From the IMG/VR virus record IMGVR_UViG_3300045988_064400, positions 1-46,872 of that record: 46,872 nucleotides of DNA, one strand, 5' to 3'. The notes beneath the pieces are model-generated. The model had not been told where the DNA came from. It worked only from the letters and a program-made list of their open reading frames with translations, and ran no database searches. The stretch is from a virus. This document shows positions 1 through 46,872 of the stretch, piece after piece. A program made the position numbers and the translations under genes. How positions within the stretch are numbered: position 1 is the first letter of the stretch; each line of letters opens with the position of its first letter.

Positions 1-44
1 TCTACCCTTTCTATGTATGTATTTCTTATTTACAATTATATTGT
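1..44. repeat. Terminal direct repeat identical to 46829..46872 (assembly overlap of a circular or circularly permuted genome)
   Basis: The first 44 bases (tctaccctttctatgtatgtatttcttatttacaattatattgt) recur exactly as the last 44 bases of the window. Confidence 0.95.
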
Positions 45-68
45 AATACATAAAAGTAATATTGTCAA
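40..68 (-). promoter_or_regulatory. Early promoter cassette copy 1 (TTGACA-N17-TACAAT); fires across the window junction into 46371..46829
   Basis: The reverse complement of 40-68 reads ttgaca-atattacttttatgtat-tacaat. The -10 lies inside the palindrome ttacaat-tat-attgtaa (30-46). The cassette recurs four more times. Confidence 0.7.
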
Positions 69-72
69 GTGA

Positions 73-96
73 TTTTTTGAAAAATTTTTCAAAAAA
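73..96. promoter_or_regulatory. Perfect 24-bp A/T palindrome just upstream of the -35 (UP-element-like or operator candidate)
   Basis: ttttttgaaaaa/tttttcaaaaaa is self-complementary. Near-copies sit at 34086-34109 and 39788-39810, also upstream of cassette promoters. It overlaps the primase stop codon. Confidence 0.45.
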
Positions 97-1105
97 TTAT
101 TTTACATTTTAGAAATTCTTCCTGCAAATCGTTTATATCTCGATTATCTGGATATACAAGTTCTTTTATTATTTTTCCATGCACATTCTTTCTAAATCTT
201 TCTGTTGCTTTTCTTCCAGCTTCGTCCGGGTCAAATGCAAGAATATATTCACGCACGGGCAACTTATTTAATATTTCATACTGCTTTTTATTTCCAGTGC
301 CTATCATAGCCATAGAGGGCTTATCATATTTCCAGCAAGTCAAGCAATTTAAGAATGATTCCGTGATATAAGCCGTTCTATACGTTCCAGCTCTAAATTT
401 ATCTGCGCAATAGATAGGCTTATCGAAGCCTTTGGGAAGTCGGAAGAACTTTTGTTTGACACTTCTTCCAGCAATGAATACACATCTTCCTTCAATGTCT
501 CTAACTGGGAATGTAATTTCTTTTCGTTCTCTATCATAACCTATATCAAACCTTTCTATAATTTCATCTGTTAATCCTCTTTCATACATATAAGGATGAA
601 TATATCTATATTTGTCTAATTCTTCTTCTGTGATTTCGTTAAACTTTTCCGAAGTTTTTTTGTCGATTTCTTCAGTTGTTTTACCTGTTTCTCCAACTTT
701 CTTGTATGATATTTTTGAATTATGAATTGTAAAATTTTGTCGTGCATTAAATCCCTCCATTATATTCGGTCTTGTTTCAATTTCTACTGTATTGAATCTT
801 TTTATAAGCCATCTTTTTCCAAATTTACCTTCATCTTGATATCCGTATAATTCGGATATCATTTCCTCAATCGTTCCAACCCATCCACATGAGAAACAAT
901 GGCATTTATCAATCTCACCATTTACACCAAATGACGGCTTTCGTTCTTGTCCGTTCTTGTGGAAAGGACAATTCGTCTGCACATTTTCTCCATTGTTCCT
1001 AAAAATATGAAATCTATTAACTCCATGCTGTGCCAAATCAAATTTAAGCATATCTAATATTGATTGAGTATCGGATTGTATGATTGCATCTTGTAGTTTT
1101 ATCAT
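89..1105 (-). CDS. dnaG: DNA primase (DnaG-like: CHC2 zinc finger plus TOPRIM)
   Basis: 338 aa. CHC2 finger 'CPFHKNGQERKPSFGV...CHCFSCG'; TOPRIM-like 'ILAFDPDEAGRKATERF'; RBS agaggtga upstream of the ATG. Confidence 0.85.
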   Translation of the reverse strand: MIKLQDAIIQSDTQSILDMLKFDLAQHGVNRFHIFRNNGENVQTNCPFHKNGQERKPSFGVNGEIDKCHCFSCGWVGTIEEMISELYGYQDEGKFGKRWLIKRFNTVEIETRPNIMEGFNARQNFTIHNSKISYKKVGETGKTTEEIDKKTSEKFNEITEEELDKYRYIHPYMYERGLTDEIIERFDIGYDRERKEITFPVRDIEGRCVFIAGRSVKQKFFRLPKGFDKPIYCADKFRAGTYRTAYITESFLNCLTCWKYDKPSMAMIGTGNKKQYEILNKLPVREYILAFDPDEAGRKATERFRKNVHGKIIKELVYPDNRDINDLQEEFLKCKIIF

Positions 1106-1111
1106 TCCGCA

Positions 1112-1291
1112 TCACCTCTTATATAAGTGGGACTTAAATTTAGAAAGTCTTTCTTTAAACTTATCAAAAACCCACTCTCTATCATAATCATTTTTGATTG
1201 CAAAATCACTCAATTCATCTAAAACATCAATACAAAAATGATCTAACTGATTTATTGCGTCTGTATATAATTCTTCATCATAATATAACAT
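1112..1291 (-). CDS. Hypothetical small protein
   Basis: ORF trimmed to the ATG at 1291. That ATG overlaps the helicase stop as TGATG, which suggests translational coupling. Confidence 0.55.
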   Translation of the reverse strand: MLYYDEELYTDAINQLDHFCIDVLDELSDFAIKNDYDREWVFDKFKERLSKFKSHLYKR

Positions 1292-2562
1292 CAATATTCC
1301 TCACTTTCTTTATCGTGATATCTGCGTCTTAAATCTTCACTTTTTTCCTCATCTTCTTTTCCTTTTGCAGGTTGTGGGATATAATCAAAAGTACCTTTAT
1401 CAGTGTCCCAAGCATAAACCCATTTTATTCCAACTTTTGAATTTCTTGCTTTCACATCTTGTATCTGCAAGCCTTCTTCTTTTTGTTGAATTGAAAGAAC
1501 GATTGAAGCATTATAAGCAATTCCATCTGAATCCCTGATATTGTCTAATTGCAAATCTTCATTGTGTACCCCCTCTCTGTTCGATTGCACAACAACCAAC
1601 ACTGGGATTTTTAAGTCAATACTCAACTGCATTAAATCTTCGGATATGTTCGTCAACTGTGTAGTCTTATTATCGCCTCTTTTTCCTCTTTCGTCTTGCA
1701 AATAAGAGATACCATCTATTGCAAGCATATCCAACTTATTTGACTCACACCAGCTTTTTAGCTTTGAAACAGTAACTTTCTTTTGAAAATCTCGTGGATG
1801 TGCAACATAGAACGGAGTACCATTATCAGCTAACTTGTTTATATACTTTTCATATCCTTGCACATCTTCTCCACGATATAATGCTTGTGAAGATATATGT
1901 TGATGTACTGTATCAAATCTATATCCTGTTTTACTTGCAGACATTTCCGGTTCTAAAAGTCCTACTTTTGCATGATATACTTTCCAGGCGTGTTCTAGCA
2001 TTTTAATAAGCACCCAAGATTTTCCTTGCCCTGTTCGAGCAAATAGAACCACAAGTTCCTCACCCTTATGCCAGCCACCTAAGTCATTATCAATCTCTTC
2101 AAATCCGCTTGCTATAAAGTGAGTATCTTGATTATCTTTCGTTTCTTTCCACTCCTCCAGTCTTTCTTTTGCTTGTGAAATGATATCTGTTCCTTTCACC
2201 GCACCATCAATCTTTAATTCCGGCAATTTTGCTTTTAAGTAATCAACTGCTGAATATGCATCCGTCTGTAACAGTTCCGCCATCTTTGTAAGAACTGGAA
2301 CCGACTGAGAATATAAATATTCTTCACGGAATGTATTCACAAGATATTCCGTGCTTTCGGACACATTGACTACATCAAAATCCTGGAACTTTGATATGAA
2401 TGTTTCCAAATCTGGAACATTTCCATATTCTTGCTTGTGTTCCATTATGTAGTCATATTCCTCTTGATATTGATTGAAATACTCTCTTGTGATGTCATTC
2501 AAGTCTAAAAGAGAAGTATTTTTGTCTTTTAGTACTCGGTTTATAATCTGTAATTCTACCAT
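1291..2562 (-). CDS. dnaB: Replicative DNA helicase (DnaB family)
   Basis: Walker A 'ARTGQGKSW' and RecA-like C-terminal domain ('LLAIDGISYL', 'VVVQSNRE'). The track start is a TTG; the ATG at 2562 follows ggggtgga. Confidence 0.85.
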   Translation of the reverse strand: MVELQIINRVLKDKNTSLLDLNDITREYFNQYQEEYDYIMEHKQEYGNVPDLETFISKFQDFDVVNVSESTEYLVNTFREEYLYSQSVPVLTKMAELLQTDAYSAVDYLKAKLPELKIDGAVKGTDIISQAKERLEEWKETKDNQDTHFIASGFEEIDNDLGGWHKGEELVVLFARTGQGKSWVLIKMLEHAWKVYHAKVGLLEPEMSASKTGYRFDTVHQHISSQALYRGEDVQGYEKYINKLADNGTPFYVAHPRDFQKKVTVSKLKSWCESNKLDMLAIDGISYLQDERGKRGDNKTTQLTNISEDLMQLSIDLKIPVLVVVQSNREGVHNEDLQLDNIRDSDGIAYNASIVLSIQQKEEGLQIQDVKARNSKVGIKWVYAWDTDKGTFDYIPQPAKGKEDEEKSEDLRRRYHDKESEEY

Positions 2563-2705
2563 CAATCCACCCCACAATCTCTTTCAAATATTTCAAAGGT
2601 TGGAGAGTGTATTATGTTGAATAATACAAGAATTTTTGTGAATACCTGGTCTTTATTCTTTTTTCTCCAAACATTCCAAGTCTTAAATCTATGAATAAAT
2701 CTCAT
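2562..2705 (-). CDS. Small basic hypothetical protein (47 aa), not in the ORF track
   Basis: My translation is MRFIHRFKTWNVWRKKNKDQVFTKILVLFNIIHSPTFEIFERDCGVD. It fills the loader-helicase gap exactly, with a TGATG overlap at both ends. Confidence 0.45.
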   Translation of the reverse strand: MRFIHRFKTWNVWRKKNKDQVFTKILVLFNIIHSPTFEIFERDCGVD

Positions 2706-3367
2706 CAGTATTTACCTCTCTTATCTTCCTCTAAAAATTCTACACACTCCGAACAATTATAAATTCGACTCGCAAGTCTTACGCCTAATACATCTTCAAG
2801 CTGTTCCTTATTCTTATTGCTTGTGTAGATATTGCTCTTTTTGGAGTTGATTCTATCATCAATATATTGGAATAATATCTGATGCTCATAGTCACTTGCT
2901 TTCATTTCTCCTATATCATCCCATATCACCAAATCTACATTGCTGATAAGATTACATAATTCTTCAAAGCCTTTTACATCCTGTGAAATTGAACGCTTGC
3001 AATTATACAGGAATTTTGGAACACTGACAAACAACGCTTTGCAATCAAAACAACTCTTATGCCATATCTTGTCAAAATAAGAATACATCAATCTAATAGC
3101 CCATGTTGTCTTGCCATTTCCACAGTTTTCGGAATAGATGTATAAGTTATTGCCTGCTTCAATAAAATTCAAAATTGCGTCTGATTTTGCTTGTAGTTTC
3201 TTATAAACTGACAAATCTTTTTCGTGACATATCAGCTCTTTATAACCCCACAATGCTTCGGGAAGATTAGATTGCTTGAATAATGAATACATCAGCTTAT
3301 AACGTATACAGTTTTCAGAACATTGTTCTGTGCAAATTCTTTTATACCAACAATTCTGTATATTCAT
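2705..3367 (-). CDS. DnaC/IstB-like AAA+ helicase loader
   Basis: Walker A 'CGNGKTTWA', Walker B 'LVIWDDIGE'. It sits directly upstream of the DnaB-like helicase. Confidence 0.75.
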   Translation of the reverse strand: MNIQNCWYKRICTEQCSENCIRYKLMYSLFKQSNLPEALWGYKELICHEKDLSVYKKLQAKSDAILNFIEAGNNLYIYSENCGNGKTTWAIRLMYSYFDKIWHKSCFDCKALFVSVPKFLYNCKRSISQDVKGFEELCNLISNVDLVIWDDIGEMKASDYEHQILFQYIDDRINSKKSNIYTSNKNKEQLEDVLGVRLASRIYNCSECVEFLEEDKRGKY

Positions 3368-3701
3368 TGTTTCCTTCCTTTCGCTTTAATGCATTTTGGC
3401 TTTCTACAAGTGAATTATAGGTATCTATACTATTCTTGATGTGTGCCTTTAACTTACTCATTGTATCATTCATATCCCAGCTTGTTCTTGCCATCCAGTA
3501 TCCTTGTTCTGGTGTAGCACATATTGGATATCCGTCATCTCTCAACTTTTGAATAATCAACCTTACGTCTCTGGAATTTAATCCAATACACTCTGCTAAC
3601 TGCTTTGAGTTCGTATGCGTTGGTTCGGTTGGAATGAAATTTAATAGTAACTCCTTAAAATAAGATTCGTCTTTAGCTTTATATGTTCCTGTATATGCCA
3701 T
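3342..3701 (-). CDS. Winged-helix/HTH DNA-binding protein
   Basis: 119 aa. 'SKQLAECIGLNSRDVRLIIQKLRDDGYPI' looks like an HTH. RBS aggagg upstream. Confidence 0.55.
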   Translation of the reverse strand: MAYTGTYKAKDESYFKELLLNFIPTEPTHTNSKQLAECIGLNSRDVRLIIQKLRDDGYPICATPEQGYWMARTSWDMNDTMSKLKAHIKNSIDTYNSLVESQNALKRKEGNNEYTELLV

Positions 3702-3715
3702 TGTTATTCCTCCTT

Positions 3716-4549
3716 CTAAAAATGATGTATTGATGGGTCGTTGTTTTTTACTTTTTCAAAAAACTCTTGTCTTTCTTTTTCTGCCTCTTCCATTTCTTCA
3801 TGTGTCCGCCAAGCCAATTCTTTTGAACATTTACCATTTCCATTATAGGAATTGTTTTTGTTTTGCAACCACTCCGGGTCTATATTCATGTACCCATTAT
3901 CGAGTGATAGCTGAATAGCATTTATCTGAGTTTTTGTATTTACTTTTGCCAGCTTCATTAAAATTGCATTTACTTTATCATCTGTAACCATTTTATGATT
4001 TTCTAAAAGATTTCTAAAAAATCTACTTAAAAGTTCTATAGATTCATCTTCTAAATCATACTCTAAACATTTCTTTTCTATAGATTCGATTTTAGTATCA
4101 ATTTTAGATTTCTTTTTAGAATTTTTCTTATCTATATTATCTTCTATATTTTTATTTCTATTGTTTATATCTATATTATTGTGTAAAGAATTTTGACATC
4201 CCCCTGTCAAATTTTTTGACATCCCCCTGTCAAATTTTTTGACATCCCCCTGTAAAGAATTTTGACATCCTGTCAAATTAACGCCATAAGAACAAAACTT
4301 CACGTTATTTTTAAATTCTTCGGTTTTTATTATTAAATCATTAGCAACTAACTTATTAAGCGTGGTCATTACTGTTTGTCTTGAGCATCCACACCATTCA
4401 GCTAAGTAATTAGCACTCCCAGTAAATTCACAACCATTAGTTTGAGAAAATCCATAAATAGTGGCATATATAATCAACGAATTTCCTTTTAGTCCTAATT
4501 CATTAACCATCCAACCTTGGATTGTTATATAATTTTCGTTTTTTACCAT
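3716..4549 (-). CDS. Replication initiator / replisome organizer (N-terminal wHTH), carrying internal iterons
   Basis: 277 aa. 'ANYLAEWCGCSRQTVMTTLNKLVANDLII' looks like a wHTH. Four 23-bp direct repeats lie inside the ORF. It is the first gene of the loader/helicase/primase operon. Confidence 0.65.
   Translation of the reverse strand: MVKNENYITIQGWMVNELGLKGNSLIIYATIYGFSQTNGCEFTGSANYLAEWCGCSRQTVMTTLNKLVANDLIIKTEEFKNNVKFCSYGVNLTGCQNSLQGDVKKFDRGMSKNLTGGCQNSLHNNIDINNRNKNIEDNIDKKNSKKKSKIDTKIESIEKKCLEYDLEDESIELLSRFFRNLLENHKMVTDDKVNAILMKLAKVNTKTQINAIQLSLDNGYMNIDPEWLQNKNNSYNGNGKCSKELAWRTHEEMEEAEKERQEFFEKVKNNDPSIHHF
4191..4277. repeat. Iterons: four tandem 23-bp repeats, each an inverted repeat TTGACA-N6-TGTCAA (candidate phage origin)
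   Basis: ttttgacatccccctgtcaaa starts at 4191 and 4214. A variant (…tgtaaag) starts at 4237. A copy lacking three Cs starts at 4260. Confidence 0.8.
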
Positions 4550-4707
4550 GCTATTCTCCTTCTAAAATAAAATAAGCTATACAAATTGAATGGCGGTTCA
4601 AAATGTATAACTTATTTTTGCGGTTGATATTAAGTTTTGCAGATATTAAGTCCGCCAACCTAATATCAACTAGATAAGATTACAAGTTCATTACAAACTG
4701 TAATAAT

Positions 4708-4736
4708 ATTATAACACAACCTAAATAGAATTACAA
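4708..4736 (-). promoter_or_regulatory. Promoter for the replication operon (TTGTAA-N17-TATAAT with TGn extended -10)
   Basis: The reverse complement of 4708-4736 reads ttgtaa-ttctatttaggttgtgt-tataat. It is about 150 nt upstream of the ATG at 4549. Confidence 0.5.
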
Positions 4737-4745
4737 CATATATTT

Positions 4746-5333
4746 TTAATTCATATTGTTTAATTCTTCAATCTGCGAATCTACTTCGGCATTTAGTTTA
4801 GCCCACAACTTTTCTCTAGCTTCCTGCACATCTTCAATTCTTGATACATCCCACTCTTCTTCTGCAATGAATTTGAAGTAGTTATCGCCTTTCTTGATTG
4901 TGGCTCCGGAAGTGTATCTTAATGATGTCACTTTGATTTCTCCATTATCTTTGGACACTTTTTCCTGTGTGTTTTTTTCATCTGCAATTTTTACAACTTT
5001 ATCTTTGTTACTTGTTCCTTTTGTTTTTTCTTTATTTTTGCCTTTTTCTTCATTAGGTGTGTTGTTGTTCGTCTTTTCAGTTTTCGTTGAATTTTGAGGT
5101 GAATTTTGTTTATTCTTCGTTACATTTTCAACATTTGTTTCCGTTGACTTATCTTCTGTTTTTTCTTCAATCGGTTCCGGCATGATTTCTTCACTCGCTA
5201 CATCATCCGTTCCAGCTTCATATCCGGCACATTGGTCACAAGGAATAGATTTTCCATCTACATCCATTGTGACTCCATCACAGCTCTTACAATATTCGTC
5301 TCCTTGATCTCCTGCCCATTTACATTTCTTCAT
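4746..5333 (-). CDS. Hypothetical protein (Cys-rich N-terminus, K/E/T/N low-complexity centre)
   Basis: 195 aa. 'CKWAGDQGDEYCKSCDG...CDQCAGY'. RBS taaggagg. Confidence 0.6.
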   Translation of the reverse strand: MKKCKWAGDQGDEYCKSCDGVTMDVDGKSIPCDQCAGYEAGTDDVASEEIMPEPIEEKTEDKSTETNVENVTKNKQNSPQNSTKTEKTNNNTPNEEKGKNKEKTKGTSNKDKVVKIADEKNTQEKVSKDNGEIKVTSLRYTSGATIKKGDNYFKFIAEEEWDVSRIEDVQEAREKLWAKLNAEVDSQIEELNNMN

Positions 5334-5335
5334 AA

Positions 5336-5617
5336 TTAGTCCTCCTTATACATTCTTTCCTTAAATCTGCGTGACATTTCTTGTCTTTGTTCCTCACTTA
5401 ATTCTCTTTCAATAATAGAAAGCTTTAGTGCTTTTATAGGAAGTTTGGCGCAAATTGTACCATCTTTATTAAATTTGATTTTAACTTTTTTAGGATATTT
5501 TTCGGCTAACTTTTTGATCTTAGTAATATATTTTTGTTGCGAAATCGAACAAACAATATTATGCTGACCAGATAGCCATTCAATGCAGTTTTCATTATTA
5601 AGTTCCATTTTAATCAT
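5336..5617 (-). CDS. Hypothetical protein
   Basis: 93-aa ORF, tightly packed in the operon, with aagga upstream of the internal ATG. Confidence 0.55.
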   Translation of the reverse strand: MIKMELNNENCIEWLSGQHNIVCSISQQKYITKIKKLAEKYPKKVKIKFNKDGTICAKLPIKALKLSIIERELSEEQRQEMSRRFKERMYKED

Positions 5618-6053
5618 CCTTGTTTTTACTGATTCGCAATGTATAGGTTTCTTTTACCATTTTAGCTTTTGCTAATTTGGTAATATCAAAGTCACCGTTA
5701 TACACAAGCTTTTCAAGTGCATCATCGTCAATATATTCCTTTTGCTTGATAACAGACGATAACAACGCACCGCCAAGATTTTCTTTGATAATTTCAATAG
5801 CTAAATCTTCGTTGAGACTTTCATTCTTCGTGCATGATAATGTTGCTGTGTAAAAGTCAGTAGAGTGCTTGTCAATTCCATTTTCCATAAAGTACGACTT
5901 GATAGCAGCACTCACATCCGCATTACTCTTTTTCAAAGCATTTTCTTTGTCTTTGGATGCTTTGTATCCATCAATAAGACTGTCAATATCTAACTTGATT
6001 CCTTCTCGTCTACTCACTTTTTTCCTCCTTTTTCCTATATTGCTTTCCAACAT
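5610..6053 (-). CDS. Hypothetical protein (possibly Gp157/Gam-like; not verified)
   Basis: 147-aa ORF. The start is uncertain because it overlaps the upstream gene by 44 nt. Confidence 0.5.
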   Translation of the reverse strand: MLESNIGKRRKKVSRREGIKLDIDSLIDGYKASKDKENALKKSNADVSAAIKSYFMENGIDKHSTDFYTATLSCTKNESLNEDLAIEIIKENLGGALLSSVIKQKEYIDDDALEKLVYNGDFDITKLAKAKMVKETYTLRISKNKDD

Positions 6054-6336
6054 TCAAAATTTTAGTGCCACGTTGTCCCCATTGATAGGTTGCGTTAAAT
6101 TCTGCCATAATACCTCTATACTTTGAACGCAAATCAATCTGGAATTGATGCAATTCTTGTATCTGCTCCATTGTAAAGAGCATTGTATTTTTTCCATCAA
6201 TTTTGGGTTCCGGCAATTTCAATTCTTTTGGCTTTTCGAAATCTTCACTATTGTACCATTTGTACCAACGCTTCACTGTTTGCGTCGATACATCTAATAT
6301 TTGAGCCGTTCGGCTCGTTGTAAATAATTCGCTCAC
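6010..6336 (-). CDS. HTH DNA-binding protein (MerR/excisionase-type HTH)
   Basis: 'TTSRTAQILDVSTQTVKRWYKW'. I trimmed the start to the GTG at 6336, which follows gaaaggaggtga and removes the overlap with 6366..6668. Confidence 0.6.
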   Translation of the reverse strand: MSELFTTSRTAQILDVSTQTVKRWYKWYNSEDFEKPKELKLPEPKIDGKNTMLFTMEQIQELHQFQIDLRSKYRGIMAEFNATYQWGQRGTKILNVGKQYRKKEEKSE

Positions 6337-6365
6337 TATATCACCTCCTTTCAATATGTATAAGA

Positions 6366-6668
6366 TTAAATGAACTGTGCCCAATGTTCCTTGAACATTT
6401 TAACACATTTATTGTAATCTTCTTCAAAGATTGTTTCGTATTTCGTTGTTCCGTTTTCTTGCTTTCCCGCCTCAAACTCTACAAGTACGCTCTTTGGTAC
6501 CCATTTGCATAAACGAAAGTTTGTGCCTAAATTCAGCATTGCGTATACTGCTTTTTCCGTTTCTTTCAATACTGCGAATACTTCGCACATTGAAATATCT
6601 TTACCTGCTTCCTGTGCTATCTTATTTGCAAACCAATCTTTTACTTCATATGCTTTACCTTGTGTCAT
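6366..6668 (-). CDS. Hypothetical protein (first gene after cassette promoter 2)
   Basis: 100-aa ORF, RBS taggaggt, 48 nt downstream of the -10. Confidence 0.6.
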   Translation of the reverse strand: MTQGKAYEVKDWFANKIAQEAGKDISMCEVFAVLKETEKAVYAMLNLGTNFRLCKWVPKSVLVEFEAGKQENGTTKYETIFEEDYNKCVKMFKEHWAQFI

Positions 6669-6715
6669 AACTTTGTACCTCCTAAAAATTTTATGTATTT
6701 CTTATTTACAAGTAT

Positions 6716-6744
6716 ATTGTAATACATAAAAAGAAAAATGTCAA
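6716..6744 (-). promoter_or_regulatory. Early promoter cassette copy 2 (TTGACA-N17-TACAAT)
   Basis: attgta at 6716-6721 and tgtcaa at 6739-6744 with a 17-nt spacer. The flanks 6693-6747 are nearly identical to copies at 17-70, 9111-9165 and 34030-34084. Confidence 0.7.
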
Positions 6745-6765
6745 GTGTTTTTATGTATTTTTATG

Positions 6766-6800
6766 TAAAAAAATTTCCCACACCTATTAAGATGTGGGAA
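6766..6800 (-). terminator. Rho-independent terminator after the SNF2 helicase gene
   Basis: Stem ttcccaca (6775-6782) pairs with tgtgggaa (6793-6800). On the minus strand it is followed by A then TTTTTTT. Confidence 0.7.
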
Positions 6801-6806
6801 TGTGCA

Positions 6807-8522
6807 TTAAGAAAGAAGATAGTTAATATCAGCAACACTAATCTTTCCATCAACTAATGCATCTGCAATCTGTCCTTTCTTTTCTACCAGTTCCTCTATA
6901 CGTTCATCAATGGTATCCCGACAACATAATGTGATTACAGATACTGTTCCTTTTGTTCCAATTCTATGTGCTCTATCTTCTGCTTGTGCTTTTAATGCCA
7001 TGTTCCAAGGTGAGTCTAAAAAGATAACATTCTGAGCGGCGGTCAATGTAAGTCCTGTTCCCATTGCTCCAATAGTACCAATTATAACTTTGCATTTATC
7101 ATCATTTTGAAATCTGTCAACTTCTTTCATGCGTTCATCCGTTTTCGTTGCACCTGTGATATAAGCTGGGTTATAAGATTTCAATTTCTCTCTTGCTACT
7201 TCTGTCATTGATTCCCAATTACTAAAAATGATAGCTTTCTGTCCACTTGCAACAATCTCTTGTACTAATTCAACCATTCTATCCATTTTAGCTGATTCTT
7301 GAACTGTATTAGATATAATACCTGTCCAGCCTGTTGCTTGTCTTAATCTAATCATCATGGAAAGTGGGTTGTTGGAGAATTTAATCTTCTGTAAATCTGA
7401 CATAACACCATTATATACTTCTTTATATATCTGTTTCTGCTTAGGTGTCATATCTACATATTCAATCTTTCTAATCTTTTCTGGCAAGTCGAGAACTTCT
7501 GTTTTTAATCTTCTCAGCATAATGCTATCCATCATTGCTCTAATTTCTTCCAAATTTTTATATCCAACAACCTGTGAACCGCCCCATCCGCCAAGAGTGC
7601 AGTAATGCTGTTTGAATTGATAGAATGAATGATTTTCATATCCTAACCACTTCATTGGGAAGTATAAATCAAGTGGATTGTTCATGAGTGGTGTTCCGCT
7701 CATAGCAACCATATATTTTGCAGTTACATTTATCATTGCTCTACTTTGTAAAGAAGTAGGTTCTTTTGATTTGTGACATTCATCAAATGCAATTACTGAT
7801 ATTGTTCCATTTTTGCAAAGTTCCTGTAATTTTTCAGCAATAGGGAAATGATATTTGGTTTTGCTTATCTTTTCAGCCCCAGCTCTTAATGTTTCAATAT
7901 TAGTAATGATGTATCTGCAATCTGGAAGATTGTCTAAATCTTCGAGTTTATTTTTTGTACTTCCCTCATAAGCTTTTCCAGTTGTTTTTCTAAAACGTGT
8001 GCCAAGAACCCATCCTTTTTCGTCTGAATGAATACTAATTTCTGATTGCCAATTATACTTGAGTGAGTTTACACCACAAACGATAAGCACTTTATTGATT
8101 GTATCTGTTTTTTCAAGACATCCAACGAAGTCTATAATCTGCTTTGTTTTTCCAAGACCTTGGTCATCACATAACAGGAATTTCTTCTTATTCAATCCAA
8201 ATCTTACACCATCAATCTGATGTGCAAACGGTTTTGTCTTAAATTTAAAATTCTTTGGAATATCAATTTCAAATTCCTGCTTGTGTAAATCTTCATATAT
8301 TCCGGATATTTTAATTTCTTCATTTTCAAATTTGTTGCAAAGTGAAACGATATTATTAACTGGCATTTCCCAAGTATGATTATTTGGATTATATACTCTT
8401 GTTCCCATTTGTTTGATAAATGAAACAATATCCGGGTTATAATCGAAAGATACAAATGCACTCTTTTTTACTAAAATGTTATTTGAAAGCTTTTCAGGCT
8501 CTCCAATATGTATTTTAATCAT
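6807..8522 (-). CDS. SNF2-family DEAD/DEAH helicase
   Basis: 571 aa. Motif I 'CDDQGLGKTKQ', motif II 'AFDECHKSK', C-terminal helicase motifs 'GLTLTAAQNVIFLDSPWN...QAEDRAHRIGT'. Confidence 0.85.
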   Translation of the reverse strand: MIKIHIGEPEKLSNNILVKKSAFVSFDYNPDIVSFIKQMGTRVYNPNNHTWEMPVNNIVSLCNKFENEEIKISGIYEDLHKQEFEIDIPKNFKFKTKPFAHQIDGVRFGLNKKKFLLCDDQGLGKTKQIIDFVGCLEKTDTINKVLIVCGVNSLKYNWQSEISIHSDEKGWVLGTRFRKTTGKAYEGSTKNKLEDLDNLPDCRYIITNIETLRAGAEKISKTKYHFPIAEKLQELCKNGTISVIAFDECHKSKEPTSLQSRAMINVTAKYMVAMSGTPLMNNPLDLYFPMKWLGYENHSFYQFKQHYCTLGGWGGSQVVGYKNLEEIRAMMDSIMLRRLKTEVLDLPEKIRKIEYVDMTPKQKQIYKEVYNGVMSDLQKIKFSNNPLSMMIRLRQATGWTGIISNTVQESAKMDRMVELVQEIVASGQKAIIFSNWESMTEVAREKLKSYNPAYITGATKTDERMKEVDRFQNDDKCKVIIGTIGAMGTGLTLTAAQNVIFLDSPWNMALKAQAEDRAHRIGTKGTVSVITLCCRDTIDERIEELVEKKGQIADALVDGKISVADINYLLS

Positions 8523-8733
8523 TTACTAATTCCTCCACTCTTTCATAATGAATATTATCTTCCAACTTTCTAAGATATGTTTTTCTTAAAATTCCTTTCT
8601 TCATATCTTCCAGTTCACATCTTCTAGTAGACATTCTCATTTGATTATATCTTCCAAGTGCTTCAAAATATGTATCAAAACAAGTTGAAATTTCTGTTCC
8701 ATTTGATGACCAACTAACTCTAAATCTGCTCAT
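8515..8733 (-). CDS. Hypothetical protein
   Basis: 72-aa ORF. The RBS region contains a G8 homopolymer (C8 on the plus strand, 8743-8750). Confidence 0.55.
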   Translation of the reverse strand: MSRFRVSWSSNGTEISTCFDTYFEALGRYNQMRMSTRRCELEDMKKGILRKTYLRKLEDNIHYERVEELVND

Positions 8734-8757
8734 TTTATATTGCCCCCCCCTCCCTAT

Positions 8758-9087
8758 CTAATTATCATATTTGCTACAATGTCCTTCATAGCATTTCAAA
8801 TCATTGATATATGGTTTGTATGCTTTTATGAATCTTTCCAATCTACCAACTTCTAATATCCACATTTTTCTATCTTCCTCATAATCACTATATCTCATAT
8901 CATTATTACAATGTCCTGCTTCATAAAATGTAGATAAAGCATAATCACATTCCGCTACCATATCACGTAAGTTCCAATTTTCTGTAGACTCACTATATCT
9001 TGTTCCAATAGTGTTATGTTCATAACCTATTGTCTCAATAATGCTATTATATCTTTTTATAGCACCATCAATGTTTAATTTTTTCAT
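8758..9087 (-). CDS. Hypothetical protein (first gene after cassette promoter 3)
   Basis: 109-aa ORF, RBS taggaggt. Confidence 0.6.
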   Translation of the reverse strand: MKKLNIDGAIKRYNSIIETIGYEHNTIGTRYSESTENWNLRDMVAECDYALSTFYEAGHCNNDMRYSDYEEDRKMWILEVGRLERFIKAYKPYINDLKCYEGHCSKYDN

Positions 9088-9133
9088 AATAACAACCTCC
9101 TAAAAATTTTATGTATTTCTTATTTACAATTAT

Positions 9134-9162
9134 ATTGTAATACATAAAAATAGAAATGTCAA
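9134..9162 (-). promoter_or_regulatory. Early promoter cassette copy 3 (TTGACA-N17-TACAAT)
   Basis: attgta at 9134-9139 and tgtcaa at 9157-9162 with a 17-nt spacer. The palindrome ttacaattatattgtaa is present. Confidence 0.7.
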
Positions 9163-9182
9163 GTGTTTTTATGTATTTTATG

Positions 9183-9211
9183 TAAAAATAAGGGAGACAT
9201 AAATCTCCCTT
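9183..9211 (-). terminator. Rho-independent terminator after 9217..9552
   Basis: Stem aagggaga (9190-9197) pairs with tctccctt (9204-9211), 6-nt loop. ATTTTTA follows on the minus strand. Confidence 0.65.
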
Positions 9212-9216
9212 ATACA

Positions 9217-9552
9217 TCAAATGATATTTGGCTGTGTTATATTTTGAAGTGTTTCAAGATGTTTTTTGAATATTTCCTTTTCTTCTAAATTACACGTCAT
9301 ATATAATTCAGATAGCATTTTCCGAATGGTGGAAAGTAGAATTTCAAGGCTATCTTTTGTTCTATTTCTCATATAAGAAACAAACAAACTTTGAATATCT
9401 ATAATGGTTTCATCCACATTACTTTCTGGAACAAGGTCAATATTCATCTTATCTACAAGTGCCAAGATTAAGAATGCGTCTACATCAAAATGCCTCTTCA
9501 ATTCATTTTCCGCAAGTTCTTTGGCTACTGGAATACTTTCTTGAAATGTCAT
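9217..9552 (-). CDS. Hypothetical protein
   Basis: 111-aa ORF ending just before a terminator. Confidence 0.55.
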   Translation of the reverse strand: MTFQESIPVAKELAENELKRHFDVDAFLILALVDKMNIDLVPESNVDETIIDIQSLFVSYMRNRTKDSLEILLSTIRKMLSELYMTCNLEEKEIFKKHLETLQNITQPNII

Positions 9553-9562
9553 ATAATCACTC

Positions 9563-9862
9563 CTACATAGAAAGCATCTGCTTTATCCAAGCGGTTTTTT
9601 CTACGAATTTCTTATGGCATTTTTCCCACTTTTCTTCCATTTCCTCAGTAGGTTCATAAACCTTGGAAATTTCTTCAATATCCTGTGTAGCTTTATCGTG
9701 AAGATACCCAGCGTGTTTCAATTCATCATTAGCCATTTCTTTATACCTATTCGCCCACTGCATATCGCCTTTTGCCTTGCATTCAACGTACTTTTCAGCA
9801 TATTCTTTAGCACCTTCCACTTCTTCCATAATGTGTTCGGCTAACTTCTTTATTTTAGTCAT
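9563..9862 (-). CDS. Hypothetical helical protein
   Basis: Trimmed to the ATG at 9862, which is preceded by aaggag. Charged, helix-prone sequence. Confidence 0.55.
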   Translation of the reverse strand: MTKIKKLAEHIMEEVEGAKEYAEKYVECKAKGDMQWANRYKEMANDELKHAGYLHDKATQDIEEISKVYEPTEEMEEKWEKCHKKFVEKTAWIKQMLSM

Positions 9863-9875
9863 TATAATCAACTCC

Positions 9876-10295
9876 TTAAATTTTCTCAACTACAAATGCA
9901 AGATTTTGAGTAGTTACTGCTTGTCCTCCAATAACGATTGTGAGATTTGCGGTGTCACAATCACAATTTAATCTTACAAGTGCAGATATAGGAAGTGTCA
10001 CAACATCACCGATTGCTGTTGCTGTTGCACTGGCGGTTGCTCCTTGAACTGGAGCTCCATCTTTGTATAATGTTGCTGTCACTTCTCCTACGGCAGTAGC
10101 GGTTACTGATACATTTGCATCTATATCATAGTAACCAGCTCCTCCGGCACAATTACCGATTGATACGCCATTACCACCTAACTGACAATACTTCCCATAT
10201 CTTCTAATTACTGTAGAGGGTACATAAGTACCACCAATAGCAATAGCTGTTCCTGTGGTAGTATTAACTACATATATTCCTGATTTACAACTCAT
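9876..10295 (-). CDS. Small Gly/Ala/Thr-rich protein, possibly BclA-C-terminal/C1q-like (jelly-roll)
   Basis: Trimmed to the ATG at 10295 (aaggag RBS). The C-terminus 'ANLTIVIGGQAVTTQNLAFVVEKI' resembles the BclA C-terminal-domain ending by eye. Locally GC-richer DNA. Confidence 0.5.
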   Translation of the reverse strand: MSCKSGIYVVNTTTGTAIAIGGTYVPSTVIRRYGKYCQLGGNGVSIGNCAGGAGYYDIDANVSVTATAVGEVTATLYKDGAPVQGATASATATAIGDVVTLPISALVRLNCDCDTANLTIVIGGQAVTTQNLAFVVEKI

Positions 10296-10315
10296 ATTAT
10301 TATCTCCTTTCCAAT

Positions 10316-10344
10316 AAAAAAGGGAATACCGACAAGGCATTCCC
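10316..10344 (-). terminator. Terminator or attenuating hairpin between two cargo genes
   Basis: gggaatacc (10322-10330) pairs with ggcattccc (10336-10344) at 8 of 9 positions, 5-nt loop. TTTTTT follows on the minus strand. Confidence 0.55.
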
Positions 10345-10374
10345 CCTAATGATTTAAGACCTTGTCTAAATGAC

Positions 10375-10983
10375 TTAGATGTTGCAACCGCTGTTGCAAC
10401 AAGAGTTACCCCAGTAAGGACTCATTCCTGCTGTGTATGTGGTTGCATTAGGATATCTAATTACACCACACATAGCGGACTGAAGCTGAAGTTGATTAAC
10501 CTGCGACTGCAAGCTATCAATCTTGTTCTGTGCCATAGCATCGAGAATCTTCTGTGTCTGTGCCGTTGTGTTGGCGTTGATAGCGGCAGTGTTGATAGCA
10601 CCGTTATAATTAACACCGTCAATGGCTCTCTGTGTTGTGCAGCAGCAATCAGCAACCTGTTGCTGAACTGTGTTGAAGTTACGAAGAGTTTCATAACCTA
10701 AATTACAGATTCCATTTTGTAATCCCTGATAATCATGCTGGAGATTATCATTCAATCTACCCACTGCATTTTCCAGGTTGTTGAAATTCATAGCATTACA
10801 AAGTCCTGCTTCTGTAACAGGTTCTCCGTTTACATTTCTGTTTCCACCAAAGAAACCGCCGCCACCGATAAGTAACAGGATTAAAAGGGCGAAAATCCAC
10901 ATTCCACCGCCATCTCCTCCAAACATACCGTCTTTATTATCTGTTACTGCGGCAATGTCTGCTAAAGATACTCCATCTGTCAT
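10375..10983 (-). CDS. Membrane protein with Gly-rich TM segment and Cys-rich C-terminus
   Basis: 202 aa. 'GGDGGGMWIFALLILLLIGGGGFFGG', 'ADCCCTTQ', and a C-terminal 'GNSCCNSGCNI'. RBS gaaaggag. Confidence 0.6.
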   Translation of the reverse strand: MTDGVSLADIAAVTDNKDGMFGGDGGGMWIFALLILLLIGGGGFFGGNRNVNGEPVTEAGLCNAMNFNNLENAVGRLNDNLQHDYQGLQNGICNLGYETLRNFNTVQQQVADCCCTTQRAIDGVNYNGAINTAAINANTTAQTQKILDAMAQNKIDSLQSQVNQLQLQSAMCGVIRYPNATTYTAGMSPYWGNSCCNSGCNI

Positions 10984-11029
10984 AATATGACACTCCTTTC
11001 ATTTTTTATTTATTTGAATTTGCAAATTC

Positions 11030-11242
11030 CTATTTTAGTTGAGACATAAACGAATCTACATCTATACCTCTTTCCTTACAAATAGAACGAACTGCTTGCT
11101 CTGGATTCATTCCTTTTCCGCTTAACATAGTCATAATTCCTCTCATTTGATTCATATTCTTCATCATGGATTTTGCCTGACTAATTACTTGAGGATTTAT
11201 CTGTGAGGTTTGATTTTGACCTTGAAATAGACTGCTTGCCAT
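11030..11242 (-). CDS. Hypothetical small Q/N/M-rich protein
   Basis: 70-aa ORF with its own aaggag RBS. Its start lies inside the 3' end of 11181..11579. Confidence 0.5.
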   Translation of the reverse strand: MASSLFQGQNQTSQINPQVISQAKSMMKNMNQMRGIMTMLSGKGMNPEQAVRSICKERGIDVDSFMSQLK

Positions 11243-11579
11243 TATTCATCAACTCCTTCTTAAATTCTTCAAATTCTTGCCTGCTTATATAATCTTGACC
11301 ACCACTTGACTTTTCATTTTGTGTTATTTCCGCAAAGTTAAAAGTCCGGATAGAAGGAAACCCTGCTCCGTCTGTGGTCTTAATATACATGATATCTTCA
11401 TTAGAATCAAACAAAGCAACAGTAGAATTAGCACTCATTTGATAAGTTTTTGCACCCTCTATACCATTAACCCTAATAAGATTTTGTGTTTGTTCTTGTT
11501 GAAAAATTTGTTGATTGTTCATTTGTGGATTGTAATACTGATTTTGTGCTAGTAGGTTCGCATAAGGATTTTGAAACAT
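11181..11579 (-). CDS. Hypothetical protein with Q/N-rich N-terminus
   Basis: Trimmed to the ATG at 11579, which follows aggggtga. 'NPYANLLAQNQYYNPQMNNQQIFQQEQTQN', then a 'VNGIEGAKTYQM...' domain. Confidence 0.55.
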   Translation of the reverse strand: MFQNPYANLLAQNQYYNPQMNNQQIFQQEQTQNLIRVNGIEGAKTYQMSANSTVALFDSNEDIMYIKTTDGAGFPSIRTFNFAEITQNEKSSGGQDYISRQEFEEFKKELMNNGKQSISRSKSNLTDKSSSN

Positions 11580-11660
11580 ATTTATCACCCCTAATATAGT
11601 TATTAAAATTTATTAACGATTTAGTCAATTCTAAACCGTTCATATTTCTAAATTCTTCAA

Positions 11661-11780
11661 TCATTTTGCTTTTTCCTCTTCTAAAATGAATTGAATTATA
11701 TCTAATATTCTGATAATATACAAAACAGGAATATCTTTAAGTCTTGAGTCGTTTAATACTTTGTTATAAATATCATCCAT
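11661..11780 (-). CDS. Possible 39-aa ORF, not in the track
   Basis: My translation is MDDIYNKVLNDSRLKDIPVLYIIRILDIIQFILEEEKAK. There is aaagga 6 nt upstream. Weak support only. Confidence 0.3.
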   Translation of the reverse strand: MDDIYNKVLNDSRLKDIPVLYIIRILDIIQFILEEEKAK

Positions 11781-11816
11781 ATATAATCCTTTCATTTATT
11801 TTATTTATTTTATTAT

Positions 11817-11849
11817 AAACAAAAAAGGCTACATATTAAATGTAGCCTT
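11817..11849 (-). terminator. Rho-independent terminator ending the late (structural/lysis) transcription unit
   Basis: A 10-bp stem: aaggctacat (11825-11834) pairs with atgtagcctt (11840-11849), 5-nt loop. A T-run follows on the minus strand. Confidence 0.75.
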
Positions 11850-11866
11850 AATGTATAGAAAATGTA

Positions 11867-12067
11867 TTATAATGAACGGATTATCTTTTTATTTACCTTT
11901 TGGCTTAATTTACCAGCCCAATCTCTTGAAATTATTAGTTTTTCAGAAATTGTATCTAATGTATATCCTTTCGAACGTAATAGAAATAATTCTTTTTCCA
12001 TAGGCGTAAAATTGCATCGAGCTAATAAGATATTTATTTCGTCCGTTGTAAAATCAGATATAATCAT
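11867..12067 (-). CDS. Sigma-70 region-4-like HTH protein (66 aa)
   Basis: 'FTPMEKELFLLRSKGYTLDTISEKLIISRDWAGKLSQKVNKKI' resembles a region-4/LuxR-type HTH. RBS aaaggag. Confidence 0.6.
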   Translation of the reverse strand: MIISDFTTDEINILLARCNFTPMEKELFLLRSKGYTLDTISEKLIISRDWAGKLSQKVNKKIIRSL

Positions 12068-12186
12068 CTTTTTCTCCTTTTTGGTCTTCTATTTGTCGGT
12101 CTTGGATGAGTTGGTCTACTTCCACCACGTCTATTAGTTCGTCTTCCACGATAAACAGTGTGCTTAGTTATCACTTGTCTTGCCAT
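12064..12186 (-). CDS. Possible 40-aa arginine-rich peptide, not in the track
   Basis: My translation is MARQVITKHTVYRGRRTNRRGGSRPTHPRPTNRRPKRRKR. The ATG is preceded by ggtgat. Its TGA overlaps the ATG of 11867..12067 (ATGA). It fills the 96-nt gap. Confidence 0.35.
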   Translation of the reverse strand: MARQVITKHTVYRGRRTNRRGGSRPTHPRPTNRRPKRRKR

Positions 12187-12406
12187 TTATATCACCATCA
12201 TTTCCTATATAATTATTTACGCCTTGCTCGCCAGAATCTTGTGATATTGTTGTGTCACATTTTTCAGATGGAATGTTCCAATAATATAACCACGCTATAT
12301 TTGTTGCAAAAAGTAGAAAAGTGAGCAGTAATACAACTACAAACAACCTTTTTATTGTTGTTTTCATTTGGGTTAATAACTCCAATGCTAAATTATCATT
12401 TTCCAT
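12164..12406 (-). CDS. Small membrane protein (lysis-cassette neighbour)
   Basis: One hydrophobic helix, 'LFVVVLLLTFLLFATNIAWLYYW'. Start trimmed to the ATG at 12406. Confidence 0.55.
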   Translation of the reverse strand: MENDNLALELLTQMKTTIKRLFVVVLLLTFLLFATNIAWLYYWNIPSEKCDTTISQDSGEQGVNNYIGNDGDINGKTSDN

Positions 12407-12677
12407 TCTCACACACCCTTTCTAAATCGTCTATTCTATGATTCGCAACTTTCTGTCCTTGGTCTAATAATTCAACTGCCTTTTCCACTTCATACATTCT
12501 AACTATAACGCTATTGTGCAAATCTTGCTTTTTCTCAAGATTTTTGATATCTTTTTGTATCAAAGCTATGCTAGTATTTACTTCTTCAACAGTTTTCGTA
12601 TGCTGTGCTTTAGATGATACGATTATGCCAAAGAATGAAAATAATCCAGTAATAGCTGCAACTATAATGCTTGTCAT
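12396..12677 (-). CDS. N-terminally membrane-anchored coiled-coil protein (lysis accessory candidate)
   Basis: 'IIVAAITGLFSFFGIIVSS' TM segment, then a charged heptad-like region. It sits directly after the endolysin. Confidence 0.55.
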   Translation of the reverse strand: MTSIIVAAITGLFSFFGIIVSSKAQHTKTVEEVNTSIALIQKDIKNLEKKQDLHNSVIVRMYEVEKAVELLDQGQKVANHRIDDLERVCENGK

Positions 12678-13183
12678 TATTTCTCCTTTTCCAGTACCAT
12701 TATAACGTGTTTACCAGCCTTTAGTATCATATCTCCGGGTTTCTTTTTGCTGCATAGTTTAGTCGTTTTGAAATTTTTTGGTCTCTTTACAATTGTAAGA
12801 TTAAATAAAGAAGCCGTTGTTGTAGAACTAGGCATTATTTCTTTACCATATGCCATATTGATAGAACAAGCTACTAATTCGGAGCAATCACAGTTGCATT
12901 TTTTTATTTGTGGTATTTTAGTAATATCCCAATTTATTTTTTTGCACTGAGAATATAATGAAGTTCTATCGTTTTGACCGTAACCTATATTATCATTTAA
13001 GCAGAATAATTTCTGCGCCCTTGCAGCTTTTCTTCCTCTGGAACTGTTTCTAAATCTTATAATTTTGTCTTGACCAAAATTATAATAGCTACCTAATTTT
13101 ACTTCTTTCCCTGTTTGGTCTCCTTTTCTGCCGTTTACTGTTCTTTTTTCTGATTGAGACGCCCATCCACATAATAATGCCAT
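12677..13183 (-). CDS. Putative endolysin (Cys-peptidase/amidase type, Amidase_5/NlpC-P60-like)
   Basis: 168 aa, immediately downstream of the holin. 'GDQTGKE' and 'CDCSELV' motifs resemble phage peptidoglycan hydrolases, from memory only. Confidence 0.55.
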   Translation of the reverse strand: MALLCGWASQSEKRTVNGRKGDQTGKEVKLGSYYNFGQDKIIRFRNSSRGRKAARAQKLFCLNDNIGYGQNDRTSLYSQCKKINWDITKIPQIKKCNCDCSELVACSINMAYGKEIMPSSTTTASLFNLTIVKRPKNFKTTKLCSKKKPGDMILKAGKHVIMVLEKEK

Positions 13184-13188
13184 TTCTT

Positions 13189-13452
13189 CTAATCCTCCCT
13201 ATTTATTATATTTTTTAGTAATTGGTGCATGCCGGTACTTATTAAACCACTAAATAACCCACCTAGTAAAACTTCCGGTGTGAACGCTAAATTTAGCCAT
13301 ACATTTACTACTACACCTAAAATACTAACTATCAATGGTATATATCTATTGATAGCAGATGATTGCACAAGGTTTTTAATCACATAGCCAACACATAAAC
13401 ACACGCCAATAACAATCGGTACACTATAATTTGTTAAAAATTCAATTCCCAT
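13189..13452 (-). CDS. Holin
   Basis: 87 aa with 2-3 hydrophobic helices ('VPIVIGVCLCVGYVI', 'IPLIVSILGVVVNVWL', 'LLGGLFSGLISTG') and a charged C-terminus. It sits between the tail genes and the lysin. Confidence 0.7.
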   Translation of the reverse strand: MGIEFLTNYSVPIVIGVCLCVGYVIKNLVQSSAINRYIPLIVSILGVVVNVWLNLAFTPEVLLGGLFSGLISTGMHQLLKNIINRED

Positions 13453-13470
13453 ATTATATTTTCTCCTTTC

Positions 13471-14412
13471 TTAGGAAACAGTTACTTTTTTCCATTCTGT
13501 CCATTGCGGATAATTAGAACGCACATATATATTACTATCACCTCCAATGTCAAAATATAGTTGAACAACACGTGTATCAGATTTTATTGAGGTTGAAGTT
13601 GCATCTGACCCCAAAATTAAAACAAACGCACTTAAGGAGGAAAGAATCGGTGGAAGATTTTTTTGTGTCTTACCTACCTGTGACGAGAGAATATCTAATA
13701 TATATAATCCAGCTCTAGGGGTTGAATTTTGTGCTTTACACTCATTCAGATCAAATTCGAGACCCATGTTCGTAGCAACCAGTGACAACGCTCCCATATC
13801 TAATGGAGTTAAATTTACGTTCCCTGTTCGATAATTTTTTTCCAATTGACCTTTTACTCCAGATACGTTGCTTGCTGAAAAGCTAGTAACAAGGTTAGTT
13901 AGTTCTTGTATAGTTAATACGCTTGTAGAATTAGACTCTATCAAATTATCAACACTTGTAATCGTTAAACTAGATAATCTTACTCTACATATTGGTACAT
14001 CTGTAGACAAACCAGTACCATCAAGTATATTCGTAGTTGTATATGTTGGGTCTACTGGTGTTGTATTCGATGGTGTGCCCTTCATTACAACTAAAGATAT
14101 TGATTCTATCTGAGTGTCTCTATTCTTTGTATATCGCATCACGATAAGGTCATTTCTGTTATATCCAGATGAACCGTTTTCGATAATAACATCCTCATAG
14201 CTATCAATATCAATACCCATCTGTGTACCTTGATGAATAAGCATACCATCGCCAATTCTAACCGTGTTATTATCAACGATTGTGGGAGCAAATTTAGCTC
14301 CATAATCAATTAAATAAGTTCCTGTTCCAAATACTTGAGAGTTAAATGCTCTTGCATTATCAGATGTTACGTGAGCGGTCCCAGTTCTACCTGTGACAAG
14401 ATTTAATGCCAT
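13471..14412 (-). CDS. Tail fibre / receptor-binding-region protein
   Basis: 313 aa. It is the last structural ORF before the holin, and is S/T/N-rich. Confidence 0.5.
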   Translation of the reverse strand: MALNLVTGRTGTAHVTSDNARAFNSQVFGTGTYLIDYGAKFAPTIVDNNTVRIGDGMLIHQGTQMGIDIDSYEDVIIENGSSGYNRNDLIVMRYTKNRDTQIESISLVVMKGTPSNTTPVDPTYTTTNILDGTGLSTDVPICRVRLSSLTITSVDNLIESNSTSVLTIQELTNLVTSFSASNVSGVKGQLEKNYRTGNVNLTPLDMGALSLVATNMGLEFDLNECKAQNSTPRAGLYILDILSSQVGKTQKNLPPILSSLSAFVLILGSDATSTSIKSDTRVVQLYFDIGGDSNIYVRSNYPQWTEWKKVTVS

Positions 14413-16598
14413 TACAGATTCTCCTCTCCTACATTATATTCTACTTTAGCTCCATATTTATCTAACACGACTATTTTCTTCACGATAGGTTGTCGTGCTG
14501 TTATCTCTAATTTATTATCAACACCTTCCACTATATCACCTATATCATATTCTTGTGTTGCTGATATGGAAATGTTTAATTCATCATCTGAATATATTTC
14601 ATTCAATTTTTCAATTCCTTGCTCTACAAGATTCTTATAATGGTCGATAACTTTATTATAATACATTCCTGAAGAAAAAACAATAGGAACGATATTTTCT
14701 CGTTCTTCATAAAATTCATTTTCCTTGAAATCTACAACTGTCTTTACCTCTCTAGAATAAAACTTTCCAGGAGTAAATTCTGGCGGTTGTAATATTGATA
14801 TTTTGACGAATGTATTATTTTTTTGAAATGCCGGAGCAATAGTCTTTTGTATTTTTTTGAAATACTTTTGAGTCTTATCCCAAGCAGGTGCTTTACTTTT
14901 TTGCACAGGTGAATAAAATTTATTTTTTTGCCATTTTGGAACAATAGCCCCAGCAAGCCAAGGATTATAATATCTTGGAATATCCTCTATTTTTGTATAC
15001 TTGCCGTTTTTCAGTACATAATAGCTAAAGAAATTAGTGCCCCAGTCGTTTGGTTTATTTTTTTGCAAAGCGTAACCATTATAAGTAACCGAAGAGCATT
15101 GTTGATAATCAGTTGTCACACCATCAGTTATAAGCATATAATAAAGAGAATAGTCTCTTCCCCATGTCTTAGGTTTATTTTTTACTCGACTATATTCTGT
15201 GCTTGTCGCTTGTGAATAAGTAGCGTAAGTTATTGGATTTGTGGTTTTCCTAAAATAATATTTGGTGTAGTCTTTTGACCATGTGGATGGTTTTTTGTCA
15301 ATTTGTGCATAAGTTTCTTTTGATTGTGAACTAGCTTGTTCATAACTTATTTTTTTGACATAAAGCTGAGAGTCCCAATATGGGTTATCGTGTGAATATG
15401 CACCCAATGGGATATAATCAGTTCCATCGGTATAATAGTAATCTGTTCTATCTTTATCTACATCACTAGAAGCAACTTCTGTGTAGTTTATTTTCTGCAC
15501 ATAATATTGAGAATATATCAAGTCCCAGTTTGTAGGTTTGGATGATAACACGGTGTAAACTGACCAGTCTTTATCCGATGCTGAGATAAACTCCCCATCA
15601 CTATTTATGACGAAATAATTTTGCCAAGTTGATTCCCATTCGTTTGGTTTAGTTTGCAATGCAAAGTAATTAGTTTGTGTCGATTTTTCTATTTCTTTAT
15701 AGGATATTTCACCTGTATCAGATATTTCTTGCGTGTAATAATCATAATAATTATCTGCCCAATTCAATGGTATTTCGGTTAATAATATATAATTTTCAAC
15801 TGAAGATATTGAATCGACTTTCAATAATCTACAATACTCTTCGTCATTTTCAAAAATTTTATTTGTTTCATCTAAGATATAGTCACTATCCTGCATAGGT
15901 GTATTTGTGATGGCATACGGTTGTAATATACCGTCTGTGTCAATAAATAAATGGATGCAGTAATTATTCAGTAAATCATCCGAGCCTACACATATCAGAT
16001 GATTAACTGAATTATATATTTTTGCAGCAGTAAAAGATATTTGTGAATCATCAAATTCTTCATCAGTCGAATAATCAACAATATTTTCCGCCCATAATAA
16101 TATCTTTGAACCACTGAACTTGAATTTTAATTTTGCAGAAAAACTAGATAGCATTTTTCGTAATCCGTCATATAAATAGTCATATCCAAATTCGTAATAT
16201 GGAATATATATAGCATCTTCGATTGTTCCATTTATCAATACGATATTTGACAGTTTGCACCTATCAACCAGTTCCTTTATTATTTCATTAGCATATCCTT
16301 CAACCGCAAGATACCCTGTTGCAGTATCAGGAATTATTATTTTCGAGTTTAAGATACCAGTTATTGTTCTACCAGTGTATGTTATATTGTCACTGGATGT
16401 ATCATCTTTTACTGCATCTATTATACCTCCATATTCCGTATTATCAACGTAGATAAAAGAACCGTTTTCTAACTCATCATTTGAAAAAAATTTTTGCAAC
16501 TCAAAATTATTTTCATCATTTCCGTATGCCATATCTAAAGAAAAGTCCTGTATGATGCCCATATCTTCTTTATTCTTGTTGGTGTATATCAAGTCCAT
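14412..16598 (-). CDS. Tail-associated (Tal-position) structural protein with six KPxxW...YY repeats
   Basis: 728 aa, downstream of Dit. The motif Y-x5-KP-x2-W-x6-YY recurs at about residues 270-530. Confidence 0.6.
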   Translation of the reverse strand: MDLIYTNKNKEDMGIIQDFSLDMAYGNDENNFELQKFFSNDELENGSFIYVDNTEYGGIIDAVKDDTSSDNITYTGRTITGILNSKIIIPDTATGYLAVEGYANEIIKELVDRCKLSNIVLINGTIEDAIYIPYYEFGYDYLYDGLRKMLSSFSAKLKFKFSGSKILLWAENIVDYSTDEEFDDSQISFTAAKIYNSVNHLICVGSDDLLNNYCIHLFIDTDGILQPYAITNTPMQDSDYILDETNKIFENDEEYCRLLKVDSISSVENYILLTEIPLNWADNYYDYYTQEISDTGEISYKEIEKSTQTNYFALQTKPNEWESTWQNYFVINSDGEFISASDKDWSVYTVLSSKPTNWDLIYSQYYVQKINYTEVASSDVDKDRTDYYYTDGTDYIPLGAYSHDNPYWDSQLYVKKISYEQASSQSKETYAQIDKKPSTWSKDYTKYYFRKTTNPITYATYSQATSTEYSRVKNKPKTWGRDYSLYYMLITDGVTTDYQQCSSVTYNGYALQKNKPNDWGTNFFSYYVLKNGKYTKIEDIPRYYNPWLAGAIVPKWQKNKFYSPVQKSKAPAWDKTQKYFKKIQKTIAPAFQKNNTFVKISILQPPEFTPGKFYSREVKTVVDFKENEFYEERENIVPIVFSSGMYYNKVIDHYKNLVEQGIEKLNEIYSDDELNISISATQEYDIGDIVEGVDNKLEITARQPIVKKIVVLDKYGAKVEYNVGEENL

Positions 16599-17428
16599 TT
16601 TGGTTCACTCCTTTCTAGGTGGGCTGTGATTGATGTTACTTGTCCGTCTGGAACATCAACATAATTTAGTCCATCTGTTGGTTGTATTTTTTCGAAAATA
16701 TAATTATTCCTGTCTCTCAAATTAAACTCATTTTCTCTTTTTCCATCGTTTTTTGTTTTATAAATTTTCTTATTCAAGCTATCAATAGTTAAATATTCAT
16801 TTTCTAATAAGGTAGTATAAACCCTATATATATTATCACCTATCTGTACGTATGGCGTAGTGCATGGTCCGGAAAAGATTATAGTAAAATCAAATGGCAC
16901 AAACGCATCAGTTTTTAATAAATTGTTTGCAGAAGATTGTGAAAAATCAAAAGGAAAATCGTATGAATAGTCTAAACCTTCGGATGATTGTTTTTCAGTA
17001 GATGACACACCAAAAACCCTAGTGACATCTTTCAACCACTCACCTTTCTCAGATAATATAGTATACTCATTGACTATCTTTTTTGCAGATGGGTGCCAAG
17101 CAGAAATTTTTTTTGAAAAAATATAGCAAGGTAATCTATATTCGTTATTTACTATCAAAAACCCATTAACTGCCGCTATAATATCTTTCTCTGTTATTTC
17201 AAATAATTTGTTGCACAATTTATTATACTCATCTTTTGTCTTTCCAATTATAGATATTTTTATATTTTTTTCCACCATGCTTTTATAGAATCTGGATACC
17301 GTTGGATTAAATTCATTTTTTGTTTGATAATCCCATGAATAATTCAATAAGTCTGTGTCCCGAAGCATTAAAACATCGGAACACAAATCTATAGATTCTC
17401 CAAAATGATTGACATACTTTACATTCAT
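16589..17428 (-). CDS. Distal tail protein (Dit-position)
   Basis: 279 aa, immediately after the tape measure gene. The call rests on synteny. Confidence 0.55.
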   Translation of the reverse strand: MNVKYVNHFGESIDLCSDVLMLRDTDLLNYSWDYQTKNEFNPTVSRFYKSMVEKNIKISIIGKTKDEYNKLCNKLFEITEKDIIAAVNGFLIVNNEYRLPCYIFSKKISAWHPSAKKIVNEYTILSEKGEWLKDVTRVFGVSSTEKQSSEGLDYSYDFPFDFSQSSANNLLKTDAFVPFDFTIIFSGPCTTPYVQIGDNIYRVYTTLLENEYLTIDSLNKKIYKTKNDGKRENEFNLRDRNNYIFEKIQPTDGLNYVDVPDGQVTSITAHLERSEPKWT

Positions 17429-19510
17429 CTATATCACCTCTCTCACTATTCTTCCGAACTGGCGCTGTCCAATTTGAACAGTTAGTCCGGATTTCTGCAA
17501 AGAATAAATCATTGCATCACCAATTTTAGAATAATCTACTGTTGACGAATGAATAACGCCATCAACTTTTGATGTTATTCTTGTATTCATTCCATCAATG
17601 GTTCCTTGTAATGATTTCTGAATATTTTTCATTGGATTTTCATCATCAAATCCTTCCCATATACCTTTAGCAAGAAAGACACCAATCTCATCATGCATAA
17701 GTTTTGATGGCGAATGTATACCAAAGAAAGATTTTAATTTATTTAGAACGTCTTTTCCAAAACCTTCTATCTTATTTTTTATCCATGAAGCCATATCATT
17801 TATACCATTCCATAAGCCTTCAACTAAATTCTTTCCAACATTTTTTATTCCAATCAATTTATCAGTAATTGTATTCATCAATGTTTCTCCAATTTTCATT
17901 CCAATGGAAACAAGCTTGAATGTATTCTTAAGTATTCCTGATGCAAGATCTTTTATTATGCTTACACCAACACTTATAAGTCCGGATGCTAATTTTATTA
18001 AACCTTTTACAATTGCGGCTATTATCTTTGGCAAAGATTTTATCAGCGTTGGTATATTTTTAACAAGTCCATCAGAAAGTGACTTAATAAGTTTATACGC
18101 TGAAAGTATAAGTTTTGGAGCATTGTTTGCTATGCCGTTTACTATTTTCTTAACAAGTCCTGGAAGTGCGGAAATCAACATAGGCAATGATTTCAAAATG
18201 CCATCTTTTAATGCGTTTAGTAATTTCATGCCAGTATCTATGATTACTGGAAGATTATCCATAATGACATCAATAGCTGTGGATAATCCTTGTACCAGAA
18301 AAGTTAAAAGTGCTGGCAAACCATTTCTTAATGCATTTATTAACAGAGATAAAATAACTGATAACTGAGATGTTATCAACGGAGCTTGCTCCCCGATAAA
18401 GGATATAATTTGCTCTACATAAGTCTTTATATTATCAAGCAATGTAGGTCCATAGCTTTGCAAAGAAGTAGCAACAATGTTAAATAGCGATAATATACTA
18501 TTTATAAGTCCAGGTCCAACAGAATTTATAAGCTCGGGCAAATATCCTAATAGTTGTGGGAGAAGTGCGTTTATTAAATTTCCAACCCCTGTCAACGCTA
18601 TTTGTACTCTAGGAAGCAAGTTGTTTAATGCGTTCACTGCTGAATCAACAAACTGGTCAACTAATTCTTCAAAATTTGCATCATCACGTGACATACCAGT
18701 AAGCAGATTAGTCCAGGCAGATTTTGCAGCATTAACAGAACCTTCTATCGTGGAAGATGCTTCTTTTGCAGAAGTTCCTGTTATTCCAAGATTTGTTTGC
18801 ACTTTATGAATAGCCTCAATCATTTTATCAAAAGTGACAACTTTATCAAAATTAGCTCCTTTACCCTTAGCAACAACTAATGTATCACCAAGAACTCCAG
18901 AATCATTTATAAGCCTTGCCATTTCTGATTTTGTTCCACCATACCCAAGCTTTAAGTTGTCCAACATGGTGAAGTTGTCTTTTGCAAAACCTTGATAAGC
19001 ATTTTGTATCAGCTCCATGTCAGTTCCCATTTTATTAGCATTATCAGACATATCAATTATTGCTTTATTTGATATTTTAGCTGCCTTTTCTGTATCCCCT
19101 CCAAGTCCTTGTAAAAGTGATGCACTAAATGATGTTGTTAATTCCATATAATCATTGGCAGAAATTTGTGCCGTCTTATAAGCTTCGTCTGCGTATTTTT
19201 GAACCTGCTTGCTAGATTTTTTGAAAAGGGTATCTATACCTCCAGCAAGCTGTTCATATGACGCATAAGCTGATACTGATTTGCTCACGACACCACCAAT
19301 GGCAGCGGCTGCCGCTCCTGCAGAAACAGCTGTTGCTTTAAGCGTTGCCGCAGTTGCTTTACCTGCAACTCCTAAAGAACCGCTGAGGGCATTACCGATC
19401 TTATTTAATTTGCCTGACGAAGTGTCTACCTTTTTTTCTGCTTCTTTTAATCCTTGCTCTATTCCAGAACTATCAAGCTCTGTGTCAATTACAACTTTTC
19501 CATCTGCCAT
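17429..19510 (-). CDS. Tail tape measure protein
   Basis: 693 aa, the longest helical/low-complexity ORF, with Ala/Gly-rich TM-like stretches. It follows the chaperone pair. Confidence 0.8.
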   Translation of the reverse strand: MADGKVVIDTELDSSGIEQGLKEAEKKVDTSSGKLNKIGNALSGSLGVAGKATAATLKATAVSAGAAAAAIGGVVSKSVSAYASYEQLAGGIDTLFKKSSKQVQKYADEAYKTAQISANDYMELTTSFSASLLQGLGGDTEKAAKISNKAIIDMSDNANKMGTDMELIQNAYQGFAKDNFTMLDNLKLGYGGTKSEMARLINDSGVLGDTLVVAKGKGANFDKVVTFDKMIEAIHKVQTNLGITGTSAKEASSTIEGSVNAAKSAWTNLLTGMSRDDANFEELVDQFVDSAVNALNNLLPRVQIALTGVGNLINALLPQLLGYLPELINSVGPGLINSILSLFNIVATSLQSYGPTLLDNIKTYVEQIISFIGEQAPLITSQLSVILSLLINALRNGLPALLTFLVQGLSTAIDVIMDNLPVIIDTGMKLLNALKDGILKSLPMLISALPGLVKKIVNGIANNAPKLILSAYKLIKSLSDGLVKNIPTLIKSLPKIIAAIVKGLIKLASGLISVGVSIIKDLASGILKNTFKLVSIGMKIGETLMNTITDKLIGIKNVGKNLVEGLWNGINDMASWIKNKIEGFGKDVLNKLKSFFGIHSPSKLMHDEIGVFLAKGIWEGFDDENPMKNIQKSLQGTIDGMNTRITSKVDGVIHSSTVDYSKIGDAMIYSLQKSGLTVQIGQRQFGRIVREVI

Positions 19511-19533
19511 TTAATATTCCACCACCAATCATT

Positions 19534-20094
19534 TTAAGAATTATAAAATTCATCGTTTATTTCTTCCATTATACTTTCGTCAACTTTGTTCGTCTTAGTA
19601 GGCAATGCCCATTCATTTTTTTGTTGTTTGCAAATATCATCATATTGTTGTGAATCTTTATGCCAAGCCCTCATTTGCATTATTTGCTTTATTTTTGTGT
19701 CATCTGGTAGCGATAAAAATAAAGCTTTGAATAAATGCCAATGCATATCACATACCGTTAAATCTATACCGTATGCGGACATAAAGGAACCAACAATATA
19801 TTCTCCGTCTAAAACGTAGTCTATAACTACATCCCCATGTGACGTATTACCCTTTGGTGTAGCGTTTGGATTTGAATAGAAATTTAGTAATTCTACAAAT
19901 ACATTATCAGGCAGATGAAACGCTTCCAGCAAGGTCATGTCCTTAAACACAAACAAACAGTCTAATATCGAATTTCTTCGATCTTTTATAACCTCTCCAA
20001 ATTTTATCCATGTTCTGAAGTCTGTGTCTAATAAAAAAGACTCACCATCTACCTCAATGGTTTCTGGCAAGCCCTTATTTCGTAAATCAATCAT
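19534..20094 (-). CDS. Gp15-like tail assembly protein
   Basis: 186 aa. 'LPETIEVDGESFLLDTDFRTWIKF' resembles the Bacteriophage Gp15 family, from memory. It sits between the chaperone and the tape measure gene. Confidence 0.55.
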   Translation of the reverse strand: MIDLRNKGLPETIEVDGESFLLDTDFRTWIKFGEVIKDRRNSILDCLFVFKDMTLLEAFHLPDNVFVELLNFYSNPNATPKGNTSHGDVVIDYVLDGEYIVGSFMSAYGIDLTVCDMHWHLFKALFLSLPDDTKIKQIMQMRAWHKDSQQYDDICKQQKNEWALPTKTNKVDESIMEEINDEFYNS

Positions 20095-20095
20095 A

Positions 20096-20470
20096 TTATA
20101 CTTTTATCCTGGATGCTTTATCCAAAGCTTCAACAAGATTGACTATCTTATCCACCTGATATTTATCCAAGTCAATCGTTGCATTTTCTTCGTTATATTC
20201 TTCAAGCGGTTTAGCGTAAGCACGAACTACCATAAGATAGAATATGTTTATGGTATTCGGGTCACTTTCGGTAAATTTACCAACCAGATTTGTAATTGCA
20301 TCTTCTCCAAGCAATTTACTTAAAAGGTCATACATTGATTTGCATTTGTCCTTGAATTTTGCGTTGCCAGAATTTATGACCTCCTGTTTTTCAATCATGT
20401 CTGCAATAGCAAACGTATATTGTGGTAAGTCATACTCCTGTCCCGCATAACTGATATAATAATTAGCCAT
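20096..20470 (-). CDS. Tail assembly chaperone
   Basis: 124-aa acidic ORF between the major tail protein and the tape measure gene. The call rests on synteny. Confidence 0.55.
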   Translation of the reverse strand: MANYYISYAGQEYDLPQYTFAIADMIEKQEVINSGNAKFKDKCKSMYDLLSKLLGEDAITNLVGKFTESDPNTINIFYLMVVRAYAKPLEEYNEENATIDLDKYQVDKIVNLVEALDKASRIKV

Positions 20471-20495
20471 AATTTACCTCCTTTAATTATGGATT

Positions 20496-20978
20496 TTAGA
20501 CTTCTGCTTGAAATGTCGGCGAACCGGCTTCTATCGTATAAGTTCCTTTTTCGATATCTCCGCCCATCTTAAGGGAGAATGTTATTTTACCATCTACAGT
20601 GTTAAGAACTTTAGATGTTAATGTTGCAATACATCTCCAAGCTTTCTTTCCTGTTCCACCAAAACACAAAAGCAGAGGAACTTGTGTATCAGCCCCAGTT
20701 GGTAAATTATACAATTCTCCTATGAGGAAATCATATATTGGGTTTCCTTCATAGCAAGCAATTTCCTGTGGAAGTTCCGGTTTATTTGAGTTGATTTCTG
20801 TAACTGCATTTTCGTAGCAGATATAATCCATATCCTCTTCCTGCTCACCGACAGTTAACTCAAAAATCGTAGAATAATCAATTCTTTTCCAAACTGAAGC
20901 GGCAAAGGTGGAATCTTTTTGCACGTCTAAAAATGGAATAAACTGATTTCTTGTCAATTTCTTCATTGCTTCTGGCAT
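20496..20978 (-). CDS. Major tail (tube) protein
   Basis: 160 aa, in the canonical position after the tail-completion gene. A paralog lies at 29404..30108. Confidence 0.65.
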   Translation of the reverse strand: MPEAMKKLTRNQFIPFLDVQKDSTFAASVWKRIDYSTIFELTVGEQEEDMDYICYENAVTEINSNKPELPQEIACYEGNPIYDFLIGELYNLPTGADTQVPLLLCFGGTGKKAWRCIATLTSKVLNTVDGKITFSLKMGGDIEKGTYTIEAGSPTFQAEV

Positions 20979-21427
20979 TATATTTCACTCCTTTTCTTTT
21001 CTAAATATTCTATATAAAATTGACCTTCATATCTTGCGATTGATGGATTATCTTGAGTTATATATACTTCAGGTGCTTTATATGTGGCACCTATTTCATT
21101 CACAACATAATTATCCCCTAAATCTGGATACTCATTGTTGTTGTTTTTTGTTTCGATAAATTCAATAACCTTATCAAATTCTGCAATAGCATCTAAGTTC
21201 AAATCACTTGTTCCGCCATTATCATATTCTCTTACTAGATTGATATTAAACATCAATCTAACTTCTTTTGCACCGTCCATGTATTCATTAAGGACAATAC
21301 TACTTGAATTGGAATTAACGGAAGAGGAACCTGCGTCAATAGGTATAACATTGAAGTAAGAATAACCACCCATTTCAGGACAATCTAATAACCATTGTGA
21401 AATTTTATCGTATATATTCACTTTCAT
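20978..21427 (-). CDS. Tail completion / tail terminator protein
   Basis: 149 aa. Synteny: directly upstream of the major tail gene. Confidence 0.5.
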   Translation of the reverse strand: MKVNIYDKISQWLLDCPEMGGYSYFNVIPIDAGSSSVNSNSSSIVLNEYMDGAKEVRLMFNINLVREYDNGGTSDLNLDAIAEFDKVIEFIETKNNNNEYPDLGDNYVVNEIGATYKAPEVYITQDNPSIARYEGQFYIEYLEKKRSEI

Positions 21428-21432
21428 TTTGA

Positions 21433-21780
21433 TTATCCCTTCCTTTTGATATATTCTGTGATTGCTCTTGCAACTACATCTTTCTTATCCCTAAATGCTG
21501 CTTCTTCCCAATGGCTTTGTGCAAGAAAGTTCTTTTCTTTGCTATAGTTCAAAGGATTTCCCTTGTCACTAATACCTTCCCATTGATAATGTGAATATAC
21601 TTGTTCATACGTCACTTTCCAAGGCTCTGTGGCATAAGATTGACTTAATGTTCCAGTGTCTTTTGGTGTATATTTTTCGAAAATCTTTGCCCATGTTTCT
21701 GCAGTAAATCTTCCAATATCATCATTTAATATACGATTAACGATTTTTATTGAAGGATTAATTTCCACCTTAACACTCAC
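21433..21780 (-). CDS. Head-tail joining protein (HK97 gp10-like position)
   Basis: 115 aa. The call rests on synteny within the connector block. Confidence 0.5.
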   Translation of the reverse strand: MSVKVEINPSIKIVNRILNDDIGRFTAETWAKIFEKYTPKDTGTLSQSYATEPWKVTYEQVYSHYQWEGISDKGNPLNYSKEKNFLAQSHWEEAAFRDKKDVVARAITEYIKRKG

Positions 21781-22187
21781 TATACACCACCTACCCGAAA
21801 TTCGAATTGAACGGACAATTTTTTATCCACTTGCTCAATACTTCGTATTTCACAAGTATTTGGTTCATAATCGTTCTTTACTTGTATTATATTCTGTGCA
21901 GTGACATCTTCTTCCACTATATCAAGTATAATTACATCCTGATTGGATAAAGTATAATAACCTGTCTTATCTTCTAATGCTTTCCACTCTTTATAGGGAA
22001 GATATTTATCCGTGAACGGTATGAGTATAGTGAATTGTTGACCCATTGAGACAACTGTTCCACTGATATTGGAAATTCTGTCTTTTTTATAAACACAATT
22101 CTCTATAACTGATTTATACCAAACATCAGTATTGGTTACAGAATCTTTTCTTTTAAGTCGATTGAGAAGGGTTATTGTACCTTGCAC
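21780..22187 (-). CDS. Head closure / head-tail adaptor protein
   Basis: 135 aa. GTG start preceded by gggaggtg. The call rests on synteny. Confidence 0.5.
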   Translation of the reverse strand: MQGTITLLNRLKRKDSVTNTDVWYKSVIENCVYKKDRISNISGTVVSMGQQFTILIPFTDKYLPYKEWKALEDKTGYYTLSNQDVIILDIVEEDVTAQNIIQVKNDYEPNTCEIRSIEQVDKKLSVQFEFRVGGV

Positions 22188-22578
22188 GATTCACCCACCT
22201 CCCTCGATAGAATAATTCCGGATATTTTGGATACAAGTATTCCATCATAATATCTTTGAATCTTTCAGTTAGGCTTGCGTCTAAACTCTTTTCAGATGCA
22301 TTACCATAACCGAAAGATTCAATTCCATTGCTATAAGATGTGGTGTTATCATCTCGTTCCATCTTAGAATTATTCTCTATATTGACTAACTTAACCTCCA
22401 ACATCTGAACCTCTTTTGGTACTGTTCCAAGCTCTTCAATCAGCTTAGCTAATCTTCCGCTTGTGATATAGTCCATTTTAGATTCAGTGTCAAACTGCAA
22501 AGTAAGAAATGCATCTTGTGTGCACTTCCCACCTAACGCTTGATATTCCTCAAATGTTAAATAACTCACAAGATGCAT
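22153..22578 (-). CDS. Head-tail connector (gp6-like position)
   Basis: 141 aa. It is the first connector ORF after the capsid block. Confidence 0.5.
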   Translation of the reverse strand: MHLVSYLTFEEYQALGGKCTQDAFLTLQFDTESKMDYITSGRLAKLIEELGTVPKEVQMLEVKLVNIENNSKMERDDNTTSYSNGIESFGYGNASEKSLDASLTERFKDIMMEYLYPKYPELFYRGRWVNRARYNNPSQST

Positions 22579-22587
22579 CTCCTTTCT

Positions 22588-22740
22588 TTACTCAGCTTCT
22601 GAGGCGGAGGCAACCTTAGTTGCTGACTTTTTTGTTTGCTTTTTTGTCACCTCTTCTCCGCCCATCATGTTTATATACGAATCAATGACTTCGGGATTTT
22701 CTGTGACTAAAACTGCACCATCGGGCATCTTAATCTCCAT
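22588..22740 (-). CDS. Small 50-aa protein between capsid and connector genes, not in the track
   Basis: My translation is MEIKMPDGAVLVTENPEVIDSYINMMGGEEVTKKQTKKSATKVASASEAE. Strong RBS ataaggagg upstream of the ATG at 22740. Confidence 0.55.
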   Translation of the reverse strand: MEIKMPDGAVLVTENPEVIDSYINMMGGEEVTKKQTKKSATKVASASEAE

Positions 22741-22760
22741 TATAGATCCTCCTTATCCGA

Positions 22761-23636
22761 TTAGACTTCTGCGTGTGTTCCGTCATACCAGAAAATGGTA
22801 TCAGGAGTTACTGCTTTTGTTCCATAATAGAAGAACATTTCTACTGCTACAGCTTCACTCAACGGAATACGTTCAGCGGAATATGGTTTGGATGTGATTG
22901 GCTGTGCAATGGACTCATCCATCATAATCTCAAACTTAACTCCGGATGGCAGTCTGTTTGAATTATAGCATTTAACTCCATGATACATATTGAACTCTTC
23001 TGATGTTGTATCTACATTAGTATTCACTACTGTATCAAGATACATTCTCATTGCCGAGTAAGTATCCGGGTCAAAAGTGATAGAAAGCATTGAACGGTCT
23101 AATCCGTCAATGTAGTTATTCTTCAACTTCTCAAGCTGTAGAATTGCGGATTCAACAATATCCTTAATATCTGTAACAGCTTTTGCCGGTTTGAACTGTG
23201 TTCCTGAATTTTTACCTTCTGCAAAGAATTCGGTATCAAGTTCTGCTACCATTCGTTGTGCATGATTTGCGGAACGCTTAGCCACCAATCCGTCTACGCC
23301 AAGCAAGCGGATATCTTTCTCTTCAATCTCCTCTACAAACTCTCTGTCCACGTTAATAGGCACGGTAACGGTCTTTCCTTTTACTGCCGTTCCTTTAGCC
23401 GCTGTACGAGCAGTTCCATAAGGCTGTGAACTTGCATTCACAAATCGTTTAGCTTCTACTGTGCCGGCTGTTGGATCACCACTCAAATCTGTGTTCTTGA
23501 TTTTAAATGATACTGTGCCTTTCTGGACGTTCTCAATAACGCCATCATATGCTTCTTTCAAGAGCATCTTTCCGGATTCACTACCGTCAAGCAATACGTT
23601 CAAAGAATCAAGTCTTGTTGTTTCTGGTCTTGCCAT
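22761..23636 (-). CDS. Major capsid protein
   Basis: 291 aa, directly after the scaffold gene, RBS aaaggagag. Typical size and position. Confidence 0.75.
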   Translation of the reverse strand: MARPETTRLDSLNVLLDGSESGKMLLKEAYDGVIENVQKGTVSFKIKNTDLSGDPTAGTVEAKRFVNASSQPYGTARTAAKGTAVKGKTVTVPINVDREFVEEIEEKDIRLLGVDGLVAKRSANHAQRMVAELDTEFFAEGKNSGTQFKPAKAVTDIKDIVESAILQLEKLKNNYIDGLDRSMLSITFDPDTYSAMRMYLDTVVNTNVDTTSEEFNMYHGVKCYNSNRLPSGVKFEIMMDESIAQPITSKPYSAERIPLSEAVAVEMFFYYGTKAVTPDTIFWYDGTHAEV

Positions 23637-23653
23637 TTTTTAATCTCTCCTTT

Positions 23654-24295
23654 TTACCAAAATGTCACCGAAGGCTTCTCTGGATCACCTTTCGGCTGTG
23701 TTTCTGTTCCAGAGGATTTTCCACTAAACTGCGGTTTAGGTGGTTCATCCTCACCAGAATTTTCTGTATCCTCTTTTAGGAATGCATCAGCATCCGTCTT
23801 CTTATAAGATTCCAGGAAGTCGTCAAATCCTTGCAACTGCCCATCTTTCATTTTCATTTCTTCTTTCAAGGCATCTGCTATAAAAGCTTTCTTTGCTGAA
23901 TTAGAAGAAAATTTCAACTCTGCAACTTTTTCTTTGATTGCAAATTCATAAGCCTGATTACTCAATTGCTTCTCGTAATTGGACTTTTCTGTGTTGTAGG
24001 TGTCCTGCAATTCTGAAAGTTCTTTCTGCAAGTCAGCTAACTTCGTAGTATCTGTCCCTGCGTCTTTCAACTTTCCCTGAAGGTCTTTAATATCAGCATC
24101 TCTTTGCTCGATGTCTGTGTCATACTTAGTCTTATAAGCATCTCGCTCACCTTCAGCCTTTTCCAACTTGTTTTGGATTTTAACTACCTCTGATATAGTC
24201 TTATAATTTTCATTTAAGGCTTTATCAAAGTCTTCCTTCTTATCTTCCGGAACTGTAAGTTCGAAAGATTTAAGAATCTCATAGATATTCTTCAT
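23654..24295 (-). CDS. Scaffolding protein (GP20-like coiled coil)
   Basis: 213 aa, highly charged K/E/D coiled coil, upstream of the capsid gene. Confidence 0.7.
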   Translation of the reverse strand: MKNIYEILKSFELTVPEDKKEDFDKALNENYKTISEVVKIQNKLEKAEGERDAYKTKYDTDIEQRDADIKDLQGKLKDAGTDTTKLADLQKELSELQDTYNTEKSNYEKQLSNQAYEFAIKEKVAELKFSSNSAKKAFIADALKEEMKMKDGQLQGFDDFLESYKKTDADAFLKEDTENSGEDEPPKPQFSGKSSGTETQPKGDPEKPSVTFW

Positions 24296-24369
24296 GTTTT
24301 TGCACTCCTTTATAATCTAAAATGATGTTTTTAACCCGCTTTCCGGGTTTTGGATTATCTACATTTTTT

Positions 24370-24398
24370 ATTATACACAACTTATCAACATTTGTAAA
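24370..24398 (-). promoter_or_regulatory. Promoter TTTACA-N17-TATAAT reading into the scaffold/capsid genes, embedded in the DnaA-box cluster
   Basis: The reverse complement of 24370-24398 reads tttaca-aatgttgataagttgtg-tataat. The -10 and the spacer overlap two DnaA-box-like 9-mers. Confidence 0.55.
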
Positions 24399-24532
24399 GT
24401 GTTTTTGTGGATAATTCTGTGTATAACTTGTTGATAAATCGAAGTTATACACAAGCAAAATGTTAAAATTGTTGATAAATCATAAGCAAAACAAAAGTTA
24501 TCCACAATTTAATGTGGATAACTTGTTGATAA
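24371..24532. promoter_or_regulatory. Cluster of ten DnaA-box-like 9-mers (three perfect TTATCCACA/TGTGGATAA)
   Basis: Perfect boxes at 24406-24414, 24498-24506 and 24513-24521. One-mismatch boxes at 24371-79, 24382-90, 24418-26, 24429-37, 24445-53, 24470-78 and 24524-32. Confidence 0.8.
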
Positions 24533-25636
24533 CTATAAATCATAACCTGGAACCTTTGCTCTGTTCCATTGCCTACGAAGATTTGCTTGTTTTGATGTGT
24601 ATCCATAAGACTGCTTCAATCTCTTTAACTGTTTTTTCTGTTCTTCCACGTCTTTTCCTGCTTCTTGTAATGCTATAATCTGTTCTTGTTTGTATCTCAT
24701 TTTGGTTTCAAGATTTCTCATCACTTGACTTGCTTCATACCTTGTTATTTCTTTATCGCCTATTTTTATTTTTTCGTTTGAATAGTCTTTTATGTTTTGC
24801 AATTCTTTATCATCATATGTTGGAGGTGATACACCAAGAATTATATAAGATATTCCATGTTGGCAATTGCAAGTTCCAAAATGTCTTTTTAATCTTGCAT
24901 TTATTGAATTGTATTTGGAAAGACTATATTGTCTTCCTTGATACGGTAAATGGTCTTCCGCACATAATCCATGAGCATCTAGTTCTATGCCATCTGCACC
25001 GTATTGTTTTCCTGCTTCTAATCGCACCCCGTAGTTGACTTGACGAACTCCTTCTAAAATGTTCATCCTTGCCGCACTATCTAATCTTCTTGTTCGTCCG
25101 CTTGAATATTGAACCCTTGCTCCTTGTGTTGCTTTATCGAGAATAATCCTTTCTAAAGCATCTTGATATCCGTCCATTCCGGTTGCTACTGTGTCTATCG
25201 CTAAATCAATAGCATCTTTATAATCCTTGGCAATGCTAGTTGTATTTGCCATGTTTGCAAATGTGCCAGCAGTTAAATTTCGGACAGAACTAATATAATT
25301 CTGTATTGCGGTATTTTTAGAAAAAACAGGTTGAGTAATTCCCTTATGCTTATATAAATAAGCAACATCTTTGTATATTTCACCGGCACTTTTATCATAC
25401 AGTTTATAAATATCTTGCAGGGCTAATCCGGATTGCTTTGAAAGGTATAGGTTTATTTCTTCAATGTTATTACCCATCTTAGCCATCTGTTCTAACCTGT
25501 GCATATTGTCTTTATCTAGTTTACCAATCTCTTTTATCTGTTCTGCCATTTTGGAAAGATAAAAGAGATTGACTTTTTCGAATCTATCAGCAATTCTAAA
25601 AGCAATGTTCGTTAATTCATCCTTTGATAAAGCCAC
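24533..25636 (-). CDS. Minor capsid / head morphogenesis protein (SPP1 gp7 / minor-capsid-2-like)
   Basis: 367 aa, immediately after the portal gene. 'GLCAEDHLPYQGRQYS' resembles the family motif, from memory. Confidence 0.65.
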   Translation of the reverse strand: MALSKDELTNIAFRIADRFEKVNLFYLSKMAEQIKEIGKLDKDNMHRLEQMAKMGNNIEEINLYLSKQSGLALQDIYKLYDKSAGEIYKDVAYLYKHKGITQPVFSKNTAIQNYISSVRNLTAGTFANMANTTSIAKDYKDAIDLAIDTVATGMDGYQDALERIILDKATQGARVQYSSGRTRRLDSAARMNILEGVRQVNYGVRLEAGKQYGADGIELDAHGLCAEDHLPYQGRQYSLSKYNSINARLKRHFGTCNCQHGISYIILGVSPPTYDDKELQNIKDYSNEKIKIGDKEITRYEASQVMRNLETKMRYKQEQIIALQEAGKDVEEQKKQLKRLKQSYGYTSKQANLRRQWNRAKVPGYDL

Positions 25637-25642
25637 TTAACA

Positions 25643-27229
25643 TCACTCCTCATTATTAGATTGATTATTCTGATTTAATGTGTCTTGTTTATCTGTAGGA
25701 TTATATTCTAAAGAATTGTCTTTAGTTTCTGTTGAACTAAACAAGTCGTTCATCATGTTCTGCTGTGCCTGTTCTTGCATCTTATCAATCTCTAATTGTG
25801 CGGCTTCTACAGATTCGCCAGTATACCAGGAACGAACTTCAGCCTTGCTTAAAATACCTGCAGTTTGAAGTGTCAATTTATGCTCCAATTCTGTATCTGT
25901 ATCCGTCAAAATGCTGTCTTTCCAATCTATATTTGTATCGTAATCTCCTGCCGGTGCTAGATTATACAATTCTGTAAAAACATTCATTGCATATACAACA
26001 TCTACCAAACATTGGTCTAAAGCTTTCTGTAAATCGGAAACCGTGATATAGGTTCTTTGCTTAACAAGTTTGATTTCGGTAGCTGTTCTTGCGTCTAATT
26101 CTACTTGGGACAATGTTCCTCTTGCTAGTCCTATCATATCTTCAATCTTATTTGTATAAACATTGAGTCCATTTATATAATTCGCATCTCGCAAAGAAGG
26201 AGCCCATTCATGATAGGTTTCGTCAGAACCTGTATCTAATCTACGATATAATCTGTCTTGTAAGTCATCCAAGTTAGTTTTTGTTCCATAGTAACCTTCA
26301 CTATATGTTACTGCTGTTGGGTCAACGTCAATTGCTAATTGTCCGCCTTTGTATTCCCAATCAAGTCTGCTAAATTGTTCATCAGCTTTTTTAATCAATT
26401 TTGCCGCAGGATTGAAAATTGAAATTCCAAGCGGTGATTTCATATCGACATTATTAGCAAGGGGAACTTTGAAATATCCATACAATGGCTTTTCTGTGTT
26501 CTCAATCGTTACCGGTTCTTCACTAATTCCATTCCATCGGTCAATGGATGATAATGGTATTTCTTGTCCAAGTTCCTGCTCTACTTCATCATCCGGTGTG
26601 CGTAACTGTGCTTTGAATGCCTTATTCTCCACCACTACCATTTTCTTATCAAAAGAGAATGTCTGTCTTTCTACTTTTGTATAGACATATTTTCCGGAAG
26701 TGAACTGGTCAAAAAAAGCAACGTCAATGATATTTCCATCATCATCAAAAGTTATAGGATAGAACTCCCCTTGCTGGTTAAAATCAAGATATAACTGTCC
26801 ATTGCTCATGTACGGCTTTACAATCATCCCACCAAGAGCCAATGCTTTCTCAAAAGATTGAGGTAGATTTTTAATAAGCCTTTTTTGGTAAATATCATTC
26901 AAGAATTTAGCTCTTGTATCAATGACATCATCTTTATCCTGTTCTATAGAATCTTCAACTCCAGGCTCTGAGATAGATGTTTCCATTTCAGACAATGTCT
27001 GCTGTTGCAAAGATTGGCATATCTGTTTAGGCAATCCTAAAGAATATACACCTTTAACATCGTCAAGCCAAGGACTTTCGTCTTTATACATGGATTTCCA
27101 TACATCCAAGGCATTCGACATTTCGTCTGATATGCCGGTATCATCAATTTCAAAAGCATCGGTAATTGATTTATACCCAATCATTTTTCCGATGGCTTCA
27201 TAGATTAAATTCAATAATTTTTTAATCAT
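25643..27229 (-). CDS. Portal protein
   Basis: 528 aa. Size and position upstream of the minor capsid/scaffold/capsid genes. Acidic Q/N-rich C-terminus. Confidence 0.75.
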   Translation of the reverse strand: MIKKLLNLIYEAIGKMIGYKSITDAFEIDDTGISDEMSNALDVWKSMYKDESPWLDDVKGVYSLGLPKQICQSLQQQTLSEMETSISEPGVEDSIEQDKDDVIDTRAKFLNDIYQKRLIKNLPQSFEKALALGGMIVKPYMSNGQLYLDFNQQGEFYPITFDDDGNIIDVAFFDQFTSGKYVYTKVERQTFSFDKKMVVVENKAFKAQLRTPDDEVEQELGQEIPLSSIDRWNGISEEPVTIENTEKPLYGYFKVPLANNVDMKSPLGISIFNPAAKLIKKADEQFSRLDWEYKGGQLAIDVDPTAVTYSEGYYGTKTNLDDLQDRLYRRLDTGSDETYHEWAPSLRDANYINGLNVYTNKIEDMIGLARGTLSQVELDARTATEIKLVKQRTYITVSDLQKALDQCLVDVVYAMNVFTELYNLAPAGDYDTNIDWKDSILTDTDTELEHKLTLQTAGILSKAEVRSWYTGESVEAAQLEIDKMQEQAQQNMMNDLFSSTETKDNSLEYNPTDKQDTLNQNNQSNNEE

Positions 27230-27247
27230 GACTTATTTCTCCTTATA

Positions 27248-28123
27248 TTATTCAGTTACCGTTGTATCTGTGTCTGTTTTAGGTGTAAGTGCCTCTAATG
27301 CTTCAATTCTTTTCAACAAAGATGCTACATCATCTGTAATTTTTATCACTTTTTCGTTTCCATCAATCGTGGTAGTAATAGGAGTTGCAAGTTCATAATA
27401 AAGATATTTACCTTGCATTGCTTCCTTAAATTGTTCAGCGGAACGTGTCGTGTTGAAACCTATTGCTCCGTCTCCACTACTAGCTATATAGTTGGTATCT
27501 ACTTTGCCTTGGCTAGTTAACTTATTCCAAGATACTGTCAAATAATCTCTACAATATATATTCGAAGCTGTTTCTGTATCTAAATGAACTTTAATTTTAT
27601 CTTGTATGGCATAGGTGTAAACACCATAAGCCACCTGTTCTCCATAGTCTAAACTTCCTAAATCAACTCTACCAACTTTCTGTATAAACTGATTTTCATT
27701 TACTTCATTCTGTATAGGACATTCTTTAGGTACACTCCATCCCAGCATTTTAATATCCATCATTTCTGAGGATTGTTCTGAAAGGCTTTCTTTTATTTCT
27801 GTATCATCATATACTGTATCAGTAAATACTGCATTTTCTGGTACATCACTTTTTACTGTATGACTTCCTAATTGTTCTGATAATTCCGTTAAAGAAGTAG
27901 ATTGTTTTTCTAACTTTTCTCCTACTGTTTTTGCTTCTGCTGGAACTCCTTCTTCTGTCAATGTTGGGTCTGTCAGTTTCAAATCTACTGTCTTTAGATT
28001 TCCTACCAAAGGAACATTGTTTATAGACGGTTTATTCTGCAAGTCATTATAGTTACCTGTTCCTTCTCCGCCTCCACTTGTTTCAATCTTTCTAAATCCA
28101 GGTATTACTACTCTTTGTGCCAT
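27248..28123 (-). CDS. Fibre-like protein (tail-fibre N-terminal motif) in the TerL-portal insertion
   Basis: Trimmed to the ATG at 28123 (aaggag RBS; avoids a 100-nt overlap). 'YNDLQNKPSINNVPLVGNLKTVDL' resembles the N-terminal repeat of phage fibres. Confidence 0.55.
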   Translation of the reverse strand: MAQRVVIPGFRKIETSGGGEGTGNYNDLQNKPSINNVPLVGNLKTVDLKLTDPTLTEEGVPAEAKTVGEKLEKQSTSLTELSEQLGSHTVKSDVPENAVFTDTVYDDTEIKESLSEQSSEMMDIKMLGWSVPKECPIQNEVNENQFIQKVGRVDLGSLDYGEQVAYGVYTYAIQDKIKVHLDTETASNIYCRDYLTVSWNKLTSQGKVDTNYIASSGDGAIGFNTTRSAEQFKEAMQGKYLYYELATPITTTIDGNEKVIKITDDVASLLKRIEALEALTPKTDTDTTVTE

Positions 28124-28140
28124 TTTTAATCTCCTTTCAA

Positions 28141-28461
28141 TTAGTTCAAAATATTTAATTCTTCGTATGTTTTGTATATTTTTGGAAATTGTATCGCTAT
28201 CCAATCTACCATCGTTTCGTTGTGTCCCCATTGTGTGCAATTTTCAAAATTTGATTGCAAACCGCTTTCCGAAAGGTAAGCGTGTATAATTTCATGCCTT
28301 AACTGTTTCTTCATTAAATATTCAAAATTTCCAACATTGTTATAGTTGTCTTTTCTTATAACGATTGTCTTACTTGTATTGTCACACCACCCATCTGTAT
28401 TTGAATTTTTCAAGGTTTTTCGTTTAATCTTATAAGTAGTACCCAATATATTTGCTTTCAT
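28141..28461 (-). CDS. Small HExxH metallopeptidase-like protein
   Basis: 106 aa with 'LRHEIIHAYL' (HExxH) followed by 'HNET'. Confidence 0.55.
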   Translation of the reverse strand: MKANILGTTYKIKRKTLKNSNTDGWCDNTSKTIVIRKDNYNNVGNFEYLMKKQLRHEIIHAYLSESGLQSNFENCTQWGHNETMVDWIAIQFPKIYKTYEELNILN

Positions 28462-28535
28462 GATTTCGCCTCCTCCTTGACTTTTTAGTCTTTCTAAATC
28501 ACGATATTATTACTGTTGTTTTTTTCTTAATTAGT

Positions 28536-29399
28536 CTACCAACTATTTTCTTCATTGCTTCCTGTATACTCCTCGCCAGTATTAGCAAGCAGAAACCACG
28601 ATTGTTCACTATCTTTCTTTGATCTAATAATCATATGCTTCGTACCATTTAGTTTAATAAACCGTTGCGTCAACAATGCTGTTGGCATTGAACATATCAT
28701 CCACATATTTTCTACTACGTGAGGAACAAAATCAGAACCGCATAACGAAAAATCTCTTAGTACAAGAATTCCATTGTCCCTAGTTTTTCTTGATGGTGTA
28801 TTAGGAGAAGCCATTACCGCATCTTGAAAATATTCATATAATGTTTCTGTAAGTGCTGTACTTACTGTATCTATACCTCCGTGAAAATTTAAAGCACCCA
28901 AAACACCGTCTTCATTTCCTGACGCAATTCCGGCGGAATACATATCATAACGTATTTGTCCAAATTCTAATGCTGCATCGTTTGGGGGAATAATAACCAT
29001 ACCGTTATTAAATCCATCTGACATTATCGAACTGTGAACATATGCAACAAGTAAATTATTATCGAAAATAAATATTTGCAAGTCAAAAACATTATTATCA
29101 CCGTACCAATCAACCATATTTGTTCCTATATAAACTCGCATCTCAGACAACACATAATCATCAGTGCGTTGCCAAGGTATTAAATGTACGAAAACTCTTC
29201 CTTTATGACAAATTTCCCAGTAATGAAATTGTTTGGAAGCACCTTTATAGATTCCAACTTCAACTGTAAATCCATCTTCTGCGGATAATCCAAAAATTTC
29301 TAACCATACATCCTTTTGTCCTTCTGGATCATTTTTTATCAAGGTCAATTGTTCTGTGTGTGTTTTTAATTTTCCAAGGTCAACATTTATTTCTTTCAT
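28536..29399 (-). CDS. Hypothetical protein (TerL-portal insertion)
   Basis: 287-aa ORF. I recognised no motif. Confidence 0.55.
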   Translation of the reverse strand: MKEINVDLGKLKTHTEQLTLIKNDPEGQKDVWLEIFGLSAEDGFTVEVGIYKGASKQFHYWEICHKGRVFVHLIPWQRTDDYVLSEMRVYIGTNMVDWYGDNNVFDLQIFIFDNNLLVAYVHSSIMSDGFNNGMVIIPPNDAALEFGQIRYDMYSAGIASGNEDGVLGALNFHGGIDTVSTALTETLYEYFQDAVMASPNTPSRKTRDNGILVLRDFSLCGSDFVPHVVENMWMICSMPTALLTQRFIKLNGTKHMIIRSKKDSEQSWFLLANTGEEYTGSNEENSW

Positions 29400-29403
29400 A
29401 TAA

Positions 29404-30108
29404 TCAACTCCAATCTACACTTGTGTAAGTTTTCAAAGTTTCTTTGTTCTTCAAACACTTTATTCTAATTAAATCTATAACATCTCCCGATGCATTTACT
29501 TTATTATTCATATAGTATAATACAGAAATCGGACATATTCCAATTTCTCTTATTGTACTATAGGGCAAATTTGTATCATCTTCACCGACTGATATTTCAG
29601 CTATTGTACCACAAGATTGAGTAGGTTCTGGTGTGTTCTGTGTGCTAAAAACTACTTTTCCATCAGTAATCTTATAAAATCCTTTGGTTATTTCTCCTCC
29701 AATTTTCATGCTGAAAGATATTCTGCCGTCAATTGTGTTCAGTGTCTTTCCTGATATTGTGCATATGCCACGCCAAGCACGTTTTTCGGAACCTCCAAAT
29801 GCCAAGATAAAAGGCACTTTACAATCTTCTCCTATAGGAAGATTATATAATTGGTCAAACATAAAATCATACATAGGATTTCCTTCGTATAATGCTATCT
29901 CCTGTGGAAGTTCTGGCTTATTAGATGTTACAACTGTTATTGGATTTTCGAAACAGATATAATGTATATCTTCTTCCGTCTCGTTTATTGTTAATTCAAA
30001 AATCGTCGAATAATCAATTCTTGTCCAATTTGAATTTTCAAATGTTTTGTCTTTATTTATATCCAAAAAAGGAATGAATTGGTCTTTTGTCAATCTAGTA
30101 ACACTCAT
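29404..30108 (-). CDS. Major-tail-protein paralog with a ~75-aa C-terminal extension
   Basis: Trimmed to the ATG at 30108 (ggaggtg RBS). By manual alignment, 93 of ~150 positions are identical to 20496..20978 (e.g. 'SNKPELPQEIA.YEGNP.YDF'). Confidence 0.7.
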   Translation of the reverse strand: MSVTRLTKDQFIPFLDINKDKTFENSNWTRIDYSTIFELTINETEEDIHYICFENPITVVTSNKPELPQEIALYEGNPMYDFMFDQLYNLPIGEDCKVPFILAFGGSEKRAWRGICTISGKTLNTIDGRISFSMKIGGEITKGFYKITDGKVVFSTQNTPEPTQSCGTIAEISVGEDDTNLPYSTIREIGICPISVLYYMNNKVNASGDVIDLIRIKCLKNKETLKTYTSVDWS

Positions 30109-30135
30109 TAGGCATTTCACCTCCTCTGTCTTTTT

Positions 30136-30164
30136 ATAATACAACATTGCAAATAAAATTACAA
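30136..30164 (-). promoter_or_regulatory. Possible promoter (TTGTAA-N17-TATTAT) at the head of the TerL-portal insertion
   Basis: The reverse complement reads ttgtaa-ttttatttgcaatgttg-tattat. AT-rich context, so this could be a chance match. Confidence 0.3.
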
Positions 30165-30170
30165 ATCAAA

Positions 30171-31436
30171 TTATTTTCCTTTTCGTTTCCATACTCGTTC
30201 CATTGCATACCTTGTCATATCAATACTGTGGTTATTATCATCCGGGTACACCGAAGTAGGATTGCCCTCTTTATCCAATTCATACTCGTATTTCTTAAAT
30301 TCTTTAGCAGTTTCCGGGCATCTTACTGGGTCTATAACAATCTTGATAAGGGATTGTAGCCACTTCATGCCATATCTTACACTATCTGGGCCTTTGTCTG
30401 CACCCCTTGCGTTTATTCCATAACTTCTATAATCTGCGATGGACTTATTCTCAGCACTATCACAAGTTACTACATCATATCTTCCAAGATTGAATTTATC
30501 TTTGAGGATTTTTCCTGTTTCACTATTCCGCATTTTGTTTGTCCGGAACTCTTCGAAAATATACAATATCATTCTAGCACTATCATAATGCATACAACCA
30601 TAATGGAATGGATCTGGAAACCATCCCCAGTCAACTCCTCTATATAATCTATCAAATCTTGCTATTTCTTCATCTGTTATTTGTCTAATTTCAAGATTAT
30701 CGAATACTTCTGTACCATTTCCTATAGGAATGCCAAGATACTCATATTCATAGGCTTTGGGATTCACCATTTTAAGCCATTCAGCATCATCTATAAACTG
30801 TTGACCTAACCATTCTTTCGGTGATGTTAGATAAGTTGTTTGAGATACAAGTGTATCTTTTCTCAATTTCTCTTTCTCTATATAGTCATTTGCCCAATTC
30901 TGTCTTGATTTAGGCGGGTTCATTGATTTGAACACAACGAAGTCATTTCCACCACGAATGACAGATTGTTGTACTTTACGGATTTCTTCTTCTCCAGAAA
31001 ATTCATCAAACTCCTCAAACCATAAGTAACCTATATATCCAAATGGCACTTTGATTGATTTTGATTTTGCCGCTTTATCCAATCCCTTGAATATAATCTT
31101 TTGTCCAGTTGGGAGATATTCGGCTCTCATTGGGGATTTAGTCAATTTCCATAAACGAGAAACGCCTAATATATCAATAGCCCATTCTATTTGTGCAAAT
31201 ACTGATGTTTCAAGTGTATCTCCTACTTTTCTATAGATGACAGCGTGTTTATTTTTATTTTCCTTCTTCATCATGTTATAGATTATCTCTACAGACACAC
31301 ACGAAGATTTCAAGGAACCACGTCCGCCAGTCAAATCATAATAAGTATGCTTTCCAGCTTGTATATCCTTATGTACACTATAAAATGCTTTTCCAATGCA
31401 CTTTGAAAGTGGTCTACCCTTAATTGCTTTCTTCAT
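30171..31436 (-). CDS. terL: Terminase large subunit (PBSX/XtmB-like)
   Basis: 421 aa. Walker-A-like 'TGGRGSLKS'; C-terminal nuclease-like region 'DDNNHSIDMTRYA'. It overlaps the TerS 3' end. Confidence 0.85.
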   Translation of the reverse strand: MKKAIKGRPLSKCIGKAFYSVHKDIQAGKHTYYDLTGGRGSLKSSCVSVEIIYNMMKKENKNKHAVIYRKVGDTLETSVFAQIEWAIDILGVSRLWKLTKSPMRAEYLPTGQKIIFKGLDKAAKSKSIKVPFGYIGYLWFEEFDEFSGEEEIRKVQQSVIRGGNDFVVFKSMNPPKSRQNWANDYIEKEKLRKDTLVSQTTYLTSPKEWLGQQFIDDAEWLKMVNPKAYEYEYLGIPIGNGTEVFDNLEIRQITDEEIARFDRLYRGVDWGWFPDPFHYGCMHYDSARMILYIFEEFRTNKMRNSETGKILKDKFNLGRYDVVTCDSAENKSIADYRSYGINARGADKGPDSVRYGMKWLQSLIKIVIDPVRCPETAKEFKKYEYELDKEGNPTSVYPDDNNHSIDMTRYAMERVWKRKGK

Positions 31437-31875
31437 CTAAATCATCCTCAATCTCAGCATCATCCGGAATATCGTCTATAATATTAACTGCACATTCTAC
31501 ATTGATATTCTTTGCTCTTACATCTAACCTCTTAGCCAACTCACTTGCGGCTTTTGTTCTTTCACTCAATGCTGCTTCTAAATCAAATTGGTCTTTCTTC
31601 TCTCCACGCATTACTGATGTGAGATATTCCATTACTTCCTGAATATCAGCAATCTTTGCATCATCCAATCTTTCCCTTATTGCTTCGATGTAATTTTGAA
31701 TTCTTACATCTTTTAACAAGCGTGAACCTTGTGCATATGCTCCTTTAGGCATATATCCTGCACTAATAGATGATTGTGTCACGTTATTCGTTTTCATATA
31801 TTCTTGTACGAATAAAATCTGTCTTGGATTAAGATGTTTCTTACATTCCTTTTCTTTTTCAGTCTCTTTTCTCAT
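31420..31875 (-). CDS. terS: Terminase small subunit (Terminase_2-like)
   Basis: 151 aa. 'LNPRQILFVQEYMKTNNVTQSSISAGY' HTH typical of small terminases. Directly upstream of TerL. Confidence 0.75.
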   Translation of the reverse strand: MRKETEKEKECKKHLNPRQILFVQEYMKTNNVTQSSISAGYMPKGAYAQGSRLLKDVRIQNYIEAIRERLDDAKIADIQEVMEYLTSVMRGEKKDQFDLEAALSERTKAASELAKRLDVRAKNINVECAVNIIDDIPDDAEIEDDLDEESN

Positions 31876-32089
31876 TTTTTACCTCCTGCCATAATCTATT
31901 CAATTCACTTGTTGCTTTTATTTGAGAAGCTGTATTTATTAGTTCTTTCTTATTATGAACTAATTTATACATTTTAATAAATCTATCTTGCTCCGCAGAA
32001 TAAAATTGATATGTGTTTATATACACCAATACTCCTTTTTGTTTTAATGCTAATTGTAATTTATACATTAGCTTAGATAAATCTGCCAT
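31859..32089 (-). CDS. Hypothetical protein (first late gene)
   Basis: Trimmed to the ATG at 32089, which follows aaggaggtg. Confidence 0.55.
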   Translation of the reverse strand: MADLSKLMYKLQLALKQKGVLVYINTYQFYSAEQDRFIKMYKLVHNKKELINTASQIKATSELNRLWQEVKNEKRD

Positions 32090-32112
32090 ATGCACACCTC
32101 CTTTTTAGTATT

Positions 32113-32141
32113 ATTATAATATACTAATTATTTTTTGTAAA
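32113..32141 (-). promoter_or_regulatory. Late-operon promoter TTTACA-N17-TATAAT
   Basis: The reverse complement reads tttaca-aaaaataattagtatat-tataat. It lies between a terminator hairpin and the RBS of the first packaging-module gene. Confidence 0.6.
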
Positions 32142-32170
32142 TAAAAGAAGGATGTTTTTATTTACATCCT
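32139..32170 (-). terminator. Terminator ending the sigma/MazF unit
   Basis: A 7-bp stem: aggatgt (32149-32155) pairs with acatcct (32164-32170), 8-nt loop. TCTTTTATTT follows on the minus strand. Confidence 0.5.
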
Positions 32171-32188
32171 CCCGCATTTTCGTAATTT

Positions 32189-32509
32189 TTATTTATCTTT
32201 TATATGTTGCAGATACATTTCGTGTTGTTCTTGTTTTGTTAAATTAGCATACTTATCTTCATGTACTGAATATCTATATTCTATATGCCCGGCAAGTAAT
32301 ATTATTAAAACAATAATTATTCCTAATGATATATTAAGCAATTTTTCTTTTTTATGTTTTTCATTATTATTTACTTTCCATAATTTTTTATGATTATTTT
32401 GAGATTTCCATTTTTTCCAACACGTCTCCCCCATTCCTATTTCTATTGCTTTCGGGTTTCTTAATTTTCGTCCACATCTTTTACAAGTTGCCTGCTCTAA
32501 TTCATTCAT
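32189..32509 (-). CDS. Zn-ribbon (CxxCGR...GxGxxC) protein with a C-terminal TM helix
   Basis: 106 aa. 'CKRCGRKLRNPKAIEIGMGETCWKKW' is DUF6011-like, from memory. TM segment 'LLNISLGIIIVLIILLAGHI'. Confidence 0.55.
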   Translation of the reverse strand: MNELEQATCKRCGRKLRNPKAIEIGMGETCWKKWKSQNNHKKLWKVNNNEKHKKEKLLNISLGIIIVLIILLAGHIEYRYSVHEDKYANLTKQEQHEMYLQHIKDK

Positions 32510-32510
32510 A

Positions 32511-32855
32511 TTATTTTTTACCTCCTAATGATAATTGTAATTTGATGCATTCGTTTAATATCTTCACATCATCTTTATTTATTGTTCCACTATAATTTTT
32601 TAGATATTTTTTATCGACTGTCAACATCTGCTCCGGCAGACAATAATTTAATCTATTATTTATTTGAAAACATAATCTACCATGCATTGGAAGATAATCT
32701 TTCTTTGTTGTTAATGGAACAACTTGAACTACATCACAATATAGATTATTCTTATCGTTACTAACAACAACACAAGGTCTAAATCCTCGTTGATAATGTT
32801 TTCCGTCAGGAAATAACATATCAAGGTCTAACCAATATACATCTCCGCGTCTCAT
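32511..32855 (-). CDS. mazF: MazF/PemK-family endoribonuclease toxin homolog
   Basis: 114 aa. 'RRGDVYWLDL...GFRPCVVVSNDKNN...VVPLTT...LPEQMLTVDKKYL' aligns by eye along the full length of B. subtilis EndoA/MazF. Confidence 0.8.
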   Translation of the reverse strand: MRRGDVYWLDLDMLFPDGKHYQRGFRPCVVVSNDKNNLYCDVVQVVPLTTKKDYLPMHGRLCFQINNRLNYCLPEQMLTVDKKYLKNYSGTINKDDVKILNECIKLQLSLGGKK

Positions 32856-33376
32856 ATTGCTTCCTCTACTTTCTTTTTTGCCCTGCTTAATAGTCTGGAT
32901 ACTCCAGCTTGAGATATTCCTATTATGCTAGCTATCTCAGCTTGATTCATTCCTTGATAGCGCAACTTACAAACAGTCAATTCTCTTTCATCTAATATAT
33001 CTTCTAAATCAAATAATATTAAACTATCTTCTAAATATTCTGTTCCAAGCATATCATCAAGGCACAATGAATCTCCATCTCTTTCATACACCTCCTGGTC
33101 AAGGCTTATAGTATATGAAGATATTTTTCTTTTATCACATTGGGCTAATCTAAAATATGTTTTCACAACATTAGTAAGAACGGCACTAGCATATGTATTA
33201 AATTTCACTCCACTGTCTTTATTATAAGACAATGCCGCTCTACATAATCCCAAAGCTAACTCTCCATACTCTTCATTTGGATTATACCCCCTACCGATAT
33301 ATTTTGAACCAATATACCAAATAAGTCCTTCATTATCCTCAACTAACTTTCTTTGTTCATCGTTTAATTTTTTCAT
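32852..33376 (-). CDS. Sigma-70 family RNA polymerase sigma factor
   Basis: 174 aa. Region 2 'EEYGELALGLCRAALSYNKDSGVKFNTYASAVLTN'; region 4 'LRYQGMNQAEIASIIGISQAGVSRLLSRAKKKV'. Its stop overlaps the mazF start (ATGA). Confidence 0.8.
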   Translation of the reverse strand: MKKLNDEQRKLVEDNEGLIWYIGSKYIGRGYNPNEEYGELALGLCRAALSYNKDSGVKFNTYASAVLTNVVKTYFRLAQCDKRKISSYTISLDQEVYERDGDSLCLDDMLGTEYLEDSLILFDLEDILDERELTVCKLRYQGMNQAEIASIIGISQAGVSRLLSRAKKKVEEAI

Positions 33377-33378
33377 AA

Positions 33379-33756
33379 TTATTTCTCCTTTGCTTTTTCA
33401 AAATTTTTTATAGCTGATTTGATAACCCAACCAGTCCAGCTTATATCATCTTTTTCCAGTTCCATATAATACATTCCACGAGTTTCTTTTATAACTCCCC
33501 CTTGCATAGTGCATAAAGGCATTGGATGTCCATTATTCCATTTATCTTGGAAATCAAATGTAGTTGTTGCAGGTTCTGTCATATATTTTTTGACAGTGAT
33601 TTTATATGACTTTCCTACTTCCATTTTATTTGATTCCATATGCTTTACAGCATAAGTTACTCCGCAATGTCTTGCTGGAAGGGTAAACTCAAATGGTTTA
33701 CCCTCTTCAAATTCCTGTTCACTATATCTATGTATTTGACTAAATATTTGTTTCAC
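33379..33756 (-). CDS. Hypothetical protein
   Basis: 125-aa ORF, RBS aggagggg. Confidence 0.55.
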   Translation of the reverse strand: MKQIFSQIHRYSEQEFEEGKPFEFTLPARHCGVTYAVKHMESNKMEVGKSYKITVKKYMTEPATTTFDFQDKWNNGHPMPLCTMQGGVIKETRGMYYMELEKDDISWTGWVIKSAIKNFEKAKEK

Positions 33757-33771
33757 TATTTCCCCTCCTTA

Positions 33772-34008
33772 CTAGTTGCTGTAGAGCGGAGCATAGCACT
33801 CTTTGAGATCATCTAATATCTTAGCCTGTCCCCCTTCTTCCTCGATCTCATCACTGGTAAAGGTTACATCCTCAATTATTTTTTGCTCAATTGTTGCAAA
33901 TCCATCAGCATCAATTACATCGTACATTGCTCTAACTATATACCGTATAGTACAAGCAAATCCGTCTACCTCTGTGTCTAAAACATTTTTAATAAATTGT
34001 TTTCTCAT
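33772..34008 (-). CDS. Small acidic hypothetical protein (first gene after cassette promoter 4)
   Basis: 78 aa, D/E-rich ('TSDEIEEEGG'), RBS aaggaggt. Confidence 0.55.
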   Translation of the reverse strand: MRKQFIKNVLDTEVDGFACTIRYIVRAMYDVIDADGFATIEQKIIEDVTFTSDEIEEEGGQAKILDDLKECYAPLYSN

Positions 34009-34052
34009 AACTTTGTACCTCCTTGTTTTATGTATTTCTTATTTACAAATAT

Positions 34053-34081
34053 ATTGTAATACATAAAAAGAAAAATGTCAA
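34053..34081 (-). promoter_or_regulatory. Early promoter cassette copy 4 (TTGACA-N17-TACAAT)
   Basis: attgta at 34053-34058 and tgtcaa at 34076-34081 with a 17-nt spacer. Conserved flanks at 34030-34084. Confidence 0.7.
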
Positions 34082-34101
34082 GTGATTTTTTGAAAATTTT
34101 T

Positions 34102-34131
34102 ATAAAAAAGTGGTGAGAATAAACTCACCAC
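34102..34131 (-). terminator. Rho-independent terminator after the HolA-like gene
   Basis: Stem gtggtgag (34110-34117) pairs with ctcaccac (34124-34131), 6-nt loop. TTTTTT follows on the minus strand. Confidence 0.7.
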
Positions 34132-34139
34132 AATAAGAA

Positions 34140-35090
34140 TTAAGCCAGACATTTCAGAATTAAATAATCCAATGATATATCTTCATCAATCTTTCCCATC
34201 TTAATTCCGGATTCTATTTCTTGACAAAGTAACATATTTCTTTTTACTTCTTCAATATTGTAACCGCCAACATTCTTAGTGCATCCCCATAACTCTCCTT
34301 TTGTCATTCCAGTTCTTTCCATCGCTCCTTGTTTATTTTTACCAAGTCCTTGATATGCAAGTAAATTTCTAAATCCATTGTAAAGTATAGAAGCTATCAT
34401 CATTGCAGGTTCACCTTTTCGTTTTGCTTCATCTAGTTTCTGTATAGCTTTTTCTGGATATCCACCTAAAACTGCGTTAGTTAATTCAAAAGTGATATCT
34501 CCAATTTCTTTATGAAAGATCCCTTGTTTATCTAACTCTTCAAAGCATTTATCTTCATTCTTTGATTTAATAAACTTCATATACTGTTTGACTTTATCAA
34601 TTTCAAACAATATTCTACCATAATCATTATTGCAATAGCCAATCAACTTGCTTATATTTTCGTCACTTAAATCGGGTAAATCGCATTGAATGTATTGTTG
34701 TAACACTTCACCGCTTAAATGCGAAAATTGAACGCAATTTTGTTTATTCTTCTTGTAGAAAGACTCCTTCCTGCTGAGAGTATTATATCTTAGAATTAAA
34801 TAATCTTTTGAATTATTGAATTGTTTTTTAATAATCTCCCATGCATCTGAATTTTTAGAAAATGTAAAATCATCTATCACTGTGAATATTCTACATCTTT
34901 TATCAAGGGTTTTTCTTCTTGTTATATTCAACACAGACTGAACACTCTCACAGGGAATATAAGTATGCTTAATGGAATTTCGTATTTGCTGAATATACTC
35001 GTCAATGATTTTTTGTTCTTCACCAAAAAATATCAAATAATGTGGAATATTAAATGATGATACTTTTTCCATCAAATCACGCAGTTCCAT
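34140..35090 (-). CDS. holA: DNA polymerase III delta subunit (HolA)-like clamp-loader component
   Basis: About 316 aa from the ATG at 35090 (gggaggg RBS; the track start is 35108). 'YLIFFGEEQKIIDEYIQQI' resembles the HolA N-terminus. It lies in an operon with DnaX- and HolB-like genes. Confidence 0.6.
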   Translation of the reverse strand: MELRDLMEKVSSFNIPHYLIFFGEEQKIIDEYIQQIRNSIKHTYIPCESVQSVLNITRRKTLDKRCRIFTVIDDFTFSKNSDAWEIIKKQFNNSKDYLILRYNTLSRKESFYKKNKQNCVQFSHLSGEVLQQYIQCDLPDLSDENISKLIGYCNNDYGRILFEIDKVKQYMKFIKSKNEDKCFEELDKQGIFHKEIGDITFELTNAVLGGYPEKAIQKLDEAKRKGEPAMMIASILYNGFRNLLAYQGLGKNKQGAMERTGMTKGELWGCTKNVGGYNIEEVKRNMLLCQEIESGIKMGKIDEDISLDYLILKCLA

Positions 35091-35240
35091 TTTTATCCCT
35101 CCCATCATCTATCAGCTTTATAGCAGATAAATCAATACCACAATTATTAAGTTTACCTATTACCACATCCCAATCTTTGCACCATTTAATAAACTCGTCT
35201 CTTTTCCATCCAGATGGAATCACTCTTTCTTCATAAGGCT

Positions 35241-35588
35241 TCAAAATAAAGCACCTCCTAATTTTTTAATTTTTTGCTTTTCTATTTTTGATTTGTTTAA
35301 GTAATGACAAGCTATATTCATTAAATATTCCTTATCATGCTCATTTAATCTATCATATAGATCAAAACCTGTTGTGCCGTCAAAATCGTACATCGCATAT
35401 CCATATTGTGTTTTTTGGATATCTATATCCTTTTGTAATTCAACTAATTGGTAGCTTAATTCGTCATATTCTTTATCAGATAATTTTGGAGAATCTAACT
35501 CATAATATGCTATTGCGTTTAATATGATTTTCCTTTGGAGAAAATTAACACATTCCAATTTAGTCCATCTTCTCGGAAATTTCTGCAT
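35241..35588 (-). CDS. Stand-alone protein resembling the NAD-dependent DNA ligase (LigA) N-terminal Ia domain
   Basis: 115 aa. 'ILNAIAYYELDSPKLSDKEYDELSYQLVELQK' matches the LigA pattern 'H..YY..D.P.ISD.EYD.L...L..LE' by eye. Confidence 0.4.
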   Translation of the reverse strand: MQKFPRRWTKLECVNFLQRKIILNAIAYYELDSPKLSDKEYDELSYQLVELQKDIDIQKTQYGYAMYDFDGTTGFDLYDRLNEHDKEYLMNIACHYLNKSKIEKQKIKKLGGALF

Positions 35589-35745
35589 TATTTTTCTCCT
35601 TCATTTCTGCATTATTTTTCTCCTTCATTTCCGCAATATAGATTTTTGTAGCACAATCTAATAGCTTTTCGCTTAAGCTTACAGTCTCCGTAAATCTCTT
35701 ATTACAAGACCTTAGTAACATTACCATAATTTCATCAAATTCCAT
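35560..35745 (-). CDS. Hypothetical small protein whose C-terminus is encoded by the tandem duplication
   Basis: 61 aa ending 'AEMKEKNNAEMKEKNNAEISEKMD'. Confidence 0.45.
   Translation of the reverse strand: MEFDEIMVMLLRSCNKRFTETVSLSEKLLDCATKIYIAEMKEKNNAEMKEKNNAEISEKMD
35579..35631. repeat. 24-bp tandem duplication (2.2 copies) spanning the RBS and start codon of 35241..35588
   Basis: atttctgcattatttttctccttc occurs at 35579-35602 and 35603-35626, plus a partial copy. On the minus strand each unit reads GAAGGAGAAAAATAATGCAGAAAT. Confidence 0.9.
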
Positions 35746-36526
35746 TTTTTAATCCCTCCATAATCTTAATAAGCATTGATTCAATGCTAGCTTTTTTATT
35801 GATACTGCTTCTTTGCAACTCTTGTCTGCATGAACAGATATCTTTTATGATACATAAAGAAAGAGAACAGAATCCATAAGAATCATATAATTTCTGTTCA
35901 AATATCCTCATAAAAATCAAACAATCTACTTTATCTTCGTCAGTCTTTTTAGCCTTTAACTGTGTAGTTGCTTTCAACAATTTAGTACCACTTCTAGTCC
36001 TAAATGCTTCAAGCACATCATCCACACATTTCTCTGCTTGAAGAACCTTGTCCTTTGGTGTATTTAGGAGACCTATATTGGTGCAGTATTTTAATAGAGT
36101 TTCGTCCATTGTTACTTTTTGTAAATCTTGAATAGTATAAGGCTCCATTTTAAGAATAGTTCCTCTACTTCTAATCGTGCCTAACATATTATCTACATTC
36201 TGGACCGTCATTATAAAATAAGCGTTATTCGGCGGTTCTTCCACAACTTTAAGAAGTGCGTTTTTTGCTTCATTTTTCATATCATCCGCATTTCTAAAAA
36301 TATAGCAAGTAGGTTCTGTAATAGTATAAGCATTTTCTATTGTTTCCCGGACTTCTGCAATACTGTTTCCCATGATTATTCCTTTTGCGTTTATCATTTT
36401 TATAATGACTTTTGCAAGGGTTAATCTTCCACTACCAATATCTCCTGAAATTATAATGAATCTAGGTACTGACTTATTGCACCGCCACTGAATAAGAGTA
36501 TCTATATTATTTTTCTGTCCAATCAT
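35735..36526 (-). CDS. holB: DNA polymerase III delta-prime (HolB)-like AAA+ clamp-loader subunit
   Basis: Trimmed to the ATG at 36526 (ggaggtg RBS). 'IIISGDIGSGRLTLA', 'NALLKVVEEPPNNAYFIM', 'TIRSRG'. Confidence 0.7.
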   Translation of the reverse strand: MIGQKNNIDTLIQWRCNKSVPRFIIISGDIGSGRLTLAKVIIKMINAKGIIMGNSIAEVRETIENAYTITEPTCYIFRNADDMKNEAKNALLKVVEEPPNNAYFIMTVQNVDNMLGTIRSRGTILKMEPYTIQDLQKVTMDETLLKYCTNIGLLNTPKDKVLQAEKCVDDVLEAFRTRSGTKLLKATTQLKAKKTDEDKVDCLIFMRIFEQKLYDSYGFCSLSLCIIKDICSCRQELQRSSINKKASIESMLIKIMEGLKNGI

Positions 36527-36722
36527 ATAGCACCTCCAGTTCGTAGCAATATAACTGATGAATAACACTACGATTATACTTGCTTCTAGGTAGTTTTGGA
36601 TTATATTTTTCCAAAGGGCAGCAATATGGAACTGGGTGCTCTTCCAAAACCACTACTAACTCGCCTTTTGAAAAGTTATCATCCGTATCAGTCAACACTT
36701 TGCAAACTTTTCCTTTCAACAT
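36507..36722 (-). CDS. Hypothetical small protein
   Basis: 71-aa ORF between the dnaX-like and holB-like genes. Confidence 0.45.
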   Translation of the reverse strand: MLKGKVCKVLTDTDDNFSKGELVVVLEEHPVPYCCPLEKYNPKLPRSKYNRSVIHQLYCYELEVLYDWTEK

Positions 36723-36723
36723 A

Positions 36724-37824
36724 CTAATCCTCCTTTCCGCAATAAATCAAAATAGATAATTCAATCAATGTCTTTGGTTCGTTTTCCCACTTAATCTGAC
36801 TATTCAACATAAGTACAAAATCCATTACATTATAAACTTCTGTGGACAAAGATTTAAACTCTGATAGCTTATCAATATTTTCTTGTGTACTTGGTATATT
36901 GATATAATCAGTTGACTCATAAATTAGATATTTTTCAACTTCTAAAATGAATTTGGCAAAGTCTTTCATAAACTGTTTTACATCTTTACCGCAGTTATAA
37001 ACATTTTCAATTGTTGTTATGCTCATTTTTCCTTTGTTGCACAACCTATCTAAAAAATCAAAGAATGTGCTATAATCTTCACTTCCTATTGTTTTCAATA
37101 CATTTTCCAACGTCACATCATGAGATAATGAAAGACATTTATCAAGAAGTGTAATAGCATCACGCATTCCTCCAGATGAGACCTTTGCTATATATTCCAA
37201 AGCATCTTCATCACAGTCTATACAGTCAATATCTTCGTGCTTAGCCCATTCTATATCATTGATGGCATCCTGTGAACCTCCGGCAGCTTCTATCATTTCT
37301 CTATTTTCCTCTGCAATTATACCATTTAATCTTTTCACAATTCCCTCATTACTTATCTTTTGGAAATTGTATCTTTGAACTCTTGATAAAATCGTATTAG
37401 GAATTTTCTGTGGATCCGTTGTGCAAAAAATGAAAATCGTAAATTTTGGGGGTTCTTCAAGTGTCTTTAATAATGCCTGCCATGCTCCATTTGATAACGA
37501 ATGACATTCATCCACAATGAATATCTTATATTCTGCATCAAGCGGTTTTCTTTTAGCATCTTCAATAATCTGTCTAATATTATCCACCCCACTATTACTT
37601 GCGGCGTCTACTTCAATAGGATTTCCTTTTCCAACATTTATCATATTCGCAAAAATTCTTGCTGATGTTGTCTTACCTGTTCCAGCTGGACCGGTAAATA
37701 AGTAACCATGTTGAAAAGTCTTTGTTTTAACCTGATTTTCTAAAATTTCTTTTATTGCTGACTGCTCAGTTAACGAATAAAAATAAGTTGGTCTATATTT
37801 TACTGCTAATGATTGGTTTGCCAT
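36724..37824 (-). CDS. dnaX: DNA polymerase III gamma/tau (DnaX)-like clamp-loader ATPase
   Basis: 366 aa. 'KYRPTYF', Walker A 'GPAGTGKTT', 'IFIVDECHSLS', 'ALLKTLEEPP', 'TILSRVQRYNF'. Confidence 0.85.
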   Translation of the reverse strand: MANQSLAVKYRPTYFYSLTEQSAIKEILENQVKTKTFQHGYLFTGPAGTGKTTSARIFANMINVGKGNPIEVDAASNSGVDNIRQIIEDAKRKPLDAEYKIFIVDECHSLSNGAWQALLKTLEEPPKFTIFIFCTTDPQKIPNTILSRVQRYNFQKISNEGIVKRLNGIIAEENREMIEAAGGSQDAINDIEWAKHEDIDCIDCDEDALEYIAKVSSGGMRDAITLLDKCLSLSHDVTLENVLKTIGSEDYSTFFDFLDRLCNKGKMSITTIENVYNCGKDVKQFMKDFAKFILEVEKYLIYESTDYINIPSTQENIDKLSEFKSLSTEVYNVMDFVLMLNSQIKWENEPKTLIELSILIYCGKED

Positions 37825-37858
37825 TAGATATCTCCATCCTTTCTATTATATGATTCAT

Positions 37859-38509
37859 TTATTTTTCTTTTATCATCATTATTTTTTCCGCATTATGCGT
37901 GATTAAATCACTCAGTGGAAGCTTTTCAATCCATTTGCAGAACTCTTTCCATTCATCCAATTTATGATTTTTCCTTGAGTGATACATATTAGCTAATACT
38001 TCATAATTCAACATAACATTTCTTGTTTGATTATATGATGATGGAAGTGACTGTATCATCTGCCACCAATAAGCCTTGTCTTTTGTTTTGATGAATTTTT
38101 CCCTTGCAGAATTCAAATATTTAATAGCTGTAACAAGGGGATAATTAAAATTCACATCATAACTTGGTGCTATATTCAATAAATCTAAATGTTCACAGCT
38201 GAAATCTTCTTTAGTAAACTCTTTATCAGCAATCTTATGCATGGTACTGCAAGAGTTTGAAACAGTACCGACCTTGTATTGGTCGAATTCTTTCCACCAG
38301 TTAATGACCGGAGTCATTATCATAGTTTCAAAATCTGCATTTGAATCATTGATCTCAGAATCTAATACAATATGCTTATAAATAGGCTCAGTACAACCGA
38401 AGTCTAATGTAGTATTATATATTCGTATTTGCCATCCACCACCATATCTACCAATATGTTGAAGTTTAAAACATAAATGATCGTGTTCTTCAAAAAATTC
38501 TTTAATCAT
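37859..38509 (-). CDS. Hypothetical protein; possible divergent ThyX-like fold lacking the RHR motif
   Basis: 216 aa. The C-terminal 'SLPSSYNQTRNVMLNYEVLANMYHSRKNHKLDEWKEF' resembles the ThyX C-terminal pattern. The expected RHRxxS position reads 'WWKEFDQY'. Confidence 0.3.
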   Translation of the reverse strand: MIKEFFEEHDHLCFKLQHIGRYGGGWQIRIYNTTLDFGCTEPIYKHIVLDSEINDSNADFETMIMTPVINWWKEFDQYKVGTVSNSCSTMHKIADKEFTKEDFSCEHLDLLNIAPSYDVNFNYPLVTAIKYLNSAREKFIKTKDKAYWWQMIQSLPSSYNQTRNVMLNYEVLANMYHSRKNHKLDEWKEFCKWIEKLPLSDLITHNAEKIMMIKEK

Positions 38510-38837
38510 TGTCTTCCTCCTTATATCTTAAATATTCAATAAATTCTTTCTCGGATAAAACATAATAATTCTGTTGCTTATCTGGGTCAAATGTAAAAGC
38601 TAAAGCACAACATTCTTTTCCTTGTTCATATGCTTGTTCTCTCATTTTAGTTATCCACTCTTTTTTAATTGTAAAAGAGGTTTGTTCTTTTGTTGGTGTT
38701 TTTGCTTCTATAAAGAACTTATCTGTATGAACATCACCCCCTCCGAACTTTGTTCCACCGGAATTGCTTTGTACTTTTCCTCCGGTTACTTTTGCTATAT
38801 GCTTTTCCTGTTTATCTGAATAATCTCTAGTTGCCAA
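38502..38837 (-). CDS. PD-(D/E)XK nuclease-like protein (resolvase/Hjc-like)
   Basis: 111 aa. 'GGGDVHTDKFFIEAKT' gives a D...E-x-K arrangement. Confidence 0.45.
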   Translation of the reverse strand: MATRDYSDKQEKHIAKVTGGKVQSNSGGTKFGGGDVHTDKFFIEAKTPTKEQTSFTIKKEWITKMREQAYEQGKECCALAFTFDPDKQQNYYVLSEKEFIEYLRYKEEDND

Positions 38838-39036
38838 AATGATACACCTTCCCTTCTATAGAAGTAGCATCTATTGGAAATTCTTCGTTAGAACTATAAA
38901 CTGACATATAATCATTACCATCATCCATAATGAACATGGTTAAATTACTTGTATCGCTTTTATTGTATTCTTTAGCAATAGCTTTTATTTCTTTTAATTT
39001 TTGTAAAATTAGCGTTTCACACGATTCTCTGTTCAT
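38827..39036 (-). CDS. Hypothetical protein
   Basis: 69-aa ORF, packed in the operon. Confidence 0.5.
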   Translation of the reverse strand: MNRESCETLILQKLKEIKAIAKEYNKSDTSNLTMFIMDDGNDYMSVYSSNEEFPIDATSIEGKVYHFGN

Positions 39037-39049
39037 TTTATATTTCCTC

Positions 39050-39241
39050 CTAGAATATTAAATTCTTTCCAAATTGTATTGATTGTAATACTGGGTCATT
39101 ATAATGACATGATACTTCCGTAATCACTGCAATTACATAGTTGTCTTTCATAACATCATCATCTGGGAATGTTTTGTTTATAGCTTCAATCAATTCTTTT
39201 TTTGTTACTCTTCTCATAGAGTTACTTCCGATGCGTTCCAT
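39050..39241 (-). CDS. Hypothetical protein
   Basis: 63-aa ORF, RBS taggagga. Confidence 0.5.
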   Translation of the reverse strand: MERIGSNSMRRVTKKELIEAINKTFPDDDVMKDNYVIAVITEVSCHYNDPVLQSIQFGKNLIF

Positions 39242-39271
39242 TTTATATTTCCTCCTATTAAATATACTTTT

Positions 39272-39541
39272 TCATTTACTCACCGCTTCTACTTGGTCTT
39301 GTGAGAAGAATGCTGACTCTTTCAAGAAATATCTTCCATTATCAACTTCTTCCTTTTCCCCATCTTCGTTTTCTACTTTTTTGATAGACCGTTTCCACAC
39401 GGAAATTCTATGCTTTGATTTTTCTCCTTTCTTTACTTGATACCCTAGTTTCTTCCATTGTGCATATGTATGTAGCACAATTTTATTTGGGTCTAACTGG
39501 TTCATTCGCATATATCCTAATATAATAGCGGTGTTTGTCAT
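39272..39541 (-). CDS. ArdC-N-terminal-like ssDNA-binding domain protein
   Basis: 89 aa. 'HTYAQWKKLGYQVKKGEKSKHRISVWK' resembles the ArdC_N/DUF1738 core, from memory. Confidence 0.45.
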   Translation of the reverse strand: MTNTAIILGYMRMNQLDPNKIVLHTYAQWKKLGYQVKKGEKSKHRISVWKRSIKKVENEDGEKEEVDNGRYFLKESAFFSQDQVEAVSK

Positions 39542-39559
39542 AATATGTATCCTCCTAAC

Positions 39560-39706
39560 CTAGATATTTTTAGCTACGATTTTCACACATTCTTCATATG
39601 ACATTCCATATGCTACCATCGTCGTTGCTAAGTCCTTAGCCTTCTCAAATGTTTCTTCATCTAAATCTAAGCTTAATAAATATTTGTTAAAATCTGTTCT
39701 TGTCAT
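39560..39706 (-). CDS. Small 48-aa protein, not in the track (first gene after cassette promoter 5)
   Basis: My translation is MTRTDFNKYLLSLDLDEETFEKAKDLATTMVAYGMSYEECVKIVAKNI. It fills the 39542-39755 gap. The RBS (aaagg) is weak. Confidence 0.45.
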   Translation of the reverse strand: MTRTDFNKYLLSLDLDEETFEKAKDLATTMVAYGMSYEECVKIVAKNI

Positions 39707-39755
39707 ATCCTTTTACCTTTCACCAAATGGTTTCCTTTCTTTATCTTATGTATAT

Positions 39756-39784
39756 ATTGTAATACATAAAAAGGTAATTGTCAA
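39756..39784 (-). promoter_or_regulatory. Early promoter cassette copy 5 (TTGACA-N17-TACAAT; downstream half diverged)
   Basis: attgta at 39756-39761 and tgtcaa at 39779-39784 with a 17-nt spacer. The upstream near-palindrome at 39788-39810 is present. Confidence 0.65.
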
Positions 39785-39803
39785 GTATTTTTTGAAAATT
39801 TTT

Positions 39804-39835
39804 CAAAAAATACCACTAAGAAAATTCCTAGTGGT
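39804..39835 (-). terminator. Terminator ending the first early unit
   Basis: Stem accacta (39812-39818) pairs with tagtggt (39829-39835). ATTTTTTG follows on the minus strand. Confidence 0.5.
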
Positions 39836-39841
39836 TTTAGT

Positions 39842-40192
39842 TTACTTTTTATACTTATAATAAGCGCTTTTCTTTCCTGCTCTACTTATTAAGTCTGATT
39901 CTATATCATTTATAACTTTTTGTGCTTTTTTATAATCTTTGTTCATTAAGTGCGTTGTTAAATTATCTGATTTATCATAAAAAAGATAGTCTTGTGAGTA
40001 CCTCTCACTGGCAAATCGTATTGAGGCATCGGATTCATTGTAGAATAACCTTGTTGTTTCAGGTAACGCTTTTACATCACCATTTTTAACGCTTTTATAC
40101 AACAGTCCTGCTTGCATTTTTGATATTTGACCTCTAACTCTAGATTCGTATTTCTGCTTTATCTTTCTGCTTGCTGAACTTCTTCCTCCCAT
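39842..40192 (-). CDS. Hypothetical basic protein with an 'MGGRSS' N-terminus
   Basis: 116 aa. Its 5' end and RBS (40175-40210) are nearly identical to those of the upstream gene (40707-40740). Confidence 0.6.
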   Translation of the reverse strand: MGGRSSASRKIKQKYESRVRGQISKMQAGLLYKSVKNGDVKALPETTRLFYNESDASIRFASERYSQDYLFYDKSDNLTTHLMNKDYKKAQKVINDIESDLISRAGKKSAYYKYKK

Positions 40193-40217
40193 ATTTTAAT
40201 CAACTCCTTTCGGCATA

Positions 40218-40724
40218 CTATATCCATCGGTTATCGTATGTGTACCTTTTACCGGAATGCTTTGTTGTTTTTGTCTTAACTAATTTATTTGCATCTTTTT
40301 TGGTTATTTGAACTTCGTGCCTTCCACTAGGTTTTTTATAAATAATAGCGTCATAAGAACTTTTGGATAAAGCCGAAGCGTTCTCCTTATCCCTTGTCTG
40401 CCATTTCTTAGAAGTCATAGGACCTTTAGGATAGGACTTGCCTGGGTGTAACTTTTCCCATGCATTTCTAAGCATTTCTCCATCTGTTGAACCATTTACA
40501 ACCAATGGATTATTTAGCTTGATGTGATATGTGTCAATATTTTTATTCGATTCCTTTCCATAATTACTCGCCTCCCCGAACGATGCGCTTAAAAAAATCA
40601 TTTTATTAGGTGCTGATAAATCTCCAGACCTATGAACCTCGTAAGTTCCCGGAACACCGTAATTAGAGGAACTGCTTGTAATAAGTCCAGATTGTTTACC
40701 ACTAAAAGAACTTCTTCCGCCCAT
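40218..40724 (-). CDS. Hypothetical protein with an 'MGGRSS' N-terminus (very tentative RES/ART-like core)
   Basis: Trimmed to the ATG at 40724 (agggag RBS). 'HRSG...IFLSASFGEAS...KKPSGRHEVQI' loosely resembles the R/E/S spacing of RES toxins. Confidence 0.55.
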   Translation of the reverse strand: MGGRSSFSGKQSGLITSSSSNYGVPGTYEVHRSGDLSAPNKMIFLSASFGEASNYGKESNKNIDTYHIKLNNPLVVNGSTDGEMLRNAWEKLHPGKSYPKGPMTSKKWQTRDKENASALSKSSYDAIIYKKPSGRHEVQITKKDANKLVKTKTTKHSGKRYTYDNRWI

Positions 40725-40748
40725 AATAATCAACTCCCTTCACTCGTA

Positions 40749-41393
40749 TTATACAGTATAATTTACAAAACTACAAGTAGTAGTTATAAAAGATTTTATT
40801 CTTTCCTGACTTTTTTCCGGGCACCTTAATAAAATATGAATAGGATTCAATCTTTCTTCTACATATTTAGCACAATAAATAAAGTTATCAAATACCTGCG
40901 GATTTTTAATGCTTCCCACTGCGGATAGCATGATAACACTATCTTTTGGCATTCCTTCAAGACACCATTCTAAACTATCCTTTGTTGACCAATTAGGGGA
41001 TGGAATTACTATAATACCTTGCATCTGACACATTCTGGCAAACCACAAATTCCTATAATGATTGAATCTTTGCAATGGTTCAGGCATATCTGTATAAAGA
41101 CTAAAATCTGGCATCACAATTCCTTTATATTTTTTCAATATATCAATATATCGTTGAGGATTATTCCATATTCTGTTAAATAAATAATCTTGTATATAGA
41201 AATGCACAAAGTAATCTTTATCTTTATTAGATAATGCATAATTAAAAGGCAATGTTCTTAATCCTCGTCTTGGTATAGATAACGACTTTAAGGGTTCCAA
41301 TATCGGGAACCCTTTATTCGTAAACTCCATTTCAACTGGAGTCTTATACCAATTCAATATATCTTGTCCGTTTAGATAGGCATTACTCTTCAT
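40749..41393 (-). CDS. DUF4417-like protein
   Basis: 214 aa. 'HFYIQDYLFNRIWNNPQRYIDILKKYKGIVMPDFSLYTDMP...NHYRNLWFARMCQMQGIIVIPS' matches my memory of DUF4417. Confidence 0.55.
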   Translation of the reverse strand: MKSNAYLNGQDILNWYKTPVEMEFTNKGFPILEPLKSLSIPRRGLRTLPFNYALSNKDKDYFVHFYIQDYLFNRIWNNPQRYIDILKKYKGIVMPDFSLYTDMPEPLQRFNHYRNLWFARMCQMQGIIVIPSPNWSTKDSLEWCLEGMPKDSVIMLSAVGSIKNPQVFDNFIYCAKYVEERLNPIHILLRCPEKSQERIKSFITTTCSFVNYTV

Positions 41394-42405
41394 TTAATAA
41401 TTTCTCCAATTTTGAATAAAAATCTGTATAGTTATCATTTTCCTTTAGGTGTTCAACTAACTTAGATTTACCTTGGAATTTATTGAGAATTTCCCCTGTT
41501 TCTATATCAACTAAAGAGAACCATGCTCCGCCTTGTGCAACTAGTCCCATCTTGATAGCAACATCTACTGCATCTGACACATAATCAATACCTTCAAGAT
41601 ATTTCAATGTGTAAAATCCTACTTTTCTATCGGGTCTGCATACTTTAGATTTCACTAATGCTACATTAACTATATTACCTGCCGGATTCTCACAAGCTCT
41701 TGAAAGATTGTTGCCTTTTTCATCAATATAGTTACCTTTTCTAAATTCAAGACGTGTGCTACAACTATGCCTCCAAGCTCTGCCTCCTGTCGTAGTAGTT
41801 CCTCCATACATACTATTCATATCGTCTCTTACTTGATTTATTCCTATAAAAGCGGTTTGTGTTCTTGCAAGAACTGGAGTTATTTTCTTGCTAAATTCAG
41901 TTAATGCCATACTTACTCCACCATAAGTTCTTTCTCCTATCTGCTTCTCGTTTGCCTGCATAGACACCATAGCACCTATACTATCTAATACACACAAACT
42001 TATTTCTCCGCTATCTATTAGTTCAATCATCATGTTAAAGACTTCTTCTGCTCCCATGCTATCCGGGTCAAGGTAAATTATATCGTCACAGTTCAATCCT
42101 AACTTTGTTGCCCAGCAAGAATCGAAGGTATGTTCAATATCCACAAACAACACTTTTTTATCTGGAAACATTCTTTGAGCATTTCCTGCTACATCAATAG
42201 CAGTAGTGGTTTTTCCACTTCCATCTGCTCCATAGAATTCTGCTATTCTTCCAACTGGGATTCCACCATATGTCATATAGTTTAATCTACATGATGAAAA
42301 TGGAATTTTCTGTACTTCTTGAAAGTCTACTCCTAACTGAATATTTCCTACTTTCATTTTTTTGTTCAAATCTTTTATAATCAAATCAAGATTACTCATC
42401 GTCAT
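41383..42405 (-). CDS. recA: RecA-family recombinase
   Basis: 340 aa. 'GGIPVGRIAEFYGADGSGKTTTAIDV...VLFVDIEHTFD...VLDSIGAMV...FIGINQVRD...TTTGGRAW' is collinear with bacterial RecA. Confidence 0.85.
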   Translation of the reverse strand: MTMSNLDLIIKDLNKKMKVGNIQLGVDFQEVQKIPFSSCRLNYMTYGGIPVGRIAEFYGADGSGKTTTAIDVAGNAQRMFPDKKVLFVDIEHTFDSCWATKLGLNCDDIIYLDPDSMGAEEVFNMMIELIDSGEISLCVLDSIGAMVSMQANEKQIGERTYGGVSMALTEFSKKITPVLARTQTAFIGINQVRDDMNSMYGGTTTTGGRAWRHSCSTRLEFRKGNYIDEKGNNLSRACENPAGNIVNVALVKSKVCRPDRKVGFYTLKYLEGIDYVSDAVDVAIKMGLVAQGGAWFSLVDIETGEILNKFQGKSKLVEHLKENDNYTDFYSKLEKLLNEE

Positions 42406-42715
42406 CCTCCCAATCTAATTTCTGTCCGCAATTCGGACAGTAGTCATAATTATCATAATCAACCTCATAACGCTTTTCACAGCAAGGACAGATCCATGTG
42501 TCATATACAAGATGTCCATCTGCGTAGCCATCGCCTTCATATGTCGGTTTCTTAGATATCTGCTTTTCTAATGCTTGTATTGCCATCCTCATTGATTCTG
42601 TAAGCTCCTCTTTAGTTGTATTCAGCGGTATCCCTTGTTGATTGCTAAAAGATGTTGCAAAACCAACGGTATTATATATTTTTATTGCTTCACTCTCTGA
42701 CATATTATTCCTCAC
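42392..42715 (-). CDS. Zn-ribbon protein, paralog A
   Basis: 107 aa. 'AIQALEKQISKKP' plus 'CPCCEK...YCPNCGQKLDW'. Confidence 0.6.
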   Translation of the reverse strand: MRNNMSESEAIKIYNTVGFATSFSNQQGIPLNTTKEELTESMRMAIQALEKQISKKPTYEGDGYADGHLVYDTWICPCCEKRYEVDYDNYDYCPNCGQKLDWEDDDE

Positions 42716-43028
42716 TTTTTAATAACTTTGCATTGTCAAAGGGACCACTCCAATCCAGCAACTGTCCGCAGTTCCAACAATATCCTTTTTTAATCGCATT
42801 GACTGCATAATCTGCTTTAGCATGACACATTGGACACTCCACATTTGCATTATCATTATCGTCTACTTGTGATATGTGATATGGATTCTTCGAAATTTGT
42901 TTTTCAAGCGCCTGTACTGCCATATCGACAGATTCTTGTAGCATCGAATAACCACCTAGCGGAGTATTGCTTTTCAAACATTCAATAGCTTCTAATTCAT
43001 TCCTTATAAGTTTTTTGTTATTTGTCAT
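42705..43028 (-). CDS. Zn-ribbon protein, paralog B
   Basis: Trimmed to the ATG at 43028 (gaggagg RBS), giving 107 aa. 'AVQALEKQISKNP' plus 'CPMCHA...YCWNCGQLLDW'. Confidence 0.6.
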   Translation of the reverse strand: MTNNKKLIRNELEAIECLKSNTPLGGYSMLQESVDMAVQALEKQISKNPYHISQVDDNDNANVECPMCHAKADYAVNAIKKGYCWNCGQLLDWSGPFDNAKLLKSEE

Positions 43029-43032
43029 ATTA

Positions 43033-43206
43033 TTATTCCTCCTCATATAAATTTTTACCACAATATGGACAATACTTAATCCCATTTAATTTTCCAGATA
43101 GGTTAAAATACCATCTATCAATACCATTTATAGAATATTTTTCAATGCATATAAAATCCGGACATTTAATACATTGATGTTCCTCTATATAAACTGCTTT
43201 TTTCAT
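43033..43206 (-). CDS. Small Zn-ribbon protein (57 aa), not in the track
   Basis: My translation is MKKAVYIEEHQCIKCPDFICIEKYSINGIDRWYFNLSGKLNGIKYCPYCGKNLYEEE. RBS aggagag upstream of the ATG at 43206. Confidence 0.55.
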   Translation of the reverse strand: MKKAVYIEEHQCIKCPDFICIEKYSINGIDRWYFNLSGKLNGIKYCPYCGKNLYEEE

Positions 43207-43215
43207 TGTTCTCTC

Positions 43216-43683
43216 CTATTCTGCTTTTGATTGAAGCCACTTTAACGCTGCTGCTTTGTTTTTCTTATTGCAATTAAAAGCACAACCAAGTGCAAAACCA
43301 TCACAAAAATGCTCACATGCAAAATTCAAATCATCTGTGATAAATCCAGCTAGCTCTTCATCCGACATATTCCTTATCCTGTCGGCATTGGTTTGTGTAG
43401 ATTGTGCATCATTTTTAATCCTTTCTATTGTTCTTTTTTGCTTAGCTATAATCCAAGAAGATATCGCAATTTCGGGTATATTATAAATTTGCATTAACAT
43501 TTCAATGCAAATAAGCACATCCGCAATTTCTTCAGAAAGATGATTTTTGTCTGATTTTCCTCGTTTTTCTTTGCTTATTGCTTGAATAAGTTCCGCACAT
43601 TCTTCCATACAAACTGTAGATTGTACGTCTTTCCCATAATATTCAACACTGCGTTTTATAATATCTGAATCAATTATAATCAT
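43216..43683 (-). CDS. MazG-like nucleotide pyrophosphohydrolase
   Basis: 155 aa. 'CMEECAELIQAISK...LSEEIADVLICIEMLMQIY' fits the EExxE...E/D MazG-type helix pair. Confidence 0.65.
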   Translation of the reverse strand: MIIIDSDIIKRSVEYYGKDVQSTVCMEECAELIQAISKEKRGKSDKNHLSEEIADVLICIEMLMQIYNIPEIAISSWIIAKQKRTIERIKNDAQSTQTNADRIRNMSDEELAGFITDDLNFACEHFCDGFALGCAFNCNKKNKAAALKWLQSKAE

Positions 43684-43695
43684 TTTATTTTCCTC

Positions 43696-43860
43696 CTATA
43701 AATTATCAAATTCATTTTGTAAATATGCTTTCTTTTTCTTAACCCAATCACTAAATTCTTTCTTTAGTTCCTCTGAAGTATAAGATGGAATCCTATAATT
43801 ATCTAAAGCCCTTAAATCTTGCATGATTACTTTAGCTCTTTGATAATCTTCTTGTGTCAT
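43696..43860 (-). CDS. Small 54-aa protein, not in the track
   Basis: My translation is MTQEDYQRAKVIMQDLRALDNYRIPSYTSEELKKEFSDWVKKKKAYLQNEFDNL. RBS gaggtga. It fills the gap exactly. Confidence 0.5.
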   Translation of the reverse strand: MTQEDYQRAKVIMQDLRALDNYRIPSYTSEELKKEFSDWVKKKKAYLQNEFDNL

Positions 43861-43861
43861 A

Positions 43862-44671
43862 CTAATTCACCTCACTTTTATTGATATAACGACTATTCGA
43901 TAACTCCATCTCTGCTATACGTTTATTCATTACCTTTTTCAAACTATTCAACATCTCGTACCCGGCATCCATTCTCAATTTTACTTTCTTATAAGCTCTT
44001 GAATATATAGCAAGTGTCATTGTTTCTGCTTGTGCTATAAGCTCTGCCTGTGCCGTTTTATCTGCAACTGTTTTTCCGGTTGCCTGTTCTCTTGCTTTTG
44101 AATATACTTCCTGCCTTATAGCTTTACAAGTATCTTCTTTAATACCCAAATCTTCTTGTGCCGAGCCTGTGAAATAAAGAGCATTTGCTAAATCCATTAT
44201 AAGAAATTCTAACTCTGTATCAGTTATTCCCCCATTATTTTGCAACTGTTCTTTAATAACTGACATTAAATCATCCAAATCCTTGCAATATTTATTTACA
44301 AGCCTGTCTGATATTTCCTTGATTGTATAGCTTATATTATCCACATTTTGCATTATATCTCCAGCAGTTTTATTATTTCTTTTTTGTGGATAAAAATCGC
44401 ACGATGAGGTATTCCCTTTGCAATTGCACACCTCAACTTCTTTAGTTCCTAAGCATCTTCCATTTTTATAACAACTGCAAACAGTTCCATCCCTACGACT
44501 TGCCATTATAATGCCTCCTCTATATTTATCCAACTTAAAATACTCACAATCAAATCTTTCAGCACGTAATATAGAACCGCAATGACCACAAACAAAATCA
44601 TCATAACCAGTATAATTAGTGGCATACCTGCAATTCTCACAACAATTTTTTATCTCGAAACGCCTACTCAT
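43862..44671 (-). CDS. Hypothetical protein with a Cys-rich N-terminal half
   Basis: Trimmed to the ATG at 44671 (ggaaggag RBS). 'CCENCRY...CGHCG' and 'CSCYKNGRCLG...CNCKGNTSSC'. Confidence 0.55.
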   Translation of the reverse strand: MSRRFEIKNCCENCRYATNYTGYDDFVCGHCGSILRAERFDCEYFKLDKYRGGIIMASRRDGTVCSCYKNGRCLGTKEVEVCNCKGNTSSCDFYPQKRNNKTAGDIMQNVDNISYTIKEISDRLVNKYCKDLDDLMSVIKEQLQNNGGITDTELEFLIMDLANALYFTGSAQEDLGIKEDTCKAIRQEVYSKAREQATGKTVADKTAQAELIAQAETMTLAIYSRAYKKVKLRMDAGYEMLNSLKKVMNKRIAEMELSNSRYINKSEVN

Positions 44672-44676
44672 AATTA

Positions 44677-45123
44677 TCAACTCCTTCCATAATGTCTCCT
44701 TCCATATTCAGCTATCAATAATGCCTCTGCCATTCCGTCATGATCTTTTCTACATCTTTCTGTTGCTTTTAAATTAACACCCGGAAATAATCTCTTGCAT
44801 ACTTCGATAGATGTATTTTTATCAGATGTGCAAGAAAATTCTTTCTTCCACTTCTGTGGTGTGACAAGTTCATAAGGAATGCCATATGCTTTTAATACTC
44901 CTTGAATAAAACCAAAATTCATACCGAAGTTAAATGTACTTGACACGCCCTGATTAGGCATTGCGTGAACGTGTTCTAAAGTACATTTCATATCAGAACT
45001 ACAATTTTTTATCAGTCGAATTAAGGAATCCTCTGAAAATGGTAATAATTGTATAATCTCATTAAATTCATTTATAAATGCTATTCCACCATTTTTTCCT
45101 GGATCAATTCCTATATATATCAT
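44677..45123 (-). CDS. ruvC: RuvC-like Holliday junction resolvase
   Basis: 'MIYIGIDPGKNGGIAFI', 'EHVHAM', 'DHDGMAEALLIAEYG' give a RuvC-type acidic tetrad layout. Start trimmed to the ATG at 45123. Confidence 0.75.
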   Translation of the reverse strand: MIYIGIDPGKNGGIAFINEFNEIIQLLPFSEDSLIRLIKNCSSDMKCTLEHVHAMPNQGVSSTFNFGMNFGFIQGVLKAYGIPYELVTPQKWKKEFSCTSDKNTSIEVCKRLFPGVNLKATERCRKDHDGMAEALLIAEYGRRHYGRS

Positions 45124-45124
45124 T

Positions 45125-45520
45125 CTATCCAACCTCGTCTTTCCATTTAATATTTATAATATCGTCACACTTTGATATTACCCAATTTAATTCTTCATCA
45201 CTGCCTTCATAATCTTCATCATATATACCACATTCACAATAGTAATTGTCTACCTTATCTTCAGTTCCCCACAATGCTGGGCAATACTTACACAAGTATT
45301 TACCCGAAGGTACAACATTCTTATTGTTCTTACAACATTGCTGTCTTGCGTACTCACACAATGCACAATGATTAAACAAATTTAATTTATTTTTCTCACA
45401 GAATCTTCTTTTTGAAATACCCCTAGCCAAACCGTCATAATTGTCCTTTTGTTTATTCACATACTCCCACATTTCACGATGGATACTCTTACATTTTTCC
45501 AAATCTAATTCCTTTTCCAT
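45125..45520 (-). CDS. Cys-rich hypothetical protein
   Basis: 'CALCEYARQQCC...CKYCPALW...YCECG'. Start trimmed to the ATG at 45520. Confidence 0.55.
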   Translation of the reverse strand: MEKELDLEKCKSIHREMWEYVNKQKDNYDGLARGISKRRFCEKNKLNLFNHCALCEYARQQCCKNNKNVVPSGKYLCKYCPALWGTEDKVDNYYCECGIYDEDYEGSDEELNWVISKCDDIINIKWKDEVG

Positions 45521-45525
45521 GTTAA

Positions 45526-46323
45526 TCACCCAACCTTCTTACAAATCCCTTTATACTTACAGAATCTACAGTTATTTGAATTTTCCGTTTTAGGAGGGGC
45601 TATCATTCTTTCTACATATCCCTCACACTCTGATATATAATTGCACAAGCAATTCTTCATATCCTGCGTAACTTCAAATACTTCAGGTACTTCAAGTGTG
45701 CATATATCCCTGTTTTCATACATTACAAATGCCTTGTCTAAATCCAATACAGTGCAATAACAAATTACTTGATTATGGTGCTGTGCCAAACAATGATTAT
45801 CTAACTGGTTATACTTGAATGATACTACATTCTTGAACTCCCAAAGAAAATCCTCATTTGTAGATATTCTTCTTATAATTCCATCACAACGAAAAGATAA
45901 GTTTAATGCAGTATCTATAAGATGTGTTTCTGCTCCTTGTGTTCCTTTTACTATCAAAGATTTACATTTGCCGAATTTCTGTTTTTCCTTTACATATTCA
46001 GCAACATCTAAATACTTCCAATCATACCCCATTTTCTGCATATTCAATAAAGCATTTTGTAATGCCTCATGCCTTGCTGTTCCTGTATCTGCCATTCCTG
46101 TTGAATTATATTCTACTGTTTCCGGGTCTTGTGGTGCTTTCATTCTTGTAAAATACATATTTCTCATACAATGCAAAGAAGAAGGCTTATAATAATTACT
46201 TCCTTTTCTTCTTCCTTCTTGTTCTATTCTTTCAATGCAACTCATAACATCTGCCAAAAACTTTTTATTTGCAGGAAGTTGTGGCTGATTGTTATTGATT
46301 AAATTTAATAATCTTCTACTCAT
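45526..46323 (-). CDS. Cas4/RecB-like PD-(D/E)XK exonuclease with a 4-Cys cluster
   Basis: 265 aa. N-terminal 'PSSLHCMRNMYF', 'CDGII...LWEFKN' (D...ExK), C-terminal 'CRFCKYKGIC' (CX2CX5C). Confidence 0.7.
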   Translation of the reverse strand: MSRRLLNLINNNQPQLPANKKFLADVMSCIERIEQEGRRKGSNYYKPSSLHCMRNMYFTRMKAPQDPETVEYNSTGMADTGTARHEALQNALLNMQKMGYDWKYLDVAEYVKEKQKFGKCKSLIVKGTQGAETHLIDTALNLSFRCDGIIRRISTNEDFLWEFKNVVSFKYNQLDNHCLAQHHNQVICYCTVLDLDKAFVMYENRDICTLEVPEVFEVTQDMKNCLCNYISECEGYVERMIAPPKTENSNNCRFCKYKGICKKVG

Positions 46324-46370
46324 TTATTTCTCCTTTATTCTTCTTCAAAAATATGTACTTTCCATTATTT

Positions 46371-46829
46371 CTAAATATCATAAACAGTTACGCAAGGTCC
46401 AAGAAAACGGAAATACGCATTCTTTTTAATTGCATTTTCAATTTCTTTGATCTCCTCACTGACCTTGACTGCTTCTTCGTGGTCAGCGTCAATCTTACTA
46501 TGAAGACGGTCTCTATCTTCTTTCTTCATCCCGATAGAAATAGCCATATCACCGAAAGAGCTGCCACCACCTAAGTCGTAATCGTCTACTAAGTAAGCAT
46601 GACGACTTCTGAGGTTGTGAAGACGGCTACGTAACTCTTCAAACTCCACTTTGTCCGGGTCCTCTTCGACATATTGAAGTTTGAAATGTTTCATAACCCA
46701 CTCCAACTTTCCTTTTTCAATATTCCTTCTCATTGCTCCGCCGAGGAAAATTTCCTCCTCCTCGATTAATTCCAACAAATTCTCCTTTGTTAACCCCTTT
46801 CCATTTTTTAACTTCTCCATATCAATCAT
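46371..46829 (-). CDS. Hypothetical protein (first gene after cassette promoter 1, across the junction)
   Basis: 152-aa ORF. Its ATG abuts the 44-bp terminal repeat. Confidence 0.55.
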   Translation of the reverse strand: MIDMEKLKNGKGLTKENLLELIEEEEIFLGGAMRRNIEKGKLEWVMKHFKLQYVEEDPDKVEFEELRSRLHNLRSRHAYLVDDYDLGGGSSFGDMAISIGMKKEDRDRLHSKIDADHEEAVKVSEEIKEIENAIKKNAYFRFLGPCVTVYDI

Positions 46830-46872
46830 CTACCCTTTCTATGTATGTATTTCTTATTTACAATTATATTGT
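46829..46872. repeat. Terminal direct repeat (second copy of 1..44)
   Basis: Exact 44/44 identity with the start of the window. Confidence 0.95.

Follow-up and report, generated by a model that had tools for sequence, protein, structure and literature searches.

Among the closest described systems are dnaA autoregulation and the Bacillus subtilis DnaA regulon and its box clusters, in which TTATNCACA-type boxes, TTATCAACA and TTATTAACA among them, overlap or flank sigma-A promoters. DnaA of B. subtilis binds at box clusters cooperatively and in an ATP-dependent manner (PMC4447404). T5-like phages carry eight paired DnaA boxes in their non-coding injection-stop region (iss), arranged as consensus/variant pairs (TTATCAACA, TTATTAACA) that stand 2-3 bp apart and lie in inverted repeats; these boxes are situated in the terminal repeat, are proposed to halt DNA entry, and belong to phages with a gammaproteobacterial host. 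The datA locus of Escherichia coli is a non-origin cluster of DnaA boxes, and its copy number influences how much DnaA is free; it is chromosomal, has about five boxes, needs IHF, promotes ATP hydrolysis and gates no promoter.

Clusters of repeats located away from the initiator gene are known from SPP1 oriR, where they are the initiator's own boxes, and from P1 oriR, which has DnaA boxes. The lytic Firmicute phages phi29 and Nf have sites for the host master regulator Spo0A (0A box TGTCGAA) that control their own early promoters and thereby make phage development subject to host physiology (PMC2731898), the outcome being spore entrapment. Late or structural expression may also be coupled to replication via a replication protein, as with the sliding clamp of T4 and with Mu C and the beta clamp (PMC12867686), the clamp serving in these cases as an activator.

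The stretch of DNA analysed here (46,872 nt, IMG/VR virus record IMGVR_UViG_3300045988_064400; hereafter the window) has a 237-nt intergenic gap at 24296-24532, flanked by Phage_min_cap2 and Phage_scaffold genes, both on the minus strand, that holds a dense array of putative DnaA boxes. As in the B. subtilis regulon these boxes overlap and flank a sigma-A-type promoter, but the array is viral, would control structural genes, consists of predicted DnaA sites and is denser than the B. subtilis clusters (10 boxes scoring 10 bits or more within 162 bp) and strictly phased. With the T5 iss it shares a non-coding phage location and the same kind of closely spaced consensus/variant pairs in inverted repeats, and T5 has a AAGTTATCCACAGAC-TTATCAACA unit very similar to those of two related lineages, L100 and L101 (L labels denote lineages of related phages throughout); unlike the array, the T5 boxes do not overlap a capsid promoter. 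The likeness to phi29 and Nf lies in the proposed use of host master regulator sites on a phage's own promoter, the regulator, its box, the promoter class and the outcome being different, and that to datA in being a non-origin cluster whose copy number would affect free DnaA. In T4 and Mu the replication protein activates, whereas titration of, or occlusion by, the initiator is proposed here, and, in contrast with SPP1 oriR, the array has neither iterons nor an unwinding element although it too stands away from the initiator gene. We found no literature that describes a capsid or scaffold promoter of a phage as carrying DnaA boxes.

Architecture of the intergenic region

Every gene in the window is on the minus strand, including the head operon, for which the earlier note is corrected, and the scaffold/capsid gene order is the same as in annotated C. 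difficile phages. The gap has the length and flanking genes given previously, and the features in and around it, in the direction of transcription, are as follows.

24533-25636, minus strand: minor capsid protein 2 gene (Phage_min_cap2; PF06152, E=1.9e-45; ORF list)
24485-24524, minus strand: predicted intrinsic terminator of the upstream operon (terminator scan and minimum-free-energy fold)
24393-24398, minus strand: -35 hexamer TTTACA, invariant in 11 haplotypes of close relatives
24370-24375, minus strand: -10 hexamer TATAAT after a 17-nt spacer (sequence)
24333-24349, minus strand: hairpin AACCCG-GAAAG-CGGGTT in the leader (5' UTR of scaffold mRNA; covariation)
24293-24311, minus strand: ribosome-binding site AAAGGAG and scaffold ATG (sequence and alignment)
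23654-24295, minus strand: scaffolding protein gene (Phage_scaffold; PF06810, E=3.3e-22), the promoter's first gene
22761-23636, minus strand: probable major capsid protein gene, placed second in the unit; the assignment is purely positional, with no Pfam match

The minor capsid protein 2 gene closes the terS-to-minor-capsid transcription unit and its stop codon adjoins the first box. Three small ORFs within or reaching into the gap (24279-24458, 24371-24505 and 24460-24678) were taken as spurious, being composed of the repeats themselves. The boxes, numbered in the same direction, are listed below.

24524-24532, minus strand: box 1, TTATCAACA, 11.3 bits on the position-specific matrix (PSSM), pointing to the promoter, at -134 relative to the first base of the -35 hexamer
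24513-24521, minus strand: box 2, TTATCCACA, perfect match, PSSM 13.5 bits, in the 5' arm of the terminator hairpin
24498-24506, plus strand: box 3, TTATCCACA, perfect match in opposite orientation, in the 3' arm of the terminator hairpin
24470-24478, minus strand: box 4, TTATCAACA (9-mer match and PSSM)
24445-24453, plus strand: box 5, TTATACACA, opposite orientation (9-mer match and PSSM)
24429-24437, minus strand: box 6, TTATCAACA, opening a head-to-tail triplet (boxes 6-8) at -39, -28 and -16
24418-24426, minus strand: box 7, TTATACACA, 11 bp past box 6
24406-24414, minus strand: box 8, TTATCCACA, perfect match, 12 bp past box 7 and ending 7 nt before the -35 hexamer
24382-24390, plus strand: box 9, TTATCAACA (TGTTGATAA on the transcribed strand), in the promoter spacer, starting 2 nt past the -35 hexamer
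24371-24379, plus strand: box 10, TTATACACA (TGTGTATAA on the transcribed strand), overlapping the -10 hexamer
24355-24363, plus strand: box 11, TTATCTACA, a weak box (7.2 bits) where transcription probably starts

The first ten of these are the 9-mers reported in the earlier note, all of which were recovered with the same positions, sequences and strands; the eleventh is new, and may not be a real DnaA box because it resembles the TGTA(A/G)ATAA element that follows the five early promoters at the equivalent position. Six of the eleven match TTWTNCACA exactly and five have one mismatch, with three being perfect TTATCCACA boxes and three of the R2 type (TTATACACA). The two 20-bp double-box units at 24418-24437 (TGTGTATAACTTGTTGATAA) and 24513-24532 (TGTGGATAACTTGTTGATAA) do, as claimed previously, differ at a single base.

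The enrichment suggested earlier is borne out by shuffled controls. Boxes with 0-1 mismatch number 42 over the whole window against 18.6±4.3 in shuffles, and 11 in the gap against 0.12±0.35 in dinucleotide-preserving shuffles of this AT-rich sequence (maximum 3 in 5000). For the TTATNNACA pattern there are 11 occurrences in 178 bp at the array, while Markov shuffles of the window never gave more than 3 per 200 bp. A DnaA-box cluster has been defined by at least three boxes with a mean spacing below 100 bp (PMC7561715); the array, with 11 in 178 bp, lies inside this definition. It is the only cluster of DnaA-type 9-mers in the window.

Boxes 2 and 3, a point absent from the earlier note, form the arms of the predicted terminator, whose 12-bp stem (AAGTTATCCACA/TGTGGATAACTT) closes a 6-nt loop ahead of TTTTGTTTTGCT and which is located just past the stop codon. 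The hairpin is found with compensatory changes in L006, L007, L011, L026 and L098/L099, these being double changes in L006 and L098/L099, and in L007 one arm has no box while pairing is retained; L029 has an unrelated GC-rich hairpin in its place.

The promoter previously proposed, TTTACA-N17-TATAAT with one box over its -10 and another in its spacer, was confirmed at 24398-24370 on the minus strand and agrees with TTGACA/TATAAT at 11 of 12 positions. The window has just one other TTTACA-N17-TATAAT site, the terS promoter at 32141-32113, whose hexamers are identical and which lacks boxes, so that the late region as a whole would not be timed by DnaA control. A pattern search found the promoter in 31 of 33 non-redundant relatives, and its -35 hexamer is maintained in all lineages, in the form TTGTAA in L100-L102. 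Boxes at +8 and +19 from the -35 start are present in the window and in most lineages. Nearly every array-bearing lineage has the spacer box, 1-2 nt past the -35, and a second box often lies over the -10.

Downstream of the promoter we also observed a leader hairpin that the earlier note did not mention. Comparison of 18 diverse relatives shows compensatory double changes at 5 of its 6 pairs, around a GAAA(G/A) loop that never varies; as the hairpin covaries, the sequence 3' of the promoter is probably read as RNA. Its role may lie in autoregulation by the scaffold or in N-like antitermination. Rfam gave no match for the gap or for this hairpin.

Distribution among related phages

The conservation check that had been called for shows the array kept across a large phage clade. 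Nearly all relatives whose scaffold identity is at least 47% have it ahead of the scaffold gene and, unrelated iterons aside, it is unique in 2.77 Mb of related phage loci. In L094/L095 perfect boxes flank a run of 7-9 weaker boxes at both ends. L097 retains the promoter and the leader with zero boxes, so at least one lineage can do without the array.

Phages of this clade are very common in human gut metagenomes, with thousands of near-identical terminase sequences and contigs of up to about 57 kb, and exact-protein look-ups together with a TerL search returned metagenomes only. INPHARED gave no nucleotide match and no match was found to plasmids, the only genome collection match being a 7-kb MAG contig labelled 'uncultured Clostridia'. 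The sole DNA match was a box-free look-alike promoter in the C. perfringens phage CpV1. In C. difficile Leicestervirus, the nearest cultured phages (portal 33-35%), the same gap is without boxes.

Identity of the binding protein

The boxes were scored with a B. subtilis DnaA matrix that was derived experimentally from 150 boxes bound in vitro. Ten of the eleven score 10.2-13.5 bits on this matrix; it gives 11.3 bits to TTATCAACA and 9.5 bits to TTATTAACA, both of which occur several times each in the list of 150. Over 181 boxes from 21 representative arrays, position 5 reads C99/T49/A29/G4, a rank order identical to that of the matrix (C78/T43/A16/G13), and position 6 is A or C in 97% (matrix C100/A45/G3/T2), as against T19/A16/C12/G6 for the same skeleton elsewhere in the window. 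Across 11 haplotypes from near-identical phages, variation affects 5 of 77 skeleton sites, 15 of 22 sites at positions 5-6 and 11 of 67 spacer sites, so that TTAT..ACA (positions 1-4 and 7-9) is constrained and positions 5-6 are tolerant, a pattern that matches DnaA contacts. The spacing between neighbouring boxes in the same orientation is 11-12 bp in 82 cases and 19-21 bp in 45, as would be expected of an oligomer built from oriented, DNA-binding monomers.

A rival explanation keeps the operator array and the promoter but assigns them to a phage-encoded or other host protein recognising (A/T)AG-TTATNNACA, for example a winged-helix or response-regulator-type protein on direct repeats of 11-bp period, the likeness to DnaA boxes then being convergent. 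We consider this unlikely, though it is a serious contender. Position 6 favours A over C (114 vs 61), the opposite of the B. subtilis matrix, and fit to the matrix is formally rejected; in 64% of boxes the 5' flank is conserved as AAG or TAG, which lies outside the classical DnaA box and could point to another protein. Candidate binders are available among the uncharacterised HTH proteins of the phage (3342-3701, 6010-6384 and 11867-12067) and its sigma factor, and in L013/L087 a small divergent ORF adjoins the array, but this ORF is missing from the window and most lineages. Box types are moreover lineage-specific, with TA throughout L087-L092 (uniformly the weak variant TTATTAACA), CC in L100-L102 and AT in the TTATATACA palindromes of L093, which reach only 3.9 bits on the B. 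subtilis matrix. We set this last point aside as a sign of a co-evolving phage binder, since positions 5-6 are hypervariable even among near-identical phages (the 15 of 22 sites above) and box type thus does not track such a binder. Also against the rival are the letters permitted in the boxes, which match the experimental matrix, the six perfect TTATCCACA boxes of L100-L102 despite a genome of about 35% GC, and the genomes' having no second operator, which autoregulation by a phage repressor usually needs.

Scans of about 60 window ORFs against Pfam, PHROGs and NCBIfam found no Bac_DnaA_C domain that would indicate a phage DnaA-like DNA-binding protein, the sole DnaA-related match being the AAA+ fold of a DnaC/IstB-like loader. 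The Spo0A 0A-box TGTCGAA is likewise absent from the array, whose boxes read TGT(G/T)(G/T)ATAA without the CGAA core. Judged by sequence, the anatomy of the boxes fits a Firmicute DnaA, and the repeats are best read as putative DnaA boxes, a reading proposed earlier and supported by matrix scores, position tolerances, helical phasing and clade-wide conservation.

Proposed control of the capsid promoter

The gap is, by its predicted elements, a composite transcription-control region and not an origin. In it an inverted box pair would act as the intrinsic terminator that ends the terS-to-minor-capsid transcript, and a near-consensus sigma-A-type promoter (TTTACA-N17-TATAAT) would restart transcription for the highly expressed scaffold and capsid genes. 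This promoter appears to be embedded in 10-11 asymmetric 9-mers that are candidate sites for the host replication initiator DnaA, three of them placed head-to-tail just 5' of the -35, one in the spacer and one over the -10, while a conserved RNA hairpin and then a ribosome-binding site would complete the control region. Conserved hexamers and box placement lead us to predict a repressible promoter of the sigma-A type with an overlapping operator.

We propose, with moderate confidence, that the operator array puts the scaffold/capsid promoter under the control of host DnaA, probably as repression that eases with the multiplication of phage genomes. DnaA, in the probable form of a cooperative ATP-DnaA oligomer, would nucleate at the perfect boxes, spread across the phased weaker TTATCAACA/TTATACACA boxes and occlude the promoter, so that a lone incoming genome would keep capsid synthesis off. 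As the phage replicates, box arrays would outgrow the DnaA pool, or DnaA activity would change, and the promoter would open, so that output of scaffold and capsid would follow either genome copy number or the replication state of the host. What the sequences establish directly is the boxes with their statistics, conservation, constraint and phasing, the layout of promoter, terminator and leader, and the lack of origin features. We infer all three elements of this scheme, namely DnaA as the binder, repression by binding and relief via titration, and the sign of regulation (repression) is read from box position alone. Of the three options that the earlier note had left standing for the array, the DnaA-gated capsid switch fits best, owing to the box that sits in the promoter spacer across lineages and to the transcribed leader and ribosome-binding site that follow, while the oriC-like origin is unsupported.

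A more specific version, which we offer tentatively and regard as possible rather than probable, is that host DnaA is a titratable repressor by which phage genomes are counted, the same arrays opening the capsid promoter and starving the host oriC. A single incoming genome would be fully occupied, with scaffold and capsid off; replication would then lift the 10-box arrays past the cellular DnaA pool and the capsid promoter would open in proportion to DNA copy number, affinity being tuned via the fast C/A/T turnover at box positions 5-6.

The timing of structural genes in tailed phages of Gram-positive gut bacteria is mostly unexplained. If host DnaA does gate the capsid promoter, capsid output would be coupled to replication state without a dedicated phage regulator, by a simple timing device that is testable, and these phages would be a second independent lineage, after the T5 group, with ordered DnaA-box arrays put to a non-replication use. 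If the genome-counting version holds, the device would be a protein-free, replication-coupled late switch in a very abundant clade of human-gut Firmicute phages. The element is compact (180 bp) and therefore easily moved into reporter systems, and the fast turnover of positions 5-6 against a frozen skeleton provides a natural series of affinity variants.

Alternative roles of the array

That the array is chiefly a DnaA sink like datA, its overlap with the promoter being secondary, seems improbable to us. Hundreds of replicated arrays would soak up host DnaA and block new rounds of chromosome initiation, freeing host polymerase and clamp for a phage that has its own helicase, primase and clamp loader. 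The ten boxes of at least 10 bits are consistent with such a role, as are counts of up to 13-14 boxes in some lineages. Since its genes include DnaB, DnaG, a three-subunit clamp loader and a loader resembling DnaC, the phage would compete for host polymerase; no DNA polymerase gene turned up in those ORFs of the window that were scanned. A sink would work at any location, however, yet the array is always fused to one promoter with its spacer box fixed, 5-7 boxes suffice in L011 and L078, and L097 has none at all. Sink and promoter-control roles are compatible and not mutually exclusive.

The array is not an oriC-like origin. A second DnaA-dependent origin, put forward in the earlier note, would be a late-region analogue of the oriR of SPP1 or of P1 and now has very little probability, even though the dense box cluster and its phased head-to-tail arrays are as in oriC and the phage initiator has weak DnaD_N similarity, DnaA being the protein that recruits DnaD in Firmicutes. 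The array has no AT-rich unwinding element, the AT maximum of 30-nt windows being 0.83 with none at 0.9, and its lone A/T-only run of at least 12 nt (13 nt) is inside the promoter. No DnaA-trio-like run occurs within 200 nt, and 24200-24650 has no run of at least 3 trios on either strand. Beside the array stand a promoter, the covarying leader RNA and a ribosome-binding site. The phage's own origin-like region, as had been recognised, is elsewhere.

4100-4277, strand not assigned: origin-like region inside the initiator gene, with 3.5 copies of the 23-nt iteron TTTTGACATCCCCCTGTCAAATT adjoining a very AT-rich stretch

These 23-nt iterons, confirmed at 4191-4270 in an HTH_36/DnaD_N gene, are found solely there, beside the true AT-rich stretch. 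We rejected an SPP1-like duplicate of the initiator iterons at the array, as the iterons are confined to the initiator gene and TTGACATCCCCCTGTCAAA with at most 3 mismatches occurs solely at 4193-4257. Cumulative GC skew is monotonic and unchanged at the array, a signal dominated by transcription bias with all genes on one strand.

Hardly credible, finally, is the idea that the repeats are not protein sites but RNA- or DNA-level structure (for example stacked hairpins with a terminator or insulator function) or what is left of a repeat expansion where modules join. In its favour, the gap transcript folds much better than shuffles (z = -5.2), boxes 2 and 3 are the terminator, boxes 5 and 7 are also able to pair and L094 has recent tandem 19-mers. 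Against it, the box runs of many lineages (L078-L085 and L094) have a single orientation and are unable to pair mutually, constraint falls on the 7 skeleton bases and not on pairing partners, and the boxes within and 3' of the promoter are beyond the reach of a read-through structure argument.

Perfect boxes also occur at 44337 and 44385, where they were judged to be coding coincidences, TGTGGATAA encoding N-V-D-N. Neither is conserved over 39 relatives: the downstream one varies at synonymous sites and the upstream one is present solely in relatives with a Cys-rich insert.

The box cluster and its genomic position

All genes of the window are carried on the minus strand, and the array described here, 11 DnaA-type 9-mers numbered 1-11 along the transcribed strand, lies in a 237-nt gap (24296-24532) between two morphogenesis genes:

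24533-25636, minus strand, Phage_min_cap2 gene, one flank of the gap
23654-24295, minus strand, Phage_scaffold gene, the other flank
24333-24349, minus strand, hairpin AACCCG-GAAAG-CGGGTT in the 5' leader of the scaffold mRNA

A probable major capsid gene comes after the scaffold gene; further upstream on the same strand are found the portal gene (called by homology and by PF05133 on the identical protein of relatives), a variable cassette, TerL and TerS.

Each of the ten 9-mers which an earlier note had assigned to an oriC-like cluster is present, as are its two 20-bp double units differing at a single base and its promoter, TTTACA-N17-TATAAT (24398-24370, minus strand); an eleventh box, TTATCTACA, lies at 24355-24363. 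The window as a whole contains 42 boxes with 0-1 mismatch, compared with 18.6±4.3 in shuffled sequences, and the skeleton TTATNNACA (box positions 1-4 and 7-9, with 5 and 6 free) occurs 11 times within 178 bp, Markov shuffles of the window never exceeding three per 200 bp. AT-rich composition, named in the earlier note as a possible undoing of its claim, does not explain the cluster, since dinucleotide-preserving shuffles of the gap itself (27% GC) yield 0.12±0.35 boxes (maximum 3 in 5000) against the 11 observed.

Two perfect boxes at 44337/44385 were considered as a second site and rejected: they lie in coding sequence, where TGTGGATAA encodes N-V-D-N, and neither is conserved among 39 relatives, the downstream box varying at synonymous sites and the upstream one being confined to the subset with a Cys-rich insert.

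Conservation among relatives

No nucleotide match to the window was obtained in the phage collection, and by this measure the phage has no close cultured relative; its portal protein is 33-35% identical to those of C. difficile phages, which have no boxes in the corresponding gap, and its clade is very abundant in human-gut metagenomes. Regions upstream of the scaffold gene were taken from 79 viral contigs (retrieved loci are given as L-numbers). The conservation that the earlier note had proposed to check was found in 31 of the 33 relatives with at least 47% scaffold identity, which have 5-14 boxes at this place, the array being absent from the more distant members of the same set (identity ≤42%). 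Across 2.77 Mb of related phage loci, representing most of the relatives' genomes, TTWTNNACA clusters occur only as this array, save for unrelated initiator iterons. Boxes persist between lineages although the spacers between them cannot be aligned.

In the lineage with only TTATTAACA boxes (L013 5264-5470 and L087 152-358, minus strand of the loci), a 68-aa ORF (MKIIAQMGNS...) is divergent from the array, and an extended minor capsid gene encodes 747 aa.

Terminator, promoter and leader

The gap opens with boxes 1-3, of which 2 and 3, both perfect and inverted relative to each other, form a 12-bp hairpin followed by TTTTGTTTTGCT, a predicted intrinsic terminator directly after the minor-capsid stop codon. 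Paired substitutions that preserve the stem are seen in L006 and in the comparison of L098 with L099; pairing persists in L007, where one arm is no longer a box, and in L029 the hairpin gives way to an unrelated GC-rich one. Of boxes 4-8, the last three (6-8) are arranged head-to-tail at -39, -28 and -16 relative to the start of the -35 hexamer; box 9 begins 2 nt past this hexamer, box 10 overlaps the -10 and box 11 sits at the probable transcription start. The spacer position is occupied, by whichever box type, in almost every array-bearing lineage. In L078-L085 and L094 the promoter-proximal boxes all share one orientation, giving a continuous phased run across the promoter, and in L094/L095 a run of 7-9 weaker boxes is capped at both ends by perfect ones, reminiscent of the way oriC combines strong anchor boxes with weak filler boxes.

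The scaffold promoter matches 11/12 consensus positions, and the only other TTTACA-N17-TATAAT in the window, upstream of terS, has no boxes. At the level of sequence, these comparisons, together with the polymorphism data below, establish a DnaA-type site array under purifying selection, which overlaps a conserved near-consensus promoter restarting scaffold/capsid transcription past the terminator. This observation is solid, conserved and experimentally tractable.

In 18 diverse relatives the leader hairpin has compensatory double changes at 5/6 pairs and an invariant GAAA(G/A) loop; it is followed by a conserved ATTTTAG, a ribosome-binding site and ATG, and Rfam has no family for it. Its form is similar to that of lambda boxB, which has a 5-bp stem and a GAAAA loop, or of a translational operator. 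Scaffold autoregulation is known for P22, and autoregulation through this hairpin is one idea. A hairpin with a 5-6-bp stem and a pentaloop is found in the same place in L070-L102, L011 and L029, flanked by conserved AATCC and TATAAAA..ATTTTAG.

Five near-identical TTGACA-N17-TACAAT cassettes of about 50 nt, (A)AAAAxCAC-TTGACA-tttttctttttatgtat-TACAAT-atatttgTAAATAAgaaa, head early and replication gene blocks in the early regions of the window (minus strand, -35 hexamers starting at 68, 6744, 9162, 34081 and 39784); each carries TGTAAATAA as far from its -10 as box 11 is at the scaffold promoter, and together they resemble a separate class of early promoter. A promoter near the right terminal repeat of the C. 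perfringens podovirus CpV1 (L319; NC_048629, 16513-16558), AAAACACTTTACAAATGTTATAAACTTTAGTATAAT, shares 85% identity with the scaffold promoter over 46 nt and has no intact box, a likeness that may be a clue to Clostridium-like promoters in the host.

Candidate binding protein

No DnaA C-terminal DNA-binding domain was found in the phage ORFs scanned. Host DnaA at first seemed disfavoured as the binder, since the classical consensus TTWTNCACA requires C at position 6, from which the numerous TTATCAACA boxes depart, as do the arrays of L087-L092, made up wholly of TTATTAACA. The matrix published by Smith and Grossman, which rests on 150 boxes that B. subtilis DnaA bound in vitro, counts C 78, A 16, T 43 and G 13 at position 5 and C 100, A 45, T 2 and G 3 at position 6, and both TTATCAACA and TTATTAACA occur several times among the bound boxes (PMC4447404, table S3). 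On this matrix, from a species that may not represent the phage's host, 10 of the 11 boxes score at least 10.2 bits.

Scores of box types on the B. subtilis DnaA matrix (bits)
TTATCCACA: 13.5
TTATCAACA: 11.3
TTATACACA: 10.2
TTATTAACA: 9.5
TTATCTACA: 7.2
TTATATACA: 3.9

Among 181 boxes from 21 representative arrays, collected with positions 5 and 6 left free, position 5 (C99/T49/A29/G4) follows the rank order of the matrix, and A and C together make up 97% at position 6, compared with T19/A16/C12/G6 for the same skeleton elsewhere in the window.

Variable sites in 11 distinct haplotypes of near-identical phages
Skeleton positions: 5/77
Positions 5-6: 15/22
Spacers between boxes: 11/67
-35 hexamer: 0/6
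Leader: 4/65

Positions 5-6 are thus more variable than both the spacers (p = 1e-5) and the skeleton (p = 8e-9), a pattern pointing to a binder that recognises positions 1-4 and 7-9 but is permissive at 5-6, as DnaA is; a co-evolving phage protein is not needed for the lineage-specific box types. Neighbours in the same orientation are spaced by 11-12 bp (82 cases) or 19-21 bp (45 cases), as expected of oligomerising oriented monomers. The DnaA reading is further supported by the paired boxes of T5-like phages, which include the variants TTATCAACA and TTATTAACA (bioRxiv 10.1101/866236), and by the putative TTATTAACA boxes of several mycoplasmas (PMC2751442). Against it stand the preference for A over C at position 6, opposite to the B. 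subtilis matrix, the 5' AAG/TAG flank of 64% of boxes, the poor TTATATACA palindromes of L093, and L097, which has no boxes at all. Taken together, we consider host DnaA the likely binder.

Proposed mechanism

Host DnaA, probably ATP-DnaA, would bind the array cooperatively and occlude the spacer and -10, keeping the promoter closed on the incoming genome; with replication, the arrays would come to outnumber the DnaA pool, or infection would alter DnaA activity, and the promoter would open. We infer repression as the sign, since a promoter with 11/12 consensus positions needs no activator and a protein bound within the spacer or across the -10 usually acts as a repressor; the mode of relief is likewise what we infer. 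The sink effect on host initiation suggested in the earlier note could be a by-product or a second function.

A second DnaA-dependent origin, also suggested there, is not borne out. The gap contains neither an AT-rich unwinding element (30-nt windows peak at AT 0.83) nor initiator iterons, no DnaA-trio-like runs occur within 200 nt of the array, and the boxes are flanked by a promoter together with an RNA leader. Cumulative GC skew is monotonic, with no change at the array, a signal dominated by transcription bias since all genes are on one strand. At 4.1-4.3 kb the phage's own iteron origin, which the earlier note had placed inside the initiator gene, is built as expected, with 3.5 iterons beside a very AT-rich stretch within an HTH_36/DnaD_N initiator gene, followed by a DnaC-like loader, DnaB and DnaG.

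Comparison with known systems

A literature search turned up no phage in which the scaffold or capsid promoter carries a DnaA-box array. Among the closest systems are the regulation of transcription by DnaA bound at box clusters (PMC4447404), the T5 iss boxes, with a function that is putative there as here, the host Spo0A sites used by phages phi29 and Nf (PMC2731898), and the coupling of late transcription to replication in T4 and Mu (PMC12867686). The AAGTTATCCACAGAC-TTATCAACA pair of T5 is much like the units of L100/L101. The flanks and 12-bp pair period in T5 (L320, 6121-6202 and 9449-9518) are the same as in some arrays, with aagTTATCCACAgacTTATCAACA in T5 and aagTTATCCACAgacTTATCCACA in L100/L101, a likeness which may reflect a flanking-base preference of DnaA, or chance.

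Other features of the genome

The TerL-portal interval (27248-30147, and likewise upstream of the portal gene in L016-L025) has no family matches; its size varies among otherwise near-identical relatives, the adjoining product ranging from 65 to 439 aa depending on the contig, and it resembles a hypervariable slot for moron or accessory genes. Replication genes (34140-37824, 1291-2577, 89-1105 and 2705-3367) cover the three subunits of a clamp loader (delta, delta-prime and gamma/tau-like) together with DnaB, DnaG and a DnaC/IstB-like loader; the window ORFs that were scanned included neither a DNA polymerase nor a sliding clamp. At 46.9 kb, the window may fall short of the 50-57 kb of the relatives' contigs. 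Directly upstream of the terS promoter lie genes for a truncated sporulation-type sigma factor (best NCBIfam matches SigF/G/B/E/K), a MazF/PemK toxin homologue and a DUF6011 protein (32852-33376, 32511-32855 and 32189-32509, minus strand). Early-region accessory genes (39272-39541, 40218-40733, 45526-46323 and 44677-45132) comprise an ArdC-N-like antirestriction domain, an ADP-ribosyltransferase (ART-PolyVal, below the Pfam cut-off), a Cas4-like exonuclease and a RuvC-like resolvase.

Follow-up and report, generated by a model that had tools for sequence, protein, structure and literature searches.

Why should a phage carry a second gene for its tail-tube protein, extended at the C-terminus and placed among its head genes? 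The question is raised by an uncultured, gut-type phage known from IMG/VR record IMGVR_UViG_3300045988_064400. The window, which is the whole stretch of DNA analysed here, spans all 46,872 nucleotides of that record. Four genes lie between its terminase and portal genes, and the first of them encodes a paralog of the major tail protein. The features that bear on the question are as follows.

30171-31436, minus strand: TerL, the terminase large subunit (Pfam Terminase_3, E 4.8e-36; Terminase_3C, E 5.7e-13; phrog_3717); upstream border of the junction
30109-30170, minus strand: 62-nt spacer between TerL and the paralog, with GGAGG at 30120-30124, 11 nt before the ATG at 30108
29629-30108, minus strand: tube domain of the tube-protein paralog (aa 1-160), with major-tail-protein homology (phrog_3099)
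29404-29628, minus strand: C-terminal extension of the paralog, made up of the linker QNTPEPTQSCG, C70 and the stop codon
29407-29616, minus strand: C70, 70 aa (paralog aa 165-234), which recurs on two other carrier proteins
28536-29399, minus strand: p287, the partner gene of C70, encoding 287 aa without a family match
28141-28461, minus strand: HExxH protein, 106 aa (motif codons 28282-28296; phrog_1233, E 1e-20)
27248-28123, minus strand: modular fibre-like protein, with an N module (aa 1-108, 27800-28123; motif at 27998-28051), a core that varies and, at the C-terminus, a conserved helix, SLLKRIEALEAL
25643-27229, minus strand: portal (phrog_533, E 5.7e-95); downstream border of the junction
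20496-20978, minus strand: canonical major tail (tube) protein, 160 aa, undecorated (synteny, phrog_3099, match to phage PMBT5)

The junction genes, TerL, portal and the tube gene thus share one strand. A preliminary description of this DNA had reported the four open reading frames between TerL and portal. All four are present, each with a Shine-Dalgarno sequence before its start, and they follow one another closely in the direction of the late operon. The same description took adjacency of TerL and portal to be the norm, which is wrong for the present type of head module. SPP1 has its genes 3, 4 and 5 in the same junction, where they too are accessory ORFs without assigned function, although they encode three small proteins (71-89 aa), none of which is a paralog of a structural protein. 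In one relative (L086), the portal orthologue matches Pfam SPP1_portal.

The block does not behave as a transcription unit of its own. The promoter proposed to head it (30136-30164) is a 9/12 match, and such sites number 39 per 7.5 kb against 36.6 expected in shuffled sequences, which is chance level. The phage encodes a sigma factor of its own, and the sigma-70 consensus may therefore not apply. Terminator-like sites were absent from 25000-32146, and so from the block. The idea of a moron, a self-contained transcription unit, was rejected on both counts: there is no flanking terminator, and the promoter-like sites are at chance level.

Searches beyond the window placed the phage only broadly. 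A portal search matched just two MAG contigs, and the host can accordingly be named no more closely than “uncultured Clostridia”. A search of GTDB genomes for p287 found none, and a DNA search of GenBank phages (n=50,697) with the 5.8-kb region gave no match. No functional family was assigned to the four junction proteins by Pfam, NCBIfam, PADLOC and PHROG scans, and PDB sequence searches with them returned nothing usable. The window holds no tRNAs or Rfam families.

The tube-protein paralog

Judged by position, 20496-20978 is the predicted major tail protein gene. It stands after the head-tail genes and is followed, after a 25-nt spacer, by a chaperone-like pair (Pfam Phage_Gp15 on 19534-20094) and a 693-aa tape measure (17429-19510). 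Its product weakly matches a protein annotated as major tail protein in Eggerthella phage PMBT5 and shares 62-84% identity with 115 ordinary homologues. Short acidic tails extend the C-terminus of some ordinary members of the family, a position that therefore tolerates additions.

The product of 29404-30108 is a paralog of this protein. BLASTP aligns the two without gaps, with 93 of 156 positions identical (60%, E 3e-74), and the relationship first drawn from a manual alignment survives pairwise scoring. Both proteins match phrog_3099. The extra C-terminal domain, initially put at ~75 aa, amounts to 77 aa past the aligned region. We also agree that this is a separate, relocated tube gene with a C-terminal extension and not a frameshift product: the paralog has its own ORF, and the tube gene encodes only 160 aa. 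The tube fold of the paralog is a prediction from sequence and synteny; tube-family profile and phmmer searches against the PDB matched no solved structure.

We show that strong purifying selection acts on the tube domain of the paralog, which is as conservative in its evolution as the real tube gene. The dN/dS of this domain is 0.01-0.11 at dS 0.2-0.4, compared with 0-0.07 for the canonical gene, and it retains 59 of the 69 columns conserved at >=95% among the 115 ordinary tube proteins. The paralog is also an outlier: its identity to the ordinary tube proteins is 57-66% throughout, against ~76% among those proteins themselves, and its clade carries 15 fixed clade-specific substitutions, including D49H, E59V, T144F and P152V. 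A recent tandem-type duplication was rejected, because the paralog is equally distant from every ordinary tube protein of the family and the resident copy is not its closest.

The junction in relatives

The four genes had been described as a single insertion led by the paralog. A comparison of 47 related TerL-portal loci, 39 of them more distant relatives, overturns this description: the block is a mosaic, in which three or more units move independently. Only the closest lineage has the paralog and p287. In 27 of the 39 more distant loci the HExxH gene is the only one in the junction, and nine of the 47 loci have an empty junction. Gene order varies as well, with the paralog-p287 pair lying upstream of the HExxH gene in the window and downstream of it in L104. 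Among close relatives, L002 has lost the fibre-like gene apart from a fused remnant, L005 has lost the HExxH gene, and L086 has lost all but one fusion gene.

From this comparison, the junction appears to be a variable slot that gathers accessory genes in the present lineage. In the window it holds three units: the paralog with p287, the HExxH gene as an old resident, and the modular fibre-like gene. Two close relatives (L007 and L010) lack the paralog and have undecorated tube proteins. They presumably infect well, and any function of the paralog is therefore accessory.

The HExxH motif noticed in the 106-aa protein is real. H56, E57, H60, E65 and E82 are invariant in 11 diverse homologues, down to 34% identity, and a conserved HExxH with a downstream acidic third ligand is also the pattern of zincins. 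Pfam and NCBIfam provided no match to a curated peptidase family, the matching phrog_1233 is a family without assigned function, and a profile search of the PDB returned only a weak non-peptidase match. Cultured phages that infect Clostridia and other anaerobes also have the gene, and its place within the head module varies among them. It is, by this distribution, an old, independent and widespread resident of the junction and head-packaging module.

The motif YNDLQNKPSINNVPLVGN, earlier called fibre-type, does belong to a conserved N-terminal module, present in 481 homologous proteins, but the label itself corresponds to no annotated family. These homologues are 280-495 aa long and have aa 1-108 in common at ~80-88% identity, with cores that differ. 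The protein at 27248-28123 thus combines a conserved attachment-type module with exchangeable distal modules. It has no Pfam match, its phrog_24985 is without assigned function, and its N module matched nothing in annotated phages. The AF2 model is poor (pLDDT 45), and Foldseek found no match for it. The gene is absent or truncated in close relatives. The sole fibre hints are a match of relative L024 to DUF6273 and a weak match of the L044 junction cargo to Phage_head_fibr.

C70, p287 and alternative C-terminal cargo

The paralog clade consists of only four clusters, and they differ past the tube domain. Two of the four carry C70 and are 234 aa long. Allele P0004 has ~200 aa of C-terminal cargo, followed by a different partner, p177; this C-terminus is weakly discoidin-like, below significance (F5/8 type C, Pfam E 0.14, PDB E 0.3). 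In allele P0003, the paralog is fused to the C-terminal half of a fibre-like protein, giving an extension of ~200 aa. Only one contig carries the P0003 fusion, which may have arisen by a rare deletion. Between paralog alleles, DNA identity falls from ~28/30 to ~9/30 immediately past the tube domain. Recombination breakpoints in the extension are sharp by this measure, and C-terminal cargo has been exchanged between sister alleles. A free-standing form of the P0004 cargo was considered in L015 and L024 and dropped, as their 224- and 228-aa junction proteins are dissimilar to the P0004 C-terminus.

C70 is very rare, with two other clusters among 1.84 billion representative proteins, and a Pfam scan of the window paralog extension found no match. 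The other carriers are 117 aa and 206-211 aa long, and their N-termini are a 48-aa stub and an unrelated 135-aa domain. A p287 homologue always lies directly 3' of them, after a spacer of 0-4 nt that measures 4 nt in three of the four other contexts. All four of these contexts have GATTGGAG before the stop and ATGAAAGAAATA at the start of p287, and the stop/start junction is conserved at the DNA level. The last C70 codons, GAT TGG AGT, contain GGAG, the ribosome-binding site of p287. Because this Shine-Dalgarno sequence sits within C70, the two are translationally coupled.

The 287-aa protein was thought to have no recognisable motif, and Pfam, NCBIfam, PADLOC and PHROG are indeed all without a match. 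Its homologues form 65 clusters, all at >=40% identity, and are always directly 3' of a C70 carrier. In one phage the C70-p287 pair ends the tail module, immediately before holin and endolysin, on a carrier without a tube domain. In HK97-type phages the pair lies upstream of terminase, outside any tail module, a position that does not favour a role in tail decoration. C70 and p287 are linked across two unrelated phage types, and on this evidence they make up a portable pair. Between the window and L088, p287 is 80% identical and C70 59%. The AF2 model of p287 has a mean pLDDT of 66, with only the N-terminal half confident, and Foldseek searches of PDB and BFVD with this model found nothing at E < 0.1.

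Possible functions and known systems

The preliminary description had proposed tail decoration or host-range functions for the block. The comparative evidence favours decoration and adhesion, through the C-terminal cargo swaps, the tie between C70 and p287, and the tail-module context; the function itself we infer from these patterns. We give roughly even chances to the explanation that the paralog is an accessory tube subunit, a display platform for adhesin-like partners that decorate the tail. It would join the tail tube either beside the 160-aa major tail protein or as a substitute for part of its copies. Its C70 domains would point outward and recruit p287 by physical binding. Carried on C70, p287 would form side decorations on the tail shaft that help the phage adsorb to the surface of its host. 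The fibre-like protein would be an additional virion appendage, independently anchored.

A wider proposal is put forward more tentatively, and we think it somewhat more probably wrong than right. The second tube subunit would be a universal display scaffold, on which swaps of C-terminal cargo diversify shaft binding while the essential tube gene stays untouched. C70 and p287 would be a previously undescribed, portable docking pair that unrelated phages place on three virion scaffolds (the tube subunit, the short stub that closes a tail module and the unrelated 135-aa domain).

It is unlikely that p287 is an assembly chaperone for C70 and not a displayed adhesin, with the paralog in the virion and C70 as the functional tip. 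Fibre genes followed by chaperone genes are a classic arrangement, as with tail-fibre assembly proteins, and both the invariable position of p287 immediately 3' of C70 and the translational coupling would fit it. However, p287 is four times the size of the domain to be folded and is conserved equally or better (80% versus 59%, window versus L088), and C70 is too small and too conserved to resemble a receptor-binding tip.

We find it similarly improbable that the paralog forms its own ring or hub at the neck or tail tip, with p287 projecting as from a collar or side-fibre platform. Although the 15 fixed substitutions of this outlier could change ring-ring contacts, 59 of the 69 family-conserved positions are retained. 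A ring of this kind departs from the display of p287 on the tail shaft in location and copy number only.

A decoy against tail-sensing defence, the other function suggested at the outset, is without support. Tube-sensing defences such as DSR2 exist. The paralog and p287 could in principle be non-structural, an intracellular decoy or inhibitor directed at tube-sensing or other host defence; the strongly conserved tube-like surface would also be required for mimicry, and the junction gathers accessory genes. A decoy, however, has no need of exchangeable C-terminal cargo that is fibre-like or carbohydrate-binding-like, and the C70-p287 pair is also found where a tail module ends, its carrier there lacking a tube domain. 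PADLOC, whose library covers defence and not counter-defence, gives no match. We regard this explanation as very doubtful. It is barely credible that the block consists of neutral or decaying cargo, in which the duplicated tube gene and hitch-hiking ORFs are without present function: the deletions in close relatives L002, L005 and L086 would agree with it, but it is largely refuted by the selection analysis (low dN/dS in the paralog tube domain, as above, and 0.05-0.5 in C70), each of the four genes has an unbroken frame and a ribosome-binding site, and the paralog cluster has 149 member sequences, with the exact window sequence on 20 contigs.

The accessory, displaying tube subunit is an unusual genetic route to an already known tail-tube decoration. 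Tail-shaft decorations are known to boost adsorption via many weak contacts, and the studied cases all lie within a single tube gene. A separate, relocated and recombining display copy would, if true, be a different evolutionary solution. It would split essential polymerisation from host-surface binding, with cargo swaps at one sharp breakpoint. If C70 and p287 are a docking pair, they would provide a small natural connector for attaching proteins to phage particles, which could be used in engineering. The explanation also offers a concrete, testable function for “hypothetical proteins” of the kind common in gut metagenomes; the four junction proteins and C70 are currently unannotated.

SPP1 has a plain and a C-terminally extended tube subunit, gp17.1 and gp17.1*, with the extra domain exposed on the tail (PMC6669499). 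It resembles the present phage as a siphophage with the same type of head module (Terminase_3, SPP1_portal, Phage_min_cap2) and with plain and extended tube subunits. In SPP1, however, one gene yields both by programmed frameshift, with identical tube domains, whereas here a separate gene lies 8.4 kb away in the head/packaging module and is 60% identical. Unlike that of gp17.1*, the extension here would be a docking-type domain, and it is linked to a second gene.

Decorated tube subunits that bind host carbohydrate are described for lambda, SPP1, p2 and 936 phages, and the TpeX extensions of the 936 group bind the host surface and have exchangeable distal modules (PMC6669499). The Ig-like domain of lambda gpV, the extension of lactococcal p2 and TpeX are all C-terminal add-ons to a tube subunit that decorate the tail, as the paralog extension would be. 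Those extensions lie within a single tube gene or frameshift product and have recognised folds (Ig, BppA-like CBM), whereas here the essential tube gene is undecorated and no fold was matched.

Actinobacteriophage clusters EL, DJ, AM, AU, AW, BI and CC have two annotated major tail protein genes (PMC11080557, PMC10652937). Compared by description, they share with the window two separately encoded major tail proteins per genome. However, both of their genes are in the tail module (gp17 and gp19 in Damascus), and no exchangeable C-terminal cargo or partner gene is described. A literature match for “second tail tube”, Nocturne116, proved irrelevant.

In gp37-gp38 of the T2/S16 type and in Mu Tfa, a fibre has a small C-terminal tip, and the product of the next gene docks on it as an adhesin or aids its folding. 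The likeness to C70 and p287, a tip domain with a partner from the next gene, is one of arrangement alone. The tip there is on a long fibre, whereas C70 is borne by a tube protein, by a stub of 48 aa or by an unrelated domain of 135 aa.

The late region and the terminase-portal junction

All genes of the window are on the minus strand. Those of the late region, together with the four ORFs between TerL and the portal gene, are as follows.

Late-region features of the window
32852-33376, minus strand, sigma factor (sigma-70 r2/r4)
31420-31875, minus strand, TerS (Pfam Terminase_2)
30171-31436, minus strand, TerL (Terminase_3)
29404-30108, minus strand, second copy (paralog) of the tube protein
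28536-29399, minus strand, p287, a 287-aa protein
28141-28461, minus strand, HExxH protein, 106 aa
27248-28123, minus strand, fibre-like protein
25643-27229, minus strand, portal (phrog_533)
after the portal, minus strand, minor head protein (Phage_min_cap2), then scaffold, major capsid protein and head-tail genes
20496-20978, minus strand, major tail (tube) protein, 160 aa, between the head-tail genes and the chaperone-like genes
after the tube protein, minus strand, two chaperone-like genes, the second Phage_Gp15
downstream of these, minus strand, tape measure, 693 aa

Gene order identifies the 160-aa protein as the major tail (tube) protein, and it is 26% identical (E = 1e-7) to the protein annotated as major tail protein in Eggerthella phage PMBT5. 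The four junction ORFs have the coordinates assigned in the preliminary description, each with a Shine-Dalgarno sequence before its start codon. The promoter proposed to head them (30136-30164) is not distinguishable from chance: it matches the consensus at 9 of 12 positions, and 39 such sites were found against 36.6 expected in shuffles, in a phage that has its own sigma factor. Because of this, and because the sole terminator-like hairpin of the 25-32.5 kb region (32173-32146) is upstream of TerS, the block seems to belong to the late operon rather than being a self-contained unit.

Directly after the hairpin is the best promoter-like site, TTTACA-17-TATAAT (11/12; 32141-32113), ahead of a 78-aa ORF and TerS, and 32113-32173 may be the start of a late operon that takes in the junction genes. 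Upstream of the terminase genes, the sigma factor (32852-33376) is grouped with a PemK/MazF-like toxin-like protein (32511-32855) and a DUF6011 protein (32189-32509), a trio also kept in two relatives (L086 and L104). Elsewhere in the window, G+C rises to 0.42 at 10001-11000, against about 0.32-0.35 outside it; no tRNA or Rfam match accounts for this, and the ORFs there (9876-10340 and 10375-10983) have no Pfam hit.

We retrieved 85 IMG/VR loci with the paralog and TerL, and more contigs with individual proteins, and mapped all window proteins onto them. Among eight distinct contigs whose portals are at least 96% identical to that of the window, three (L001, L003, and L004) carry the same four genes. 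L087 differs from these in the paralog's C-terminus and in the second gene (p177); the HExxH and fibre-like genes come next. L005 is without the HExxH gene, and L002 is without the fibre-like gene, the last 30 codons of which remain as an in-frame fusion to the HExxH ORF. L086 has one fusion gene alone between TerL and portal. L007 (TerL 98%, portal 96%) is without the paralog, p287, and the HExxH gene; its junction contains only a small ORF resembling DUF3310 and a fibre-like gene that is truncated. In L104 (portal 91%, tube protein 93%), TerL is followed in turn by the HExxH gene, paralog (86%), p287 homologue (72%), a 179-aa protein consisting of the fibre N-module only, and portal; the paralog-p287 pair is therefore on the opposite side of the HExxH gene relative to the window.

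None of 39 more distant loci (portals 53-82% identical) carries the paralog or p287. The HExxH gene is present in 27 of them, mostly as the sole gene in an interval of some 350-420 nt, TerL and portal are 23-110 nt apart in nine, and in the remainder the cargo is different: longer fibre-like genes, an HNH endonuclease, further two-gene pairs, or the larger set of L044 and L050. Thus, the terminase-portal junction is a hotspot, and its content in the window comprises at least three independent units. What had been described as a single four-gene insertion is in fact a mosaic, and the junction it occupies is variable. The assumed adjacency of TerL and portal also fails for this head-module type: SPP1, its archetype, likewise has ORFs between them, three small ones.

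In L044 (6382-10300) and L050 (9227-13149), the junction cargo spans 3.9 kb and consists of an HExxH gene, a number of fibre-like genes, one of which weakly matches Phage_head_fibr, and a holin-like membrane protein together with an Amidase_3 lysin, so that the packaging/head module contains a lysis-type pair. Another recurrent tenant, found at L007 4613-4831, L015 9633-9899, L016 9624-9935, L032 2185-2481, and other loci, is a small protein with the motif HxSYYGGKDNPYExIKVIxAW, which we take to resemble DUF3310.

The tube-protein paralog and its C-terminal cargo

The paralog is homologous to the resident tube protein. A BLASTP alignment bears out the preliminary one, with 93 of 156 positions identical, no gaps, and E = 3e-74, and beyond the aligned part the paralog has the expected extra C-terminal domain, 77 aa long. 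It is 57-66% identical (median 60%) to 115 ordinary tube proteins of the family, which are mutually identical at a median of 76%; this rules out a recent copy of the resident gene and marks the paralog as an old or fast-diverged branch. Of the 69 columns conserved at 95% or more in the tube family, the paralog retains 59, and most of the ten changes are conservative. Its tube domain is under purifying selection, with dN/dS of 0.01-0.11 at dS 0.2-0.4 across eight alleles. The matching values for the canonical tube gene (0-0.07) point to a functional, divergent tube protein.

Sharp modular exchange has occurred at the end of the tube domain. A search of 5.8 billion clusters placed only four in the paralog clade, two of which (234 aa) have the window-type extension. 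In P0004 (369 aa), the C-terminus consists instead of some 200 unrelated residues, whose discoidin-like hint is not significant. The last 180 aa of P0003 (359 aa) match the C-terminal half of the fibre-like protein in the window at 49% identity (E = 6e-42). Between the window allele and these two types, DNA identity falls from about 28/30 to about 9/30 in one 30-nt step just past the tube domain. P0003 is represented by one contig only; in it the paralog linker passes into a P0264-type fibre gene precisely between ...SCG and SVATSYEPYF, and the allele may be a rare deletion product, not an established design. The p177 gene that follows the P0004 allele is 31% identical (E = 2e-8) to the second gene of other junction pairs; both belong to phrog_5417. 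Where relatives are without the paralog, their tube protein is a plain one of 161-162 aa. Some ordinary tube proteins bear short acidic C-terminal tails, so the C-terminal end tolerates additions.

The window-type extension is recurrently linked to p287. The p287 family is narrow (65 clusters, all at least 40% identical, none named), and its distant members occur in two unrelated settings. On prophage-like contigs (L088-L090, L098, and L099), the homologue (80%) is the last gene of the tail module, in the order 1627-aa tape measure, DUF6711 protein, 800-aa protein, 67 aa, 117 aa, p287 homologue, holin, and endolysin. In HK97-type phages (L091-L093), it is found after a protein of 206-211 aa, in the interval from an HNH gene to the terminase. 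The protein encoded just ahead of p287 ends, in either setting, in a domain 51-60% identical (E = 1e-18 to 3e-25) to C70, the last 70 aa of the paralog (aa 165-234), on an unrelated N-terminal part, either a helical stub of 48 aa or a 135-aa domain that has a proline-rich linker. When 1.84 billion representative proteins were scanned in full with HMMER, C70 was found beyond the window type on these two carrier types only.

The two genes are translationally coupled. In every context, the DNA reads GATTGGAG ahead of the C70 stop and ATGAAAGAAATA at the p287 start, with a 4-nt stop-to-start spacer in the window, L088, L092, and L104; in L091, where the carrier ends ...DWSV, stop and start abut. 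It follows that the GGAG within the final Asp-Trp-Ser codons serves p287 as its ribosome-binding site. C70 plus p287 is a mobile unit grafted onto different N-terminal carriers, with the tube protein as the carrier in the window's lineage.

The HExxH and fibre-like proteins

The HExxH protein (phrog_1233) accompanies the head/packaging module as an independent unit and is widespread yet unannotated. Cultured phages that infect Clostridia and other anaerobes (hosts C. difficile, Roseburia, Blautia, Flavonifractor, C. perfringens, Enterococcus, and Fusobacterium) encode homologues with 35-45% identity, always annotated as hypothetical. Their position varies, as in the phage records compared (NC_028905.1, LR596902.1, and ON453898.1).

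Positions of HExxH homologues
C. difficile phage phiCD111, after the minor head protein
Roseburia phage Jekyll, between TerL and portal
Blautia phage Montmirail, upstream of TerL

The motif noted earlier is borne out by invariant H56, E57, and H60; L6, G7, D23, G24, I33, R55, A61, E65, G67, L68, E82, A89, Q91, and K94 are also invariant. This pattern is compatible with a small zincin; family and structure searches gave no match to a peptidase family or structure. No prohead protease is annotated in these HExxH-bearing SPP1-type head modules.

The 481 proteins of the fibre-like family are built from a conserved N-module (aa 1-108), in some members an insert of about 150 aa that terminates in EEGSVATEYEPYFPSN, a variable core, and a conserved C-terminal helix, SLLKRIEALEAL. 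The motif first read as fibre-type is at aa 25-42 of the N-module, and the modularity is fibre-like; the "fibre" label itself is backed by no annotated family or fold. The helix is the most conserved part of the family, N-module aside. The last ~30 codons (SLLKRIEALEAL...TVTE/ESE) are kept in frame in two independent deletion/fusion derivatives: fused to the HExxH ORF in L002/L012 (130 aa), and to the tube paralog in L086 (P0003, 359 aa).

A proposed accessory tube subunit

The best-supported reading is that the paralog would be an accessory tube subunit serving as a display platform. C70 would recruit p287 onto the tail surface, the fibre-like protein would be a further appendage, and together the three may add weak, multivalent adhesion. 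Such adhesion has been shown for lactococcal phage tube-protein extensions and proposed for lambda and SPP1 (PMC6669499). It is unlikely that p287 is a chaperone instead of a displayed protein, and equally improbable that the paralog forms a special ring without mixing along the shaft. The block could in principle be a defence decoy, as the preliminary description proposed, but no result points to this, and it fits poorly with the fibre-like cargo and with C70-p287 on a non-tube carrier in a tail module. Decay of the block is contradicted by the selection data (dN/dS 0.01-0.11 in the paralog's tube domain).

Decorated tube subunits are a well-known kind (lambda gpV, SPP1 gp17.1*, p2, and 936 TpeX), and two annotated major tail protein genes per genome are known among actinobacteriophages (PMC11080557, PMC10652937). 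The earlier proposal of a separate, relocated decorated tube gene stands as to the gene; its decorating role is favoured by the exchange of C-terminal cargo among sister alleles. Unlike in the known cases, the subunit here is a separate, 60% identical paralog, its gene is relocated to the terminase-portal junction, and its C-terminal cargo is swapped by recombination, one cargo being a rare small domain genetically tied to a partner gene and also found on non-tube carriers. Every protein involved is presently annotated as "hypothetical."

Follow-up and report, generated by a model that had tools for sequence, protein, structure and literature searches.

Toxins of toxin-antitoxin (TA) systems are normally thought to need a dedicated antidote. 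The described enzymes closest to the one considered here are the MazF RNases of Bacillota (EndoA/NdoA), for which U^ACAUA has been reported as the strict cleavage site in B. subtilis, Listeria, and S. aureus; MazF-bearing species avoid this site in their 16S rRNA, a published argument that follows the same avoidance logic as ours (bioRxiv 10.64898/2026.08.06.743204). Phages interfere with such host enzymes, as described for AimX and YosL of phi3T/SPbeta, which inhibit host MazF with MazE-like helices (PMC10769878). A phage may also bring a toxin-fold RNase of its own: RegB of T4 is made early, has no known antitoxin, inactivates early mRNAs, and eases later expression (PMC3014915), and it is modulated by the small phage protein RIII (PMC9409239). 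In the engineered single-protein-production system, MazF is combined with an ACA-less mRNA, so that site-bearing mRNAs are destroyed and the recoded message is translated exclusively (PMC9102682, PMC5408214). Finally, "MazF-like growth inhibitor" genes of PHROG 1936, the same family as the gene studied here and usually without an annotated antitoxin, occur in lytic Lactobacillus Herelleviridae, Tybeckvirinae, Heliusvirales, and Streptococcus prophages; these are annotations only, and a literature search turned up neither a mechanism nor a specificity for them, nor a way in which the phages would be immune.

Here, we describe a mazF gene in a phage genome (IMG/VR record IMGVR_UViG_3300045988_064400; the window, that is, the whole stretch of 46,872 nucleotides that was analyzed). 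Its product resembles Bacillota MazF in its fold, in the catalytic Arg and Thr, in the conserved E-Q motif of an LPEQ..T.DK segment, and in the inferred U^ACAUA site. It differs from Bacillota MazF in being phage-encoded, on a genome with no detected integrase and with neither MazE nor any other recognizable antitoxin, and in that the phage seemingly protects itself by removing the site from its late genes; the identity to characterized enzymes is ~30%. With RegB it has in common that a phage encodes an RNase, sequence-specific in RegB and putatively so here, with the fold of a TA toxin and without a known antitoxin. A RegB-like role would fit an early-type promoter and a UACAUA content that is normal in early coding sequences (CDS) and leaders and near-absent late, the leader site being found in MazF-negative phages as well. 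RegB, however, has a RelE/YoeB-like fold without homology to MazF; its target is GGAG within Shine-Dalgarno regions, its action requires ribosomal protein S1, and we know of no late-gene purge of its site. The proposed principle is identical to that of single-protein production, but the latter is man-made and uses E. coli MazF, a 3-nt site, and one gene, whereas the phage arrangement is natural and involves a 6-nt site and ~20 kb of late genes. Common to AimX/YosL and our locus are an interplay of phage and MazF in Bacillota, centered on the UACAU(A)-specific enzyme, and small proteins encoded beside a life-cycle decision point. In contrast to the site-rich transcripts of phi3T/SPbeta, the late transcripts of the window phage are site-free, the RNase is encoded by the phage genome, and the tail of its DUF6011 protein lacks similarity to the MazE helix. 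In our literature search, we did not come across any phage with its own MazF and late genes purged of the site.

Organization of the mazF locus

The initial annotation had described a triad of genes, encoding a sigma factor, a MazF-like toxin, and a membrane Zn-ribbon protein. This arrangement was borne out by the ORF list, with all three ORFs on the minus strand, and the ATGA overlap of the sigma gene and mazF as well as the 1-nt gap between mazF and the third gene, the DUF6011 gene, were both seen in the sequence (Table 1). That the triad closes an early transcription unit just before a terminator and a late promoter also agreed with our scan, in which the hairpins and promoter-like sites were found as consensus-level matches. 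Upstream of the sigma gene, the first protein of the operon had no match in Pfam or PHROG, and searches of the same databases assigned no function to the second, whose gene was detected in L001 to L003 and not in L004 to L043 and is thus kept only in the closest relatives of the window.

Table 1. Features of the sigma-mazF operon and the adjoining late region
Feature	Position	Strand	Remarks
Terminator-like hairpin, end of preceding transcription unit	34131-34110	minus	8-bp stem, 5 GC pairs, then T run (consensus scan)
Promoter-like site of five-gene operon, early type	34081-34053	minus	TTGACA, 17 nt, TACAAT; 11/12 consensus match
UACAUA in leader of sigma-mazF operon	34029..34034	minus	mapped directly on the sequence
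78-aa gene, first in operon	33772..34008	minus	ORF list
125-aa gene	33379..33756	minus	ORF list; one UACAUA site (33734-33729)
Sigma-70-family gene	33376-32852	minus	174 aa (ORF list)
mazF/PemK gene	32855-32511	minus	114 aa (ORF list)
DUF6011 gene	32509-32189	minus	106 aa (ORF list)
Terminator-like hairpin closing five-gene operon	32173-32146	minus	consensus scan
Promoter-like site before packaging/late genes	32141-32113	minus	TTTACA, 17 nt, TATAAT; 11/12 consensus match
Late block: packaging, structural, and lysis genes	12164..32095	minus	UACAUA purged from coding strand

The promoter-like site in front of the late block looks like a host sigma-A-type promoter; it is followed by a leader without UACAUA and then by a 78-aa gene, terS, and terL. 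The promoter and leader of the five-gene operon form a cassette that is repeated at about 6740-6692, 39790-39747, and 46872-46840 and is also present in relatives. The genome is a complete 46.8-kb circle in which no integrase was detected, and we regard the phage as a virulent-like gut phage.

The phage MazF protein

The assignment of the second ORF as a MazF/PemK homolog was upheld by profile, fold, and active-site residues. PF02452 matched over the full length (E = 2e-19; 70.1 bits compared to a cutoff of 23.1), with residues 2 to 107 aligned to profile positions 1 to 108 of 109, and the protein also matched phrog_1936 (E = 4e-23). The catalytic residues of MazF are Arg25 and Thr48 in B. subtilis numbering. 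In an alignment, R26 and T49 of the window protein fall on the catalytic Arg and Thr of S. aureus MazF; among 42 MazF homologues, R26 is invariant and T49 is at least 90% conserved, and both are invariant in the six MazF sequences of the clade. The AlphaFold2 (AF2) model of the monomer (pLDDT 92.5, pTM 0.85) confidently predicts the SH3-like beta-barrel of the MazF fold. Its best Foldseek matches were 4MZP, 4OF1, and 4MDX (TM 0.84 to 0.87, rmsd 1.9 to 2.1 Å), which represent S. aureus MazF and a B. subtilis MazF-RNA complex. Comparison of mazF between close relatives gave 10 to 13 synonymous differences and 0 to 1 nonsynonymous differences, a pattern of strong purifying selection on the gene.

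Avoidance of UACAUA in the late genes

It had been proposed that the cleavage site might be recognized as a short motif that the coding strand avoids, and this check became decisive once early and late genes were separated. In the late CDS of the window, UACAUA was found once, compared to 8.4 ± 2.5 expected from synonymous-codon shuffles of the late block; the lone site lies in terL (31375-31370). The pentamers it contains were depleted as well, with 13 UACAU compared to 27.7 expected and 10 ACAUA compared to 27.6 expected, the latter ranking 3rd of 719 pentamers, whereas the reverse complements were not depleted in the window. In the early CDS, 9 UACAUA were observed and 10.8 expected. A Markov k-mer test on the coding strand of the whole genome had returned nothing but palindrome (restriction-site) avoidance, with UACAU at a normal level (58 compared to 52), because the sites in the early region masked the late-gene depletion; the early/late split revealed the signal. 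Avoidance of an asymmetric restriction site was rejected as the cause, since the early half is normal on the same strand and the reverse complement is normal everywhere.

The UACAUA in the early leader was considered as a dedicated feedback site for MazF. However, the same element is found in most MazF-negative relatives; therefore, a MazF encoded by the phage is not what it arose for, and such a feedback role is not supported.

The UACAUA purge in related phages

The comparison set comprised 9 MazF-positive loci from five lineages and MazF-negative loci from three close and two distant lineages. In the MazF-positive loci, 2 UACAUA were observed in late genes and 43 expected, compared to 33 observed and 33 expected in early genes; the reverse complement was at 32 observed and 34 expected. 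Late genes of 14 MazF-negative close relatives had 40 of 60 expected sites, and the two more distant MazF-negative groups had 22 of 27 and 43 where 32 were expected. A Mann-Whitney test per locus over these five MazF-positive and three close plus two distant MazF-negative lineages, with kinship ignored, gave P = 6e-5. In an unbiased scan, none of 1,863 hexamers was as depleted as UACAUA; among 2,941 heptamers, the first rank was taken by UACAUAU and the second by AUACAUA. At orthologous positions, the site was gone in the MazF-positive phages in 119 of 120 comparisons, and in 48 of these 119 losses the amino acids were the same and only a synonymous base had changed. The purge is thus confined to phages with MazF and, within these, to the coding strand of late genes.

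Within the family, the purge tracks mazF and not the sigma gene. Three loci with MazF but without sigma had observed/expected late UACAUA of 0/5 (L299), 0/6 (L319), and 2/6 (L321), compared to 6/7 in L330, which has sigma but no MazF. Clade MazFs on other backbones (L222 to L230) have an expectation of ~2 sites per locus, too low to reveal an effect, and no UACAUA depletion was seen for the more distant, Heliusvirales-type phage MazFs. From the avoidance pattern and the homology at ~30% identity, we infer that the window MazF cuts at U^ACAUA.

Search for an antitoxin

None of the 40 small ORFs of the whole genome matched the MazE/AbrB, PemI, RHH, or Phd families at Pfam sensitivity, so that a canonical antitoxin elsewhere in the genome, which would have spoken against the initial reading, was looked for and not found. 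By comparison, 76 of 85 cellular or environmental relatives have a small ORF adjoining the start of MazF, mostly an RHH-type MazE. The initial annotation had also stated that no ORF resembling an antitoxin lies on either side of mazF. This holds at the level of antitoxin families, but small ORFs do exist nearby (78 and 125 aa upstream, 78 aa downstream); none of the three is antitoxin-like or conserved with MazF in relatives.

The locus differs from a type II TA module in two respects: an adjacent antitoxin of a known family is missing, and toxin and putative partners are not inherited jointly, the DUF6011 gene being present in 15 of 15 close MazF-negative loci and the sigma gene being absent from 3 of 9 MazF-positive loci. 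The proposals that the sigma factor or the Zn-ribbon protein stands in for the antitoxin, or that the three genes form a three-component TA or addiction module, were not supported by this comparison, in which the three genes were gained and lost independently in close relatives. Furthermore, the genome is a complete circle without a detected integrase, and there is therefore no obvious replicon to be addicted to.

A model for MazF action during lytic growth

Taken together, we consider it rather probable that the phage uses an antitoxin-free, active, sequence-specific MazF in lytic growth and that its recoded late mRNAs are immune. In our model, mazF would be transcribed from the early-type promoter together with the accessory sigma factor, and host mRNAs bearing U^ACAUA would be cut. 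The same would apply to the phage's own early mRNAs, which have sites at ordinary frequency and in the shared leaders, and possibly to the mRNAs of competing phages. The late mRNAs would have been recoded, largely at synonymous positions, until the site was near-absent; being nearly site-free, they would escape cleavage and continue to be translated in the presence of active MazF. From how strong the purge of the late genes is, it follows that MazF would be active during late expression and not effectively neutralized at that time. Self-protection would thus be achieved by target-site avoidance and not by a neutralizing protein. Host and early messages are the presumed targets in vivo, and the gain for the phage may be host shutoff, a faster early-to-late transition, or exclusion of competitors. 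Among the roles suggested at the outset, it is host shutoff or mRNA processing at the early-late transition that the late-gene purge favors.

If true, the phage wields a toxin offensively and protects itself purely by recoding, which would add a third mode to phage-MazF biology, beside defense by host MazF and phage-encoded MazF inhibitors, and would account for the many MazF genes that stand alone in phages. It would also be a natural counterpart of an established biotechnology method, and the comparison of late genes between carriers and non-carriers would provide a computational readout of RNase specificity from genome composition. Going one step further, we see an even chance that a family of virulent gut phages has naturally evolved a single-protein-production strategy, in which an antitoxin-free MazF specific for six bases destroys host, spent early, and competitor mRNAs and ~20 kb of recoded late genes monopolize the ribosomes. 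In this wider form of the model, mazF, often together with sigma, would be a mobile takeover cassette whose acquisition is followed by a rapid genome-wide purge, and the motifs avoided by late genes would reveal what any RNase toxin carried by a phage is specific for.

Host MazF as a possible selective agent

The mild late-gene depletion in MazF-negative close relatives (observed/expected, 0.63 to 0.67) and the family-wide occurrence of UACAUA in the early leader even without a phage mazF would also fit another selective agent, namely, the chromosomal MazF of the host, released after host shutoff; the phage gene would then be incidental and acquired from MazEF-bearing hosts. Indeed, SPbeta-like phages are restricted by host MazF and manipulate it (PMC10769878; bioRxiv 10.1101/2023.04.27.537455). 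Nevertheless, we regard this explanation as unlikely. The near-complete purge (ratio of 0.05) is seen in no lineages other than those with mazF, and MazF-negative lineages lie interspersed among these at about 80% terL nucleotide identity; the strong purifying selection on mazF is not expected for an incidental gene. Moreover, inhibitors are encoded by those phages for which exposure to host MazF is known, and their sites are enriched, not depleted (bioRxiv 10.1101/2023.04.27.537455). The host range could still confound the link between mazF and the purge.

The DUF6011 protein

The initial annotation had called the third protein a CxxCGR...GxGxxC Zn-ribbon with a C-terminal transmembrane (TM) helix. 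The motif and the TM helix were found; however, the zinc ribbon is unproven because the motif has three Cys only (C9, C12, and C30), and the hydrophobic helix is central (about residues 56 to 75) and followed by a tail of 26 to 30 aa. PF19474 (DUF6011) matched residues 6 to 34 (E = 3e-10; 40.0 bits compared to a cutoff of 26.6), and C9, C12, C30, G13, R14, G25, and G27 are invariant in 44 DUF6011 sequences. The core (residues 6 to 37) was modeled by AF2 as a Cys knuckle, a helix, a G-x-G turn, and a second helix (pLDDT ~90), for which Foldseek found nothing below E = 1 in the PDB. The TM tail is restricted to the lineage of the window, and the 113 homologue clusters comprise proteins of 30 to 84 aa without a TM helix. 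An origin of the tail by fusion with the membrane anchor of a downstream hydrolase was considered, but no homologue was found. We found no paper on DUF6011 in the literature.

In 32 of 33 terL-anchored loci of the family, DUF6011 is present with or without MazF, including L294 and L300, where it was detected by tblastn; all 15 close MazF-negative loci keep it in the same slot. By gene content, DUF6011 is a core gene of the phage family, and mazF happens to lie inserted beside it. Its adjacency to MazF had at first suggested a conserved partner or antitoxin, an idea that was largely dropped once the same slot proved to be filled in all close MazF-negative relatives. This idea would make DUF6011 a non-canonical antitoxin or modulator, encoded after the toxin in a reverse-order, type II-like module and restraining MazF early. 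Several observations would suit such a role: of 30 distinct loci of the clade, 26 have DUF6011 beside MazF, before or after it, the intergenic distance ranging from about -44 to +74 nt; on other backbones the slot is taken by unrelated small proteins (phrog_12650, 62 aa, or a CxxC..CxxC protein of 122 aa); and DUF6011 is a small protein whose N-terminal core is structured and whose tail is flexible, with a Trp in the tail that is conserved mainly in MazF-linked copies. AimX and YosL set a precedent for small phage proteins that bind MazF (PMC10769878). We still judge an antitoxin role quite unlikely. Besides its presence in MazF-negative loci, DUF6011 is strongly basic (pI 10), in contrast to the acidic MazF-binding tails of MazE, and its core is a generic module found in many unrelated phage proteins. 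The L001 copy lacks two of the three invariant Cys, yet L001 MazF is 100% identical to that of the window, and a MazF that acts late in infection is what one would conclude from the purge of the late genes. As a marker of MazF linkage, the Trp-versus-Phe difference of the tail was rejected, as it is a trend only, with two exceptions and non-independent lineages. DUF6011 adjoins MazF whenever both occur, and L096 has lost MazF and retained DUF6011; therefore, DUF6011 may modulate MazF.

An antitoxin might also be supplied by the host, with chromosomal MazE neutralizing phage MazF early and then being degraded, in the manner of a timer. The window MazF is 30 to 41% identical to cellular MazFs paired with an RHH-type MazE, and cross-talk of phage proteins with host MazE or MazF is documented (PMC10769878). 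The data are, however, explained without any need for host MazE, and we hold this possibility to be very improbable.

The sigma factor

The first gene of the triad had been assigned to the sigma-70 family, and this identity was confirmed by PF04542 (residues 11 to 76) and PF04545/PF08281 (residues 127 to 170), each above its gathering score, and by NCBIfam TIGR02937 (77.6 bits compared to a cutoff of 42.9); the protein was also matched in PHROG. It carries both region 2 and region 4 and is nearest to the SigF/G/E/K types.

We give next to no credence to the sigma factor as the antitoxin, or to a three-component TA or addiction module, for which the ATGA overlap with mazF could be invoked, as could the frequency of sigma, which is higher with MazF (6 of 9 loci) than in close MazF-negative loci (2 of 15). 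L299, L319, and L321 are without sigma but retain an intact MazF and the purge, and L308 and L319 are near-identical except for the sigma gene. An ordinary function is available to a complete sigma-70-family protein with regions 2 and 4, and a virulent-like genome without a detected integrase offers nothing to be addicted to. In Javan405 and in Heliusvirales phages, the gene before MazF likewise encodes a transcription regulator, of phrog_36, but these regulators are not detectably related to sigma; when tried as remote homologues, they gave an hhalign probability of 4.6%, with the C-terminal HTH alone aligned. Equally far-fetched is the idea that the DUF6011 protein, anchored in the membrane by its TM helix, acts as anti-sigma factor on the sigma encoded upstream, with MazF as an unrelated insertion in between: an N-terminal Cys domain and a single TM helix downstream of a small sigma recall ECF sigma/anti-sigma pairs, but there is no HxxxCxxC motif and no anti-sigma Pfam match, the CxxC and distant Cys have no His ligand in register, the TM fusion is confined to a single lineage, and DUF6011 occurs without sigma in 21 loci (13 close and 8 more distant).

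Judged by its distribution, the sigma gene is accessory and does not encode an antitoxin; its product is probably a transcription factor in its own right, the gene for which is often carried along with mazF. The gene itself contains one UACAUA (33197-33192).

Genome organization and the early operon

The first and last 44 nt of the window are identical (1-44 versus 46829-46872), a signature of circular assembly, and the window thus represents a complete, circularly assembled phage genome of ~46.83 kb with 33% GC. Virtually all genes are on the minus strand. Replication genes (primase, DnaB, DnaC, a UvsX-like recombinase, a Cas4-like nuclease, and three clamp-loader-like proteins) occupy the early half, and the genes for packaging, structure, and lysis fill the block from ~32.1 to 12.2 kb. 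A scan of ~80 ORFs turned up no integrase, recombinase, or repressor, so the phage looks virulent from its gene content.

The genes for the sigma-70-family protein, MazF, and the DUF6011 protein lie exactly where the initial annotation had placed them, and both the ATGA overlap joining the first two and the 1-nt gap between mazF and the DUF6011 gene are found in the sequence. Together with two upstream genes (78 and 125 aa, no assigned function), they make up one unit between terminator- and promoter-like signals; the placement proposed for them, before a terminator and the late promoter, agrees with these consensus-level signals.

Features of the five-gene unit and copies of the early promoter and leader cassette in the window
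Feature	Coordinates	Strand	Remarks
Terminator-like hairpin	34131-34110	-	Consensus scan; upstream border of the unit
Promoter-like site	34081-34053	-	Consensus scan; ahead of the unit
Sigma-70-family protein	33376-32852	-	Regions 2 and 4; above NCBIfam superfamily cutoff
MazF/PemK	32855-32511	-	PF02452 full-length, E = 2e-19
DUF6011 protein, 106 aa	32509-32189	-	Residues 6-34 match DUF6011
Terminator-like hairpin	32173-32146	-	Consensus scan; end of the unit
Promoter-like site	32141-32113	-	Consensus scan; precedes packaging genes
Promoter and leader cassette	~34081-34029; 6740-6692; 39790-39747; 46872-46840 (wrapping to 60-12)

An intact MazF with no recognizable antitoxin

In alignment with S. 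aureus MazF, R26 and T49 of the window protein fall on the catalytic Arg and Thr, and both residues are conserved among homologues. The AlphaFold model (pLDDT 92.5) has S. aureus MazF and the B. subtilis MazF-RNA complex as its top structural matches (TM 0.84-0.87, ~2 Å rmsd). Among near-identical phages, mazF is the most constrained gene of the operon (10-13 synonymous versus 0-1 nonsynonymous differences). In the databases, its homologues make up a discrete clade of 64 clusters scoring at least 124 bits (next match, 96 bits), with no domain fusion in any of the 64.

Antitoxins of the MazE/AbrB, RHH, PemI, and Phd families had no match among the 40 small ORFs of the whole genome. In 76 of 85 cellular or environmental relatives of the window MazF, a small ORF adjoins the toxin start, and most of these upstream ORFs are clearly MazE of the RHH type, with an acidic tail that contains Trp. 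The earlier impression that a recognizable antitoxin is missing is thus confirmed.

Purge of UACAUA from the late genes

A coding-strand motif test over the whole genome gave palindrome avoidance only; comparison of early with late regions picked out UACAUA, which occurs 22 times in the former and once in the latter (19.7 kb). Against synonymous-codon shuffles that keep protein sequences and codon usage, the late genes of the window contain 1 UACAUA (8.4 ± 2.5 expected), 13 UACAU (27.7 expected), and 10 ACAUA (27.6 expected), the last ranking 3rd of 719 pentamers, preceded only by fragments of restriction-type palindromes. The reverse complements of these words are not depleted in the late genes, and UACAUA is normal in the early genes (9 versus 10.8 expected); early mRNA sites also lie in the operon's leader, the 125-aa gene, and the sigma gene. 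Avoidance of a short coding-strand motif, suggested in the initial annotation as a trace of the cleavage site, is therefore found in the late genes. U^ACAUA is the strict six-base site reported for MazF from B. subtilis, L. monocytogenes, and S. aureus (bioRxiv 10.64898/2026.08.06.743204). In our comparisons, these are the enzymes closest to the phage MazF in both sequence and structure.

The analysis was extended to 80 loci, each centred on terL and reaching 10 kb to either side of it.

UACAUA counts (observed/expected) in terL-anchored loci
Group	Late	Early	Late reverse complement
9 MazF-positive loci, five lineages	2/43	33/33	32/34
14 MazF-negative close relatives (terL 81-86% identical)	40/60	62/50	34/45
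MazF-negative, terL 66-70%	22/27	31/28	35/29
MazF-negative, terL 52-54%	43/32	53/39	80/72

MazF-positive loci differ from close MazF-negative ones with a Mann-Whitney P of 6e-5 (per locus, kinship ignored, and few independent lineages); the close MazF-negative loci show a mild late depletion (0.63-0.67). In an unbiased scan of MazF-positive late genes, UACAUA was the most depleted of 1,863 hexamers, and UACAUAU and AUACAUA were the two most depleted of 2,941 heptamers; other strongly depleted hexamers were mostly palindromes, several of them equally depleted in MazF-negative phages. Where MazF-negative phages have a site, it is lost at the orthologous MazF-positive position in 119 of 120 comparisons, and 48 of these losses leave the amino acids unchanged, the synonymous base alone differing. 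The purge tracks MazF, not sigma: it is seen in MazF-positive phages that lack sigma and is missing from L330, which has sigma but no MazF. For clade MazFs on other phage backbones, expected UACAUA counts are too low for a purge to show. More distant phage MazFs show no UACAUA effect and may have other specificities.

The simplest account of these data would be an active, antitoxin-free phage MazF with self-immunity by site avoidance. In our model, MazF would be a U^ACAUA-specific RNase transcribed from an early-type promoter, and it would have to be active during late-gene expression, since there would otherwise be no selection for the late-gene purge. Site avoidance, and not an antitoxin, would protect the phage messages still needed; messages of the host and the early ones of the phage itself, the latter with sites at ordinary density, would stay cleavable. 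The gain could lie in shutting off the host, in sharpening the early-to-late transition, or in keeping out competing phages, none of which we rank above the others. RNase action at the early-to-late transition, one of the roles first considered, is supported in this sharper form of an antitoxin-free MazF with a late-gene site purge. The main rival is that a MazF of the host is the selective agent, host range being confounded with mazF carriage; the MazF-positive and MazF-negative lineages interleave at ~80% terL nucleotide identity. A cause at the DNA level is unlikely because, in the early half, the word is no rarer than normal on the same strand.

A self-immune phage MazF would have precedents. 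T4 RegB is likewise a toxin-fold RNase without antitoxin that inactivates early mRNAs (PMC3014915), and engineered single-protein production pairs MazF with ACA-less mRNAs (PMC9102682, PMC5408214), that is, site-free messages beside an active MazF. Published work on phages and MazF deals with the host enzyme and with inhibitors that phages encode (PMC10769878), and we found none describing a MazF encoded by a phage whose late genes are purged of the site. Such an enzyme would be a variant within two known kinds, MazF toxins and takeover RNases of phages.

A mosaic of core and accessory genes

A short DUF6011 gene abuts MazF, on either side, in 26 of 30 distinct loci of close MazF relatives, and other neighbours vary. 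The conserved partnership suggested by this adjacency largely gave way once terL-anchored loci were searched by tblastn. Within the phage family (terL at least 66% identical), 32 of 33 loci have DUF6011, including all 15 close MazF-negative relatives, in the same slot (clamp loader - DUF6011 - terS). Judged by this distribution, DUF6011 is a core gene and MazF an accessory gene placed beside it. Sigma, present in 6 of 9 MazF-positive versus 2 of 15 MazF-negative close loci, is by the same measure accessory, and its presence or absence is the sole difference between the near-identical phages L308 and L319; it tends to co-occur with mazF and is translationally coupled to it where both are present. 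The three genes are thus a mosaic, with no obligate module among them, and the three-component module once envisaged is not supported. Nor is the idea that sigma or DUF6011 substitutes for an antitoxin, since both are present or absent independently of MazF. An antitoxin role is further weakened for DUF6011 because the protein is strongly basic (pI 10), has no structural analogue in the PDB, has a 30-residue core reused as a module across many unrelated phage proteins, and in one copy is without two of three invariant Cys beside a MazF protein with 100% identity to that of the window. DUF6011 may modulate MazF. We found no paper on DUF6011.

The Cys-deficient copy (L001 5347-5667, same contig as L210) is a DUF6011::TM protein with C12Y and C30W, the Cys being otherwise invariant in 44 homologues. 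Many BFVD matches (uncharacterised 110-333-aa proteins of Mycobacterium, Gordonia, Streptomyces, and Rhizobium phages) have a terminal module onto which the DUF6011 core of the window can be superposed at 0.3-2 Å, which suggests a generic nucleic-acid-binding or protein-binding knuckle. The fused membrane helix is peculiar to the window and its closest relatives. In many relatives, a membrane-anchored cell-wall hydrolase (SLT or Hydrolase_2) follows DUF6011 with an 11-20-nt overlap (L094 2646-3236, L205 3065-3754, L207 1445-1990, L301 8396-8941); the window lineage lacks this gene, and its DUF6011 has a TM helix of its own.

Further observations

The related locus L096 (2153-2499) has lost the N-terminal half of MazF, and the catalytic Arg with it, to disruption that leaves a 70-codon C-terminal ORF; the upstream sigma and downstream 51-aa DUF6011 are both intact. 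On other phage backbones, unrelated small proteins occupy the slot downstream of MazF. Close MazF relatives without DUF6011 have, 3-14 nt past MazF, either a 59-62-aa helical phrog_12650 protein (L133 3322-3510, L135 3337-3525, L208 2858-3037) or a 122-aa CxxC..CxxC coiled-coil protein (L202 10371-10739, in a prophage that has an integrase and lies on a 927-kb contig). Many gut-phage MazFs (L017-L043, e.g., L034 3836-4432) are long proteins of 170-211 aa whose C-terminal extension is charged and coiled-coil-like; their genes lie in the replication module, flanked by those for a ParB-like nuclease and an SSB, with no upstream MazE. The phages of L277-L289, whose MazF scores ~92 bits on the clade profile, have few UACAU copies either upstream or downstream of the gene (~1-3 observed versus 4-7 expected per locus, counts too small for a reading).

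The regulator-then-MazF order is echoed in Clostridium and Coprococcus Heliusvirales phages and Streptococcus phage Javan405, unrelated to the window phage, where a phrog_36 "transcriptional regulator" (161-163 aa, after an SNF2 helicase) lies 4-9 nt upstream of MazF (L116 1993-2857, L117 1995-2845, L118 2000-2851); it has no detectable kinship with the window sigma (hhalign probability 4.6%). Contigs of 43-134 kb retrieved by sigma similarity alone (30% identity; L103 2501-4877 and L104-L115) have a MazF homologue 1.5 kb downstream of sigma, with a TM protein and a tyrosine integrase between them, the integrase stop overlapping the MazF start.

Several early operons are headed by the cassette of early promoter and leader (TTGACA, 17 nt, TACAAT, then ATA.TTGTAAATAAGAAA-TACATA-AAA, then SD), which is kept in relatives with and without MazF. 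Its UACAUA is no evidence for dedicated MazF feedback because MazF-negative relatives also have it; the invariant part of the leader may serve as an operator or as an RNA element. Palindromic restriction-type words are strongly avoided over the whole window on both strands (observed/expected: GATC 24/148, ATTAAT 2/32, TTTAAA 8/38, GAATTC 6/23, ATCGAT 0/6, TGTACA 1/7.5). The avoided set varies among related phages, ATTAAT for example being avoided in the MazF-positive and not in the MazF-negative group.
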